From: a virus
Virus genome (UHGV): UHGV-1359168
Reading direction: 5' to 3' (one strand)
Length of the DNA stretch: 41,803 nt
Shown here: in pieces, positions 1 through 41,803 of the stretch
Position numbering within the stretch: position 1 is the stretch's first letter
How the letters are laid out: each line of letters opens with the position of its first letter
The notes under the pieces: model-generated
What the model was told of the DNA's origin: nothing
The model's input: only the letters and a program-made list of their open reading frames with translations
Database searches by the model: none
Translations under genes and position numbers: made by a program

Positions 1-763
1 GTTTAAACCGCACGGACGTCATCCACGCTGTACCCTCTCCGTTAGGGACATCACGCGGGTGTCTATACTCCAGCTTCTGCGGTATTATTTTATCTATGGC
101 TTGAGCTAATTCTGCTTCGGATAGTTGTTTGAGGTTGTTTATGTTCAGGATATAACCTAGCGTGCTGTGCGCCATTACTTCTGGGTTGTAGTCGCTCGCT
201 GTCGTTAGCGTGGTGGTTTCGCTCTGAACTAGCAGTTGTGCTTTCGCCGCGCACATATACAAATACGCCTTAACACCTAGCGGTATGCGCTTTTGAGGGA
301 GAGCTGTAAGCGGCGGCGTTAGTAGCGTCTTAGTGTGGTTCGCAGGCGTAGCTAGGTAAATTAGCGCATTATCTAGCTGGATATCTATGTTTGCACGCTT
401 GGCCCATTTACGTATCTGGGACAGCTCCTGCGCGTCCTCCTCGTTATAAGCGTAGAGTATGTGCCCACCTTTCAAGTCTGACTTAGCTATGTAGTCCGCC
501 GAGTAGTTATCTATGGTGAGCAGCTGCTCAAACATCTCTGTATTATCCACATCTATGCCGATAAAGTCGCGCCTCGCTATCGCGCAGAGTAGCGGAGTGT
601 TTTGGGTATTTCTGGTTGTGGTATATTGTAGCCACCCTTTTTGCGGGAAACCTGGGTCTGTTTTCTTGCCATCAGGCTTACGCTCCAGCGTTTGAGCTGT
701 AAGAGGGACTGTGTAAAATATGTCTGTATAGTTATGCACTGTGGCCACTTCTGTATTTGCCAT
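1..763 (-). CDS. Primase-polymerase (PrimPol) domain, N-terminal part of a primase/helicase. ATG at 763-761; the reading frame runs off the window start with no stop.
   Basis: Manual reverse-strand translation gives MANTEVATVHNYTDIFYTVPLTAQTLERKPDGKKTDPGFPQKGW...ARRDFIGIDVD...KGGHILYAYNEE... with no stop down to position 1. FIGIDVD (hhhDhD) and GGHILY (sGxH) are the PrimPol catalytic motifs I and II. The ORF track does not list it because it has no stop inside the window. Confidence 0.7.
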   Translation of the reverse strand, partial: MANTEVATVHNYTDIFYTVPLTAQTLERKPDGKKTDPGFPQKGWLQYTTTRNTQNTPLLCAIARRDFIGIDVDNTEMFEQLLTIDNYSADYIAKSDLKGGHILYAYNEEDAQELSQIRKWAKRANIDIQLDNALIYLATPANHTKTLLTPPLTALPQKRIPLGVKAYLYMCAAKAQLLVQSETTTLTTASDYNPEVMAHSTLGYILNINNLKQLSEAELAQAIDKIIPQKLEYRHPRDVPNGEGTAWMTSVRFK

Positions 764-771
764 AATGCCAC

Positions 772-1200
772 CTATTTACTTGCATTAACTATGGATTGTG
801 TATTATGTGCGGATTGCGATGGCGTCGGAACAGGCGGCAGCTCCTGCCCTATTTGTGAGCTATAGCTAACTATGTAGTCCTGGATTTCTTTAGGCAGGAG
901 CGAGAGCAGGTTAGTATCCTCAGATAGGGAGATTATATCCTCTAGGGCTGGAAGTATATCAATTTTATAATTTTTTAGATAGACGCTGTTTATCGTATCC
1001 ATTATCTTAGCGGTTGTATTTGTGTATAAAGCTAGGGCTGTGATATATTGCTTCAGGTTAGGATACAGCGCTTGTATATGCGCATTTTGTGGACGGGTGT
1101 TAAGTGCTCGTATTTTAAGCTGGCTCTGTTGGATATAAAAACATTTAGCCAGGGTTTCATCTTTAAAAGAGTGTTTAAGCTCTAAGAGGGTTAAGACCAT
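772..1200 (-). CDS. Hypothetical protein, 142 aa, immediately upstream of and translationally coupled to the PrimPol gene.
   Basis: ORF track entry. Its stop at 772 is 9 nt from the PrimPol ATG at 763. No recognisable motif. Confidence 0.5.
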   Translation of the reverse strand: MVLTLLELKHSFKDETLAKCFYIQQSQLKIRALNTRPQNAHIQALYPNLKQYITALALYTNTTAKIMDTINSVYLKNYKIDILPALEDIISLSEDTNLLSLLPKEIQDYIVSYSSQIGQELPPVPTPSQSAHNTQSIVNASK

Positions 1201-1619
1201 TTTTATTAAGCTCGCTTTCTATTCATTATTTACGTTATTATATCTAATTTATTCTTAAAATTAGATTAATTTTCTTTATTTTCTTTATTATTTATTTCTT
1301 AATATGGCAGAGGGCATTTAGATAGCTAACTAAGTGGGCTAAAGTTGGGTAAACTAGGTAGTAGCTGCTAGTTCTGGGACCCCGCTAGTTGGCGTGAGAT
1401 TTTTCTGGACGCTGTGAGATTTTCTTCAGGCGTGGGCGCGCGAGAACTCCCTAGGCGGTATTTATATTATGTAAAATAGTTGGTATTATGGTAAATCTGG
1501 ATAAGCGTGGAGCGGGATATGCTGTGATATTGATAATGATTCTCAGATTATAGCGTCGAAAAATTTTGATAGTTGATAATCATTATAGATTATCATAAAG
1601 CGATAATAATGATAAAAGC

Positions 1620-1900
1620 TTAAAAGTCAATAAATCACTATCAATAATAAAGCTAGTTGATAATCGTGTTTCAAATTGTTACAAATCAATAAATCAACTT
1701 TAAGATTGAGTTAAGAAAATAAATCAATAAATCAAGAAAAATCAAAAAATCAACATTTTCATTATTCGCTTATAATTCTAAAATATTTTAATACTTGATT
1801 TTTTAGATTTAATTGATTTATTTGATTTAAACTCGATTTATCAATAGTTTCGCGTAAATCACTAGCTAAAAATCGCTCGATTTTTTCGATTTATAACTTA
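1620..1900. repeat. Putative replication origin: direct AATAAATCA/AAATCAA iterons (about 1627-1754), an AT-rich spacer, then the same motif inverted (TGATTTAT, about 1796-1845) and short AAATCG/CGATTT palindromes.
   Basis: Read directly: caataaatca, caaatcaataaatcaac, aaataaatcaataaatcaagaaaaatcaaaaaatcaac, then ttgatttatttgatttaaactcgatttatcaatag. The region is non-coding and lies about 0.9 kb from the PrimPol/SF3 primase-helicase gene. Confidence 0.4.
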
Positions 1901-2099
1901 GTTTGCTTAGTTTTAGCTTAGACGCTTATAATGATAACGCTTATCAATAATTTTCTAGCTACACTAGATTTAGATTAAAGAATTAAGCGCAATTAAATTG
2001 CAATGATAGTTTTAAAAGCATTTGGGCGCGTTTTAAAGCATTTCAACGATATAGCAATATAATAGTATTAGCTCGCTATTGAATTGCATTTAAATTAAC

Positions 2100-2167
2100 G
2101 CTAGATGATTTTTAACGTTAGATGATTTTTAACGCTAGATGATTTTTATAGTTAGATGATTAGATAA
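2100..2167. repeat. Four tandem 17-bp direct repeats, (g/t)(c/t)tagatgatttttaac.
   Basis: gctagatgatttttaac gttagatgatttttaac gctagatgatttttata gttagatgattagataa. There are no spacers, so this is not a CRISPR array. Confidence 0.8.
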
Positions 2168-2350
2168 GTGTAAATTGATAATGATTATTAAATTAAATTT
2201 CATTGTATAGAAATGATTAAATTAAGTTTGATTATAATAATCATTATCGTTTAACATTGATTTAAAATATTTAACGTTTATTAATAATCGAAATAAAGCT
2301 ATCTAGCGTTGATTTTAAGAGTGTTTGAGTTTATAGAGTATATTTTATCG

Positions 2351-2392
2351 TTTGAAGTTTTAAAAGCGCGCTATCGAAGCGTTAGCGCGCTT
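2351..2392 (-). terminator. Putative rho-independent terminator after the 156-aa gene: 10-bp perfect stem aagcgcgcta/tagcgcgctt with a 9-nt loop, followed on the minus strand by TTTTAAAAC.
   Basis: The inverted repeat at 2364-2373/2383-2392 sits 10 nt downstream of the minus-strand stop at 2402. The U-run has only 4 T. Confidence 0.45.
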
Positions 2393-2401
2393 AGTTTTGA
2401 T

Positions 2402-2872
2402 TTATTCTTTATCGTCTGATTTATTTCTTTGTTTGCAATTTTCAAGATAATAAATTTTATCTTTTTCATAATCATACGTTGTCGAGTCGTGCATTAACGC
2501 TTTTTTCTCTTTGATTATATCTGCGAGCTTTGATATTTCGCTAGCGTCTGCGTTTGTTTGAATTAGATTTAATAAATCGTTTTCAAGACGCTTTACTTCA
2601 CTTCGTCTTTGATTAGATATAAAGCTCGCAGCGCGACAATAGCTTTTTTTCGCTATCATCTCGTCGTCGCGCTCAAAACGTTGATGATATTTGCAAAATC
2701 TCATCAAACATTGATTTTCATCGCTGTAATAATCTGCGTGCTTGACTTCTCGCGCTTTGCGAGTTGTTAGCTCTTGTAAAAGATTATCAAACTCTGATTT
2801 TGCACTTTTAGAGAGTTTAGCACTCTCAACTATTGAGTTTAATTTACTTACTAGCTCTGATTTACTTAACAT
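2402..2872 (-). CDS. Hypothetical early protein, 156 aa, with a Cys/His-rich central region (CLMRFCKYHQRF...SYC); possible zinc binding.
   Basis: ORF track entry. An AGAGAGA-type ribosome-binding site precedes the ATG (gaaaagagagataaaacaATG). Four tandem promoter copies lie upstream. Confidence 0.55.
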   Translation of the reverse strand: MLSKSELVSKLNSIVESAKLSKSAKSEFDNLLQELTTRKAREVKHADYYSDENQCLMRFCKYHQRFERDDEMIAKKSYCRAASFISNQRRSEVKRLENDLLNLIQTNADASEISKLADIIKEKKALMHDSTTYDYEKDKIYYLENCKQRNKSDDKE

Positions 2873-2940
2873 TGTTTTATCTCTCTTTTCTTATTAGATT
2901 TAGCAAAGATTATGCGCGCTTTAATCTTAGCTTTGATGAA

Positions 2941-3176
2941 ATTATATCATAAGTTTGCTTAAATTAAACTGAATTAAACTCGATATATTTTCATCAAAAC
3001 TAAATCTTGTTTTGATATTTAGCATTATAACATAATCTTACTTAAATTAAACTGAATTAAACTTAATCAGATTATGCGCTTTAGCGTAATTTGATATTAT
3101 AGCATAATTTTTCGATTTTGTCAAGTTGATAGCGATTATCAATTAGTGATAATATCGAAAAGCTTATATTATAACA
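2941..3176 (-). promoter_or_regulatory. Tandem array of four extended -10 promoter elements (TGnTATAAT on the minus strand) at 2941-2949, 3024-3032, 3096-3104 and 3168-3176, spaced 72-83 bp apart, all directed at the 2872 gene.
   Basis: Plus-strand attatatca / attataaca / attatagca / attataaca read on the minus strand as TGATATAAT / TGTTATAAT / TGCTATAAT / TGTTATAAT. Three copies are followed on the plus strand by a cttaaattaaactgaattaaac-like motif. Confidence 0.45.
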
Positions 3177-3443
3177 TAAGTTTGCTTAAAGTTTGCTTAA
3201 AGAACATTAATCTAAATCAAGCGCAATTAAGTTTAATTTATTGCGCTTTGTTTAAATTAAATCTCGTTGATTAGATAGAGATTATCTAATTCTCTATCAA
3301 GTTTTAACATTTTGATAACGTTTCGCTTTTAACGATAGCTTCATCGTTGAAACGTTATCGTTTAAATATTTCTCTAAAAATAGAAACTCTTTTATTTTAT
3401 AGTGCATTTGCGCGCTGTCTAGCATTTCGTTATATTCTTTTAA

Positions 3444-3588
3444 AAGTCGCTCGAGTGAATTAAATCATATTCAAAAACTTGATTTAATTCATCAAGAATA
3501 TTAAATAATTCTAGCTTTTCAATAGCTAACTTATATTTTAGAGCGTAAAAAGTTTGCTCAAACTGATTATATCTGTCGTAATTCATTG
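3444..3588 (-). CDS. Small hypothetical protein, 48 aa (MNYDRYNQFEQTFYALKYKLAIEKLELFNILDELNQVFEYDLIHSSDF).
   Basis: Manual translation. It uses the same AGAGAGA-type ribosome-binding site as the two neighbouring minus-strand genes (gagagagataaaacaATG). It is below the length cutoff of the ORF track. Confidence 0.4.
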
Positions 3589-3622
3589 TTTTATCTCTCT
3601 CTTTACTTAAATTAAGTTGAAT

Positions 3623-3928
3623 TTAGATGATATATTCTAATATTTCATCTAAATAAACGCTTTTAAATTCTTTGCTTATATTTTCTTTGATTTCATTTAA
3701 ATCTAATTCGTCAATCTGATAATAATGCGCGATTTTAATCATAATCGCATTTATCAAATATAATCTATCTTGAATATCGCGTAATGCTTTTTCTGCTTCT
3801 TGATATTCAACAAATATAAAAGACTGATTAGCAAAATCAATCATCTTTTGATTATATTCGCGAATAAACTTATTATTTAGTTTATTCAACTTCAAAAACG
3901 CATTTAGATATTTATCATCATCTAGCAT
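3623..3928 (-). CDS. Hypothetical early protein, 101 aa.
   Basis: ORF track entry. AGAGAGAGA ribosome-binding site. An extended -10 element (TGATATAAT on the minus strand) at 3963-3971 lies 35 bp upstream. Confidence 0.55.
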   Translation of the reverse strand: MLDDDKYLNAFLKLNKLNNKFIREYNQKMIDFANQSFIFVEYQEAEKALRDIQDRLYLINAIMIKIAHYYQIDELDLNEIKENISKEFKSVYLDEILEYII

Positions 3929-3962
3929 TTTATTTTTTCTCTCTCTTTTGATTTATGATAGA

Positions 3963-3990
3963 ATTATATCATCAATTTACTTAAATTAAA
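3963..3990 (-). promoter_or_regulatory. Extended -10 promoter (TGATATAAT on the minus strand) with the cttaaattaaactgaattaaa upstream motif, driving the 3928 gene.
   Basis: Plus-strand attatatcatcaatttacttaaattaaactgaattaaat. Same element family as 2941-3176. Confidence 0.45.
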
Positions 3991-4135
3991 CTGAATTAAA
4001 TAACATTTGTAAAAATATTTTCAAGCTAGAAAAATCGCTTATATAATATGTTACGCGAATAGCATAATTTTGCTTAAGAAACGCTTAAATTGCAACATTA
4101 TCAAATAGACTTAATTATGATAGTGACGTAGATTA

Positions 4136-4270
4136 TAATAATCGTTATCAATAAGCGTTTCACGTGAAACTTAAGTGCTAAAATGCGATGTGGCAGATTG
4201 CGTTTCAAGCTAGACGTTAAATTAAATTAAATATAATAATCGTTATCAATAAGCGTTTCACGTGAAACTT
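4136..4270. repeat. Two perfect 38-bp direct repeats (4136-4173 and 4233-4270), ataataatcgttatcaataagcgtttcacgtgaaactt, each containing the 14-bp perfect palindrome gtttcacgtgaaac.
   Basis: Read directly. The repeats lie about 400-550 bp upstream of the TerS start, so they are candidate operator or pac-type protein-binding sites. Confidence 0.8.
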
Positions 4271-4682
4271 TGCGAGATGTGTTGAAAATATCGAGATTAT
4301 TTTGGTAAGGTCTGGAAATTTGGAGTGGGTGCGACAAAGCGATGCGAGAGTTTACGCCGACAGAACACTCCAAAATCCGCAACTCCATTTCGGAATTATT
4401 ATTCAATTAAATCTAATTCAACGGAATAATAACCTAATTCAACGAAATATAACCCATTTTCACGGACGCACCACTCCAAATCTAACAGCTTGTAATCTAT
4501 ATCACAAAATAATAAAAATTTTCACGAAATTATTATTCAATTAACTTTAATTGCAACATAATTTTAATTAAACTTAATAGAATATCAACTACGGCCTGCA
4601 AACTCTAGTTATCATTAGCTCACATAAGCAAAGCTTAAGTTAAACTTAGCTATACTTACAGAAAAACCATAAAGGAGTATCC

Positions 4683-5147
4683 GTGGCTAAAGCACCGAAA
4701 CCGGTCCCAGTCGCACTCTTAAACCTTATAAAGTTAGAGTATGAAGCAGGGTCGGAGATAGAAACAGTATTAGATAAGTATAAAGTTACGAGGGAGCAGA
4801 TTGGAGAGCCTGAGTGGCTTACTAGACCTAGAGTTACGGTCTTGCCGGCATCTCAGCAACCGCTAGCGCCTGCTGTAGTTACTATAGCTCCTCCAGCACA
4901 AGAAGCACAGGAGCAGGACGAGAGTGTAACCCGCGTGCTAGAGAAAATTAGTTCGTTCAAGGAGAAGGCGGTTGACTATGCCCTAGATATGATGTCGATG
5001 GTTGGGGATACTAAGGAGCTTAAAGACCTAATAAGTTCGGTCACAGCGATAGAGGCGACTTACAAAGACTTGAGGCCTAAGGATAATACTCCGGTCATAA
5101 ACATAGCTATACAGAATTTGGTGGATAGGTTCCGTGATGATTGCTGA
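4683..5147 (+). CDS. Putative terminase small subunit, 154 aa.
   Basis: Strong ribosome-binding site (taaaggagtatccGTG). It directly precedes and overlaps the large terminase gene. Size and position are typical of TerS; there is no motif-level support. Confidence 0.4.
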   Translation: MAKAPKPVPVALLNLIKLEYEAGSEIETVLDKYKVTREQIGEPEWLTRPRVTVLPASQQPLAPAVVTIAPPAQEAQEQDESVTRVLEKISSFKEKAVDYALDMMSMVGDTKELKDLISSVTAIEATYKDLRPKDNTPVINIAIQNLVDRFRDDC

Positions 5148-6735
5148 GGATAAGAACGACGAGCTGAAGTCGAGGGAGCTTACAGAACAGTATTCGGCGG
5201 CGCAGACATCGCTCACGCAGGAGCAGCAGGAGTTTATGGACAGTAAGCTCGGGTCTAAGTTGTGGAGAATGAATAATCTCTATACAATACGGGATAAGAA
5301 CGGCGTTAAGAGGATATTGACACTAAATCACAGCCAGAATAAGGTGCTTACGCAGTTTAAACACAACCGCAAAATAATACTCAAGAGTAGGCAGCAGGGT
5401 ATATCGACGCTATTTCTGGCATATTACCTAGATGACTGCCTGTTTAAGCCAGGGTTTCAGGCAGGTATCCAGAGCTACGGTCAGGACGAGGCTGAAAAGC
5501 TGTCGGATAGGGCGCTGTTGATGTGGGAGGACTTAGACCCTGACATAAAGACACTACTCAACCTAAAGTTAGTGGCGAATAACTCGAAGCGTATGATGTT
5601 TAGCAACGGTTCTATCCTCAAGATAGGTAACTTCCGTGGGGATACACTCCAGGGATTACACGTGTCCGAGCTAGGTAAGATAGCTAAGAAATACCCTGAT
5701 AAGGCGAAAGAGCTTAAAACGGGTGCGTTCCAGGCTGTAGGTAATGATAATAAGATAACTATTGAGAGCACAGCAGAGGGTCGCAACGGGCTATTTTATG
5801 AGATGTGGCTTAAAGCGTATAATAAGTCGAAACTATCGCGCGACCTCAACCAGCTTGAGTTTCAGGCGGTATTTCTCAGCTGGGTGGAGGACCCGGACTG
5901 TAACCTTAGTTCAAAAGTAGATATAAATGCAGCGATGTTGGAGTATTTTACTAAGGTTGAGCAGGAGTATGGCATAACACTAACTAACTCACAGAAGTGG
6001 TGGTATGCGTCTAAGTATGAAGAGCTAGGATACGAGATAAAGCAGGAGTATCCGACGACACCCGAAGAAGCATTCGAGCAGTCGCTAGAGGGTTCTATCT
6101 ACAAGAAAGAGTATGACGCCTTATATTTGTCAAAGAGAGTGCTCCCTAGTTTACACTATCACGGAGTGCCTGTAATGGTCAGCTACGATATAGGTGTTAA
6201 TGACGAGACGGTGCTAGTTTTCTCACAGGTTGTGGATGGTGTCCCTAGGGTTATAGACTGCTACGCAGCGAGCGGGGAAAATTTAGAGCACTATGTTGAG
6301 GTTATGTGGGCACTTAAACGCGATAAAGGGTATAACATACAAGATGTAGTTCTCCCGCACGATGCGATGGTAAGGGAGTTTAGCACCGGTAAAACTAGAT
6401 TAGAGAAGTTTCTGGAGCTTGGAGTGCCTGCTCGCGTGTTAAAGCGCATAAGCATAGATGATGGGATAAGTGCTACAAGGGATTTTCTGAACGTTGCGCT
6501 GATAGATGATAGTTGCGAAACCCTACTACTAGCTTTGCAGCAATACCACTGGAAGTTTGACACTAGATTAGGTGTATCGCTACGCACTCCAGAGCACGAT
6601 TGGACTTCTAACTATATGGATAGCCTGCGCTATACAGCGATAGCGGCGAATTATACCAAAAAAGAGCTCGTAGCAGATGACGAGATGGGCTACCCTGATG
6701 ATTATTACCAAGAGGACGAGTATTCAGGGCTTTAA
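5134..6735 (+). CDS. terL: Terminase large subunit, 533 aa.
   Basis: ATPase motif ILKSRQQGISTLFLAYYL (Terminase_6-type KxRQxGxS Walker A) and a C-terminal RNaseH-like nuclease region (VSYDIGVNDETVLVF... with Asp residues). Confidence 0.85.
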   Translation: MMIAEDKNDELKSRELTEQYSAAQTSLTQEQQEFMDSKLGSKLWRMNNLYTIRDKNGVKRILTLNHSQNKVLTQFKHNRKIILKSRQQGISTLFLAYYLDDCLFKPGFQAGIQSYGQDEAEKLSDRALLMWEDLDPDIKTLLNLKLVANNSKRMMFSNGSILKIGNFRGDTLQGLHVSELGKIAKKYPDKAKELKTGAFQAVGNDNKITIESTAEGRNGLFYEMWLKAYNKSKLSRDLNQLEFQAVFLSWVEDPDCNLSSKVDINAAMLEYFTKVEQEYGITLTNSQKWWYASKYEELGYEIKQEYPTTPEEAFEQSLEGSIYKKEYDALYLSKRVLPSLHYHGVPVMVSYDIGVNDETVLVFSQVVDGVPRVIDCYAASGENLEHYVEVMWALKRDKGYNIQDVVLPHDAMVREFSTGKTRLEKFLELGVPARVLKRISIDDGISATRDFLNVALIDDSCETLLLALQQYHWKFDTRLGVSLRTPEHDWTSNYMDSLRYTAIAANYTKKELVADDEMGYPDDYYQEDEYSGL

Positions 6736-6794
6736 GCTTAGTTTAAGTTGAAATATGCTATACTTACGATAAAATACTATAGAAAGGGCTACAA

Positions 6795-7550
6795 ATGGGT
6801 GAAAATGGTAATCCAGAACAGGACGTTAAAACTCCTGATACACTAGATACTGCTACCAGCACAGGAGATAGGGACTACGACGTTTCTAATTTCCTTAAGA
6901 ATATTGAGGAGAATATGCCAAAAGACGCTGACGCGGTAGAATACTACAAGAATAAGTTAATTGAGGCAGAAAAGAGGAGACGTGGCACTGTCGCAGGCTT
7001 CACTAAAAGCCAACAGCAGTTGAAAGCTGTGGAAGCTCAAGCTTCATTTTTGCGGGATAAGGTTGCAGCGCAGATAAAGCTTACACCTGAGCAACAGGAA
7101 GAGCTAGATACTCTGAAACTAACAGACCCAGACCAATGGCGCACTAAGATTGACGCCTATGAGGTATCTGCTAAGAAGCAGTTTGAGGACAGCATAGTTA
7201 AGGAGTTAGAGCGCATAAAGAGCCTAAGCGCAGAGGAGTTTGAGAGGGAGAGATTGGCAGAGCAGCTTAAGGAATTTATTACCGCTAATCCTGAACTTAA
7301 TCTTACAAAGGACGAAATCGCAGACCAAATTCCTCCTTTGTATATGAAAAGGCTAGCACGGGGAGAGATTTCTTTCGAGGAGTTTTTAGGTTTGACTAAG
7401 AAATTCCTAACGGCTCCAGAAAAAACATTAGCTAGGGAAGTGCCTTCAGCAAACGGCACAAATATTAGCGGTGTTAGAGGGTCAAGCAATGCTCCTGCTA
7501 AAGCAGAGGTGTCCAATATATTGGATAATGAGAAAACTATAACGTTCTAA
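6795..7550 (+). CDS. Putative scaffolding protein, 251 aa: acidic and coiled-coil-rich.
   Basis: Position between TerL and the capsid-like gene. Composition is rich in E/K/Q with heptad-like stretches. Assignment is by position only. Confidence 0.35.
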   Translation: MGENGNPEQDVKTPDTLDTATSTGDRDYDVSNFLKNIEENMPKDADAVEYYKNKLIEAEKRRRGTVAGFTKSQQQLKAVEAQASFLRDKVAAQIKLTPEQQEELDTLKLTDPDQWRTKIDAYEVSAKKQFEDSIVKELERIKSLSAEEFERERLAEQLKEFITANPELNLTKDEIADQIPPLYMKRLARGEISFEEFLGLTKKFLTAPEKTLAREVPSANGTNISGVRGSSNAPAKAEVSNILDNEKTITF

Positions 7551-7561
7551 AAGGAATTAAA

Positions 7562-8719
7562 ATGGCAAAACAAAGCACAGGTATCCTTCGATACGGCAAC
7601 GCGCTTGAGCGCAAAGGCTGGATGGTCGAGGGTATGATACAAAAAGCCTCCGAGAGTTTCTGGAGAGGCTTAACAGGCAATAGCCACGACGCAATTATCT
7701 ATCAGAAAAACGATTTCAGCGCAAAAGTAGGTCATAACATCATATTTGACTACAGCGGCAACCTAGCAACTGCCGGCTTTAGAGGTAAAGAGCAGGCGTT
7801 CGGTAACAGCCCAGCGAAAATGAAGTTCAGCGATAGCTTGACCCTAGAGTTTGGACGTTATACTGTAGATAACGGTATGGAGTTCGACGCAGAGGCTATA
7901 GGTGATATTGACCTAAGCACGCACGCAGATAGCCGCGAGAAACTAGCGGACAACTTCGTAAGGGCTAAAGACCAGATGTTCTTTGACTTGGGTCAAGGTT
8001 ATCTAAGAGGACAAGCTCCATCTCACATAATCAGACCTAACGGCAGAGCTAATATAGGTGCGCTTACAGCAGGTGATAAACTTAGCTGGGATTTCCTAGT
8101 TCAGCTAGAAACTACTATCAAAACAGGTATAGGTTACACAGTAGGTAGCCGCAGAAGCCCAATGAAACCGTTTAAATTGGCGGATGGTCGCAAAGTTTGG
8201 TTGCTAGTTCTTGACGCGTTCCAGATTGCTGACTTGCTAGAGGATGAAAAATTCCAGAGAATTTATCAGCACGCTGAAGTTCGCGGTATAGATAACGCGC
8301 TAATTAGCCACAACGTAACACAAGTTGGCTCATTTGTGATTGTAGAGGCTAGCACATTTGCAGGTATGTCTATAAATAACAAACTATTTAAAACAGCGGT
8401 TGAAATCCAAGGACTTCGCACAATCGACGAGCACGGCGTATTTAGCGGAACAGGTAAAGCACATACAGGTAAGGTTGCATCTCGCGGCTTAGTTCTAGGT
8501 GCTGGAGCGTTCCAACTAGGTATGGGCCATACTCCAGACTATAAATTCCAAGAGAGCCAAGACTTTGGTATTACTAGCGAGAGTGCGGTATTGCTTACAA
8601 TGCAGGCTGATAAATGCCGTCTAACAGCAGAAACTGAGGACTATAAAGAGGCCAAAGTAGCTAATATGGACTATTCAGTGGCTGTTATAGATACATTTAA
8701 CGCTAAACTTAGCAATTAA
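7562..8719 (+). CDS. Putative major capsid protein, 385 aa.
   Basis: Strong ribosome-binding site (aaaggaattaaaATG). Size and position after the scaffold-like gene are typical of HK97-fold major capsid proteins. I did not recognise a definitive motif. Confidence 0.5.
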   Translation: MAKQSTGILRYGNALERKGWMVEGMIQKASESFWRGLTGNSHDAIIYQKNDFSAKVGHNIIFDYSGNLATAGFRGKEQAFGNSPAKMKFSDSLTLEFGRYTVDNGMEFDAEAIGDIDLSTHADSREKLADNFVRAKDQMFFDLGQGYLRGQAPSHIIRPNGRANIGALTAGDKLSWDFLVQLETTIKTGIGYTVGSRRSPMKPFKLADGRKVWLLVLDAFQIADLLEDEKFQRIYQHAEVRGIDNALISHNVTQVGSFVIVEASTFAGMSINNKLFKTAVEIQGLRTIDEHGVFSGTGKAHTGKVASRGLVLGAGAFQLGMGHTPDYKFQESQDFGITSESAVLLTMQADKCRLTAETEDYKEAKVANMDYSVAVIDTFNAKLSN

Positions 8720-8732
8720 GAAAGGATAATAA

Positions 8733-9143
8733 ATGGCTAAAACTGTAGATATTTCTCAATATCTTGGGAACAATAAAAAGAATATCGTTGCTTCGGCTGT
8801 TGGCACGGTTAAAATTGCCGCCTTAAAAGAAGCGGGCGTAGCTACCGGGGATAAGATAGTTCTTACTAAAATCCCTGCTAACTCTTTGATTACTGGTGTT
8901 ACGCTAGTAGTTAAAGAGGGTGCTACAGGCGGTAACGTGAACCTTGACGTAAATGGGGCTTCAGTAGCGTTCGATATGGGCACTGCTGGAGTAACAACAC
9001 AAGCTAGTTGGGTTCCTACCGTAACTAAAGACCTTGTAGAAGTTACAGGCGATGTAACTATGGGCGCTAGTAAAGTAGGAGAGGGCTGCGTTGTTATACA
9101 CTTCGTAGAGCTTGAGGGCTATACTGGAACCTTTGTAGGTTAA
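8733..9143 (+). CDS. Small Gly/Thr/Val-rich structural protein, 136 aa; possible capsid decoration or head fiber.
   Basis: Ribosome-binding site aagaaaggataataaATG. The composition is beta-rich (GVTLVVKEGATGGNVNLDVNGASV). It sits immediately after the capsid-like gene. Confidence 0.3.
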   Translation: MAKTVDISQYLGNNKKNIVASAVGTVKIAALKEAGVATGDKIVLTKIPANSLITGVTLVVKEGATGGNVNLDVNGASVAFDMGTAGVTTQASWVPTVTKDLVEVTGDVTMGASKVGEGCVVIHFVELEGYTGTFVG

Positions 9144-9156
9144 AACGGAGCGAGCG

Positions 9157-10014
9157 ATGTTAGTATCTAGTTTAATTTCTAGCGTTAGGTATAGGGTTGG
9201 TGATGTCCCTAATACAAAATTTACTGATGTTCGGATAATCGAGCTAATTAACGAGGGACTAGATGACCTCGCTCGCAAGGTTAATATAAATAAGGGAGAG
9301 TTAGTTCTCCCTATAGTTCCATATCAACGTAAATTAGTAATACCAGACCCTGATTTCATTAAACTACTAAGAGTTAGATGTAATAACAGGCCTGTAGATG
9401 TAAAGTCATTTAGTTCGATGGACAAACTTCCTGAATGGGAAGAAGAGGTTGGCACACAACTTAAATCTGTTGTGTATAATCTTAATAATCCACGAGATTT
9501 AACTCTATACCCTCTGCTTGAGGAGCCAGTATATACAAACTACCGACAACTAAATAACTTTATTTCTAGTGATGGAACTTATGGCATAGCCATAGATATC
9601 CCAGGTATAACTAGGGATAATCTCGACGGTATAATCACAGGACTTAAAGTCGATAATAACTTACAAATTATTTATATCCCTAACGGTATGCAGCCTAACG
9701 GAACAATGACATCTATGGCTGATGGATTTAATCTACTAGATATTAAGTATGTTAAAAGACCTAAGGCTGTTGTAAATAAAAGTGATAATATCGACCTAGA
9801 TGATATGTTTAAAACGGCATTAGTTTATTACATTTCAGGTATGTTATTGCTTGACGATACTCGTGGAGAAAATATCAATAAGGGTATGTTGTTTATAAAC
9901 AAGTATAAGACGGAGTTGGAGAATATCCAGGAGCACGAAAAGAATAGTTTTCAAGATATAGCTACTCACGTAGTGCATTACAGAACAGGATTTGGAGACG
10001 AATATGGCATCTAA
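9157..10014 (+). CDS. Structural protein of unknown function, 285 aa.
   Basis: ORF track entry. Its start follows the stop of the previous gene by 14 nt. No motif recognised. Confidence 0.45.
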
Positions 10015-12028
10015 CATAAAAGAAATTTATGTAAATAAATTAACTTTGGAGGATATGGAGATAGGAGTAGGGTCTGTAGTTCAGACTCGTGGTGGTGTTC
10101 AAGTAACTCGCACAAAGATTAACGCTCAAAATTTTCCATATGATAGCACCCAAACTTTAGGACAGCGTTTAAATAGCGTTCAAGCTGATTTAGCTAAGGC
10201 AGAGCAATTAATAAATCAATTAGCTAATAACAACAATGAGGCTAAAACTATTAAGCGCGATGTAGAGGCTCTTAAAAACGAGATTTCGTCTAAGGTTGCT
10301 AGTGCAATTCAAACGCTAGATGAATTACAAGGAATAAAAGCCACAGTTCAAGGCAAAGTAAATGAGGCTAATCAAGCGGCTAATAGAGCTAATACAGCTG
10401 CTACCCAAGCCAGCACTACACTTACGTCTGTTAATAAGGTTTTGACAGATGTTAATACTTTACACGAGCAAGTAAAAGCTGTAAAAGCTCAAATAGATAC
10501 TGCTCTACAAGATATAGATAATGCTGTTAAGCAAGGAGAGCAGTTAAATAGCAAAATAGCAGAGGCTAAGGCTCAATTTGATGATATAGCGGCTAAATTA
10601 ACATTAGCTCAAGCAACAATAGCTGAAATTAAAAAAGCTAGTGAGGACGCTATAGCAGCTAAGGATAAAGCACTAGAGTCGGAGCGTAAGGTCAAAGAAT
10701 ACTGGGAAGCGGCAGAACAACGTAGGGCTGAATGGATGTCAATGACAAAAGGTCCTAAAGGTGATACTGGACCTCAAGGACCTGCAGGCATTCAAGGGCC
10801 AGTAGGTCCTACGGGTCCAGCCGGACAATCGGGAGCAGTAGGACCGATTGGTCCACGTGGTCCTCAAGGTCCTGCGGGTAATACTGGACCACAAGGTCCT
10901 AAAGGTGATAAAGGTTCTGGAGGTGTTTCAGGCTACACCAACAAGTCTGCATTTCCAACTACAGGAGATGCTAGCACTATATATTTAGATAAAAGCACAT
11001 ATAAAGTTTATAGTTGGGATGGTGCTAATTATGTGTTATTAAAAGCAGGAGAAAGCGCAACTACTACCGTAGAAGGGTTTGTAAAACTATCAGGCTCTGT
11101 AACTAGCGATGATGAAACCGTAGCTGCAACCGCTAGAGCCGTTAGTATAGCTTATAAAGAAGCTGAAAAAGCACTAAATACAGCTAACGCTAAATACACT
11201 CCTCAATATGCTACTACCGGACAATGGGGATTAACAACCTTAGTTGATGGGGTTAATGACTCCAGGACTGATAGAGCAGCTACTCCTAATGCGGTAAAAC
11301 AAGCTTATGATAGGGCTATCGCAGCTTATACTTTAGCTAATAGTAAATGGTCTGCGGTATCTGCTAGTTCATCAACTGCTGGTATAACTAAGATTATAGA
11401 TAGCACTAGCTCAACAGATAGGTATAATGCAGCTAGTGCATACGCTGTAAAACAAGCCTATGATAAAGCAGTTCAAGCACTTAATGCAGGTAGTGATGCC
11501 CAAACATTAAGAGGGTATGCTCCTAATATTAACGCATCGGCTAATACCATAGTTCTTAGAGATAGCTCGGCTAATATATTTGCAGCAGGGGCTGTTTTTA
11601 GCTCTTTATTTGTTTCTAGACATAATGATGACTCCGGATTTTCGGCTAACCCTGAAATAGCGTATTTTTCAGGTAATCAGATTAAAGGAGTTAGTTACGC
11701 TAAGTTTAGTAATGCACTTAACTTAAATGCTTTTATGAGATTAAATGGCAGAAATACTCCTAAAATATATATAAGGGAAAGCGGTAGCCCTTCCATAGAT
11801 ATGTCCATAGCTGATAACGCGTTAATTACAATAACGAGTAACGGGATTTTAACATTATCGAATGTTGAATTAGGTCAAAATGGTATCATAGTTATAGTAG
11901 GAGCAGAGAAAATAACTGGATTTCATAGCGATTTAAAATTTAGACAAGTTCCTACAGGCTTACAAAATATAGAAACATTTGCATATTTTAAATGCAATAA
12001 TGGCTATATATCTATGGGACGTGCGTAA
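10004..12028 (+). CDS. Tail fiber or other structural protein with an N-terminal coiled coil and a collagen-like Gly-X-Y triple-helix segment (about 60 residues, near nt 10750-10925).
   Basis: [58 protein letters not shown] read directly. The most likely start is the ATG at 10004, which follows GGAG at 9994-9997; the track's TTG at 9992 is less likely. Confidence 0.7.
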
Positions 12029-12552
12029 TGAACGGGTCATTTATGATTGGGTGTGGAGGAAGTTACACACCTCAATACGAAGTTAGAGATAGTATATCTT
12101 TCGGTAACATAGGTAGCACAGAGCAAGTATTCAGATATGGTTTCAAGCCTGAATGGATAGGTCGTAATATAAGAGCTTTTAATATCTGGATGGCTGTAAG
12201 ATTTCACCAAGACTCTAATCAATGGATTAAAAATTGGAATTTAAGAGATGGTATGCCAAGATCGGCTTTAAAAAATCCACCCTACGAGCTTATGCTAGCT
12301 GACGCTATTCCTGCAGGTGGTCTTGATACTAATTCAGTTTATGGATTTCAAAATGTTAGCAGAAATAGTAAATTTTGGCTATGGGAATGGGTAGATGATG
12401 ATGGGATTATAAGCAGGAATAAGTTTAGAGCCCAAGCTAGTAAGTATATGCGCTTTCAGTGTATTCTAAATTGGGACGCAACTCAAAATTTTATCGAGTT
12501 TAGAGTTAAAGACATTGATATTTTAAACATTGGCTGGCAGCCGATATTCTAA
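12028..12552 (+). CDS. Hypothetical protein, 174 aa; possible distal fiber or fiber-assembly component.
   Basis: Its ATG overlaps the fiber gene stop (TAATG). Confidence 0.5.
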   Translation: MNGSFMIGCGGSYTPQYEVRDSISFGNIGSTEQVFRYGFKPEWIGRNIRAFNIWMAVRFHQDSNQWIKNWNLRDGMPRSALKNPPYELMLADAIPAGGLDTNSVYGFQNVSRNSKFWLWEWVDDDGIISRNKFRAQASKYMRFQCILNWDATQNFIEFRVKDIDILNIGWQPIF

Positions 12553-12562
12553 GGAGTTATTA

Positions 12563-13069
12563 ATGAAATTATACAATTTGCAAACTAAGGTTGTAGAGGA
12601 CGTAGATATTATAGTCCTTAAAAACGGTAATCAGATATTCCCTCACGTATTCACAGATGAAGGGCTTATAGAAAATGGGTATAAGCGTGTGGTTGAAACG
12701 TATCCAGATGGACAAGCTCCAAAAGAAACTGAATATTTGGATAAAGAATATTCAGAGGACGCTACAACATATACTGTAAAGTATGTCATTAAACCTTTAC
12801 CATTACATTTGCTACAAGAGGAATTTAAGAAGTATGTGCAAGCTATTCTTGATGATAAAGCTAAGGAAAAAGGATATGATAACATAGTTTCTGCTTGCAG
12901 TTATGCTGGATATGATAACGAGTTCCGACAAGAGGGAGAAGTGTTCGGTAAATGGAGAGCTCGTGTATGGTCTTGGGGATTTAAAATGCTAGCTGATATA
13001 CAAGCAGGTAAAAGAGAGATACCTAAAACATTTAAAGAAGCTGTGGCTGATATGCCTGCATTTGAATAA
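12563..13069 (+). CDS. Hypothetical protein, about 169 aa.
   Basis: The track start at 12530 lacks a ribosome-binding site. The ATG at 12563 is preceded by AAGGAG (aaggagttattaATG), so the start was moved. Confidence 0.5.
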   Translation: MKLYNLQTKVVEDVDIIVLKNGNQIFPHVFTDEGLIENGYKRVVETYPDGQAPKETEYLDKEYSEDATTYTVKYVIKPLPLHLLQEEFKKYVQAILDDKAKEKGYDNIVSACSYAGYDNEFRQEGEVFGKWRARVWSWGFKMLADIQAGKREIPKTFKEAVADMPAFE

Positions 13070-13075
13070 GGAGAA

Positions 13076-13513
13076 ATGATGTGGAAATTAGCATTAGGGT
13101 TTATATCTAGTAATAAAGGCATAATGATAATTACAGCATTATTTTTTGGCTTATATACAGGAGCCTTAGCTAGCCAGGCTATACAAATACATAGTTTAAA
13201 TAAAGAAGTTAAAAGCCTTAATGAGGATATAGCTCAAACAATAGTTAAAAAAGAGTTGATTAAATACGAAATAGAGAAATGCCGTGAGGTAGTTAAACAG
13301 CAAAACTCTGCGATAGAAAAATCTAAGGTAGATTTATCTAATCTTGAAAAAGAAAAGGATAAAATAGTTCGCAAGTTTAATAAGATAAGATTGCCAGACC
13401 CAGCTAGTTGTGCGTCTAAGCTTGATTACTATGAAAACCTATTTAGAGGATTAAGTAGTGAAAGGATAGAAAATGAAAACAGAAGCTTACAAGATACAAC
13501 AAGCAAAAGATAA
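13076..13513 (+). CDS. Putative i-spanin (Rz-like), 145 aa: an N-terminal transmembrane helix followed by a periplasmic coiled coil.
   Basis: IMIITALFFGLYTGALA transmembrane segment, then a charged coiled-coil-like region. It is adjacent to and overlaps the lipoprotein gene. Confidence 0.5.
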   Translation: MMWKLALGFISSNKGIMIITALFFGLYTGALASQAIQIHSLNKEVKSLNEDIAQTIVKKELIKYEIEKCREVVKQQNSAIEKSKVDLSNLEKEKDKIVRKFNKIRLPDPASCASKLDYYENLFRGLSSERIENENRSLQDTTSKR

Positions 13514-13763
13514 AGAAATGAGGGCTTTTATTTTCATAATTTTAGTAACTGTAATAGTTTTACTAGGTGGTTGTGCTAATAAGCCTGAAATTATAACTAA
13601 GGTGGAATATCAAGAAAAAGTTATTCCTGTTAAATGTAACGCTACAATTCCAGAGAAGCCTTTTTATGACCCCTCTGACTTGCAAAGTGCAAAAGATTTA
13701 AGTATATATTATTCCAGGGTAGAGGCAACATTGAAAGGGTGTATTGATGGAGTGGTTAAATAG
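13473..13763 (+). CDS. Putative o-spanin (Rz1-like outer-membrane lipoprotein).
   Basis: Signal peptide with a lipobox, FIFIILVTVIVLLGG|C, then a short Cys- and Pro-containing mature region. An alternative start at 13518 (MRAF...) gives a canonical short n-region. It overlaps the 3' end of the i-spanin gene. Confidence 0.5.
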   Translation: MKTEAYKIQQAKDKEMRAFIFIILVTVIVLLGGCANKPEIITKVEYQEKVIPVKCNATIPEKPFYDPSDLQSAKDLSIYYSRVEATLKGCIDGVVK

Positions 13764-14103
13764 TTTAGATAGCTATCTAGGTAAATACAAATGGGTTCTG
13801 GCAATCGGACTTATTGGTGGATTACTTAATGTAGGTTCTAGACCTGATAAAAGCGTAGGTAGAAAAGTGGTGGATTTACTCCTTGGTATAGCATCGTCTG
13901 TATTTTTCGGGTGGATTAGCTACGAAATAATTTTGTTTATTTGGAAAGAGAATGGAGTAGCCTTAGCAGGCTGTGGATTTTTTGCCTGGAAAGGTGCCAC
14001 TTGGTTTGGTGAAAAATTCGATAAATTTGTGGATGCTAAGATAGAAGCAACTAAAAGAAAAGGAGATTATTATGGCGAATGTGATAGCGACAGACCTCTC
14101 TAA
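13744..14103 (+). CDS. Holin candidate, 119 aa, with about three hydrophobic helices and a charged C-terminal tail.
   Basis: Helices WVLAIGLIGGLLNV, VVDLLLGIASSVFFGWISYEIILFIW and VALAGCGFFAW, followed by a KRKGDYYGECDSDRPL tail. Located in the lysis cassette. Confidence 0.4.
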   Translation: MMEWLNSLDSYLGKYKWVLAIGLIGGLLNVGSRPDKSVGRKVVDLLLGIASSVFFGWISYEIILFIWKENGVALAGCGFFAWKGATWFGEKFDKFVDAKIEATKRKGDYYGECDSDRPL

Positions 14104-14257
14104 TAAAGAGATATTAGCTAAACTGGAGAATAAACGCACTAAGTGTGTAGTTTATACACGTGTTATGGGTTACCATAGGCCTGTTGAAAGCTTTAACATA
14201 GGTAAAACAGGAGAGCACAGAGAGCGCGTTAAATTTGTAGAGAAAGGCATAAAATGA
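14072..14257 (+). CDS. 61-aa protein resembling the C-terminal glycyl-radical segment of anaerobic ribonucleotide reductase NrdD.
   Basis: YTRVMGYHRPVESFNIGKTGEHRERVKF set against the NrdD C-terminus as I recall it, RRVCGYLGSPDARPFNAGKQEEVKRRVKH: shared pattern RVxGY..P...FNxGK..E...RVK. Strong ribosome-binding site (aaggagattattATG). Confidence 0.5.
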   Translation: MANVIATDLSNKEILAKLENKRTKCVVYTRVMGYHRPVESFNIGKTGEHRERVKFVEKGIK

Positions 14258-14673
14258 AACTAAGAATTGATAGGTTTATGGATATAAACGACGGAACTAT
14301 AGGTAAGTTTTATGTTGTTGGCGATGATGGCGTTAAAATAATGTCTGGATTTAGCTTAGAGCCTGCAGGCCCTGATACTACAACACCCAACAAAGATAGA
14401 CGTATACCGCAAGGCTTGTATAATTTAGATTGGACTCCTAGCCCTAAATATAATGGTAAGCTAATGCCTACACTTCATAATGAGCTAGTTTCTAAATCTA
14501 GGCGTATTCTTATACACCAAGGAAATTATCCTATAGATACCGAAGGGTGTATTTTACTAGGAGATAGTTATGATAATAAAGGTGTTTATAACAGCGTTAA
14601 AACTTTAGCTAAAGTTTTTTCGCTGATTAAAGATAAGAAAACAGTTGTAGAGATTAACAACCTGGAGAAATAA
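14254..14673 (+). CDS. Endolysin candidate, 139 aa, with an L,D-transpeptidase (YkuD)-like catalytic signature.
   Basis: ILIHQGNYPIDTEGCILLG (His ... Gly-Cys-Ile) resembles the YkuD HxnGC(I/V)R motif. Its position is right after the spanin/holin genes. No lysozyme, amidase or CHAP motif is present. The assignment is tentative. Confidence 0.3.
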   Translation: MKLRIDRFMDINDGTIGKFYVVGDDGVKIMSGFSLEPAGPDTTTPNKDRRIPQGLYNLDWTPSPKYNGKLMPTLHNELVSKSRRILIHQGNYPIDTEGCILLGDSYDNKGVYNSVKTLAKVFSLIKDKKTVVEINNLEK

Positions 14674-17600
14674 ATGGCCGGTAAAGCAGGAGGAAGAAGC
14701 GAAAGGTCTAGACAAAGAGCTGCTGAAAGAGCTAAGAATAGTTCTAAGGGCGGCTCTAAAGGAGGTAATACTAACTCCGGAACAGGGCACGTTACTCTAG
14801 GAGGTGTTACTGCTACTGGAGAGTATAACGCCGGTAATGGAGATAAGGCTAAGAAGCAACAGCCAAAACAAAATCCACCAAACCATATAGTTACACCAGA
14901 GCTTGTTATTCCTGGAAATGCGCCTGAAGATATAACTAAAACTTATCTAGTTCATAACCCTATAGGGACTGATGAAATTCATTTTAGTGTGGTTGAAATT
15001 ACTGCATCTGCTGATGATGACGAAGAAACTTATGGTGATTATGGCTGGGGAGTAGATAGGTCTGAGAGTGGAGGTAATGGTTACGATACTGCTAAAAGTA
15101 GAGCTAATCGTGATGTTAATCCTAATGTTATGGAGTATGGAGATAACCCAGCTTTACAAATGGTGTATAATCCTAAAACTGGTGAATACACTTTAAATAA
15201 TGCAGCTACCGGAGAAGCAGTAGCAGGTATGCGCCTTAATGATAACGAGGAGTATGAAGCATTTGGAGCTTGGGAGCAAATAGAAAAAGGCAACCCAGAG
15301 TCCTTAGCTGTAGATGAAACATTTAATTTTTACGAGAAAAATCCAGACGGGACTTTAAACTTTAACAAAGTAGTTAAATCTATGACCACAAGAAAAGGTA
15401 TAGAAAAAGGATATGATTATACTACAACTACAACTGAAGATACATTTTACGGTAAATACGAGGAACAAGCCCACTATAATCCAGGTGAGCAGAAAATCAA
15501 CCGCATAGATAGAAAAAGAGATACATTTATTGGCTCAATACCTACAGATTTTCATACCCTAAATATCAATGAGCAGGCGTATGAAGTAGGTATGACTGCC
15601 GAAGCTTTTACAGATTTACTTGAAGCTGTAGGAGACCCGGCAGATACTGAAGCTTTAGCAGATACAGCTAGGACTGTGGATATGGTAGCTACCGTAGCTA
15701 GTGTTATAATGTCTGTATATAATATAGTTCAGATGGCTCCGTATCTAGCTAATCCTCAAGCGGCGTTAGCAGCACTTAAAAACCTAGCTAATGTAGCTCA
15801 AGGTATTAGCGATGTAAATAGTTTAGCAGGTAAAAGCCCTGCATCTAGCAGGACTGGGTTTGCTAAAACTATTAATAAGGCTTTAAATAACCTATATAGC
15901 ACTGATTTTAATTCACACTACTTTAATGGTGATGGGGATGCTAAAAGAGTTATAAAAGAAGGGTTGGCGGGAGCATTTATGAGCAGCCCTATGTATGGAG
16001 AGTATAATTTCTATAATTCAGGGTATCTATCCCCAGTGCAAAATTATGGTATAAATAATAGGTTTGAGCAGAAACAGCCTCAAATAGAAAAAGGAGATAA
16101 CAATATGCAACAATCAATAATGCCTACTTCATTAATAGGTATGAATAATGTTAAGGAGAGCCATTTGCTTAGTGCAGATGAAGCTCAATTCCTAGAAAAT
16201 GCTACTACTCTATCAGGGTCTATAGAAAGCACCAGCAACCACTACTATTTCTGGTCGTTAGGATTGACTTATGATGCTTGCTATGAATATGACGATGATG
16301 GCTATAGAGGTCGTATGAACTATTTTCAAAGGGATAATGTTAGTTTTGCTAATATAGCTAATCAAACTTATTGCCTTAAAAATGGCAGGCTTTATAAGGT
16401 TAATACTAAGCATTCAGGTATGTTTATATTAGAAAATAATATAGAACTACCTGTAATAGATACAGGTAATGTGTCGATTAAAATTAGAAATAATATAGCT
16501 GATAGTTTAATGCAGCAAGTCCTAAATATGATACAAAAAATTAAAGTTGTAGCCCCGGTAGAAAAAGTTAATGAGAGTAAGCCAAAAGATGGCGATACTC
16601 CTAAATATAAAGAAATAGCGGCTGCTATAACTACACTTAACTACGATGCAGGTATGAGAGCACATCTAGAAGAGGGAAAACGATTTTATCATTTAGAGGG
16701 GACTACTGAAGCAAACAATGGAGAAAGGATAGCTGTAGTAGTAGGCGGTTCTACCATTACTACTGTAGCTACTAATAAAACTTGGAAAGTTGATGTGGAC
16801 CTACTAGATGCGTTTGGCTCTATACTTAATGTTAATAATCAGGGAACAGATGAAATTTATTATGCTGTAACTGCATATGATAAAGCCACTGGTAGGGAGA
16901 GCTTACCTGTAAAATCTAATTCGTGCTTTAATTTTAGTAAGCTAATAAATCTATACGTAGAAAACCCTAATGAAAAATACAGTCTGAAAATATACCGCAA
17001 AGATGTATCTAGTTCAATGTATAAGTTTATAAGCCTACAATCTTATAAAGGAAATAATGTCTTTGTAGATAATCTAGCCGATATACCTAGCCCGCAATAT
17101 CTAGATTTTACAGAGATTAAAGAAGTAACTGGGTTAAGAGGATTAGTTGAGCATAAGGCTACGTTATTCGCATATAAAGGCAGTTATGTTTATTTTAGTA
17201 AGCCAGGACGTCCTAATATTTGGAATGAGCTACAGTGTGTAACCGTAAATGAGCAAATTACAGGCTTAGCTAGTTCACCGCTAGGTCTGATGATATTTAC
17301 GGCTCATAGCACATATTTATTAGGTGGAACAGATAGAGTTAATTATACCATATCTAACTTATCTAAATCTATAGGTTGCTCACACCCTACCTCAATAGCT
17401 AATATTAAAAATGCAGTTATTTGGGTATTCGATGGAGATGTAATGCTATCTGTAGGCTCTACTATTAATAATTTAACTAAGGGTAGATATAAGTTTAAAG
17501 ATAGTGGCAAACTAGAGATTATAAATGCTATAACTGTAGGAGATATTTATTATATTTTTTCTAAAGAAAAAGTAACTAAAATGGACTTCAGCCTTAATCA

Positions 17601-17994
17601 CCCTATAATAACTGAAATGGATATAGCTAATGCTTTTGGTGCTTCGGTTAATAATGAGCTTTACTTTGTTAAAGATTATGTTTTATATAAAGCTTACCAA
17701 GCGAGTGGATATTCTAAATTAACTGCTACTACAGTTAAATTTGTAGGAGGGTCTATGGATTTAACTAAGGAATTTAATAGTGTTAATATAGTTTATAAAG
17801 GTGATTTTACTATTTCGGTATATATTGATGATATGATAGTAGCTAAGGGGGATTTTTCTAGTAATAAACAAGAAGTTGCTAACATAGGCATACCTGTAGA
17901 TTATAATGAAGGGTTAGGTATTCACCTTAAATTTGAGGGTAAGGGTAAAATCTATAGCTATAGATATATATTTGATAATAGAAACTTAAGATAA
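14674..17994 (+). CDS. Very large virion protein, 1106 aa, possibly a tail or ejection protein. It has a Gly/Ser/Lys-rich N-terminus and shares a ~25-aa GTDE..VEITA..DDD..GW module with the 781-aa protein.
   Basis: Ribosome-binding site ctggagaaataaATG. The module GTDEIHFSVVEITASADDDEETYGDYGW at aa 98-125 matches GTDEVTLPAVEITAPKDDDDTQLGW in the 22147 gene. Confidence 0.55.
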   Translation: MAGKAGGRSERSRQRAAERAKNSSKGGSKGGNTNSGTGHVTLGGVTATGEYNAGNGDKAKKQQPKQNPPNHIVTPELVIPGNAPEDITKTYLVHNPIGTDEIHFSVVEITASADDDEETYGDYGWGVDRSESGGNGYDTAKSRANRDVNPNVMEYGDNPALQMVYNPKTGEYTLNNAATGEAVAGMRLNDNEEYEAFGAWEQIEKGNPESLAVDETFNFYEKNPDGTLNFNKVVKSMTTRKGIEKGYDYTTTTTEDTFYGKYEEQAHYNPGEQKINRIDRKRDTFIGSIPTDFHTLNINEQAYEVGMTAEAFTDLLEAVGDPADTEALADTARTVDMVATVASVIMSVYNIVQMAPYLANPQAALAALKNLANVAQGISDVNSLAGKSPASSRTGFAKTINKALNNLYSTDFNSHYFNGDGDAKRVIKEGLAGAFMSSPMYGEYNFYNSGYLSPVQNYGINNRFEQKQPQIEKGDNNMQQSIMPTSLIGMNNVKESHLLSADEAQFLENATTLSGSIESTSNHYYFWSLGLTYDACYEYDDDGYRGRMNYFQRDNVSFANIANQTYCLKNGRLYKVNTKHSGMFILENNIELPVIDTGNVSIKIRNNIADSLMQQVLNMIQKIKVVAPVEKVNESKPKDGDTPKYKEIAAAITTLNYDAGMRAHLEEGKRFYHLEGTTEANNGERIAVVVGGSTITTVATNKTWKVDVDLLDAFGSILNVNNQGTDEIYYAVTAYDKATGRESLPVKSNSCFNFSKLINLYVENPNEKYSLKIYRKDVSSSMYKFISLQSYKGNNVFVDNLADIPSPQYLDFTEIKEVTGLRGLVEHKATLFAYKGSYVYFSKPGRPNIWNELQCVTVNEQITGLASSPLGLMIFTAHSTYLLGGTDRVNYTISNLSKSIGCSHPTSIANIKNAVIWVFDGDVMLSVGSTINNLTKGRYKFKDSGKLEIINAITVGDIYYIFSKEKVTKMDFSLNHPIITEMDIANAFGASVNNELYFVKDYVLYKAYQASGYSKLTATTVKFVGGSMDLTKEFNSVNIVYKGDFTISVYIDDMIVAKGDFSSNKQEVANIGIPVDYNEGLGIHLKFEGKGKIYSYRYIFDNRNLR

Positions 17995-18017
17995 CTTTAA
18001 ACAAAGTTATGTTATAA

Positions 18018-18026
18018 TACAATTAA
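18018..18026 (+). promoter_or_regulatory. Internal plus-strand extended -10 promoter (TGTTATAAT) 26 bp upstream of the 18052 gene.
   Basis: aagttaTGTTATAATacaattaaac read directly on the plus strand. It has the same core as the minus-strand promoter family. Confidence 0.4.
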
Positions 18027-18051
18027 ACTAAAACAATGGAGGCGTAAAATT

Positions 18052-18708
18052 ATGAGCTGGCTTAACTATTTAGGAGCAGGAATTGGCGCAGCCCAAGCCG
18101 GCTCCGCTTTTTATGGTGCTTACAAAAGTAATAAGCTTGGTAAGCAGCAGCTAGAAATGGCTAAACAACAGCAAGAAATGGCAGCCCGACGTGATGCTGA
18201 ACGTAGGGCTATTTATGGAGATTTAGAACAAAACTTAGCTAACTACTATAAAAATCTAACCCCAGAGCAAAGAACTAACCGCAACCTAGATAGGTATGAT
18301 AAACAGTTCAAAATGGCGCAGGATAGAGTTCAGCAAAATCTAGCTCAACGTGGATTAATGGGTTCAGGTATAGAGCAGGAAACATTTGCTCAAATGGAGC
18401 AGCAGGCTATAAATGACCGATTAAATATAGCAGAACAAGCCGAGCAGTCCGTGCGTAACGAGCAGATGGGCTTCTTAGGTTATGCGTCAGGTCAAGGTAA
18501 TATAGCTGCTCAAGCCTTAGCTAATGCTAATTCCCAAGCTCTAGGAGCTTTAAATAACCAACAAAACAATTGGAATAACATAGCAAATGCAGCAGGACAA
18601 TCTGCAGGTAATGTATTTGGAGCATTAATGTATAACTACGGCAGAAACGGTGCTAATATGTTTGGAACTAATAATGGCCAAAGAGGCTCAAATAACTACG
18701 GATTTTAA
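18052..18708 (+). CDS. Gly/Gln/Asn-rich virion protein, 218 aa; possible internal or core protein.
   Basis: Strong ribosome-binding site (ggaggcgtaaaattATG). Low-complexity G/Q/N-rich sequence. Confidence 0.5.
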   Translation: MSWLNYLGAGIGAAQAGSAFYGAYKSNKLGKQQLEMAKQQQEMAARRDAERRAIYGDLEQNLANYYKNLTPEQRTNRNLDRYDKQFKMAQDRVQQNLAQRGLMGSGIEQETFAQMEQQAINDRLNIAEQAEQSVRNEQMGFLGYASGQGNIAAQALANANSQALGALNNQQNNWNNIANAAGQSAGNVFGALMYNYGRNGANMFGTNNGQRGSNNYGF

Positions 18709-18718
18709 AGGATAATTA

Positions 18719-20350
18719 ATGTGGAATTTAGGTGACGGTTTTGCTCAAGGTGTGTATGAAAACCACCGAGGGCTAGACGAAAAGCGAGAGTATGAGGAAT
18801 TATCCAAGCAAAGAGAATTAGCTAGGCAGAGAACCCAGCAAATTATGGATAAAGATAAGCTTGAAATTGAAACTATGAAGTATCAGCTAGAGAAAGTAAA
18901 AATGGATAATTTAAAGCTAGCTGCCGGTAATGAGAAATTAAAGTTATCGGAACGCTTTGCAGCCATTACAGACGCTGTAGCTAATAATAGAGGTAAATTT
19001 AGGACTGATACTCAAGAGGAAATAGATGGTAATAATTTACCAGAAAATTTCGATAAAACTAAATATACTTATGACCCTACAACTAATAAATATAGAGGTG
19101 TTAAGACTCAATACACTACTCCTAAAGATGTAGAGCAGGCTGTAACACAATTTAAACGTGATGTAGTTATAGACCCTGACGGAAGTAGATGGATAAATGG
19201 TATTATGGGAAATGCTCCAGATAATCCCGTCATAGATGTTACATATAATCCTGCTAAAGAGGAGATGGTATTCTTAACTAAAGACGGACAAGAGAGGCAT
19301 ATGCAGTTAGATATGGTAGCTTACGGCTTAGGTTTTGATAAACAAATGACACTAGCTCAAATGAACCGTCTAAATGAGGATATGGCTAGGTCTAAAACTT
19401 TGTATGAAATAGAGAATAAGAAAGCTGAAGCCTTTAAAAACACAGCAGCAGGACATAAATACAACGAGGAAGCTAAATATACAGGTATGGAAGCTCAATC
19501 TCGTTTGGTAAATGCTCGTGCTAATGAGTTATCTGCTAAAGCTCAAATGTATAAAGCTATGAACCCTGAAACTAAAATCACAAATTTTGATAAAAAGCAA
19601 GCAGAGGAGCAGAAATTAGCTGATACAGATAAACAGATTTTAGAAATGCCAGACGGTGAAGCTTACGATTTTATAGGTAAAGACCATAAAATGTTTAATA
19701 GGCATATAGCTAAAACTGCAACCCAATTACAATCAGTCCAAGATATACAGAAAGCCCAAGCTATAGGAAACAGATTAAGAAAATTTGAAGTTCTTATGGG
19801 ACAGCTTAAAAACTATACTGGAGATACTGTAATAGATAATAATATAGCTGCCTTAATAACTAGATATGTCCCTGACATAGCTACAGAGGATATAAAGAAA
19901 GCTACCAACTTAGCTACATTTATACAAAGTTATGCAGACCAATTATCAACAGATATGATACAAATTAAATCAGGTGCAGCATTTAGTGAAACAGAGCTAG
20001 GTATTCAGAGAAATAGCTTACAAGCATCTGTTAAAGATTTTAAATCTGTAGAAACTACTTTAGAGGGTGTAAGAGCATTTACTAAAAACTGGGATACATT
20101 AGTTGCAGGTAAGATAGGAACTATGGACCCTTACAAGCAAAAATATATATATGGTAGTATGGAACGCTACGAGGGAAATATAAATAAAGTAGAGGAGAAA
20201 CAAACTCGCATATTTATGGAAGCACAAATAAATGAGATTAAAGATAAATCTCCTGAAGAACAAAAACAGTGGTATTCTACTTTATCACCAGAAATGAAGG
20301 CTATGGCAGCTAAGATTTCTAAAGAAAGAAAGCAAAAGGGTTCTAAATGA
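18719..20350 (+). CDS. Coiled-coil-rich virion protein, 543 aa, of unknown function.
   Basis: ORF track entry. Ribosome-binding site aaggataattaATG. No enzyme motif. Confidence 0.5.
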   Translation: MWNLGDGFAQGVYENHRGLDEKREYEELSKQRELARQRTQQIMDKDKLEIETMKYQLEKVKMDNLKLAAGNEKLKLSERFAAITDAVANNRGKFRTDTQEEIDGNNLPENFDKTKYTYDPTTNKYRGVKTQYTTPKDVEQAVTQFKRDVVIDPDGSRWINGIMGNAPDNPVIDVTYNPAKEEMVFLTKDGQERHMQLDMVAYGLGFDKQMTLAQMNRLNEDMARSKTLYEIENKKAEAFKNTAAGHKYNEEAKYTGMEAQSRLVNARANELSAKAQMYKAMNPETKITNFDKKQAEEQKLADTDKQILEMPDGEAYDFIGKDHKMFNRHIAKTATQLQSVQDIQKAQAIGNRLRKFEVLMGQLKNYTGDTVIDNNIAALITRYVPDIATEDIKKATNLATFIQSYADQLSTDMIQIKSGAAFSETELGIQRNSLQASVKDFKSVETTLEGVRAFTKNWDTLVAGKIGTMDPYKQKYIYGSMERYEGNINKVEEKQTRIFMEAQINEIKDKSPEEQKQWYSTLSPEMKAMAAKISKERKQKGSK

Positions 20351-22137
20351 GTGAGAAACTATTAGAAAAAGCAAGGGAATATTTTGAATATGCCACTAAT
20401 TGGCATAGCGAGTGCAGAGAGGAAGCTAAAGAGATTATAGCTTTTAACCATAACCAGCACTATACTATTAAACAGCTTAATACACTAGTTAATAGGAAAC
20501 AGCCTGCTGAAACGTTTAACATTATAAAATCGTATAAGCGCGTTATTAGCGGCTATCTAGCTTCGACTATATCTAACATCAACGTTAAGCCTGTAGGTGT
20601 AGAGGATATAAACATAGCTTCAGTTGGTCAAGATATAGTCCAATACACACTAAGAATATCTAAGTTTAACCGTATGAAAACTAGGTTAATAGATGACCTA
20701 CTACTAGCAGGTATTTGCGCATTTGAGATAAGAGTAGAGGATACCGGCAAGAAAGATGAATTTGGGACTAAAGACGTCCAAATTAAACTACGTTATCTAC
20801 CGTGGGACGAAGTTATCCCAGACCCTAAATCTCGTGAAGAGGATTATTCCGATGCTAGATATATCCACAAATATAGATGGATATCTGCCCAAGATATAGA
20901 TGACACTTGGCCTGGTAAAAGTGAGGAGATAAATAGGTCAGTAGGCTTTACAGGTATAGATAACCCTGATAGCGGCAAAGCCTATAAATACAAGATGAAC
21001 GACAGCTTCTTAGTTATAACTAGCTATTTAAAAGAGGACGGAAAGATATGGGAATTAGTTTGGAGCGGCGACACTCTACTAGAAAAAACAGAAGTTACAC
21101 ACTTGAGAAAATTCCCTATTATGCCTATATATCTTGAGCGCGACGAAAAAGGATTTTATGGTATATTTAGGGAAGTTTTAGAAAGCCAGAAAGCTATTAA
21201 CCAGGCCCTAATTCAGATACAACTATTAGCTAACGTGAATAAAGTTTATATTAATAAAACGGCAGTTGATAGTGTCGAGGAATTTACTAAGGTATTTAAT
21301 AGGGTTAATGCGATTATACCGATGAAAGATATTCACGGCGTAAAGATAGATAACCTAAACGGTGACGTAATAGCTCAATATACTATTATAGATAGGTCAT
21401 TGCAAAGAATTAAAACTATCCTAAATCTAAACGACAGCTTCTTAGGTATGATGGGTTCATCAGCTTCTGGTCGTCAAATTAAGCTACAGCAAAATATGAC
21501 TGCGAGTGCATTAAATTACATTACCTCTAATATCGAGTATATGTATGAGTGCATAGGTATAAATATCCTAGATTTCGCTAAGTTATTCTATAGAGCTTAT
21601 AAGATGATAAGGATAGCAGACCAAAGATCGGGAGATAGGTTTATAGAGCTAAATAAACCGTTCTTAATGCCTAACGAACAAACAGGTCAAGAGGAAATAG
21701 TTATCAAGGATATAACATACGACGACCACGGGAACGCTAATATAATCCCTTGGATAGAGAAAGAAACCCAAATAGAGTTTCTGGAGTATGATATCGAAAT
21801 AACTACAGCTAACTATAATGAAACGGACGATATAGAAAAACTACAGCTTGACCAACTATTGTCTGGACAAGCAGGTAATTTCTTGATGAATACCGACCCA
21901 GCTAGTTATGGTAAAGTAGTAGCTTTAAGTATGCGAGCAATGAAAACCCGAAATAGTGAGTATATAGCCGACATATTCGAGCAAGTAGCCAATAAACTTG
22001 CTGGAGCTGAAACTAGGGACCCACGAGATGCGGCAGGCGGGGCTGACGTTGGAGCAGGTGATATGGGTTCTATAATGTCAGCCATAGGTATGAGCAACGA
22101 CGCCGCTCCAGACGGCTACAATAGACCACAAGAATAA
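20347..22137 (+). CDS. Portal protein (P22-like), 596 aa.
   Basis: N-terminal [20 protein letters not shown] resembles P22 portal [41 protein letters not shown] resembles P22 [22 protein letters not shown]. Both P22 sequences are from memory. Confidence 0.7.
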   Translation: [596 protein letters not shown]

Positions 22138-22146
22138 GGATAAATA

Positions 22147-24492
22147 ATGGCAGATAATTTAGATTGGCTAGATGAATTAATAGCTAACGATAAACTAGCA
22201 GGAAAAGCTAACAGCGAACCAACAGAAAAAGCGGCTGATAAAAATATAAAAATAGAACATAAAGTTGGGACTGATGAAGTAACTCTACCTGCTGTAGAAA
22301 TTACAGCTCCTAAAGACGATGATGATACCCAGTTAGGTTGGCTAGATGATTTAATAGCTAATGATACTAAAGTAGAGCAGACACCTAACACCACTAAATC
22401 TGCTGAAGTTAATCTAAATGGAGAAACTGAAGCACCACCTCCGCCAGGTGGGTATGTTGATAGTTCTGGCAAAGCTAATCCAGAAACTTGGGACGCATAT
22501 TATGCCCGTAAAAAGAACAGCGAGCCGGAAAGTAAAGAGGAAGAGGGAGCATTAAACTTTATAGCTAAACACTCCAAGAAAGTATTAAAAGCAGCCGAAG
22601 AAGCCGTTAAAGATGTAGTTTCTGGGGACGCGCTAGCAGGGCAAGTGCAAACTGCATTAGATTTATTTAATGCTAAGGTAGGATATCCGCTAGCTATAAT
22701 ATTTGAGGACTTCGCTAATTCTGTAGGGCTTACAGATAGCGATTTTTATAAAAAAGACCTAGAAAATGTTATGAAACGACTAGATAAAGTGGATAAAAGC
22801 TTAGGAGTTGTAGGTCATAATAAATATTTTGAAGTAAATACTAAAACAGCTTTAAATGCGGTAGATGCGTTAATCCCAGTTATGAAATCTAAGGGGGCAG
22901 CTGCGGCAGTTGAAGGGTTTAGTAATATATTAAGGGGTATAACTGACAGAGCAGGAGAAAATGCTAAACAAACAGATGAAACTAAGAAAAAGGATATATT
23001 AACTACAGGAGATGTAGCTAAAGATGCCGCAATAGGTGCTGTTATGGGAGTAGCAGCCTCTAAGATTGGAGATTGGCTTAAGATGCACGGCAACCCTGAT
23101 ATAGACCCTAAAGTGTTACAATTTTTCATACGCAAGGGATATACCGAACAACAGGCTCGTAGTGCTATGGCTTTAATACCTTACGAACAACAGGCTTACA
23201 GGGCAGCTATGATGACCGAAGAAGCTGGGCAGGGTGTATTAGGTAGAGCTATGCAACAGAGCGACGATATGGCTAACAAAGGGCTTTTAAAGGCTAAACA
23301 CCGAGCACAAGATGTTTATAAAGTAGCAGATACGGAAAATGTAGAAGCTATGGAGCAAGTAGCTAAGGATAATTTTAGTCGTATGAAAGAAACGATTAAA
23401 GATAAAAATATTCAGGTAGATACTGCCAATATTTTTAAAGGAGTTGATATACAAACTACTGATGTGCAACTCCTTAGCAATGTAGAAAAACAGCTTCTAG
23501 GGTTTAAAAAGAGATTAGCTGACGAAAATTACCGTAATTTGGACGAAGTGCTAACATTTAGGGAAACTTTAAATAAACTAAATGATACAGCTACTCCTTA
23601 CGAAAAGAAATTAATACATCAGATTAAATCCAATCTTGATGATGTGGTGGATAATTTAGATGACGATGTTTATGGGTTAGTTAAGCAAGCTAATAGCGAT
23701 TATAAAATCGCAATGCAAAATAAAGAACTATCCCAAGCAGTAAAATCGGCAACCAACGAACACGGAGTTATAGATTATAAGAAACTAAAAGAAACTATAC
23801 AAGAAGCTGGGCTTAATACCGAGCAAGCACGAGCCACGTCTGAATTACTAGAAAATTATGCTAAAAAATTTGGTAATGATACAATGTTTGTGCCTCAGAA
23901 AGGTTCTGAGAATTGGCGTAGTATTATGGGTTGGCTAGGATTTATAGCTAGTGAAGCACAAAGACGAGTTATTAGATGGGGCGAATTCGGTAACAACGTA
24001 GCTATGCAGGATAGGATAATTAAATACCTAAAAAGCTCTGATACTCCTGCTGTAACTTCATCTAAAATAGTTACAGACTATAAAATGCCGTCACAAGTAT
24101 TAGAGGAGTTTAATAATACGCTAGAAAAAGCCGTAGTTAAATTAACAGACCTAGACTCTGGTATGGTAATAAGAAACACTAGCGAGATTAATCAGTTACG
24201 AGGTCAATTACAAGTAGCTATGAATGAAACACCGAAACTACAGCGTAAATTAACCCAAGTTGAAAATAGATTAAGAGGGTATGAAAATCAACTAAGTAAT
24301 ATAAACTCAAAAATAAATAAATATAACACTATCGAAAATCTAACAACCGAGCAAAAGAAAACACTAAAGAACCTACAACGAAGTAAGGAAAGTATTATAG
24401 CTAAGGTCAAAGATGATAGGGCTTTAAGGATAGAAACTAGGAATACTTTAAGGGAGAATACTAGAACTATAGATATCCTAGATGATTTATAG
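22147..24492 (+). CDS. Large alpha-helical virion protein, 781 aa, possibly an ejection or scaffold-type protein. It has the N-terminal duplicated motif LDWLDELIANDK / LGWLDDLIANDTK and the shared GTDE..VEITA..DDD module.
   Basis: Read directly. It follows the portal gene. Confidence 0.5.
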   Translation: MADNLDWLDELIANDKLAGKANSEPTEKAADKNIKIEHKVGTDEVTLPAVEITAPKDDDDTQLGWLDDLIANDTKVEQTPNTTKSAEVNLNGETEAPPPPGGYVDSSGKANPETWDAYYARKKNSEPESKEEEGALNFIAKHSKKVLKAAEEAVKDVVSGDALAGQVQTALDLFNAKVGYPLAIIFEDFANSVGLTDSDFYKKDLENVMKRLDKVDKSLGVVGHNKYFEVNTKTALNAVDALIPVMKSKGAAAAVEGFSNILRGITDRAGENAKQTDETKKKDILTTGDVAKDAAIGAVMGVAASKIGDWLKMHGNPDIDPKVLQFFIRKGYTEQQARSAMALIPYEQQAYRAAMMTEEAGQGVLGRAMQQSDDMANKGLLKAKHRAQDVYKVADTENVEAMEQVAKDNFSRMKETIKDKNIQVDTANIFKGVDIQTTDVQLLSNVEKQLLGFKKRLADENYRNLDEVLTFRETLNKLNDTATPYEKKLIHQIKSNLDDVVDNLDDDVYGLVKQANSDYKIAMQNKELSQAVKSATNEHGVIDYKKLKETIQEAGLNTEQARATSELLENYAKKFGNDTMFVPQKGSENWRSIMGWLGFIASEAQRRVIRWGEFGNNVAMQDRIIKYLKSSDTPAVTSSKIVTDYKMPSQVLEEFNNTLEKAVVKLTDLDSGMVIRNTSEINQLRGQLQVAMNETPKLQRKLTQVENRLRGYENQLSNINSKINKYNTIENLTTEQKKTLKNLQRSKESIIAKVKDDRALRIETRNTLRENTRTIDILDDL

Positions 24493-24517
24493 CAGGAGTT
24501 AAATCTCCTGCTTTATG
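24491..24517 (+). terminator. Hairpin between the convergent arms: 8-bp stem agcaggag/ctcctgct with loop ttaaat, followed by TTTAT on the plus strand. It overlaps the stop codons of both flanking genes.
   Basis: Inverted repeat at 24491-24498/24505-24512 read directly. The plus-strand U-run is weak and there is no T-run on the minus strand. Confidence 0.4.
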
Positions 24518-25746
24518 TAGGTAGAATTGTTAAAATCCTCTTTCTTGCTTACTTTATTATACACTTGTTCGCTTATAGCTTTTCTTACTAAAATATGATT
24601 AACTAGATTAGTGTTTGAGCCGTTAATATTCACTATTCTATCGCGTCGCTGTATAAACTTAGCTCCACTATAGTCAGAGCTTAAGATTATGAAATGCTTT
24701 AAATCTGATAAATCGACCCCTTCAGCGTGTGCATTTGAGCTGTATATACGTGCGTTTTTAAAATGTTTCTTTAATAGATTACGCTCGCCTATAAAATGGC
24801 ACATAATACCTACATCTTTAGTATCGCCAAAAGTTTTCTTTATATAGTCGATTTTTTCAGTATTACCCAGCTCGATATAATCATCTCCTATCTTTAAAAT
24901 ACCACTCTCAACCATATGTAAGCTAGTGCGTAGTTTCATCGTGCTATCGCAAACAATATCTAGTCCGCTATTAGCTCCGTTAGCGTAGCTAAAATCGCTT
25001 ATAACGCGCGCTTTTTGTAGCTGATTATAAAAATCTCGCGTGTAACTATTTAGCTCGACATAATGCAATTTATCAACGCTTTGAACATCGCTCGAAATGC
25101 CTGCGTCCTCTTGGGTCATATAGATAGTAAAATAATTTATCTCTTTCATCAAACGCTCGGCATCACACCTATCATATTGAGCTATCTCCCTGCCATTGAC
25201 TTTAATATAGTATGGTATTCCATAAAATCTGAAAAACTCATAGAAGTTAGAAAACTTAAACGGGTTAAATTTAGATATAGCCATTTGATGATAGATAGTG
25301 TTAGGGCTCTCAACTATAGCTGTCCCGCTTAGATGTATATGTGGTAAATCCCAGCACACTTTTCTTATAACTTTAGTTCTTTGTGATGGCTTACCCAGAG
25401 TCCCTAAGTTATGGCTCTCGTCTATTATAGCTAGTTGGTAATCGCTAGGATTTACCTTAAGAATAAATCTACCAGCCTGCATTTTACCTAATTGCTCATA
25501 GTTTATAACGTGGTATTTCTTAGTTAGCCCAAGCTCTTTATCTGCTAGGAATTTATCCCACCCAGAGATAGCAGCTTTCTTAGTTATAACTAAAACATTG
25601 CTAACTTTCTGGCTTTTCTCGGCTATAAGCAGCGATGTTAAAGTTTTACCACTTCGAGGCTTACCTGCTAGATACACATACCCAGTTTGTTTAAGTATCT
25701 GCCAGCACTCCTCTGCTTTATCTATTTGGTGTTTATAAGGTTTCAT
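24499..25746 (-). CDS. SF2 (DEAD/DEAH-type) helicase, 415 aa.
   Basis: Motif I LAGKPRSGKT, motif II IIDESHNL, motif III HLSGTAIVESP, motif VI FIQRRDRIVN. Confidence 0.7.
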   Translation of the reverse strand: MKPYKHQIDKAEECWQILKQTGYVYLAGKPRSGKTLTSLLIAEKSQKVSNVLVITKKAAISGWDKFLADKELGLTKKYHVINYEQLGKMQAGRFILKVNPSDYQLAIIDESHNLGTLGKPSQRTKVIRKVCWDLPHIHLSGTAIVESPNTIYHQMAISKFNPFKFSNFYEFFRFYGIPYYIKVNGREIAQYDRCDAERLMKEINYFTIYMTQEDAGISSDVQSVDKLHYVELNSYTRDFYNQLQKARVISDFSYANGANSGLDIVCDSTMKLRTSLHMVESGILKIGDDYIELGNTEKIDYIKKTFGDTKDVGIMCHFIGERNLLKKHFKNARIYSSNAHAEGVDLSDLKHFIILSSDYSGAKFIQRRDRIVNINGSNTNLVNHILVRKAISEQVYNKVSKKEDFNNSTYIKQEI

Positions 25747-26195
25747 AACTTCTCCAATATTTCAACGCAAAAATTATAACTATCAGCCGCTATATCCTCG
25801 TCGCCATCGTAATGTTTATCTATTAAATCCTTACAATCCTTTTCTATTTTATTCCAAAAATCTGTAAGTGTTTTAGATAGAGGTCTAGCTCCTCGTTCGT
25901 TACGTGCAAAGTTTATGTATAGCATATTAAGCCCTAAAACTGATAATTCTACAGCATAATTGCTAGTTGAAAAAGCTATGGTATAGCTAACCTTTTCAAG
26001 CTTTTTCATAATCTTAGGTTTAACGCACGTATATATCGGCAATAAAGCCCTTATTTCAGTTTCTATCCTAGCTAGTATAGCCGTATCCTGCTCAGATAGA
26101 AAAACGCCTTCTTTATCCATTTCAAGAAGCCCTAGGACGTAAGCTACAATTATTACGTCCCTAACTTCTCCACCACTAATAGTTCCGTTAATCAT
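25743..26195 (-). CDS. Hypothetical protein, 150 aa.
   Basis: ORF track entry. Its stop and the start of the helicase gene overlap. Confidence 0.5.
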   Translation of the reverse strand: MINGTISGGEVRDVIIVAYVLGLLEMDKEGVFLSEQDTAILARIETEIRALLPIYTCVKPKIMKKLEKVSYTIAFSTSNYAVELSVLGLNMLYINFARNERGARPLSKTLTDFWNKIEKDCKDLIDKHYDGDEDIAADSYNFCVEILEKL

Positions 26196-26287
26196 AGGTC
26201 AAACAAGCTCGCTATTACAGCGCAAATAACGTCAATCACCACTAACGAAACACAAACCATTAAAACTATTCCAAATATATGTAACAT
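26192..26287 (-). CDS. Possible 31-aa hydrophobic peptide (MLHIFGIVLMVCVSLVVIDVICAVIASLFDL).
   Basis: Manual translation. Its TGA overlaps the ATG of the 150-aa gene (ATGA). The ribosome-binding site is weak. Speculative. Confidence 0.25.
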   Translation of the reverse strand: MLHIFGIVLMVCVSLVVIDVICAVIASLFDL

Positions 26288-26324
26288 TACAGCCACCCTA
26301 TAATAATTGAAATTATAAGCTTTG

Positions 26325-26633
26325 TCATTTTAATCCTCCTATAACCATTAGATTAGAATTAATCTCCTCTATTGTAGCCTTAACTGTATCTAAATCCCAG
26401 CTAACTATTGCTACACCGCCAGCCTCTTTAATTTTCTTTATGTTATATATCTGTAGCTCCGAAACGTTAGTTTTAGTTTCAGGTCTTTTTACTTCTATAG
26501 CTAAGAAAATGCCGCGATAGCACGCTAAGATATCAGGAGTGCCAGATTTATTACTGGCTACTACCTTGACAACATAAGCTCCTATACTTTCAAGATATTT
26601 AATTATCTTGCGCTGTATATCCTGCTCTTTCAT
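26325..26633 (-). CDS. VRR-NUC domain nuclease (PD-(D/E)xK), 102 aa.
   Basis: IKYLESIGAYVVKV...SGTPDILACYRGIFLAIEVKRP...ELQIYNIKKIKEAGGVAIV matches the VRR-NUC architecture (PD...E-V-K). Confidence 0.7.
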   Translation of the reverse strand: MKEQDIQRKIIKYLESIGAYVVKVVASNKSGTPDILACYRGIFLAIEVKRPETKTNVSELQIYNIKKIKEAGGVAIVSWDLDTVKATIEEINSNLMVIGGLK

Positions 26634-27496
26634 CAGTCTATATCCTCGATAGATTTATCGTCCCTGATTCTTACAAACGTTGGCTGTATGTATGTAGCTA
26701 AAAGCTGCTCATACTCTACCTCGATAACTTTGCCGATAAAATAATCAGGGCTTTGCATACGCTCATAATCGCTTAAACCGCTACCAACTTGAACAACTCT
26801 TCCCCAACTATCTTTTAAAACTAGGCTACCTATCATACCTGAATATTTACCTGTGCCCTCTGTAACATCTATACAATGTAGGTCGGCTGTAGGTCTAAAC
26901 TTAATCTTGATAGCTGTATTAACCCGCTTACCAGGCTCATAAGTATGGTCTATCTGCTTGCAGTAAATACCCTCGAACCCGTTTCTGACAACTGAATGGG
27001 CTAAACTCTTAGCTTGCTCGATAGTTAAGTCCCATCCGATAACATTAGCGGTATTCATATCTTCAGGCAGTGATAGTTCCTCGTCCATAAGTCTTATTCT
27101 ATCGCTGTAAGCCCAATCCATAACAGAACCATTAAAGTGTAGGATATCAAATACCATAAACTTAAAAGTGCCAATGCACGGTATATTTTTCTCAAAGTTA
27201 CTCCTTAGATTACCAGTGCTACATTTAACGCGGCTCCCTAGTTTGCCATCGGTGTTAGCTATATATTCACACTCGATTATAAAATCGTCCGGGTTATTCT
27301 CTACTAAAAAATCTGCGATTTCTTTAATATAGAACTGCTTACCGCCGGAAGTCCAAAACTCTACATCTCCGTTAAACTTATGTATTTGGACATAGTTACC
27401 ATCGTATTTAGTTGTAGCTATCCATTTATCTCTAGCTAATTTGCTTTGGGCTATATTAGTTATGTCTTTACCTTTACATTGCTCAATCATTGGCAT
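26633..27496 (-). CDS. ATP-dependent DNA ligase, minimal type, about 287 aa.
   Basis: Adenylation motif I TKYDGNYVQI (KxDG), motif IV FEGIYCKQ, motif V AIKIKFRP. The GGAGGA ribosome-binding site favours the ATG at 27496 over the TTG at 27502. Confidence 0.8.
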   Translation of the reverse strand: MPMIEQCKGKDITNIAQSKLARDKWIATTKYDGNYVQIHKFNGDVEFWTSGGKQFYIKEIADFLVENNPDDFIIECEYIANTDGKLGSRVKCSTGNLRSNFEKNIPCIGTFKFMVFDILHFNGSVMDWAYSDRIRLMDEELSLPEDMNTANVIGWDLTIEQAKSLAHSVVRNGFEGIYCKQIDHTYEPGKRVNTAIKIKFRPTADLHCIDVTEGTGKYSGMIGSLVLKDSWGRVVQVGSGLSDYERMQSPDYFIGKVIEVEYEQLLATYIQPTFVRIRDDKSIEDID

Positions 27497-27773
27497 TGTC
27501 AAATCCTCCTCTATTTATTTCTATGGCCTTAGTTATTTGCTTCATAAACTCTAACACTTCTGACGGTTTAACTAGGCTATAGTTATTAAATACGCTAAAT
27601 AAAACGATTATAGAAGCCCTAAATTTTTCGTCCTTTATAGGTAAATCTCCAATGCGTATATAGCCCCATTGTTTAACGCCCATACCTGGATATAACTTTG
27701 TTATATTAACATAGTTATCGTTTTGGAACAACCCTTGACCTGTAATTAGCTCGTATTGGTAATTATTTTTCAT
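27483..27773 (-). CDS. Small protein, family A (96 aa); paralog of 28037..28303.
   Basis: Shares YxYE, WGYI(R/K)(I/L)G and (V/L)KPS(E/Q)VLE(F/Y)(M/I)(K/R)(Q/K)I with the 28037 protein at conserved spacing. AAGGA ribosome-binding site. Confidence 0.6.
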   Translation of the reverse strand: MKNNYQYELITGQGLFQNDNYVNITKLYPGMGVKQWGYIRIGDLPIKDEKFRASIIVLFSVFNNYSLVKPSEVLEFMKQITKAIEINRGGFDNAND

Positions 27774-28052
27774 TTATTTATCCTTAATGATATAATCAAC
27801 TTTATCTCCTAAATCTAGGAAATGTTTGCCAAGAAATACAGCCATTGTAGCTAGTGATATGTCATACATACCAGCAACTCCACATAATGCTGCTAATATT
27901 TTAAGCCCATAAGTTTGCTCTATCTCGCCCTTAGTTTTAATTATAAGCTCACCTTTAAATTTATCTTTCACAAAGCGAGCTATTCTTATAAGTGTAATGT
28001 TATTATTACGATTATAATCATAGCTCCATCTATAAACTATATCTGGTTCCAT
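27774..28052 (-). CDS. Small protein, family B (92 aa); paralog of 28300..28575.
   Basis: Shares I.LIRIA/IIRAS and LK.LA.LC......D.SL........HF with the 28300 protein. Confidence 0.6.
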   Translation of the reverse strand: MEPDIVYRWSYDYNRNNNITLIRIARFVKDKFKGELIIKTKGEIEQTYGLKILAALCGVAGMYDISLATMAVFLGKHFLDLGDKVDYIIKDK

Positions 28053-28303
28053 AGTCCCTCGATATATCCACGTTTTATGCCAGCTGATGGCGATATTTTT
28101 CTTATGTATTCTAGCACTTGGCTAGGCTTTAGCCTCGACCTAGTATTAATTAACTCCAATACCAAATTAAGCCAATCCTCAGATAAAACTAAACCTAGCT
28201 TTATATATCCCCAAGGTTCATTAACACCGCCATTAAGTTCGGAGATAGTTATATACCAGCGCTCGTTTGTATCCTTAACTGCTTCGTATTTATATGTGCT
28301 CAT
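28037..28303 (-). CDS. Small protein, family A' (88 aa).
   Basis: See the 27483 entry. Translationally coupled overlaps on both sides. Confidence 0.6.
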   Translation of the reverse strand: MSTYKYEAVKDTNERWYITISELNGGVNEPWGYIKLGLVLSEDWLNLVLELINTRSRLKPSQVLEYIRKISPSAGIKRGYIEGLWNQI

Positions 28304-28575
28304 TTATTTTCCTGCCCTATACAAAGTTTTATTTTCTCGTGTCTGAAATGTGTAGCTATAACTTCGCTAAGATTTACTAAGCTTAAATCTGTTATTTCAG
28401 CGCATAACGCTAACGATTTTAAAGCGTTATGTAACGCTGTATTATTCATCTCGTTATAATCTAGCTTGATTATAATCGCTCCGATTTCTATACTATCGAC
28501 TGAAGCGCGAATTATAGCTGTAGTTTTTTCGCTAAACATTGAGTTAATAAACTCCACGCCATACTTAGTTTTCAT
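28300..28575 (-). CDS. Small protein, family B' (91 aa).
   Basis: See the 27774 entry. TAAGGA ribosome-binding site. Confidence 0.6.
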   Translation of the reverse strand: MKTKYGVEFINSMFSEKTTAIIRASVDSIEIGAIIIKLDYNEMNNTALHNALKSLALCAEITDLSLVNLSEVIATHFRHEKIKLCIGQENK

Positions 28576-28814
28576 TTTAAATCCTTATAAGGTATATATG
28601 TAACATCAACATATAATCTTAAGCAATATAAGAAATCCTCAAGCTCCAACTTACCGCAATCGGCAACCTCACATAAAGCATAAACTGCTTTCTTATCAGT
28701 AAAAGGAACTGTTAATCTGCCTTCAGGTTTATCATCTATAAACACGTGGATAAAAATAGATGCTGGTCTAGTTTCTACCACGTATCTATGCCTGTTATTT
28801 GTATTGTTATCCAT
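28572..28814 (-). CDS. Small hypothetical protein, about 80 aa.
   Basis: The AGGAGG ribosome-binding site favours the ATG at 28814 (MDNNTNN...) over the track GTG at 28820. Confidence 0.5.
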   Translation of the reverse strand: MDNNTNNRHRYVVETRPASIFIHVFIDDKPEGRLTVPFTDKKAVYALCEVADCGKLELEDFLYCLRLYVDVTYIPYKDLK

Positions 28815-29079
28815 TTGCACTTCCTCCTACTGATACCATATCAAACATCTGATGTAAGGTATTAACTAATGTATCCTTATCCATATTATTGACTTGTATT
28901 AATTTAGTTATTAACTCCAAGATTTTACTTGTAGTATTGCTTGGAGTAACATTTTTAACATCTATAGCCGCAATTTTACTAACTAATAAACCGTTAGGAT
29001 TATATTCACAAAATACAAGCATACTATAAGGGTCTTTATCTGCCACACCTCTTTCTAAAGATACTTTAAAAGTATTCAT
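28807..29079 (-). CDS. Small hypothetical protein, 90 aa.
   Basis: GAGGAGG ribosome-binding site. Its start is adjacent to the stop of the previous gene. Confidence 0.55.
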   Translation of the reverse strand: MNTFKVSLERGVADKDPYSMLVFCEYNPNGLLVSKIAAIDVKNVTPSNTTSKILELITKLIQVNNMDKDTLVNTLHQMFDMVSVGGSANG

Positions 29080-29346
29080 TTAAACCTCCTCAAAATGGAC
29101 ACTATCAAACCAAGCCGATAGATTGTCCATCAGTTCTTTCCTTTGTATCTTATGCTCGTCTATAATATTTAATAAAATATTCAAGGTAACAAAAGCTAAC
29201 TTACTGTTACGGGCTTCATTGTTAATTAAAGCTACAATATTACCTTTATGAATAACACCTTCAAGCTCTTTAAATATAACCTCAGTATTATCGAAGGCTT
29301 CACTGATACCGTGCTCGTATTGCACATCTACAATATAGGTAGCCAT
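29080..29346 (-). CDS. Small hypothetical protein, about 88 aa.
   Basis: GAGGGAG ribosome-binding site; the ATG at 29346 is preferred. Confidence 0.5.
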   Translation of the reverse strand: MATYIVDVQYEHGISEAFDNTEVIFKELEGVIHKGNIVALINNEARNSKLAFVTLNILLNIIDEHKIQRKELMDNLSAWFDSVHFEEV

Positions 29347-29603
29347 CACAACTCCCTCGGCATTACCGCTATATACTCTAGCTCGGTGCTAACTTTAGCG
29401 TCCATCATAGACATTGGCCAGCACTCTGTAGTAGCTTTATGGCATAAATCTAAAATATCAGCAGGCTCTATCTTTCTACCGAACACTAGCGTCCATTGAA
29501 ATTTTCTAGTGCCGAAATTTTCGTAGTAAATAGTTCCAGCAGTCTTAGTCCCATCTAAAATAAAATAATACCTTACTTCTGGTGTTTTATTAGTGAACCT
29601 CAT
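29346..29603 (-). CDS. Small hypothetical protein, about 85 aa (MRFTNKTPEVRYYFILDG...).
   Basis: The in-frame ATG at 29603 has a strong ribosome-binding site (taaaggagaataaaagaATG). The track start at 29654 has none. Confidence 0.5.
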   Translation of the reverse strand: MRFTNKTPEVRYYFILDGTKTAGTIYYENFGTRKFQWTLVFGRKIEPADILDLCHKATTECWPMSMMDAKVSTELEYIAVMPREL

Positions 29604-29625
29604 TCTTTTATTCTCCTTTATCATC

Positions 29626-30195
29626 TTAATGCACCCTGCTGAAAAACCAGCCATCTTTGCGCTTATGCGCTCTATACCCTTTAGCTTCCCAAGCCGCTAT
29701 AATCTCGGCGTCTGTCGGGTTCTTAGATAAAGTAGGTAAAGAAGCTGTAAAATTATCCACCTTTAAATCTTTTGGAGTATTAACTATTTCATCTAGTGTA
29801 GCCTGCTCCATTTCATTAAGTTCTTTTTTCATTTTAGGCACTTCATTACGCTGTAAAAACTCCTGATATAGCCGCTCATAATTAGCGTCAGTGGATTTTA
29901 TAAAAGTCCCAGCTTCATTTAGAAACCCTTTGCGGTCTTTGATATCATTGTAGGCTATCTCTGCGCAGTCAGCTATATTAGAACCAACCAACCTAGCTAT
30001 ATTAACTAGCACCACGAAACAATCGCCAATATCATCTCTGCAATCTTTACCCTTAGCTAGGTTGTCTGCTAGTTCGCCCATTTCGCTCATTAGTTTAAGG
30101 CATTGGGTAACTGCTTTTGAATTAGCTAAGATACCTCTCTCCTCCGACCACTGCTCGATTTTAGTTTGTAGTTCGTTTAAGTTAGGCATTTTCAT
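29626..30195 (-). CDS. MazG-like nucleoside triphosphate pyrophosphohydrolase.
   Basis: All-alpha MazG signature LKLMSEMGELADNLAKGKD...DIGDCFVVLVNIARLVG...AYNDIKDRKG. AGGGAGA ribosome-binding site before ATG 30195 or 30189. Confidence 0.7.
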   Translation of the reverse strand: MKMPNLNELQTKIEQWSEERGILANSKAVTQCLKLMSEMGELADNLAKGKDCRDDIGDCFVVLVNIARLVGSNIADCAEIAYNDIKDRKGFLNEAGTFIKSTDANYERLYQEFLQRNEVPKMKKELNEMEQATLDEIVNTPKDLKVDNFTASLPTLSKNPTDAEIIAAWEAKGYRAHKRKDGWFFSRVH

Positions 30196-30430
30196 TCTCC
30201 CTGTCAAGATTTAGTTCGGCTTTAAGGCTAGCTTCACTATACGGGTGTATAGTTACGCCATAAAGTTTATAAATAAGTTTAGCTTGTTTAAGGCTAATAT
30301 TATACCTATTAGATTTATAAGTAGAAATCATAGAGGCTGATACCCTCAAATGTTTAGAGATTTCTACACCTGTCATACCCTGATTTTCAAGGTCTTCGAT
30401 GTAACTTTGGATAGTTATAACTTTATCCAT
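30182..30430 (-). CDS. Small helix-turn-helix DNA-binding protein (Cro/XRE-like), 82 aa.
   Basis: GMTGVEISKHLRVSASMISTYKSN is a helix-turn-helix pattern. AAGGAG ribosome-binding site. It is the first gene after a promoter-containing intergenic region. Confidence 0.5.
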   Translation of the reverse strand: MDKVITIQSYIEDLENQGMTGVEISKHLRVSASMISTYKSNRYNISLKQAKLIYKLYGVTIHPYSEASLKAELNLDRENENA

Positions 30431-30489
30431 TTCTGCTCCTTTGAATTGTTTTTAATTAAATTTTTCTCTTTAATTACGTTTATTATAAC

Positions 30490-30530
30490 ATAATCTTACT
30501 TAACTTTAACTTAATTTAATATTAAAGTTT
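30490..30530 (-). promoter_or_regulatory. Extended -10 promoter (TGTTATAAT on the minus strand, 30498-30490) with the upstream ttaag/gtttaa-type motif, serving the HTH/MazG/small-ORF operon.
   Basis: Plus strand: attataacataatcttacttaactttaacttaatttaat. Confidence 0.4.
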
Positions 30531-30628
30531 TCTTAAGTGCTTAACGCTTCAAGCGATTTTAATCTTTACTCGACTTATCTATCAAGCTAAAAATTTAAAT
30601 CGCTCTACGCTCACGCAATGCGCTAATT

Positions 30629-31171
30629 TTAGCGTTTATAAACTGCGAGTTTGCGCTCAAATAAATCTATATCATCAACCGCACGGCTAAGGATATTAGA
30701 CATCGTAAGCGAATTATTACCTAGAGATACTTCATTGCTCGCATATTGCTTAACCTGCATAGTATCTGCTAACTTAACTATCAAACTCTCCACACTAACG
30801 CGCCGTTCGTATTCCCTATAAAGCTCATAAATAAAACTAGGGAAGTTCTGAAACATAACATCAGCTTCCGCATCTGCTACAGCCTTAACTAATTCTGGGC
30901 ACATTGTTTTAGTGCTCAAGGTTATATCACCTATAAAACTCTCGGCGAAGTCGTGGATTATAGCCATTTGCACCGCTTTGTTTAAATCGAACTTATAATA
31001 CTTATACAACTCCATTACATAGGTAGCCACAAAGAAACTATGCTCCGCTACTGTTTCGTTAATTATTCTAGGCGTTATTGAATAACGCTGAATAAACTTC
31101 AGGTTATAAACTTTATAAGGGATTGATGGTCCCTCTATTTCATCTCTAGTTAATTCGTCGTAATCCCTCAT
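30629..31171 (-). CDS. HD-domain phosphohydrolase, YfbR-like 5'-deoxynucleotidase.
   Basis: VAEHSFFVATYV ... AIIHDFAESFIGDITLSTK parallels YfbR VSEHSLQVAMVA ... AMYHDASEVLTGDLPTPVK (recalled from memory). Confidence 0.7.
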   Translation of the reverse strand: MRDYDELTRDEIEGPSIPYKVYNLKFIQRYSITPRIINETVAEHSFFVATYVMELYKYYKFDLNKAVQMAIIHDFAESFIGDITLSTKTMCPELVKAVADAEADVMFQNFPSFIYELYREYERRVSVESLIVKLADTMQVKQYASNEVSLGNNSLTMSNILSRAVDDIDLFERKLAVYKR

Positions 31172-31590
31172 TCTATATCCTTATCAGCAACATAACCAAC
31201 ATTAACTACGCCGATTAAAATCTGCTCCAGCTCTTTTAGGTTTCTAGCTACTTGTCCACTCTTAGCTAACATTAGATTAACTTTCTCTATCCCAGGAGTG
31301 TAGTAAATAACCTGTAGTTCGCGAGCATAAGCATAGCCACATTCCCAAAGAGTGCCCATATCTTTACCTGCTGTAGAAGCTATAATAATATCGCTATCAT
31401 CTAGGGCATTTATATTAGTTTGGAATACGTCCTCTAAATCTTGCCCTCTAGCGTTATTGTGCTCTCTAGGGATAAAATTTTTCTTAAAATGCTTTTTAAC
31501 ATAGCCCTCTAACTCGTCGAGGGCTTTTCTTTGTTCTGCTGTAAACCAACCACCTGCTACATAAACCTTAAAATCAAATATTGTCACCAT
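31168..31590 (-). CDS. Nucleoside 2-deoxyribosyltransferase family protein (NDT/Rcl fold), 140 aa.
   Basis: KVYVAGGWFTAEQRKAL set against Lactobacillus NDT IYFGAGWFTDRQNKAY. DMGTLWECGYAYA set against the catalytic-Glu region GLGMELGYALS. NDT sequences are from memory. Confidence 0.75.
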   Translation of the reverse strand: MVTIFDFKVYVAGGWFTAEQRKALDELEGYVKKHFKKNFIPREHNNARGQDLEDVFQTNINALDDSDIIIASTAGKDMGTLWECGYAYARELQVIYYTPGIEKVNLMLAKSGQVARNLKELEQILIGVVNVGYVADKDIE

Positions 31591-32464
31591 CTTTTATTCT
31601 TTTCAATGTTTGTTTAATGTCGCTTTTACGCCTTTCGTAATAGTTCCCTCCTGGAAAATCAGCCCTACGTTTCTGATAAATGCAGTCCTCTGGCTTTAAA
31701 CCTAGAACTACGTTTTCTTGCTTAGGTAAATAAGCTAGGGAGTTATGCCCGCTTAGTGCTGTTTTACAAAAGAACTCGTCCCGTCCACCTATATCCATAT
31801 CTACACACTCCTGCAAGACTGGGTATTTCTTAACTAACTCCAGCCACATAAGCAAAGCTACGATATTATCGCTCTCTGGCTGTATAGCTTCATCTTTGCG
31901 GGTTTTTATAAACGCTATTATATCCTTTAAGCTACCGCTAACATAATAGAAATTGCTCAAGCTTCTCGGTAAAATTGTGCGGGCGTCAAAAATAGATACC
32001 TCTTTACTATCTACCATATCGGCATATAAACGCTTGGCTTCATCGACTATTTCCATATACCTACCAAGAAACTTCTCATTTACCAAAATGCTAGGCTTTA
32101 CCACACAATAATCTCTGCGCATATCGCGGTCGGCGGTGCATTGCGCGCTAAAGCTAAGGGTTCTATGCCTTATAAGGTGTGTAACGTCGATTAAATCCAA
32201 GCCTTCGATTAAAAATGTAACCCTAATAGTTTCTAGTGCTGTAGGTAGCATCTCGCCCTTGAATATAGATTTAACTATCTCCTCTCGGTTATCTATATCT
32301 CCCTCATATACACTATCCCTCCAAGTAGCTGTGGTAAATTCCGGTAAATAACTACAAAGTTCTTTCCAACTTGGACCTGATACTAAAGTAACAGCTATAG
32401 TGTTTATTTGATTTAAATATTCAGTTTCAGGCCTCTCGCCAAATTTAGTTTTTACTCTGCTCAT
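31574..32464 (-). CDS. thyX: Flavin-dependent thymidylate synthase ThyX family protein, 296 aa, with a divergent signature and a C-terminal extension.
   Basis: RVTFLIEG..LIDVTHLIRHRTLSFSAQC set against ThyX FTFHV...VARQWFRHRIASYNELS (the RHR-X7 position holds Cys instead of Ser). ARTILPRSLSNFYYVSGSLKDIIAFIKTR set against [29 protein letters not shown]. Confidence 0.7.
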   Translation of the reverse strand: MSRVKTKFGERPETEYLNQINTIAVTLVSGPSWKELCSYLPEFTTATWRDSVYEGDIDNREEIVKSIFKGEMLPTALETIRVTFLIEGLDLIDVTHLIRHRTLSFSAQCTADRDMRRDYCVVKPSILVNEKFLGRYMEIVDEAKRLYADMVDSKEVSIFDARTILPRSLSNFYYVSGSLKDIIAFIKTRKDEAIQPESDNIVALLMWLELVKKYPVLQECVDMDIGGRDEFFCKTALSGHNSLAYLPKQENVVLGLKPEDCIYQKRRADFPGGNYYERRKSDIKQTLKRIKDGDNI

Positions 32465-32886
32465 TATTTACTCCTTTTCCAATCCTCGTAAGTTTCGATA
32501 GCTAATTTAGTTATATCGCTATCATCTCCAGTAAGTTCTTTAACCATAGCTATAAAGTTTAGGATTTCCTCGTCATCTTGCTGGCTTATACTGCTATCCT
32601 TATTTTCGGCTTCACTAGCTACAGCTGTCAAGGCTTTCTCCACCAAAGTAGCATACCCAGCAATATCGTGCCAAGTATCTATATGGTCTGGAGTTGTAGC
32701 TAAACGGGATAGTTTATTCACGATGTCGTAAATATAAACCATTTGCACTGCGTCTAAACCCTTACCATTAACCGCTAGATGTCTATCCTTGACTAGTTTC
32801 ATAACATTAGCTCTGAACTCAGAACCACCTTTATAATCACCATAAACAGCACCACGCTCCTTAAGCGTTTCATTTACATTACTCAT
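32464..32886 (-). CDS. Small all-alpha protein, 140 aa, possibly of the phage nucleotide-metabolism/modification-associated DUF1599 (Nmad1-like) family.
   Basis: ERGAVYGDY...KLSRL...HIDTWHDIAGYATL is reminiscent of that family. The family call is from memory and uncertain. The CDS itself is well supported by operon context. Confidence 0.3.
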   Translation of the reverse strand: MSNVNETLKERGAVYGDYKGGSEFRANVMKLVKDRHLAVNGKGLDAVQMVYIYDIVNKLSRLATTPDHIDTWHDIAGYATLVEKALTAVASEAENKDSSISQQDDEEILNFIAMVKELTGDDSDITKLAIETYEDWKRSK

Positions 32887-33841
32887 TGTTTTTCTCCTTG
32901 TTAATTTCTGGACGCCATAGATTTAAACTATAGCTATCATTTTCAGGGTCGTAGCTAATCTGGTGCATACTGACCAACCTCATATTTTTAATCGCGTCAA
33001 ACACATCACGCCCTCTAGCTTCGTATTCATTAACTACACGCTCCCAACACTCGGTGGCTGAACTAGCTCCCGCTAAGATTTTATCGGCTGTTTTAGGACC
33101 TACTTTAGCTAAACCGATAACGTTGTCGCCTGTGTCCCCGGTTAAGCACTGTTTGTAGTGGTGCTTCATAGCCTGATCGGGTTCTACCTCGAAAAAAGTC
33201 ATCTTTATCTCGTCTAGGTGATTACCTGCTTTAGTTGTAGTTTCTGCCCTGCTGTAATAGTTAAAGTGTGTCCCTGGTAAAGTATATAGCACGTCTTTAT
33301 CCACCGCACAAAGCAGATATTTATCAGGCTGGGCTTTTTTCTTAGCGATAACCGCATCATCAGCCTCGAAGTCGTAATGGATAAAAGCTTTTTCTGGGAA
33401 CGCTTCAGCCATTTTAACTTTTAGCTCATTTAACCCGTCAGGGCTTTTCATATCCAAGCGATTAGCTTTATACATAGGGTCTATTTTAGTGTATCTAAAG
33501 CTGCCGCGACCAATAGTGAAATGTAACTCCCAATCACTACAACCTGTAGCGTCAAGGATACCCTGTAACTTCTCTAGTGTAGATTGGTAAGCATTATCTA
33601 TATTGCAGATAGCTACAGTCCCAGCTTCAGAGTCGTAAGTTTTCATCGAGCTAATAGTTGCCCACTCCTCGTCTGAATACATAGCCCTGGGTAGCAGTTC
33701 TATAACCTCTTGGTGCTTAGTTACGCTCCCGAAAACTACAGTATCCGCGTCGATTAACGCTATCTTACCGTTTTTAGGTGCGGCTACATCACCATTTTGA
33801 GCTAAGTCAATATCGACCAACTCACCGTCATCAAATTCCAT
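32879..33841 (-). CDS. 5'-3' exonuclease / flap endonuclease (T7 gp6-like, FEN family), 320 aa.
   Basis: KIALIDADTVVF (Asp cluster) and YDFEADDAVIA (the E-A-D-D motif of 5' nucleases). AAAGGAGA ribosome-binding site. Confidence 0.8.
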   Translation of the reverse strand: MEFDDGELVDIDLAQNGDVAAPKNGKIALIDADTVVFGSVTKHQEVIELLPRAMYSDEEWATISSMKTYDSEAGTVAICNIDNAYQSTLEKLQGILDATGCSDWELHFTIGRGSFRYTKIDPMYKANRLDMKSPDGLNELKVKMAEAFPEKAFIHYDFEADDAVIAKKKAQPDKYLLCAVDKDVLYTLPGTHFNYYSRAETTTKAGNHLDEIKMTFFEVEPDQAMKHHYKQCLTGDTGDNVIGLAKVGPKTADKILAGASSATECWERVVNEYEARGRDVFDAIKNMRLVSMHQISYDPENDSYSLNLWRPEINKEKNNE

Positions 33842-33895
33842 TAATTATCTCCTTTCTTGATAATGTATTTATTATCTCTCTTTATTTATACGAAT

Positions 33896-33950
33896 ATTAT
33901 AACTAAATTTAACTTAATTTTCAATTAAACTAAACTTAATATTTTCTTAA
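33896..33950 (-). promoter_or_regulatory. -10 element (AGTTATAAT on the minus strand) with upstream ttaag/gtttaatt motifs, between the DNA polymerase and exonuclease genes.
   Basis: Plus strand: attataactaaatttaacttaattttcaattaaactaaacttaat. Confidence 0.35.
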
Positions 33951-33983
33951 TAATTAAACGAGCCTTAAAGACCCGTTTAAATA

Positions 33984-35699
33984 CTAATCACCTACAGGCA
34001 TTGGAATATCTTTAAACTTAAATATCGAAGTTTTGCATATTTCTTCCCAGCCTCTTACCATAGCTTTGCTTACACGCTCGTGCCATAAATCTTTATCAGC
34101 TCTAGGCACTCTTAGATAAATAGCGTCGTGAACCACATTAAAAATAAGCTTTAAAGCTTCTGGGTATTCTTTGCAAAGATAATGCACAGCTAGTTTGGTA
34201 GTTTCACTGCCTGAACCCTGAATTGGCCCGTTAATAGCGTCAGTGCCTATTTTTGGGTGAACCCTGCGACCTAAGGCCGTTGTATAAATATAGTTCGCTT
34301 TACCTACATTTTTCCAAACTTCATCGTGATATTTTTTAATCGCTTTATATTTTCCAAAATATAAATTACGTAGCTTTGTCGCTTCGTCTAGCGAGATTTT
34401 AAGCGCATATCGCGTTAAGCTATAGTTTTGATACGTCTTTGCGCTCATTCCGTAAATATAACCGAAATTAAGCGCTTTAGCTAGTGTTCTATCCTTTTTA
34501 GTTACGTATTCACCTTTTGTTTTATCGCCCGTAAATAGCGCGTCATAGTCATCACCTAGTGGTCCATCAGGGTGAACTTTCTTACCTGTAGCTAGTGCAG
34601 CCATATTTGTGTGTAAATCCTCGCCGTTAAGTAACTCTTGATACATAACAGGCTCTGCGAACACACTCGCGGCAATTCTTAGCTCAAGGGTAGAATAGTC
34701 TAGCCCTACAACTACGGTGTCCTCTGTTTCAGGCTTAAATAGAGGCTGTAAGCGTCTCGGTATCTGCTGCGAGTTAAACCCGTTAGGTAAATCTCCGCCG
34801 CTTGAAGTAAATCGCCCAGTAATAGCTCCTGCTACGTTAAAGCGGGTCTGCATATACTGGTGATTTATAGATTGTAAATACCCTTTTTCTTTTAACGCTT
34901 TACGCATATAAATTATTGTATGCGCTTTTTCTGCTAAGGGTTTATCGCTTACGCTGTAATTAACTAATGTATCGTAGTCGCTGCTTTCAGTGCCTAGATA
35001 TGCCTTAACTTGTTTAGGGCTATTAACATTAAACCCTTCAGGCAACTCTTTAGTTAAGCGGACTATATCATCGTCCACCTCTTTCTCGTATTTAGCCCTT
35101 AGCGGTAAATCTACCATAATGCCGTTCTGCTGATAAACTACAGCATACGTTAGGCTTAAAATATCGACCTGGTAAGCTATAGAGTTTCTCCATTTCTGGA
35201 TAGTTTCGTTTTGCCATAGCAGGCTTAAGGCTACAACGTCGGTCGCTGAATATTTTAGTTGTGCCGCTGATAGATAAGCTCCCTTAACAAAGCCTGCTTT
35301 CTGTAGTTTCTTTTTATCCAAGCCGTCATATAACCCAGCAAAGCCGAGATTTTCTATAACTTTATCTAGATTATACTCCTTGAAAAACGGGAAGCCTAAC
35401 CTAGCTAGATAGAAAATATCGTCAAACTTATCGGTGGTCATATTTAAAGTCCCAAAGTCATAACTAGCATTAAACCACACTGTCCACATAGGCTTGATAA
35501 ATGCTTTTATATCAGCTTCTGGGATTACATCAGTGTCCAGAATTATAACCTCGTCGTTATTCTGCCCAGGCTGATATAACTGCACCAAGCGTGTGCCGAT
35601 ATATAACTTCTCTGTTTCTATATCGGCAAATACTGGCTCGCTCAGGTTGAAACTAAAATCATTTAGCGATTTAGGTATTCTATATTTAACCTGTATCAT
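33984..35699 (-). CDS. DNA polymerase, family A (Pol I/T7-type), 571 aa, with a 3'-5' exonuclease motif.
   Basis: Exo I VFADIETEKL; polymerase motif A LDYSTLELRIAA (DYSQIELR-like); motif C VVHDAIYL. Confidence 0.85.
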   Translation of the reverse strand: MIQVKYRIPKSLNDFSFNLSEPVFADIETEKLYIGTRLVQLYQPGQNNDEVIILDTDVIPEADIKAFIKPMWTVWFNASYDFGTLNMTTDKFDDIFYLARLGFPFFKEYNLDKVIENLGFAGLYDGLDKKKLQKAGFVKGAYLSAAQLKYSATDVVALSLLWQNETIQKWRNSIAYQVDILSLTYAVVYQQNGIMVDLPLRAKYEKEVDDDIVRLTKELPEGFNVNSPKQVKAYLGTESSDYDTLVNYSVSDKPLAEKAHTIIYMRKALKEKGYLQSINHQYMQTRFNVAGAITGRFTSSGGDLPNGFNSQQIPRRLQPLFKPETEDTVVVGLDYSTLELRIAASVFAEPVMYQELLNGEDLHTNMAALATGKKVHPDGPLGDDYDALFTGDKTKGEYVTKKDRTLAKALNFGYIYGMSAKTYQNYSLTRYALKISLDEATKLRNLYFGKYKAIKKYHDEVWKNVGKANYIYTTALGRRVHPKIGTDAINGPIQGSGSETTKLAVHYLCKEYPEALKLIFNVVHDAIYLRVPRADKDLWHERVSKAMVRGWEEICKTSIFKFKDIPMPVGD

Positions 35700-35700
35700 T

Positions 35701-36129
35701 TTATTTGCCTAGTTTAGTTTCTAGCTCGTCATACTCTTTAACCACGTTAGCTAAGGTCTTATCATTTTTGGCTAGTTCGCGGTATTTCTCCATCTCTATA
35801 ACTTTTGCGGCACGCTCTTTTAGTTTTTGCTCTAATAAATCCTTTCTAAGTCTAGCGTGCTGCCTATCTCTTTCTATAGCGATAGCTATATGGTCCACTA
35901 AGTATTGAGTAGCTTTAGCGTGTTCATCGTCTAGTTCGTCATATTTTACAACCTCAACTACTTTAACTATCTGTAGCCCGTTTTTAGTCCAAGCAGCCCA
36001 AGTATCGCCCTCTGTTGCGTTATCCGCTTCATTAACTAAAAAGCAGTATAATTTTTTACCCTGCTTTAAGGCTTCCGCTTTTGTCCAGCTTTTTAAGCTA
36101 TTTTCAAAAAACACTTTTGCTAATTTCAT
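35701..36129 (-). CDS. Hypothetical protein, 142 aa, immediately upstream of the DNA polymerase gene; possible polymerase accessory factor.
   Basis: ORF track entry. Its stop is 2 nt from the polymerase ATG. Confidence 0.5.
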   Translation of the reverse strand: MKLAKVFFENSLKSWTKAEALKQGKKLYCFLVNEADNATEGDTWAAWTKNGLQIVKVVEVVKYDELDDEHAKATQYLVDHIAIAIERDRQHARLRKDLLEQKLKERAAKVIEMEKYRELAKNDKTLANVVKEYDELETKLGK

Positions 36130-36140
36130 AATTTATCCTT

Positions 36141-36368
36141 TTAAAATATAATATCAAATAGATATTTTGGTAAAATAAATACTCCGACATAGAATATTAA
36201 ACTAACTGCCAAAAATACTAAAGCTAATAAATATCTTTTATTGATATTTAGCTTATAACGTGCTTGTATCTCGCCAGTTATATTAACGCTTATATAGCCA
36301 ATTAAAACTAATAGCGCTATATAACTAAACGTTAAAATAGCTAATGGCACTATATAGTAATCGTTCAT
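36141..36368 (-). CDS. Small membrane protein, 75 aa, with two transmembrane helices.
   Basis: Hydrophobic segments VPLAILTFSYIALLVLIGYI and LLALVFLAVSLIFYVGVFIL. Confidence 0.5.
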   Translation of the reverse strand: MNDYYIVPLAILTFSYIALLVLIGYISVNITGEIQARYKLNINKRYLLALVFLAVSLIFYVGVFILPKYLFDIIF

Positions 36369-36400
36369 CTTAAACTCCCTATTAAATTAAATTGAAGTTA

Positions 36401-36430
36401 ATAAATTAACTAAAATAAAAGGGAGCTAAA
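36401..36430 (-). terminator. Rho-independent terminator after the SSB gene: 7-bp GC-rich stem gggagct/agctccc with loop aaat, followed on the minus strand by TTTTATTTTAG.
   Basis: Read directly. It lies 16 nt downstream of the SSB stop at 36446. Confidence 0.65.
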
Positions 36431-36445
36431 ATAGCTCCCAAACTA

Positions 36446-37063
36446 CTAGAGTGCAGGTGCAGCGTCATCGCCGACGTCGATATCCTCACCCTCAATCTCC
36501 TCAGCATCGCACTCGCTACCCTCGTATTTAACTAACTTAGCTATCTGTAGCCCTGTTAGATACAAGCTAACTTTATGTGTGCCGCCGATGTTATTTGCGT
36601 GAGCTGAACCGAATACAATGCCTTGGCTATCATTACCAATTTTCCACTCCGCTGCGTGGACTGCTTCGGTAATGTTTGCGCCCTTTCTATCATACACTTT
36701 AATAACCTGGTCTTTGCCATCTAGCCACTTAGTGTTTGTGCTAAATGTAGCTATGATATTACCTGTAGGTATGCGCTTAACGTCTTCGGTCTCTGGGTCG
36801 ATGGTCCCTTTCGGGTCTTTCATCATCTCCTCTTTTATGCCGTTAGTTTTCGGCTGCCCTTTAATTCCAAACTGCTTCTTATAAGCTTCCCACTCCTCGT
36901 CGATAAGCTTTTTAAGATGTTTATGGGCTTCGCTGTCTTTTGGGACAACATAACTAACCACATAGCGGAAACGCTCTTCCTCGCCCTGCATTGCGGTGTT
37001 TCTACCCTCTCCGTCGATAAAGACGTATTTAAGGGTGCCTAGTAGTGTTTTGACTTTCGTCAT
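36446..37063 (-). CDS. Single-stranded DNA-binding protein, T7 gp2.5-like, 205 aa, with an acidic C-terminal tail.
   Basis: KTLLGTLKYVFI..EGRNTAMQGEEERFRYVVSYVVPKDSE..KKLIDEEWEAY set against T7 gp2.5 TSALGTAEPYAYIAKPDYGNEERGFGNPRGVYKVDLTIPNKDP..DEIVKCHEEAY (from memory). The C-terminus is EEIEGEDIDVGDDAAPAL. Confidence 0.65.
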   Translation of the reverse strand: MTKVKTLLGTLKYVFIDGEGRNTAMQGEEERFRYVVSYVVPKDSEAHKHLKKLIDEEWEAYKKQFGIKGQPKTNGIKEEMMKDPKGTIDPETEDVKRIPTGNIIATFSTNTKWLDGKDQVIKVYDRKGANITEAVHAAEWKIGNDSQGIVFGSAHANNIGGTHKVSLYLTGLQIAKLVKYEGSECDAEEIEGEDIDVGDDAAPAL

Positions 37064-37403
37064 TTTCGCTCCTTGCGTGAAATGTTTTACACTGTTTTAA
37101 ACCCATTTGGGAGACTTTAGCGGCGGGCCGTTCGTGTTCATTATGCGCGTTCATCTGCCCAACGGGACTTATAACTACTAGCGGGTCTTTACTAACTACT
37201 AAGCTGGCCGCACAATTTCTTAAGGAGGAACATAGTTCCCATTCACCTATATCACACAACATAGGCTAGGAAGCCACAATGTAACAACAAATTGTGGTTA
37301 CCTAGCTTATGCTAGGGAGTTAAAGATTAACTATCTAGCTAATAGATTAACTCTATCGGCGGTAAGAATTGAGAGAAAAACCCGCCGAAAACGAGCGTGA
37401 GCT

Positions 37404-37458
37404 CTTTAAGCCCTCCTGCAACCCTGCGCTCAAACATTTTTATCAGGAGGGCTTAAAG
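37404..37458. promoter_or_regulatory. 15-bp perfect inverted repeat ctttaagccctcctg / caggagggcttaaag with a 25-nt loop, plus a short cccac/gtggg hairpin (37461-37475), just downstream of the 37483 gene stop. Regulatory or terminator-like structure.
   Basis: Read directly. It sits in a 420-bp intergenic region that is relatively GC-rich. No clean U-run follows it. Confidence 0.35.
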
Positions 37459-37482
37459 AACCCACATTAAGTGGGCTCGTGC

Positions 37483-38037
37483 TTAGTATGCGCTTGGCTC
37501 TTGGTCAGCCTCAGCAGATTTCTTACCTTTCCTACCTTTTTTAGGTGCTTCGGCTTCATCTTTAACTTCATCGCTTGATGTTTCGCCAGTCAAAGGATGG
37601 ACAACGCTATAGTCTGGGCCAGCTGCATTTAGCTCCTCTAGTTTAGCTTTAGCCTCTTCATTGCTAATAACGCCATTAAGCACATCGTCCATAAGCGCAT
37701 TTTTAGACGCGTTATAAGCTTTTTGGTATGCTTTGCGTGCATTTTCGCCCTGTTTAGAAACTTTCTGCAAGATAACGCCATCAGTTCCCATAACGCCTTT
37801 GCCGTCGCGGCTCGCGTAGAAATGTAAGCTGTCAGCTGGTAGCCATACACCTGAAAGGCTGCATTGGATTTCTACAACGTTACCGTTTTCATCTTTTCTA
37901 ACGATATCGTCCCAGTTAAAGCTTCTGCCTGCATTTTTAGGCTCTAGTAGCTCGTTTAGTTGAGCCACAACATCTGCTGGTAAATTGTGAGCAGCACATA
38001 TAGCCTGCACCTTTTCGTAAATTTCAGACTTTTTCAT
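37483..38037 (-). CDS. Hypothetical early protein, about 184 aa, with a basic Lys-rich C-terminus (KKGRKGKK).
   Basis: The in-frame ATG at 38037 has a strong ribosome-binding site (aaggagaaacagATG). The track start at 38085 has none. Confidence 0.55.
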   Translation of the reverse strand: MKKSEIYEKVQAICAAHNLPADVVAQLNELLEPKNAGRSFNWDDIVRKDENGNVVEIQCSLSGVWLPADSLHFYASRDGKGVMGTDGVILQKVSKQGENARKAYQKAYNASKNALMDDVLNGVISNEEAKAKLEELNAAGPDYSVVHPLTGETSSDEVKDEAEAPKKGRKGKKSAEADQEPSAY

Positions 38038-38063
38038 CTGTTTCTCCTTGGTGATGTTTTGTT

Positions 38064-38216
38064 TTATAAAGAGATTATAACACACTTTAGCTTAAATATA
38101 TCTTAATTAAACTTAATTCAGATTTTTTTTATTCTAAAGAGTTAATCTCTCTTTATTTATGATAGTATTATAACACAAACTATCTTAAAAATTACTTAAT
38201 TAAACGTAATTTTATA
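38064..38216 (-). promoter_or_regulatory. Two tandem ~50-bp promoter repeats, each with an extended -10 TGTTATAAT on the minus strand (38072-38064 and 38175-38167) and upstream cttaattaaac / cttaaa motifs.
   Basis: attataacacactttagcttaaatatatcttaattaaacttaatt and attataacacaaactatcttaaaaattacttaattaaacgtaatt. The first copy is 27 bp upstream of ATG 38037. Confidence 0.45.
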
Positions 38217-38442
38217 GCATATTTTCACAAACTTTATAAACAAGCATAAAAATTACATAACTAAATAATAAACTAACTAAAAAGCCCAATAAATACATAA
38301 TTACGGCGAATAGAAACGTATTAAAATACGGCTCGCTGTCGTTTATACTTATAGATAATAACACAACCTCGCTAATTAACTCATTACCTATAATGGCTGT
38401 GCAGAGTAATATACCTATAAATATATAACCTAATATTACCAT
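38212..38442 (-). CDS. Small membrane protein, 76 aa, two transmembrane helices; tandem paralog of 38445..38672.
   Basis: Both start MVIL... and have two long hydrophobic helices. Confidence 0.5.
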   Translation of the reverse strand: MVILGYIFIGILLCTAIIGNELISEVVLLSISINDSEPYFNTFLFAVIMYLLGFLVSLLFSYVIFMLVYKVCENML

Positions 38443-38444
38443 TT

Positions 38445-38672
38445 TTATCCTTCCACCATAGTTAAATAATATAGTAAAACTGTAAATACCTTAGTTGAAT
38501 ACAAAATCCCAAATATACCAACTATAGCTACTACAACCGAAACTATATTTAAAACTATAGTAACCCAACGTTCTTGTCCAAGCTTCATAGAGTTTATAAC
38601 TCCAGCTGCCCAAATCAGCATTATGCTAACTCCTATAGCTATTATAAACGAAATCATCGCTAGTATAACCAT
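38445..38672 (-). CDS. Small membrane protein, 75 aa, two transmembrane helices; tandem paralog of 38212..38442.
   Basis: MVILAMISFIIAIGVSIMLIWAAGVINS...IVLNIVSVVVAIVGIFGILY. Confidence 0.5.
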   Translation of the reverse strand: MVILAMISFIIAIGVSIMLIWAAGVINSMKLGQERWVTIVLNIVSVVVAIVGIFGILYSTKVFTVLLYYLTMVEG

Positions 38673-38797
38673 TTTCCCTCCTTTCTTAAATTACAAATTT
38701 AACAATTCCGCTATTGCTATACAAACTGCCGCCGATAATATAAACGAAATCACAGCCTTTAAACCTAAACTTGCAAATAATTGTATAAACTCCTTTC

Positions 38798-40159
38798 TTA
38801 ATTTGATAAATAGCACTTCTCACGAGCTCGGCTAATGCTTACATATAATAAGCGCATACGCTCGTTTTGGTCAAAACATCGGCTTAAGTCTTGACTATCT
38901 ACATAAACGTGATTATACTCACTGCCCTGGCTCTTATGTATCGTTACGCAGTGCGCAAAATCTAGTATTGAAACATAATCGCTAATCGTTTTATAAAGCC
39001 GATATTGTGCTTTACTGTCAATGCCCGCTTTGTTTTTCTCGACTAGCTCGCGCCCTATATCCTCGCGGATTTTCTTATTCTCAAACATACCAAAAATTGC
39101 TGGTATAGCTAAGTATTCATCTATCTGATAAAACCTAACAAAATCTAGTTTATTTAGGAACATTAGAGGGTTATATTTAGTATCATAGTTTATAATCCCA
39201 TTAACAGTTTTACAGTCCCACTTCCAAGTGTCGTGTATGTCAGTTATATCTATAAACTGCTTTAGCGTGCTATCGTATAACCTATCGCCAGGCTGCGGCT
39301 GTGCTCGCCCTTGTATTAGCGCATTAATCTCCTGCACGCGCTGATTGGTGTAGGCTATCATAATTTTATCCTCGTCTGTATCTTGTTTATATAACTCAAC
39401 TATATCAACTCCACGTATAAAATCTTCTGTAGGCTCTAAATACGCCTGCTTGCGTCTGCCCTCCATCATATCAACCAGGAGCGCTAGCGGCTTAGTTAGC
39501 GAGTTATGTGTGCGGTGGACGGTCGTTAATTTTCTCCAATACGGCTGATGTGGATATACTGCCGATGGCCCATCTACAGGGCTAAGCTGATTTAAATCGC
39601 CAACATACAGCACTTTTATTGGTGGTATGCAAACTCTGGAGTATGGCTTACCACAGTGCTCACATACAGGCACCACTTCATCGTCTGGTATATCTACGGG
39701 GGTACGATAAGGGTTAGCAGGTATCGTAGCGCACGAGTTTTCGCAATGATTATTAGGGTGCTCCCAGTAGTTCAGCTCTAGTTGGTCTTGGAGCTTACCT
39801 ATAGAGTAGTAGTCTTTCTCTCCCACGAAGCTAAACTCATCAACTATTAGGAGCTGGATATATACCGGCTGCCCAAACTGCATTGTAGTAACTAAGGCTT
39901 TCAGGCTTTTAGCTTTCTCATTGATACCAGGACGCTTTTTAAGCCACGAGTGTAGGGTCGATATGTCTGTATCCTCTGGCAGCTTAGAAACTAGCACATC
40001 TTTGGCTTTGTGGGTGTATGCCACCACTCTATATTTTATGCCCATATCATTAAGCTGTTTAACCACCTCGATTAGTGCTGTAGTTTTCCCGCTCCCTGCA
40101 GGCCCGGTTATAAAGGCCTCGTTTTCTTCAGGGTCGGATAGAAAATGATGTAAATCCAT
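38798..40159 (-). CDS. SF1B helicase (Dda/RecD/Pif1-like), 453 aa, with a Cys-cluster insertion.
   Basis: Motif I FITGPAGSGKTTAL, motif II LLIVDEFSFV, motif III YVGDLNQLSPV, motif V/VI VTIHKSQGSEYNHVYV. Insertion HCENSC...CEHCGKPYSRVC is a putative zinc ribbon. Confidence 0.8.
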   Translation of the reverse strand: MDLHHFLSDPEENEAFITGPAGSGKTTALIEVVKQLNDMGIKYRVVAYTHKAKDVLVSKLPEDTDISTLHSWLKKRPGINEKAKSLKALVTTMQFGQPVYIQLLIVDEFSFVGEKDYYSIGKLQDQLELNYWEHPNNHCENSCATIPANPYRTPVDIPDDEVVPVCEHCGKPYSRVCIPPIKVLYVGDLNQLSPVDGPSAVYPHQPYWRKLTTVHRTHNSLTKPLALLVDMMEGRRKQAYLEPTEDFIRGVDIVELYKQDTDEDKIMIAYTNQRVQEINALIQGRAQPQPGDRLYDSTLKQFIDITDIHDTWKWDCKTVNGIINYDTKYNPLMFLNKLDFVRFYQIDEYLAIPAIFGMFENKKIREDIGRELVEKNKAGIDSKAQYRLYKTISDYVSILDFAHCVTIHKSQGSEYNHVYVDSQDLSRCFDQNERMRLLYVSISRAREKCYLSN

Positions 40160-40193
40160 TGTATCCTCTCTTTATCATTTATTTAATATTATA

Positions 40194-40230
40194 TTATAGC
40201 GAAATTAAACTTAACTAAAGCTTAATCTCG
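40194..40230 (-). promoter_or_regulatory. -10 element (gcTATAATat on the minus strand) with a gtttaatttcg-type upstream motif between the primase/helicase and SF1B helicase genes.
   Basis: Plus strand: aatattatattatagcgaaattaaacttaactaaagcttaatc. Confidence 0.3.
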
Positions 40231-41803
40231 TTATCATCGTTTGTTTGCTCTGTTTCAGGCTGGGCTATAGCTTCGACCGTGTCAAGCTTTGTATAAGGCC
40301 GGCTAAACTCTATTACATACACATTATACGGCTTTTTATTTTTATAATGTGTTACCCTGCGTTTATACTTACCTATTTTTGACTTTATCTCTATCGCCGA
40401 GAAGTGGCTATCTAACAGCTCAATCAGCGATGGTAGCCCCAGCTCTTTTGTCGCGCTCGTGTTATAGAACACAGCTCTTGCCTGGTCAGTGGTCGAAACC
40501 TCAAACAACCTATCTATATCCTGCATCGGGACTGCGCAGTCCTCTGTTAAGACTTCAAGTAGTTTTGTGTGGTCTTTATTCTCCGCCGCTTCAAGCAATT
40601 TATCTAGCGGTGTGGTCGTGGCCTCTATATACTCGGCATAATCCTCGTTTTTCCAATTACTGTTGTCCTTATAATCCTCGTTTGATAACGGCTTAAGTGA
40701 GCGCAAATAAGCCGCAAAGTGCGGTAAGTCTGATATTAGCGCATTGTAAAACGCTGTAGTGTCAGGGTATACCTTAGCTAGTTTAGTCGGGCATTTAAAT
40801 AGCACTAGCCTTCGGTCATTCTGCGCTATATCCGTTATAAGCTTAGTCTGCATATTTGTATTTAGGATTGGAGTCATATAGTGGCGTTGAGGTGCCGTCG
40901 TGTCTTTACCCTTTTTAGTTATCGACACGAGTGGAGAGCCAGTAATTTTCTTTAGCTCTGCCACCAGCTTCGCCTGCTCGTTCTTAGTATCTCCCTCGCC
41001 CGCTTCATCTATTATGGCGTAGTCGGTTTCTCCCATCCACTTATTAAACCCGTTAGTTAGCGAGCTCACATTGACTTTATATATGCGCTCAGTTGTGGAG
41101 AAATATGGCAGGACGTTATCTATGAACATATTTTTACCAGCTCCACCTACGCCCGCAAACACGAAGTAGAGGTCAGAGTGGTCGTAGGTAGAGTGCTTAC
41201 GACCCAGAAACCTACAAAACCTATCTCGGTTGTCGGCGTCTGGTATAAGGTGTTTGAGCAGAGCTAAGATAGTGTCCGGCTGCCGCAGGTTGGTAGGCTC
41301 CAGCTCTCCACGCAATATCCTAATGCCCTCGCTCGGCTGGTATGTGTTGAACAGCGGGTCGCGCTGGACTTGTGGAATAAGGCCGGTCGGGTATTCAGGC
41401 GTATGAACTATGGTTACAACTCGGACTTTCTTAAGCAGCTTCTCGGTGGTTACTTTTAGGCGAAGTTTGCTTTCAGTCAGGACAGTATTCATCACCGCGC
41501 TGGTCTTGTCGTAGGTGTGATACTCCTGCGTCTGTCTGTTATGGTGAATATACAGCTGCTTTACAGGGTCGAAAAACACCTCTATAATGTCGCTATACTC
41601 ATTCTCATATATAAACCCCTCTTTCGCCCAGTCTGGATTATACTGCCACAGCGGTTTGTTAGTTAGTGGGTTTATGCGCTTATTTATATCATAGTTACAG
41701 TCGTGGATAACCCTCTCTTCAGGCATCGGGCTCTGCCACAGTGAGTTAAGCAGGAGCATAAAGTCCTGAAACTGCTCTTTAGACACCGATGGGTCCTGAG
41801 CTA
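40215..41803 (-). CDS. C-terminal part of the primase/helicase: SF3/D5-type NTPase domain, with the open reading frame continuing upstream of the window end. It is probably one gene with 1..763(-) if the genome is circular.
   Basis: Walker A FVFAGVGGAGKNMFIDN. There is no stop between the track's GTG start at 41786 and the window end. The frame is contiguous with the PrimPol ORF across the 1/41803 junction (...SVRFK-L-AQDPSVSKEQF...). Confidence 0.65.
   Translation of the reverse strand, partial: AQDPSVSKEQFQDFMLLLNSLWQSPMPEERVIHDCNYDINKRINPLTNKPLWQYNPDWAKEGFIYENEYSDIIEVFFDPVKQLYIHHNRQTQEYHTYDKTSAVMNTVLTESKLRLKVTTEKLLKKVRVVTIVHTPEYPTGLIPQVQRDPLFNTYQPSEGIRILRGELEPTNLRQPDTILALLKHLIPDADNRDRFCRFLGRKHSTYDHSDLYFVFAGVGGAGKNMFIDNVLPYFSTTERIYKVNVSSLTNGFNKWMGETDYAIIDEAGEGDTKNEQAKLVAELKKITGSPLVSITKKGKDTTAPQRHYMTPILNTNMQTKLITDIAQNDRRLVLFKCPTKLAKVYPDTTAFYNALISDLPHFAAYLRSLKPLSNEDYKDNSNWKNEDYAEYIEATTTPLDKLLEAAENKDHTKLLEVLTEDCAVPMQDIDRLFEVSTTDQARAVFYNTSATKELGLPSLIELLDSHFSAIEIKSKIGKYKRRVTHYKNKKPYNVYVIEFSRPYTKLDTVEAIAQPETEQTNDDNEIKL

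Follow-up and report, generated by a model that had tools for sequence, protein, structure and literature searches.

A control region with Fur-box-like palindromes, stacked putative early promoters and a candidate replication origin in a podovirus-like phage genome

The NrS-1 enzyme requires an 8-nt site that is present once per strand and is proposed as its origin (PMC7102993). The sigma-70 promoters of Campylobacter jejuni carry TGxTATAAT, with periodic A/T replacing the -35 box (PMC3656092). Elements of this promoter type are found in positions 1201-4682 of the window (the whole stretch of DNA analysed, 41,803 nucleotides), together with short repeats that neighbour the gene of an NrS-1-like primase-helicase and a set of palindromes that resemble Fur boxes. 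The primase-helicase ORF crosses the ends of the window (763 to 1, then 41803 to 40215), which shows that this podovirus-like genome of 41.8 kb is circularly permuted and complete.

Genome context and early transcription units

Region 1201-4682 sits between the leftward early and replication genes and the rightward structural operon, with replication genes running leftward from 1200 and structural genes rightward from 4683, and has a GC content of 0.28 versus 0.385 in the remaining genome. GC skew tracks gene orientation, with a diffuse turning point between about 39.5 kb and 1 kb. The genes found in the genome include no RNA polymerase, integrase or repressor. Among bacteria, the named homologues of the DUF5675 protein all sit in Campylobacter prophages, so the host of this uncultivated phage is probably an oral Campylobacter. 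An earlier note on this DNA read the region as a control region, and this reading holds: the region is divergent, carries stacked early promoters and lies in a tightly packed phage genome. All seven structures that the note listed are present, in place or a few bases away, and most exceed chance; the region has 14 perfect inverted repeats (arm ≥9 nt, loop ≤45 nt) versus at most 7 in 200 shuffles. ORF-free DNA makes up about 2.4 kb, which corrects a figure of 1.9 kb, but "nearly non-coding" is too simple a description: the region contains three early transcription units that have separate promoters and terminators, and one of them is decaying in this genome.

Five TGnTATAAT extended -10 elements are present, all on the minus strand, versus 0.73 expected. 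Four form a stack of predicted leftward promoters that is conserved in relatives (2941-2949, 3024-3032, 3096-3104 and 3168-3176), as the earlier note had it for four tandem copies at 2941-3176, and the fifth, at 3963, is added here. This element, the putative early promoter P1 (TGATATAAT, 3963-3971), has the common upstream element TTTAATTCAGTTTAATTTAAG and leader ATAAATCAAAAGAGAGAGA. One early promoter matches the consensus at 12 of 12 positions, and the promoter at 3096 has a consensus TTGACA (3119-3124) in addition. Promoters of this class, leader included, recur in the genome at 30482, 38167 and 18010, and close variants lie near 33900 and 40170. The TGnTATAAT elements match the C. jejuni sigma-70 type (PMC3656092). 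A nearly invariant block at 4018-4090 holds a plus-strand TTTTCA-18-TATAAT (4018-4047) and a degenerate early-promoter copy (4059-4089).

The early genes are all on the minus strand. The p101 gene (3623-3928) is variable, being swapped or missing in several relatives. The remnant of a 162/163-aa gene occupies 3297-3586; it has a 1-nt frameshift near 3437 and an internal deletion of ~150 nt at ~3310, and has lost its own TGTTATAAT promoter. The remnant was compared with relatives by alignment and tblastn; the ORF is intact in two of them (L010 and L008), and what had been called a middle gene at 3444-3588 is the 5' fragment of this gene, at 3440-3586. The nested palindrome of the earlier note has perfect 11-nt arms (3314-3324 and 3349-3359), but it lies inside the decayed coding sequence and 25% of shuffles reach an 11-nt arm, which is within chance. 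The p156 gene (2402-2872, 156 aa) is conserved and lies downstream of the four stacked promoters. It has 54 homologue clusters at ≥68% identity, every one from phage-sized contigs, and homologues occur in all three lineages compared (the window clade, L013 and L056). Identity between lineages is only ~26%, and Cys60, His63 and Cys79 are invariant. In one genome (L027), p156 is the sole called gene between terS and the replication operon. The protein had no match in Pfam or PHROG, and its AF2 model (mean pLDDT 71) retrieved nothing by Foldseek and has no recognisable DNA-binding fold.

Two intrinsic terminators carry compensatory base changes. T3, after the p156 gene (2362-2394, minus strand), pairs 2364-2373 with 2383-2392 ahead of UUUUAAAA; RNAalifold gives -15.4 kcal/mol, with three compensatory pairs and none broken among 11 distinct sequences. 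T3 is terminator-like on the plus strand too. T2, after the 162-aa gene (3219-3248, minus strand), pairs AAGCGCAAT with ATTGCGCTT, and in the L008 group the compensatory pair is AAGAGCAAT with ATTGCTCTT.

Replication-operon leader, candidate origin and tandem array

Conservation in the spacer 1201-2401 was measured as identity to the window across 12 relatives, with a whole-spacer mean of 0.72. The block at 1201-1292 reaches 0.88 and is a putative minus-strand promoter and leader of the replication operon (a 142-aa gene, then the primase-helicase), with TATAAT at 1237-1242 and A-tract repeats upstream. The adjacent GC-richer island (1300-1470) is poorly conserved (0.58), and ~64 nt around 1393-1457 are missing in L010. 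It contains three direct copies of GAGATTT(T)TC(TGGA), a degenerate one at ~1367-1380 and two that read GTGAGATTTTTC (1394-1405) and GTGAGATTTTC (1414-1424), and TGGCA-N-GGCA at 1304-1316. The island and duplicated motif of the earlier note are thus present, but the suggested ncRNA found no support from Rfam (0 matches), RNAalifold (~-5 kcal/mol) or single-sequence z-scores (near 0).

The heptamer AAATCAA occurs in six direct copies at 1683-1753 and three inverted copies at 1795-1828. Eighteen copies are present region-wide versus 2.7 expected, a count reached in 0 of 300 local dinucleotide shuffles. The direct iterons (1681-1754, plus strand) have a period of 8-10 nt, fall into two groups (1683-1697 and 1721-1753) and, at 0.96-1.00, show the highest conservation in the spacer. 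The inverted iterons (1795-1845, minus strand) comprise TTGATTT at 1795, 1813 and 1822 and GATTTAT at 1835-1841; their core at 1805-1830 does not vary in relatives, and a related element, GATTTTTTCGATTTAT, lies beyond them at 1879-1894. Between the two sets is an AT-rich spacer of low duplex stability (1755-1794), a candidate DNA-unwinding element whose sequence varies among relatives and is T-rich throughout. The 40-bp duplex at 1771-1810 is the fourth least stable in the genome, at -38.4 versus a mean of -50.5 kcal/mol, so the inter-iteron spacer is not the single least stable site.

DUF5906 is present in the neighbouring primase-helicase, which also has a match to the NrS-1 helicase domain (E 2e-6) and one to the PHROG "DNA polymerase/primase". 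Its identity is 92% among members of the window clade, which share invariant iterons. L013 and L056 have ATAAGT iterons in the same direct/inverted layout, and the window and L013 enzymes are 26% identical (the only pair compared, as the L056 gene is off its contig). The layout is kept while the repeat sequence differs and, in this one pair, the replication protein is 26% identical, which argues for initiator sites rather than generic curved DNA. An iteron and unwinding-element origin near the primase-helicase had been proposed in the earlier note: the layout is real and is the best-conserved non-coding DNA, the first copy claimed (1628-1638) is not kept in relatives, and it is plausible that the iterons and easily melted spacer are an origin read by the NrS-1-like enzyme. 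Phased A-tract repeats may also be no more than curved DNA or an upstream promoter element.

Farther right, a block of 0.85 conservation (2041-2094, plus strand) contains AGCAATATAATAGTATTAGC (2053-2072) with TATAAT at 2058 and may be a rightward promoter. It is followed by a tandem array of the 17-bp unit TTAACGCTAGATGATTT (2095-2161), for which TRF gives period 17, 3.9 copies and 90% matches, in agreement with the four repeats first placed at 2100-2167. Copy number is hypervariable in relatives, from absent in L026 to at least eight in L024, and arrays occupy the same relative position in L013 (24 bp, seven copies) and L056 (47 bp, three to four copies). Some relatives do without the array and without part of the GC island.

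Fur-box-like palindromes

The most distinctive feature of the region is a set of palindromes that match the Fur-box consensus TGATAATnATTATCA. The earlier note had reported them as reiterated gataat(c/g)attat at 1572-1620 and 2178-2265 and had not recognised the likeness; both clusters are borne out, and extra sites lie at 1932, 3127, 4136 and 4234. Nine sites match TGATAATNATTATCA with at most two mismatches versus 0.17 expected (0 of 500 shuffles), and the classical 19-mer has four matches with at most three mismatches versus 0.01 expected. The remaining 38 kb of the genome holds only one Fur-like site. The 22 site variants give the consensus TGATAAT[C/G]ATTATCA, which equals the Fur 7-1-7 consensus at 14 of 14 specified positions and is partly circular, several sites having been found using that pattern; single sites agree with the classical 19-mer at 16-17 of 19 positions. 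The motif did not stand out in an unbiased scan for exact palindromes once multiple testing was allowed for. Fur half-sites resemble -10 hexamers, and promoter-likeness may inflate the match. L013 has six Fur-like sites and L056 seven, and 20 more distant lineages (TerL identity 38-57%) have 0 or 1 each.

The leftmost cluster (1526-1615, conservation 0.83-0.94) comprises A (1526-1545, 16/19 to GATAATGATAATCATTATC), B (1571-1588) and B2 (1596-1615) and overlaps two minus-strand TATAAT hexamers (1547-1552 and 1582-1587). Site C (1927-1950, TGATAACGCTTATCA) has conserved half-sites and a variable centre, and reads TGATAATCGTTATCA in a second sub-clade. D1 (2173-2192) and D2 (2229-2250) contain a 14-nt perfect inverted pair; D1 lies within an indel-prone stretch, and D2 matches the classical 19-mer at 17/19 with a conservation of 0.86. 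Site E (3127-3141) abuts the TTGACA -35 of the promoter at 3096. The part at 4131-4270 holds two perfect 39-nt direct repeats (4134-4172 and 4232-4270, plus strand), each with a TATAAT, a Fur-like box (F, 4131-4150; G, 4229-4248) and the palindrome GTTTCACGTGAAAC (4157-4170 and 4255-4268). The repeats have one to three copies in the window sub-clade and are degenerate in the second, and L013 and L056 carry corresponding pairs or triplets of boxes. The binder of these boxes could be host Fur or a phage protein.

Right-hand part, model and alternatives

The part at 4317-4480 is a candidate packaging or terminal element. The inverted repeat TTTGGAGTG / CACTCCAAA encloses its conserved GC-rich core, GGGTGCGACAAAGCG...CGACAGAAC (4327-4366). 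The core is common to L013 (GGGCGACAAAAG), and a conserved hairpin in this part is weakly supported (-4.9 kcal/mol). The ccactccaaat repeats, which had been placed at 4316-4482, were located as an inverted pair (4319-4327 and 4366-4374) and a direct copy (4457-4480). Modules of variable copy number follow the core (4391-4418, 4413-4454 and 4457-4480). The block at 4500-4682 (plus strand) is ~100% conserved in a 15-genome alignment and contains a promoter-like TTAAGTTAAACTTAGCTATACT (4635-4656), spaced as in the early promoter class but without TG, and the Shine-Dalgarno AAAGGAG (4671-4677) of the first structural-operon gene. This gene is presumed to be terS (small terminase) and gave no family match.

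The reading we lean towards, with some confidence, is that early transcription and replication are controlled from 1201-4682 in a virulent podovirus-like phage that uses host RNA polymerase, and that the region works in four steps. Upon DNA entry, a hub at ~3960-4090 and the four further stacked extended -10 promoters would fire and drive three short, separately terminated units, namely p101, the decaying 162-aa gene and p156, which would be the one universal early protein and is probably abundant. Beyond the p156 terminator, 1.15 kb without an ORF of ≥40 aa would lead through the variable tandem array to the probable origin, where three inverted and six direct 8-9-bp AAATCAA iterons surround an easily melted spacer. 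By analogy with P4 alpha at ori/crr and the NrS-1 polymerase at its 8-nt template site, the enzyme that would read these repeats and initiate synthesis both ways is the primase-helicase, whose gene lies immediately downstream. Nine Fur-consensus palindromes on or beside -10 elements, at the replication-operon promoters and the divergent hub, would let a dimeric regulator decide when, or under which conditions, middle and late transcription takes place; this regulator would be either host Fur, in which case phage development would be coupled to iron, or p156 or another conserved phage protein. The rightmost 550 bp hold the GC-rich core and the modules, and a weak putative promoter that does not vary stands immediately ahead of terS; this stretch would probably act in late transcription, and it may have a part in packaging or form the genome ends.

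Phage switches usually employ their own dimeric repressors, and the TGATAATnATTATCA palindromes may instead be operators for a phage regulator that shuts early promoters or activates middle and late ones, the Fur resemblance being convergent or incidental. This is a credible though less probable account. One candidate is p156, which stands behind the four stacked promoters, is found in all three box-carrying lineages with its invariant Cys/His/Cys and is the lone gene called between terS and the replication operon in L027. The other is an XRE-type helix-turn-helix protein encoded at 30182-30430 (Pfam HTH_3, 23.4 bits), with an early-type promoter of its own and 95-99% conservation in the clade. 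The full 7-1-7 match and the closeness of single sites to the 19-mer speak against it, as do the divergence of p156 between lineages that share one box consensus, the lack of a recognisable DNA-binding fold in its model and the failure to detect the helix-turn-helix protein on the L013 contig, by a search that reaches close relatives only. It is somewhat unlikely that the AAATCAA repeats merely boost or regulate the replication-operon promoters, as phased A-tract DNA, upstream elements or sites for transcription factors, with the origin elsewhere, for example at another AT-rich intergenic promoter (as is the primary origin of T7) or at the genome ends. They lie 300-550 bp upstream of those promoters beside -10-like hexamers, equally unstable DNA exists at 33859-33958, 36121-36180 and 38094-38193, and GC skew does not single out the iterons. 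The origin reading is favoured by the retention in three lineages of direct and inverted sets around a spacer, with a repeat sequence that differs between the window clade and its sisters, and by the repeats being the most conserved non-coding bases.

A doubtful proposal for ~4100-4640, compatible with the preferred model for the rest of the region, is that a linear genome with terminal repeats has its physical ends and its packaging signal there. The circular assembly would arise from repeat collapse, and the early promoters would, as in T7, lie close behind the leading end. The GC-rich core is common even to L013, the interval from the early promoters to terS holds variable modules and the perfect 39-nt repeats, and the linear GenBank record of a distant relative, VPMS1, stops ~180 nt past its first early gene. 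The deposited VPMS1 ends may be arbitrary, however, contigs of relatives end in repeats or arbitrary places, and no conserved hairpin was found. It is very improbable that the non-coding DNA is mostly decayed early-gene sequence and its repeats functionless mutational debris. One early gene is visibly decaying here, distant relatives hold 9-20 small genes at the equivalent position, and some relatives lack the 17-bp array or a portion of the GC island. Yet 1201-2401 is free of ORFs of ≥40 aa in all 13 genomes and still contains blocks at 0.85-1.00 identity within a 0.6-0.7 background, and the same ordered architecture is seen in three lineages.

By its helicase-domain match the primase-helicase of the window is NrS-1-like, and the region that it adjoins is of a known kind; its set of operators is unusual.

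The divergent junction, its relatives and its probable host

The region at 1201-4682 is the divergent junction of two gene arms and has a GC content of 0.28 compared to 0.385 elsewhere in the genome. It belongs to a known type, the phage module that combines early genes, origin and regulatory sites, and it stands out by an unusually long, patterned non-coding spacer, by an iteron set that swaps with the replication module and by a conserved battery of putative operators that match the Fur consensus. An earlier note had read this DNA as an origin combined with an early/late switch; every structure listed there is present, and the interpretation is supported in part.

The window, 41,803 bp long, covers an entire podovirus-like phage genome in circularly permuted form, because the 783-aa primase-helicase ORF spans its ends, starting at 763 on the minus strand, exiting at position 1 and resuming at 41803 to run to 40215. 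The structural arm (4683-24492, plus strand) carries a small terminase gene (terS) that is presumed by position alone, followed by genes for TerL, scaffold/capsid proteins, an adaptor, a tail fibre, an internal virion protein and a portal. The replication arm (minus strand, 1200 round to 24499) encodes a 142-aa protein, the primase-helicase, a Dda-like helicase, a gp2.5-like single-strand DNA-binding protein, a DNA polymerase, an exonuclease, a ThyX-like protein, a nucleoside deoxyribosyltransferase-like protein, an HD-type dNTPase, MazG, a ligase and an Hjc-like resolvase. Neither an RNA polymerase, an integrase nor a CI-type repressor was found in the genome, and the phage therefore looks virulent and reliant on the host RNA polymerase. 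Searches for tRNA, tmRNA and Rfam families returned nothing on the whole window, nor in the region at a permissive threshold. A nucleotide-metabolism cluster at 29626-32464 contains a MazG-like pyrophosphatase, an HD-type enzyme with a match to the PHROG dATP triphosphohydrolase, and nucleoside 2-deoxyribosyltransferase-like and ThyX-like proteins; it may point to an altered dNTP supply or to base modification. A Z-genome, an idea suggested by the dATPase and MazG genes, was rejected on finding no PurZ-sized candidate in the annotated ORFs.

Megablast of 1-8000 detected no close relative among GenBank phages. The nearest cultured relatives are Kafunavirus KF-1, Vibrio phage VPMS1, Pseudoalteromonas phage PH1 and Dickeya phage Amaethon, with TerL identities of ~40% and primase-helicase identities of 23-26%. 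The lineage recurs across public metagenome assemblies: homologues of the early protein p156 form 54 clusters at a minimum identity of 68%, and IMG/VR and other public assemblies contain many relatives of 40-42 kb that are nearly complete, several with HMP-style sample identifiers (7000000xxx) and others with identifiers of other kinds. Comparisons within the window's own clade used 12 distinct genomes, and two sister lineages, one represented by L013 and L080 and the other by L056, have TerL proteins that are 70-73% identical.

The host is assigned to Campylobacter with moderate confidence based on homologues of a DUF5675 protein, AAGGA-type ribosome-binding sites, a scarcity of certain palindromes and Campylobacter-type promoters. 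The sole named bacterial homologues of the DUF5675 protein (14254-14673) are in Campylobacter majalis and C. curvus prophages (52-54% identity), where they lie beside lysis-type genes of Mu-like or P2-like elements (loci L044, L045 and L046). CATG is absent from the 41.8 kb, and GTAC, GATC and GANTC occur 2, 3 and 15 times compared to ~145 each expected from base composition; TGCA, ACGT, TCGA and GCGC show no avoidance. This pattern suggests a host rich in matching restriction systems, and such palindrome avoidance is a feature of Helicobacter and Campylobacter. TerL had no match in 185,000 genomes, and tblastn with the tail fibre returned collagen-like repeats only. To our knowledge, few podoviruses are known to infect Campylobacter.

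Early transcription units and the approach to terS

Motif counts were compared with those in dinucleotide-preserving shuffles of the region's own sequence, a fair null for AT-rich DNA. The promoter motif TGNTATAAT occurs five times compared to a mean of 0.73 in shuffles. All five extended -10 elements (TGnTATAAT) read leftward on the minus strand and each is upstream of an early gene. Four are stacked at 2941, 3024, 3096 and 3168 before p156 (2402-2872), and the fifth is at 3963 before p101 (3623-3928). The promoter at 3096 matches the consensus at 12 of 12 positions plus the TG and has a TTGACA -35 box, an element absent from the other four. An upstream element, TTTAATTCAGTTTAATTTAAG, is common to three of the five, TTTAAG is located 11 nt before the -10 hexamer in four, and a AAAGAGAGA leader motif lies just before the start codon of all three early genes. 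C. jejuni sigma-70 promoters have TGxTATAAT with a periodic A/T upstream sequence that replaces the -35 box (PMC3656092), and the five predicted early promoters match this class. The same promoter class (TTAAG-N11-TATAAT, usually with TG), coupled with the leader motif ATAAATAAAGAGAGA, recurs in intergenic positions outside the region at 30482 and 38167 (minus strand) and 18010 (plus strand), with close variants at ~33900 and ~40170 (minus strand). It is thus the general host-type promoter of the phage and is densest in 1201-4682. The conserved AAAGAGAGA leader is present in six copies compared to 0.48 expected.

The p156 unit ends at a predicted terminator (T3, 2362-2394) in which a hairpin of 10 bp has a U run (UUUU) behind it, with a folding energy of -15.4 kcal/mol. 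Eleven distinct sequences contain three compensatory pairs and no broken pairs in this stem. The hairpin at the end of the preceding unit (T2, 3219-3248) has a compensatory change in the group of relatives typified by L008, and both elements show the stem-loop, U run and covariation of intrinsic terminators. Further downstream, a GC-rich intergenic segment of 220 nt at 37263-37482 (minus strand) folds at -92.5 kcal/mol compared to -54.7 kcal/mol for shuffles (z = -8.6), with a ~22-bp stem followed by U runs. The ORFs at 37483-38085 and 37029-37262 flank it, and the genes for the single-strand-binding protein and the polymerase lie downstream of it; the predicted fold suits a very strong terminator or another kind of structured element.

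The early gene set varies greatly among relatives. A 162/163-aa gene with its own TGTTATAAT promoter fills the equivalent of 3262-3620 in relatives (7889-8445 in L010, 3724-4270 in L008). The window has lost the promoter and carries a 1-nt frameshift and an internal deletion of ~150 nt, so that what the earlier note took for the second of three small genes is the 5' stump of this decayed gene. p101 is swapped out or missing in several relatives, and L027 is without both p101 and the 162-aa gene. p156 is the single universal early protein, with ~26% identical homologues in L013 and L056. The nested palindrome listed in the earlier note sits in the remains of the 162/163-aa gene. Its 11-nt arms are real, and an arm of this length arises in a quarter of shuffles. 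Over the whole region there are 14 perfect inverted repeats with arms of at least 9 nt compared to a maximum of 7 among 200 shuffles.

The right-hand part (3929-4682) was examined in a 15-genome alignment. A block at 4044-4090 is nearly invariant, a GC-rich core at 4327-4366 is conserved and common to L013, and the final 180 bp are almost 100% conserved. The modules in between differ in copy number among genomes, giving a conserved core with repeated modules upstream of terS. A promoter-like sequence at 4635-4656 has the TTAAG-N11 spacing of the early promoters with a weak TATACT and no TG, and is followed by the terS ribosome-binding site. This part of the region probably has a role in late transcription and perhaps also in packaging or at the genome ends. 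The inverted repeat that the earlier note described here is present; a conserved hairpin at 4317-4374 is weakly supported, and near-zero RNAalifold energies and weak covariation led to its rejection as a structured RNA. Two ORFs were also rejected as genes: 4302-4544 (80 aa) is interrupted by stop codons in relatives, and the minus-strand ORF at 4227-4406 is truncated in L008. In L056, ~400 bp at 2940-3360, between the early promoters and terS, have a GC content of 12-19% and contain degenerate 17-bp TATTAAATAATAA-type repeats.

The GC island at 1300-1470 contains three direct GAGATTT(T)TC copies, is poorly conserved and is missing ~64 nt in L010. The suggestion that it encodes an ncRNA did not hold: there were no Rfam hits (E up to 1), RNAalifold energies were -4.6 and -2.2 kcal/mol and the single-sequence z-scores were +0.26 and -0.34. 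A sigma-54 reading of its TGGCAG..GGCA was discarded by inspection due to incorrect spacing.

These data provide a concrete, predicted map of promoters, terminators and origin for a lineage without a cultured member, and the stacked consensus-like promoters and covariation-supported terminators are possible parts for Campylobacter genetics.

Iterons, Fur-like palindromes and their candidate partners

The iterons are clustered as the earlier note described, with six direct and three inverted AAATCAA cores within 150 bp, and the region contains 18 AAATCAA compared to a mean of 2.7 in shuffles. They lie in the spacer at 1201-2401, which has no ORF of 40 aa or longer in any of 13 genomes. Conservation within the spacer is uneven. 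The direct iterons (1681-1754) are 0.96-1.00 identical to the window, the promoter block before the replication operon (1201-1292) and T3 are 0.88 identical, and the Fur-like boxes A (1526-1545), B (1571-1588), B2 (1596-1615) and D2 (2229-2250) are 0.83-0.94 identical, compared to 0.72 for the whole spacer, 0.59 for the 17-bp tandem array (3.9 copies by TRF) and 0.58 for the GC island. The DNA between direct and inverted iterons varies in sequence, is T-rich throughout and is a candidate DNA-unwinding element; 1771-1810 is the fourth least stable 40-bp window of the genome, and several other sites are comparable.

The order of elements is shared with both sister lineages. In plus-strand coordinates, which are the reverse of leftward transcription, L013, L056 and the window have the promoter block, direct repeats, spacer, inverted repeats, tandem array, palindromes, terminator and p156 homologue. 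L013 and L056 have ATAAGT(A/G) as the repeat unit, with five copies direct and several inverted. Within the clade the iterons do not vary and the primase-helicase is 92% identical; in L013 ATAAGT replaces them and the protein is 26% identical to that of the window. The comparison covers L013, as the L056 gene is off its contig. The iterons thus appear to swap with the replication module, which is the behaviour expected of initiator sites.

The primase-helicase has the predicted SF3 helicase core with a P4-family C-terminal region (DUF5906, E 2.8e-10, residues 471-586). Its best PDB sequence match is the NrS-1 helicase domain (6k9e, E 2e-6), and residues 16-621 match PHROG 19785, "DNA polymerase/primase" (E 1.6e-47). 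No Pfam primase domain was found in the protein, and residues ~680-783 have no family match. P4 alpha recognises octamers in both orientations, direct and inverted. To start synthesis, the NrS-1 enzyme requires a defined 8-nt template site, which occurs once per strand and has been proposed to be its origin (PMC7102993). Given these precedents and the sister-lineage comparison, we put the chances at roughly even that the repeats and spacer at 1681-1845 function as a replication origin. It is possible that the AAATCAA repeats are curved DNA or an upstream element instead. GC skew follows gene orientation and is confounded as an origin locator, and an IHF site (WATCAANNNNTTR) in the iterons was rejected as a misfit by inspection. 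Read as a candidate origin, the pairing of iterons with a primase-helicase and their natural "specificity swap" offer a simple means of asking how NrS-1-like primase-polymerase-helicases locate origins.

The reiterated motif in the spacer noticed earlier is, as a consensus match, position for position the Fur box. The consensus was used as the 19-bp GATAATGATAATCATTATC or the 7-1-7 TGATAATnATTATCA. Nine sites match TGATAATNATTATCA with two or fewer mismatches compared to a mean of 0.17 in shuffles, and four match GATAATGATAATCATTATC with three or fewer compared to 0.01 expected, among them 2230 (17/19), 1526 (16/19) and 4131 (16/19). The remaining 38 kb of the genome contains just one site. 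L013 has six sites compared to 0.13 expected and L056 has seven. A scan of 20 uncultivated lineages, whose TerL identity (38-57%) puts them at a distance like that of the cultured relatives, detected none or one in each, and these lineages are without the AT-rich gene-poor region. Symmetrising 22 site variants drawn from all lineages gives TGATAAT[C/G]ATTATCA, a consensus that is partly circular in that several sites were found with that pattern. An unbiased scan for exact half-site palindromes was underpowered; the Fur-like half-sites were among the top and not outstanding after multiple testing.

The sites form one cluster from the p156 terminator to the replication-operon promoters and another in the hub that separates the early promoters from terS, where the window sub-clade has them within two perfect 39-nt repeats that also bear the palindrome GTTTCACGTGAAAC. 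Sites A, B, C (1927-1950), D2, F (4131-4150) and G (4229-4248) overlap or directly follow TATAAT hexamers, and E (3127-3141) abuts a consensus -35 box of a predicted promoter. Half-sites are kept and the centre varies among sub-clades, as expected for a dimeric binder.

Three candidates were considered for this binder. Many left halves read TAATAAT, the half-site of the H. pylori Fur core TAATAATnATTATTA (PMC3950669), and C. jejuni Fur has been studied in depth (PMC5940780). A Fur-family protein, or host Fur itself, is a possible, still tentative, choice. The early protein p156 is an almost equally possible one. Its homologues in L013 and L056 keep Cys60, His63 and Cys79, it has no Pfam or PHROG match, and its AF2 model (mean pLDDT 71) gave no Foldseek match in the PDB below E = 1. 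The sole recognisable transcription regulator in the genome is an XRE-type helix-turn-helix protein of 82 aa (30182-30430, minus strand; Pfam HTH_3, 23.4 bits), which has its own early-type promoter and is 95-99% conserved in the clade; we regard it as an improbable binder. That a virulent Campylobacter phage lineage carries six to nine genuine host Fur operators at its replication-operon promoters and early/late hub is a speculative reading of the site sequences. If it is true, the lytic programme could be gated by host iron status. Alternatively, once replication has raised the genome to high copy number, its sites may titrate Fur off the chromosome as a natural Fur titration assay, derepressing host iron uptake, possibly with receptor proteins included. 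Binding of host Fur would mean that the core programme of a lytic phage is wired to, or sequesters, the host iron sensor, with consequences for phage therapy and the ecology of iron-limited mucosal niches.

Comparison with known systems

The early units resemble the T7 early region, where several strong host-RNA-polymerase promoters (A1, A2, A3) are stacked before small early genes, an early terminator (TE) follows and an AT-rich element lies near the promoters (the T7 primary origin); the counterpart of TE would be the very strong structured element further downstream at 37263-37482. Unlike T7, the window is without a phage RNA polymerase, has its genes in two convergent arms instead of on a single strand, uses Campylobacter extended -10 promoters and has an iteron-based origin candidate. 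KF-1, VPMS1, PH1 and Amaethon share the replication order of early genes, primase-helicase and Dda helicase. VPMS1 and PH1 have 9-20 small early genes where the window has its long AT-rich spacer, and KF-1 and Amaethon were rejected as architectural models because their gene layout around terL differs.

Like P4 (ori, crr, alpha), the window has short direct and inverted repeats close to a gene whose product is predicted to fuse a primase with an SF3-type helicase (DUF5906), and these repeats differ between its clade and the sister lineages that carry a highly divergent protein. The N-terminal domain appears to be of the NrS-1 or PHROG 19785 type, unlike P4 alpha, and an alpha-like C-terminal DNA-binding domain is a candidate only, with no family match in that part of the protein. 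The window iterons are AT-only 8-9-mers compared to TGTTCACC in P4, no second crr-like site was seen, and the phage itself encodes a family A-like DNA polymerase, a gp2.5-like single-strand DNA-binding protein and a Dda helicase. NrS-1 infects Epsilonproteobacteria and has its 8-nt start sequence on both strands, with one copy per strand compared to at least nine repeat copies here. The resemblance to NrS-1 is distant and limited to the helicase portion, and sequence-specific priming is putative in the window.

The putative Fur sites share the 7-1-7 and 19-bp consensus of bacterial and prophage Fur boxes and, like them, overlap or abut -10 elements, which are putative in the window. The papers searched show Fur boxes on phages only as solitary sites at accessory cargo genes carried by temperate phages, such as stx1 and the sitABCD genes of lambdoid phages (PMC6969025, PMC10042803). 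In the window, which is the genome of an apparently virulent phage, six to nine putative boxes lie in the core control region, and this sets it apart from the known cases of single boxes at accessory genes.

Follow-up and report, generated by a model that had tools for sequence, protein, structure and literature searches.

We analyzed the 41,803-nt genome of gut phage UHGV-1359168, referred to here as the window, in which a cluster of nucleotide-metabolism genes lies at positions 29,626-32,886. Six contiguous minus-strand ORFs occupy this interval exactly where an initial annotation had placed them, and domain HMM searches back them as real genes. Upstream, a 5'-3' exonuclease gene (32,879-33,841, minus strand; phrog_107, 9.6e-45; 5_3_exonuc, 3e-6) heads a chain of overlapping genes. 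It overlaps by 8 nt the gene for a 140-aa DUF6378 all-alpha protein (32,464-32,886), which shares 1 nt with the gene for a ThyX-like flavoprotein paralogue (31,574-32,464; 296 aa); this in turn overlaps by 17 nt a nucleoside 2-deoxyribosyltransferase (NDT) gene (31,168-31,590; 140 aa), followed after a 4-nt overlap by the gene for an HD 5'-deoxynucleotidase of the YfbR/HDDC2 type (30,629-31,171; 180 aa). An AT-rich intergenic gap of 198 bp, read from the sequence (30,431-30,628), divides this chain from the genes for a small helix-turn-helix (HTH) protein (30,182-30,430; 82 aa), a MazG-like protein (29,626-30,207; 193 aa) and orf102. A sigma-70-like match (10/12) at 30,585-30,556 inside the gap is a suggestion only of a putative promoter; shuffled sequences give promoter-like matches at least as often as the region does. 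The cluster had been described as five enzymes with a regulator; we count four enzymes, with the HTH protein and a DUF protein alongside.

The proposed NDT and ThyX assignments both held in HMM searches, the former against Nuc_deoxyrib_tr (PF05014, 2.5e-15) and the latter against Thy1 (PF02511, 2.4e-16). The NDT-family protein carries both the GGWFTAEQ and the DMGTLWECGYAYA motifs. The strong matches of its family profile are to true NDTs (6evs, 1.1e-22; 1s2d, 4.9e-12; 1f8x, 1.2e-8); DNPH1 (4e-4) and the CMP N-glycosidase 4jen (0.04) lie far behind. Y10, D77, E83 (in D-x-G-T-x-[WF]-E-x-G) and N105 are invariant in the NDT alignment, and a C-terminal Glu is almost so. Judged by these profiles and residues, the phage protein is a genuine nucleoside deoxyribosyltransferase, not an N-glycosidase.

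The HD/YfbR-like assignment likewise stands (HD_3, 1.5e-21; YfbR-like, 1.7e-17). The nearest solved structures are 2cqz, 1xx7, HDDC2 (4dmb), YGL101W (5yox) and YfbR (2paq), and an alignment with them displays the H...HD...D metal motif. In marine lineages the HD protein is swapped for a non-homologous NT5C/HAD nucleotidase; NT5C is described by Pfam as a pyrimidine deoxynucleotidase, and NT5C-type nucleotidases prefer dUMP and dTMP. This non-homologous replacement points to selection on the dNMP-to-deoxynucleoside step itself. The MazG-like call found support in PHROGs (phrog_1992, 6.7e-38; phrog_715, 8.3e-27) but not in Pfam, where MazG scored under the threshold (0.004; 17.8 bits, cut-off 22), and the protein had no sequence match in PDB. 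Its MazG-like domain is the all-alpha N-terminal ~110 aa, followed by a C-terminal ~80 aa; in other lineages dUTPase_2-like proteins take the role of this pyrophosphohydrolase. The HTH domain just clears its cut-off (HTH_3, 6.3e-5; 23.4 bits versus 23). Homologues of the HTH protein are restricted to close relatives (cluster c24, 10 loci), as is the window-type MazG. By this distribution, the would-be regulator is a lineage-specific add-on outside the conserved unit.

A resemblance to DUF1599/Nmad1 had been suggested for the 140-aa all-alpha protein. It matches DUF6378 instead (PF19905; 1.4e-6, 28.9 bits, cut-off 27.1), with no DUF1599 match in the Pfam search. The DUF6378 profile has no significant match to DUF1599-like domains, MazG or dUTPase_2, and its AF2 model (six helices, all-alpha, pLDDT 77.6) has no fold match in PDB. 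Residues 1-88 form a conserved core; an acidic linker then leads to a C-terminal helix. In PolA-type lineages (28 loci) the gene directly precedes that of the ThyX-like protein; in representative loci of lineages that lack it, a thymidylate-kinase-like gene occupies the same position, and the two occur together in none of the representative loci examined. DUF6378 is probably a ThyX accessory.

The ThyX-like protein carries the motif T-H-L-I-RHR-x7-C-T-A-D-R-D, present here with RHRTLSFSAQC. Its AF2 model (pLDDT 91, pTM 0.90) matches only ThyX and PolB in Foldseek, at 17-20% identity, and the family profile matches PDB ThyX weakly (~3e-5). Aligned with T. maritima ThyX, the protein keeps E58, R78-H79-R80, R147 and R174, and changes H53 to L, Q75 to H, E86 to A, S88 to C, R90 to A and Y91 to D. 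The Arg aligned with R174 is invariant in the family. We take H53 of the T. maritima enzyme to serve in folate stacking and R174 to contact uracil O4; an Arg there should presumably disfavor the cytosine amino group. Roles in canonical ThyX chemistry have been described for Ser88, Arg90 and Tyr91, of which S88 and Y91 are strictly conserved, critical and located beside the flavin carbinolamine hydroxyl (PMC11940539). By alignment and model, the paralogue retains the ThyX fold, the RHR flavin/nucleotide motif and the nucleotide-contacting Arg equivalents R147/R174, and in the same alignment residues tied to canonical chemistry (Ser88, Arg90, Tyr91, His53) are replaced. Because the nucleotide- and flavin-binding positions are intact by alignment, plain dTMP synthesis is chemically possible. 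Uracil, as opposed to cytosine, we infer as the substrate only from the retained R174 equivalent and the neighboring genes.

The Ser-to-Cys change in the RHR-X7-S signature, read in the initial annotation as a hint of altered chemistry, is genuine in that the Cys aligns with Ser88 of T. maritima ThyX. Taken by itself the change is weak evidence, because it is one among several substitutions, Gly occupies the signature position in 29 of 183 family members, and in 3 there is no Cys at either of the two candidate positions. Position 88 is Cys in one solved chain of T. maritima ThyX (3g4c), a mutant that we take to retain activity. The C-terminal extension also proved real (~80 aa) and is conserved family-wide. 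Acidic residues D112, D114 and D118, in a remodelled substrate loop, are specific to the family.

Recurrence of the module across viruses

Relatives of the ThyX-like protein were found on 172 IMG/VR contigs, all viral, and none was found in ~185,000 cellular genomes of a one-genome-per-species collection; by these searches the clade is virus-restricted. Lineages were counted after dereplication, which left 26 with enough flank. An NDT gene lies next to the ThyX-like gene in 25 of them, a 5'-deoxynucleotidase is present in 24 (HD in 18, NT5C fused to a dUTPase_2-like domain in 6), an all-alpha NTP pyrophosphatase in 18 and a kinase in 11. NDT is the most constant partner (73/81 related loci); where present it is always on the same strand as the ThyX-like gene (73/73), at a distance of ≤100 nt in 40 loci. 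Three replication backbones carry the module: PolA, PolIII-alpha and PolB.

As controls we used loci with a canonical ThyX. NDT occurred in 11/12 of those that also have the paralogue versus 0/67 of the remainder (Fisher p=2e-9, with the paralogue-free group limited to the 31 loci of ≥12 kb), and neither NDT nor HD was ever seen near a canonical ThyX in control loci without the paralogue. A canonical ThyX also lies within 10 kb at at least 13 ThyX-like loci, including two close relatives of identical synteny (L015 and L019), and ThyA at one. At these loci it is the paralogue that NDT adjoins, rather than the canonical gene. The clustering goes far beyond chance, and gene neighborhoods strongly support a real functional link among NDT, nucleotidase, pyrophosphatase and variant ThyX, together an uncommon grouping, the first three of which had been singled out as unusual for a phage.

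Some relatives carry additional enzymes. In Geobacillus phage GR1 the block comprises NDT, thioredoxin, HD, an alpha-glucosyltransferase homologue (phrog_2888, 6.2e-53), a thymidylate-kinase-like kinase, RNase H, nitroreductase and the ThyX-like protein (UDY80709), and the GR1 annotation lists no other thymidylate synthase. The fusion protein P0145 (GT2-like::ThyX-like) adjoins NDT and kinase; its GT2 domain scores 22.1 bits, under the Pfam cut-off of 23.3, with no PDB match. L033 is a kinase::NDT fusion. A dCMP deaminase gene is adjacent at 8 loci, and glycosyltransferase linkage is limited to about three lineages. The kinase, glycosyltransferase and dCMP deaminase are all absent from the window phage.

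The gp130 family of phage SP-15 is a separate ThyX offshoot (in hhalign, 94% to canonical ThyX and 35% to the ThyX-like family). The two families are independent of each other, both ThyX-derived and both with NDT neighbors. Genes of the gp130 type lie beside or near NDT/HD/MazG in GXN1, Vibrio 1.031.O, SP-15 and Carin-5, and the family is present in SP-15 (near NDT), YerA41 and Carin-5. Thymidine hypermodification is experimentally established in these last three phages, in which the gp130-type protein is hypothesised to be an hmdUMP synthase (PMC5977210, PMC9023294, PMC12686479).

Restriction sites and thymidylate synthase in the window genome

The window genome (37% GC) contains 3 GATC sites versus ~98 expected, 0 CATG versus ~97 and 2 GTAC versus ~119. 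Given such extreme avoidance, type II restriction enzymes can evidently still reach the phage DNA. This pattern argues against a bulky substitute for all T or all C in the window lineage, and fits ordinary or only lightly modified DNA. No thymidylate synthase other than the ThyX-like protein was found in the window genome, so it could simply be the phage's dTMP synthase.

Discussion

The reading we favor, tentatively and with slightly less than even confidence, is that the module is a virus-specific pool-remodelling pathway making a 5-substituted pyrimidine nucleotide, with a neofunctionalised ThyX paralogue at its core. The MazG-like enzyme would strip a canonical pyrimidine dNTP (most likely dTTP, and dUTP) to the dNMP, the HD nucleotidase would convert this to the deoxynucleoside, and NDT would shift deoxyribose between bases (e.g., dT + uracil to dU + thymine), clearing thymidine from the salvageable pool with the sugar saved. 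Thymidine kinase, from the host or phage-encoded as in GR1, would restore dUMP, which the ThyX-like flavoenzyme would turn into a 5-substituted dUMP, instead of or besides dTMP. The product would most likely be 5-hydroxymethyl-dUMP, with 5-hydroxy-dUMP as the alternative, and would then be incorporated in phage DNA. In relatives, the thymidylate-kinase-like kinase, dCMP deaminase and glycosyltransferases would complete the route; because the window phage lacks them, any modification there would be small and unglycosylated. Canonical ThyX in relatives with HD and NDT (L015, L019, L043) fits, at most, partial rather than complete thymidine replacement. A precedent for the proposed pool exclusion is phage phiW-14, in which a dTTPase removes dTTP while hmdUTP is made (PMC5977210).

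The main rival, which we consider possible but somewhat less probable, holds that the ThyX-like protein is a divergent genuine dTMP synthase and that NDT, HD and MazG feed deoxyribose into dU/dT and clean the pool, boosting dTTP for a 37% GC genome from surplus or host deoxynucleotides, with canonical DNA as the outcome. The Thy1 match, RHR motif and R147 and R174 equivalents agree with it, as do the protein's position as sole thymidylate synthase in the window, the site avoidance expected of unmodified DNA and the existence of a Cys88 chain (3g4c). Relatives' dCMP deaminase, dUTPase-like protein and thymidylate-kinase-like kinase are classical dTMP-pathway partners, and an Asgard-virus dUTPase-ThyX-Nmad1 block has had the same reading. 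However, 13 or more loci retain canonical ThyX as well, among them loci of 40-kb relatives that share the synteny, and canonical ThyX alone is never accompanied by NDT and HD. The paralogue has different residues at positions described as strictly conserved and critical in ThyX enzymes that form dTMP. Its clade did not turn up in cellular genomes, whereas genuine thymidylate synthases are freely exchanged between hosts and phages. Glycosyltransferases within or fused to the module in some lineages, and a pyrophosphatase::nucleotidase fusion that looks like nucleotide removal rather than supply, also speak against it.

An unlikely variant directs the ThyX-like enzyme at cytosine, turning dCMP into 5-hydroxymethyl-, 5-hydroxy- or 5-methyl-dCMP, with the pyrophosphatase as a dCTPase and a host or phage canonical ThyX supplying dTMP, a route like that of T4, RB69 or XP12 transferred to a ThyX scaffold. 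The paralogue's coexistence with canonical ThyX and dCMP deaminase follows the pattern of T4-type hmC phages, the GR1 glycosyltransferase matches a T4-type alpha-glucosyltransferase PHROG, and the family-specific D112, D114 and D118 lie in the remodelled substrate loop; as a precedent, ThyA paralogues of phages have become flavin-dependent 5-hydroxy-dCMP synthases, and the product they make is glycosylated (PMC13326640). Against this, the R174-equivalent Arg is invariant, dC replacement calls for neither a nucleotidase nor an NDT, and these would be competitors for dCMP, NT5C is a pyrimidine deoxynucleotidase by its Pfam description, and the modification linked to the parallel gp130-type family is of thymidine, not cytosine. 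Less probable still is the release of a modified base or nucleoside as an antimetabolite, signal or anti-defense molecule, modelled on the MilA/MilB and bacimethrin genes, where a TS-like enzyme modifies a pyrimidine nucleotide. The pairing of TS-family and NDT-family proteins is a hallmark of those antibiotic pathways; the order ThyX-like, nucleotidase, NDT would yield free 5-substituted uracil, and in the window phage a modified dNMP would find no kinase to take it further. Yet in profile comparison the phage NDT falls among the true transferases and apart from the N-glycosidases DNPH1 and 4jen, the module lies within replication gene blocks, and relatives' thymidylate-kinase-like kinase and DNA-type glycosyltransferases point to incorporation in DNA. 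That independent auxiliary metabolic genes sharing no pathway came together by chance might be argued from the tendency of nucleotide-metabolism genes to gather in phage replication modules and from the lineage-specific HTH protein and window-type MazG. The idea is effectively refuted by the recurrence of the ThyX-like/NDT/nucleotidase trio, found in 24-25 of the 26 lineages across three replication backbones unrelated to one another, by gene overlaps, domain fusions and non-homologous replacement within the module, and by the absence of the trio from control loci.

The initial annotation had left two readings side by side, and dT-boosting salvage stays viable. DNA base modification has more support, because the paralogue coexists with canonical ThyX and has replaced residues reported to be critical in methyl transfer, because relatives add glycosyltransferases and a thymidylate-kinase-like kinase, and because a second ThyX-derived family occurs in thymidine-hypermodified phages. 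The module recurs in >100 uncultured viruses; its more probable product is an unusual DNA pyrimidine, the less probable one extra thymidine.

Results

The block of genes that we analyzed (29626-32886, minus strand) lies in a roughly 42-kb podovirus-type genome, with terminase, major capsid protein and portal among the plus-strand genes and a minus-strand replication module of helicases, ligase, PolA, 5'-3' exonuclease, gp2.5-type SSB and primase. An initial annotation had delimited six ORFs here, and its coordinates proved exact. HMM searches against Pfam and PHROGs upheld its assignments of an HD protein (30629..31171), a nucleoside 2-deoxyribosyltransferase (NDT; 31168..31590), a ThyX homolog (31574..32464, 296 aa; hereafter ThyX-like) and a helix-turn-helix (HTH) protein (30182..30430), the last being borderline (HTH_3, 6.3e-5 in Pfam). 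The genes for the exonuclease, a 140-aa all-alpha protein (32464..32886), ThyX-like, NDT and HD form an overlapping chain, and a 198-bp AT-rich gap separates this chain from the genes for the HTH protein, a MazG-like protein (29626..30207) and orf102. We note that orf102 (29346-29654, 102 aa) overlaps the MazG-like ORF by 29 nt and is kept only in close relatives. Beyond it, seven back-to-back minus-strand ORFs (27483-29349) overlap slightly and encode about 82-96 aa each; they include at least two paralogous pairs: 28037-28303 with 27483-27773 (E=1e-9), and 27774-28052 with 28300-28575 (E=0.005). A scan of the cluster region for promoters and terminators returned nothing above chance, and a megablast search with the region as query gave no match among 50,697 phage genomes.

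ThyX-like matched PF02511 at 2.4e-16 (60.5 bits, cut-off 24.8) and solved ThyX structures at 0.004 with the single sequence and about 3e-5 with a family profile. Its AF2 model (pLDDT 91) has the same fold as canonical ThyX: the top Foldseek matches in the PDB were all ThyX or PolB, at 17-20% identity and with TM-scores of 0.6-0.75 on the target, the PolB structures 4p5a and 4p5b being among the best. A large protein database contains at least 387 relatives; they have about 300 aa, and most come from contigs of 40-46 kb. An exhaustive profile search gave 69 representative clusters at E<=1e-30, and 172 IMG/VR contigs of 40 to 236 kb encode relatives. Human-gut viromes are a source of contigs from the 42-kb lineage of the window, e.g., IMGVR_UViG_3300045988_103975. 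Among the 50,697 deposited phage genomes, tblastn retrieved only the cultured Geobacillus phage GR1 (OK896991; host G. stearothermophilus ATCC 10149). A scan of 185,579 bacterial and archaeal species, at one genome per species, yielded zero relatives. ThyX-like is a distinct ThyX paralog clade found only in viruses.

The members share the motif [T/C]-H-L-[I/L]-RHR-x-x-S-F-S-A-x-[C/G]-[T/S]-[A/G]-D-R-D, and a C-terminal extension of about 80 aa is kept throughout. The family departs from the RHR-X7-S signature: RHR is present, and the position of Ser88 (T. maritima numbering) is Cys in the window and, across the family, Cys in 153 of 183 sequences and Gly in 29. Relative to T. maritima ThyX, E58, R78-H79-R80, R147 and R174 are kept, which contact nucleotide and flavin in the T. 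maritima structures; in ThyX-like, the counterparts E78, R99-H100-R101, R162 and R189 vary little or not at all among 80-90 sequences. The replaced residues are H53 (Leu), Q75 (His), E86 (Ala), S88 (Cys), R90 (Ala/Gly) and Y91 (Asp), and hhalign could not align the loop after the signature Cys to ThyX. In ThyX, S88 and Y91 are strictly conserved, critical and located beside the flavin carbinolamine hydroxyl, with R90 next to Y91 (PMC11940539). Hence the Ser-to-Cys change singled out in the initial annotation is real, and because S88, Y91 and R90 are replaced alongside others, it is only one element of a wider remodeling of the methyl-transfer machinery. In one clade, the signature Cys is Gly, and in 26 members (P0067, P0073 and others) a Cys instead lies four residues before RHR; three other members of this clade (P0072, P0106 and P0112) have Cys at neither position. 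We dropped this relocation (T...C versus C...G) as covariation evidence, since it occurs in a single clade and could reflect one event only.

We then considered the partner proteins. NDT matched PF05014 at 2.5e-15 (57.1 bits, cut-off 28.8). Against the PDB, its family profile matched true transferases (6evs, 1.1e-22; 1s2d, 4.9e-12; 1f8x, 1.2e-8) and was far weaker against N-glycosidases (DNPH1, 4e-4; CMP N-glycosidase 4jen, 0.04), and on these scores we set aside an Rcl/DNPH1- or MilB-type N-glycosidase reading. Among 22 diverse members, Y10, D77, E83 and N105 never vary and the terminal Glu rarely does, and these residues align with the corresponding ones of 6evs and 1f8x. In terms of the L. 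leichmannii NDT, they would be the N-terminal Tyr, the Asp, the catalytic Glu of D-x-G-x-x-x-E-x-G, the Asn of (F/I)N(L)M and the C-terminal carboxylate. Since NDT matches true transferases and keeps the catalytic positions, it should act on deoxynucleosides, the predicted product of the adjacent nucleotidase. That neighbor, the HD protein, matched HD_3 (1.5e-21, 77.4 bits) and the YfbR-like family (64.1 bits) (PF12917, PF13023). Its nearest solved relatives (2cqz, 1xx7, HDDC2, YGL101W and YfbR) all belong to the YfbR/HDDC2/YGL101W group of dNMP 5'-nucleotidases, and its H...HD...D metal motif (AEHSF, IIHDFAE, KLAD) aligns with theirs. It also matched phrog_7076, which is annotated as dATP triphosphohydrolase.

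The remaining two assignments fared less evenly. The MazG-like protein matched phage MazG PHROGs strongly (6.7e-38 and 8.3e-27) but fell below threshold in Pfam (PF03819, 17.8 bits, cut-off 22); SEMGELAD...DDIGD is readable in the sequence, and a sequence search of the PDB gave no match. The C-terminal ~80 aa of this protein (29626-29950) have no domain match. The 140-aa protein had been called DUF1599/Nmad1, an identity that we rejected: Pfam gives DUF6378 instead (28.9 bits, cut-off 27.1), with no DUF1599 (PF07659) match at E<=0.1, and hhalign against the DUF1599-like domains fused to ThyX proteins was not significant. Structure prediction and a fold search of DUF6378 found no fold relative.

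To describe the neighborhood, we called and clustered ORFs in 81 viral loci with ThyX-like relatives. Dereplication at an identity of 80%, and a requirement for 2.5 kb or more of flanking sequence to either side, left 26 lineages. NDT is present in 25 of the 26 and a dNMP nucleotidase in 24, which is of the HD type in 18 lineages and of a marine NT5C/HAD type, fused to a dUTPase_2-like pyrophosphatase, in six. An all-alpha NTP pyrophosphatase occurs in 18 lineages, a thymidylate-kinase-like P-loop kinase (phrog_761) in 11 and DUF6378 in nine; a dCMP deaminase adjoins the module in eight loci. NDT and ThyX-like share a strand in every case; the two genes are at most 100 nt apart in 40 of 73 loci and overlap in 21. 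The module is carried on PolA-type, PolIII-alpha-type and PolB-type replication backbones. That the non-homologous NT5C stands in for HD in some lineages shows that selection acts on the dNMP-to-deoxynucleoside step itself.

Domain fusions tie the parts of the module together. These include the dUTPase_2-like::NT5C nucleotidase of locus L060 (8943-9905) and other "c2 long" members (~310 aa), a thymidylate-kinase-like::NDT protein of 329 aa (L033, 8392-9381), and a GT2-like::ThyX-like protein of 551 aa, P0145, encoded beside NDT and kinase genes (L084, 7726-9381). The GT domain of P0145 is just below the Pfam threshold, and a sequence search of the PDB gave no firmer assignment. A DUF1599::ThyX fusion occurs in the more canonical P0264. 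Ten lineage-specific genes lie between or beside ThyX-like and NDT in marine loci; they are mostly unannotatable, with one DUF7487 match and one FkbM-type methyltransferase match. In marine loci (e.g., L046, L051, L054, L071, L077 and L080), an Fpg/Nei-type DNA glycosylase (20 loci), an NAD-dependent sugar epimerase (27 loci) and a conserved 78-aa protein (cluster c7) also recur close to the ThyX-like/NDT pair, no more than a few kb away.

As a control for specificity, we collected 79 viral loci centered on canonical ThyX. The paralog was present in 12 of these, 11 of which have NDT, whereas NDT or a window-type HD was found in none of the 67 loci that lack it. For the Fisher test (p=2e-9), only those of the 67 with a length of 12 kb or more, 31 in all, served as the comparison, and its p-value overstates independence, as the control loci are phylogenetically related. 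Thus, the NDT partnership is specific to the paralog as opposed to canonical ThyX. A canonical ThyX (RHR-x7-S-x-R-Y, 214-250 aa) lies within 10 kb of the paralog in 13 of the 81 loci (L015, L019, L026, L043, L059, L067, L070-L075 and L081), and a ThyA-type enzyme in one (L035, 9597-10340). Two of the 13, L015 and L019, are close relatives with the gene order of the window, yet carry canonical ThyX. The control set contains 12 further co-occurrences, some on contigs already counted. Where both copies are present, NDT abuts the paralog and not canonical ThyX. The window genome has no second thymidylate synthase besides ThyX-like.

In GR1, the block runs NDT, thioredoxin, HD, glycosyltransferase, kinase, RNase H, nitroreductase and ThyX-like. 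The glycosyltransferase matches a phage alpha-glucosyltransferase PHROG at 6e-53, and the GR1 annotation contains no thymidylate synthase other than ThyX-like (UDY80709). The ThyX-like gene of the GR1 group is followed by one for a 151-aa protein (phrog_35203). Elsewhere the GR1 record carries a second annotated NDT, an amidoligase and gamma-glutamylcyclotransferase pair, and a thymidine kinase (8491-8973, 40057-41289, 41597-42169); the amidoligase pair might play a part in further base modification.

A parallel case is the family of gp130 from Bacillus phage SP-15. By hhalign, its probability is 94% to canonical ThyX and 35% to the window family, and the gp130 type is a second, separately derived ThyX offshoot. 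Its members have 384-413 aa and no RHR motif. A gp130-type gene directly follows NDT and a YfbR-like HD in Streptococcus phage vB_SagM-GXN1 (L086, 4992-7341), lies between HD and NDT near MazG in Vibrio phage 1.031.O (L085, 3081-7688), and is two genes from an NDT in SP-15 (L167, 4001-7182). It is beside a pyrophosphatase in Cobetia phage Carin-5 (gp049; L169, 5326-7176), and Yersinia phage YerA41 encodes one as gp081 (L168, 5920-7083). An ACP-like or FabG-like reductase gene lies near the gp130 type in the Vibrio phage, SP-15 and Carin-5. Like the window family, then, the gp130 family is a divergent phage ThyX derivative near NDT, a YfbR-like HD, and MazG or another pyrophosphatase, and SP-15 resembles the paralog-bearing loci in that gp130 coexists with a canonical ThyX (gp9). 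Unlike the window family, the gp130 family belongs to large myoviruses with proven thymidine hypermodification. Such hypermodification is experimentally established for SP-15, YerA41 and Carin-5, and gp130-type proteins were proposed as 5-hydroxymethyl-dUMP-forming enzymes, a hypothesis of those authors (PMC5977210, PMC9023294, PMC12686479).

Finally, we examined restriction sites. The window has three GATC sites (12260, 21626 and 33175) against about 98 expected, no CATG against about 97, and two GTAC (30 and 39702) against about 119; GGCC is halved, and GTTAAC, ATCGAT and ATGCAT are absent. This avoidance is common to close relatives (L004 and L009; L015 and L019 for GATC and CATG), mild in GR1, and slight or absent in most marine carriers of the module. 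It indicates that type II restriction enzymes still have access to window DNA, at sites in which all four bases occur, and this argues against a bulky substitute for each T or C in the lineage. Canonical DNA would fit the avoidance, as would a small modification, e.g., hydroxymethyluracil.

Discussion

The module is a putative nucleotide-pool remodeling unit for phage DNA, built on a ThyX-derived family, and both the family and its fixed NDT/nucleotidase partnership are undescribed in the literature that we searched, where we also found no description of GR1 itself or of an NDT-ThyX link. The initial annotation had interpreted the cluster as either a dT-boosting salvage route or part of a base-modification pathway, and our results support that interpretation in part.

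We tentatively favor a role in remodeling the pool toward a modified pyrimidine, to which we give somewhat less than an even chance. Under this proposal, the pyrophosphatase and nucleotidase would together degrade a canonical pyrimidine dNTP to its deoxynucleoside, dTTP being the most plausible substrate. NDT would shift the deoxyribose to another base, e.g., uracil, so that thymidine would leave the kinase-accessible pool with its sugar conserved. A thymidine kinase, annotated in GR1, would return dU to dUMP; the ThyX-like flavoenzyme would turn dUMP into a 5-substituted dUMP that would then be built into DNA; and the thymidylate-kinase-like kinase and glycosyltransferases would act downstream, where present. 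Four points lead us to favor uracil over cytosine: the R174 equivalent is invariant, Pfam describes NT5C as a pyrimidine deoxynucleotidase, dCMP deaminase and dUTPase-like proteins are among the neighbors, and the parallel gp130-type family is thymidine-directed. A cytosine-directed variant is improbable. The phiW-14 dTTPase, which acts alongside hmdUTP synthesis, is a precedent (PMC5977210). Among the components of an hmU-type pathway, candidates for both the dUMP-modifying TS-family enzyme and the dTTP/dTMP-removal enzymes are present and conserved, and the kinase occurs only in relatives.

The main rival is plain dTMP supply and salvage, with ThyX-like simply serving as the dTMP synthase of the window phage, which we regard as doubtful but a serious possibility. 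The window phage has no other thymidylate synthase and lacks the kinase and glycosyltransferase of its relatives, and its near-total avoidance of GATC, CATG and GTAC fits canonical DNA. Coexistence of the two ThyX types cuts both ways: the loci that also carry canonical ThyX, in which NDT abuts the paralog, point to a role of the paralog other than making dTMP, whereas canonical ThyX beside HD and NDT in L015, L019 and L043 speaks against complete exclusion of thymidine. The GR1 block, which joins a glycosyltransferase and a kinase to ThyX-like, NDT and HD, also argues against dTMP supply. Other readings take up the remaining probability.

Pool clearing of this kind is known from the Z-genome, in which MazZ (a MazG-type pyrophosphatase) and DatZ (an HD hydrolase) reshape the pool beside the replacement-nucleotide enzyme PurZ. 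The window cluster shares that logic, but the Z-genome has a purine target and no NDT, and DatZ is a dATP triphosphohydrolase while the HD protein here is of the YfbR/HDDC2 type. We rejected a Z-genome-like reading because there is no PurZ homolog among the annotated window ORFs and the nearest solved relatives of HD are dNMP nucleotidases. MilA/MilB and the bacimethrin enzymes BcmA/BcmB likewise pair a TS-family enzyme with an NDT-superfamily enzyme; unlike in the window, the NDT-like partner is a nucleotide N-glycosidase and the TS partner is ThyA-type. T4 gp42, the phiW-14/SPO1 dUMP hydroxymethylases and RB69 gp48 are TS-family paralogs that make a modified dNMP, as proposed here, but have an unrelated fold with a catalytic cysteine by design. 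To our knowledge, such ThyA-type phage hydroxymethylases and hydroxylases are not linked to an NDT or dNMP nucleotidase as a fixed unit. The modified dNMP from ThyA-type phage enzymes passes to a dedicated kinase and glycosyltransferases while dNTPases remove the canonical competitor (PMC13326640, PMC5977210). That phage ThyA paralogs became flavin-dependent 5-hydroxy-dCMP synthases whose product is glycosylated (PMC13326640) indicates that such enzymes readily change their C5 chemistry.

Canonical ThyX (T. maritima TM0449, M. tuberculosis ThyX) shares the fold, the Thy1 domain, RHR and the E58/R147/R174 equivalents with ThyX-like, which differs in its low identity (17-20%), six replaced residues, ~80-aa C-terminal extension and restriction to viral contigs. 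PolB, a ThyX paralog recruited to the polyoxin pathway (PMC5954106), is the only characterized neofunctionalized ThyX paralog, and resembles ThyX-like as a second ThyX copy recruited to specialized C5-pyrimidine modification. PolB differs in being bacterial and serving antibiotic synthesis, and it has remained a methylase, acting on UMP and dUMP; the literature covered reports neither an NDT nor a nucleotidase as its partner. Among the routes that we found, all those proven biochemically to yield 5-substituted pyrimidines in phage DNA are ThyA-type, and for a ThyX-derived route there are only conjectures, made for the SP-15 type.

A stronger, joint claim would combine a new catalytic branch of the ThyX superfamily, an undescribed thymidine-to-uridine loop and a non-canonical pyrimidine in more than 100 phages; as a whole we consider it rather unlikely. 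ThyX-like would then no longer make thymidylate; with the aid of its flavin, and possibly of the new active-site cysteine, it would instead add a hydroxymethyl or hydroxyl group at C5 of dUMP, while NDT and the nucleotidase, as a fixed unit, would turn thymidine nucleotides back into deoxyuridine. If so, well over a hundred uncultured gut, marine and thermophilic phages, together with GR1, would contain a non-canonical pyrimidine, and the route to it would have no relation to the known ThyA-type hydroxymethylases.

This work defines a virus-only ThyX paralog clade and its fixed four-part partner set, and the cultured member GR1 makes the prediction directly testable. Should the product be only dTMP, the module would still be a previously unrecognized, widespread salvage design. 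Should the prediction hold, it would establish new enzyme chemistry on the ThyX scaffold, the first physiological role for phage NDT enzymes, and a sequence marker in viromes for modified DNA, which matters for sequencing bias, for the evasion of restriction and CRISPR, and for phage engineering.
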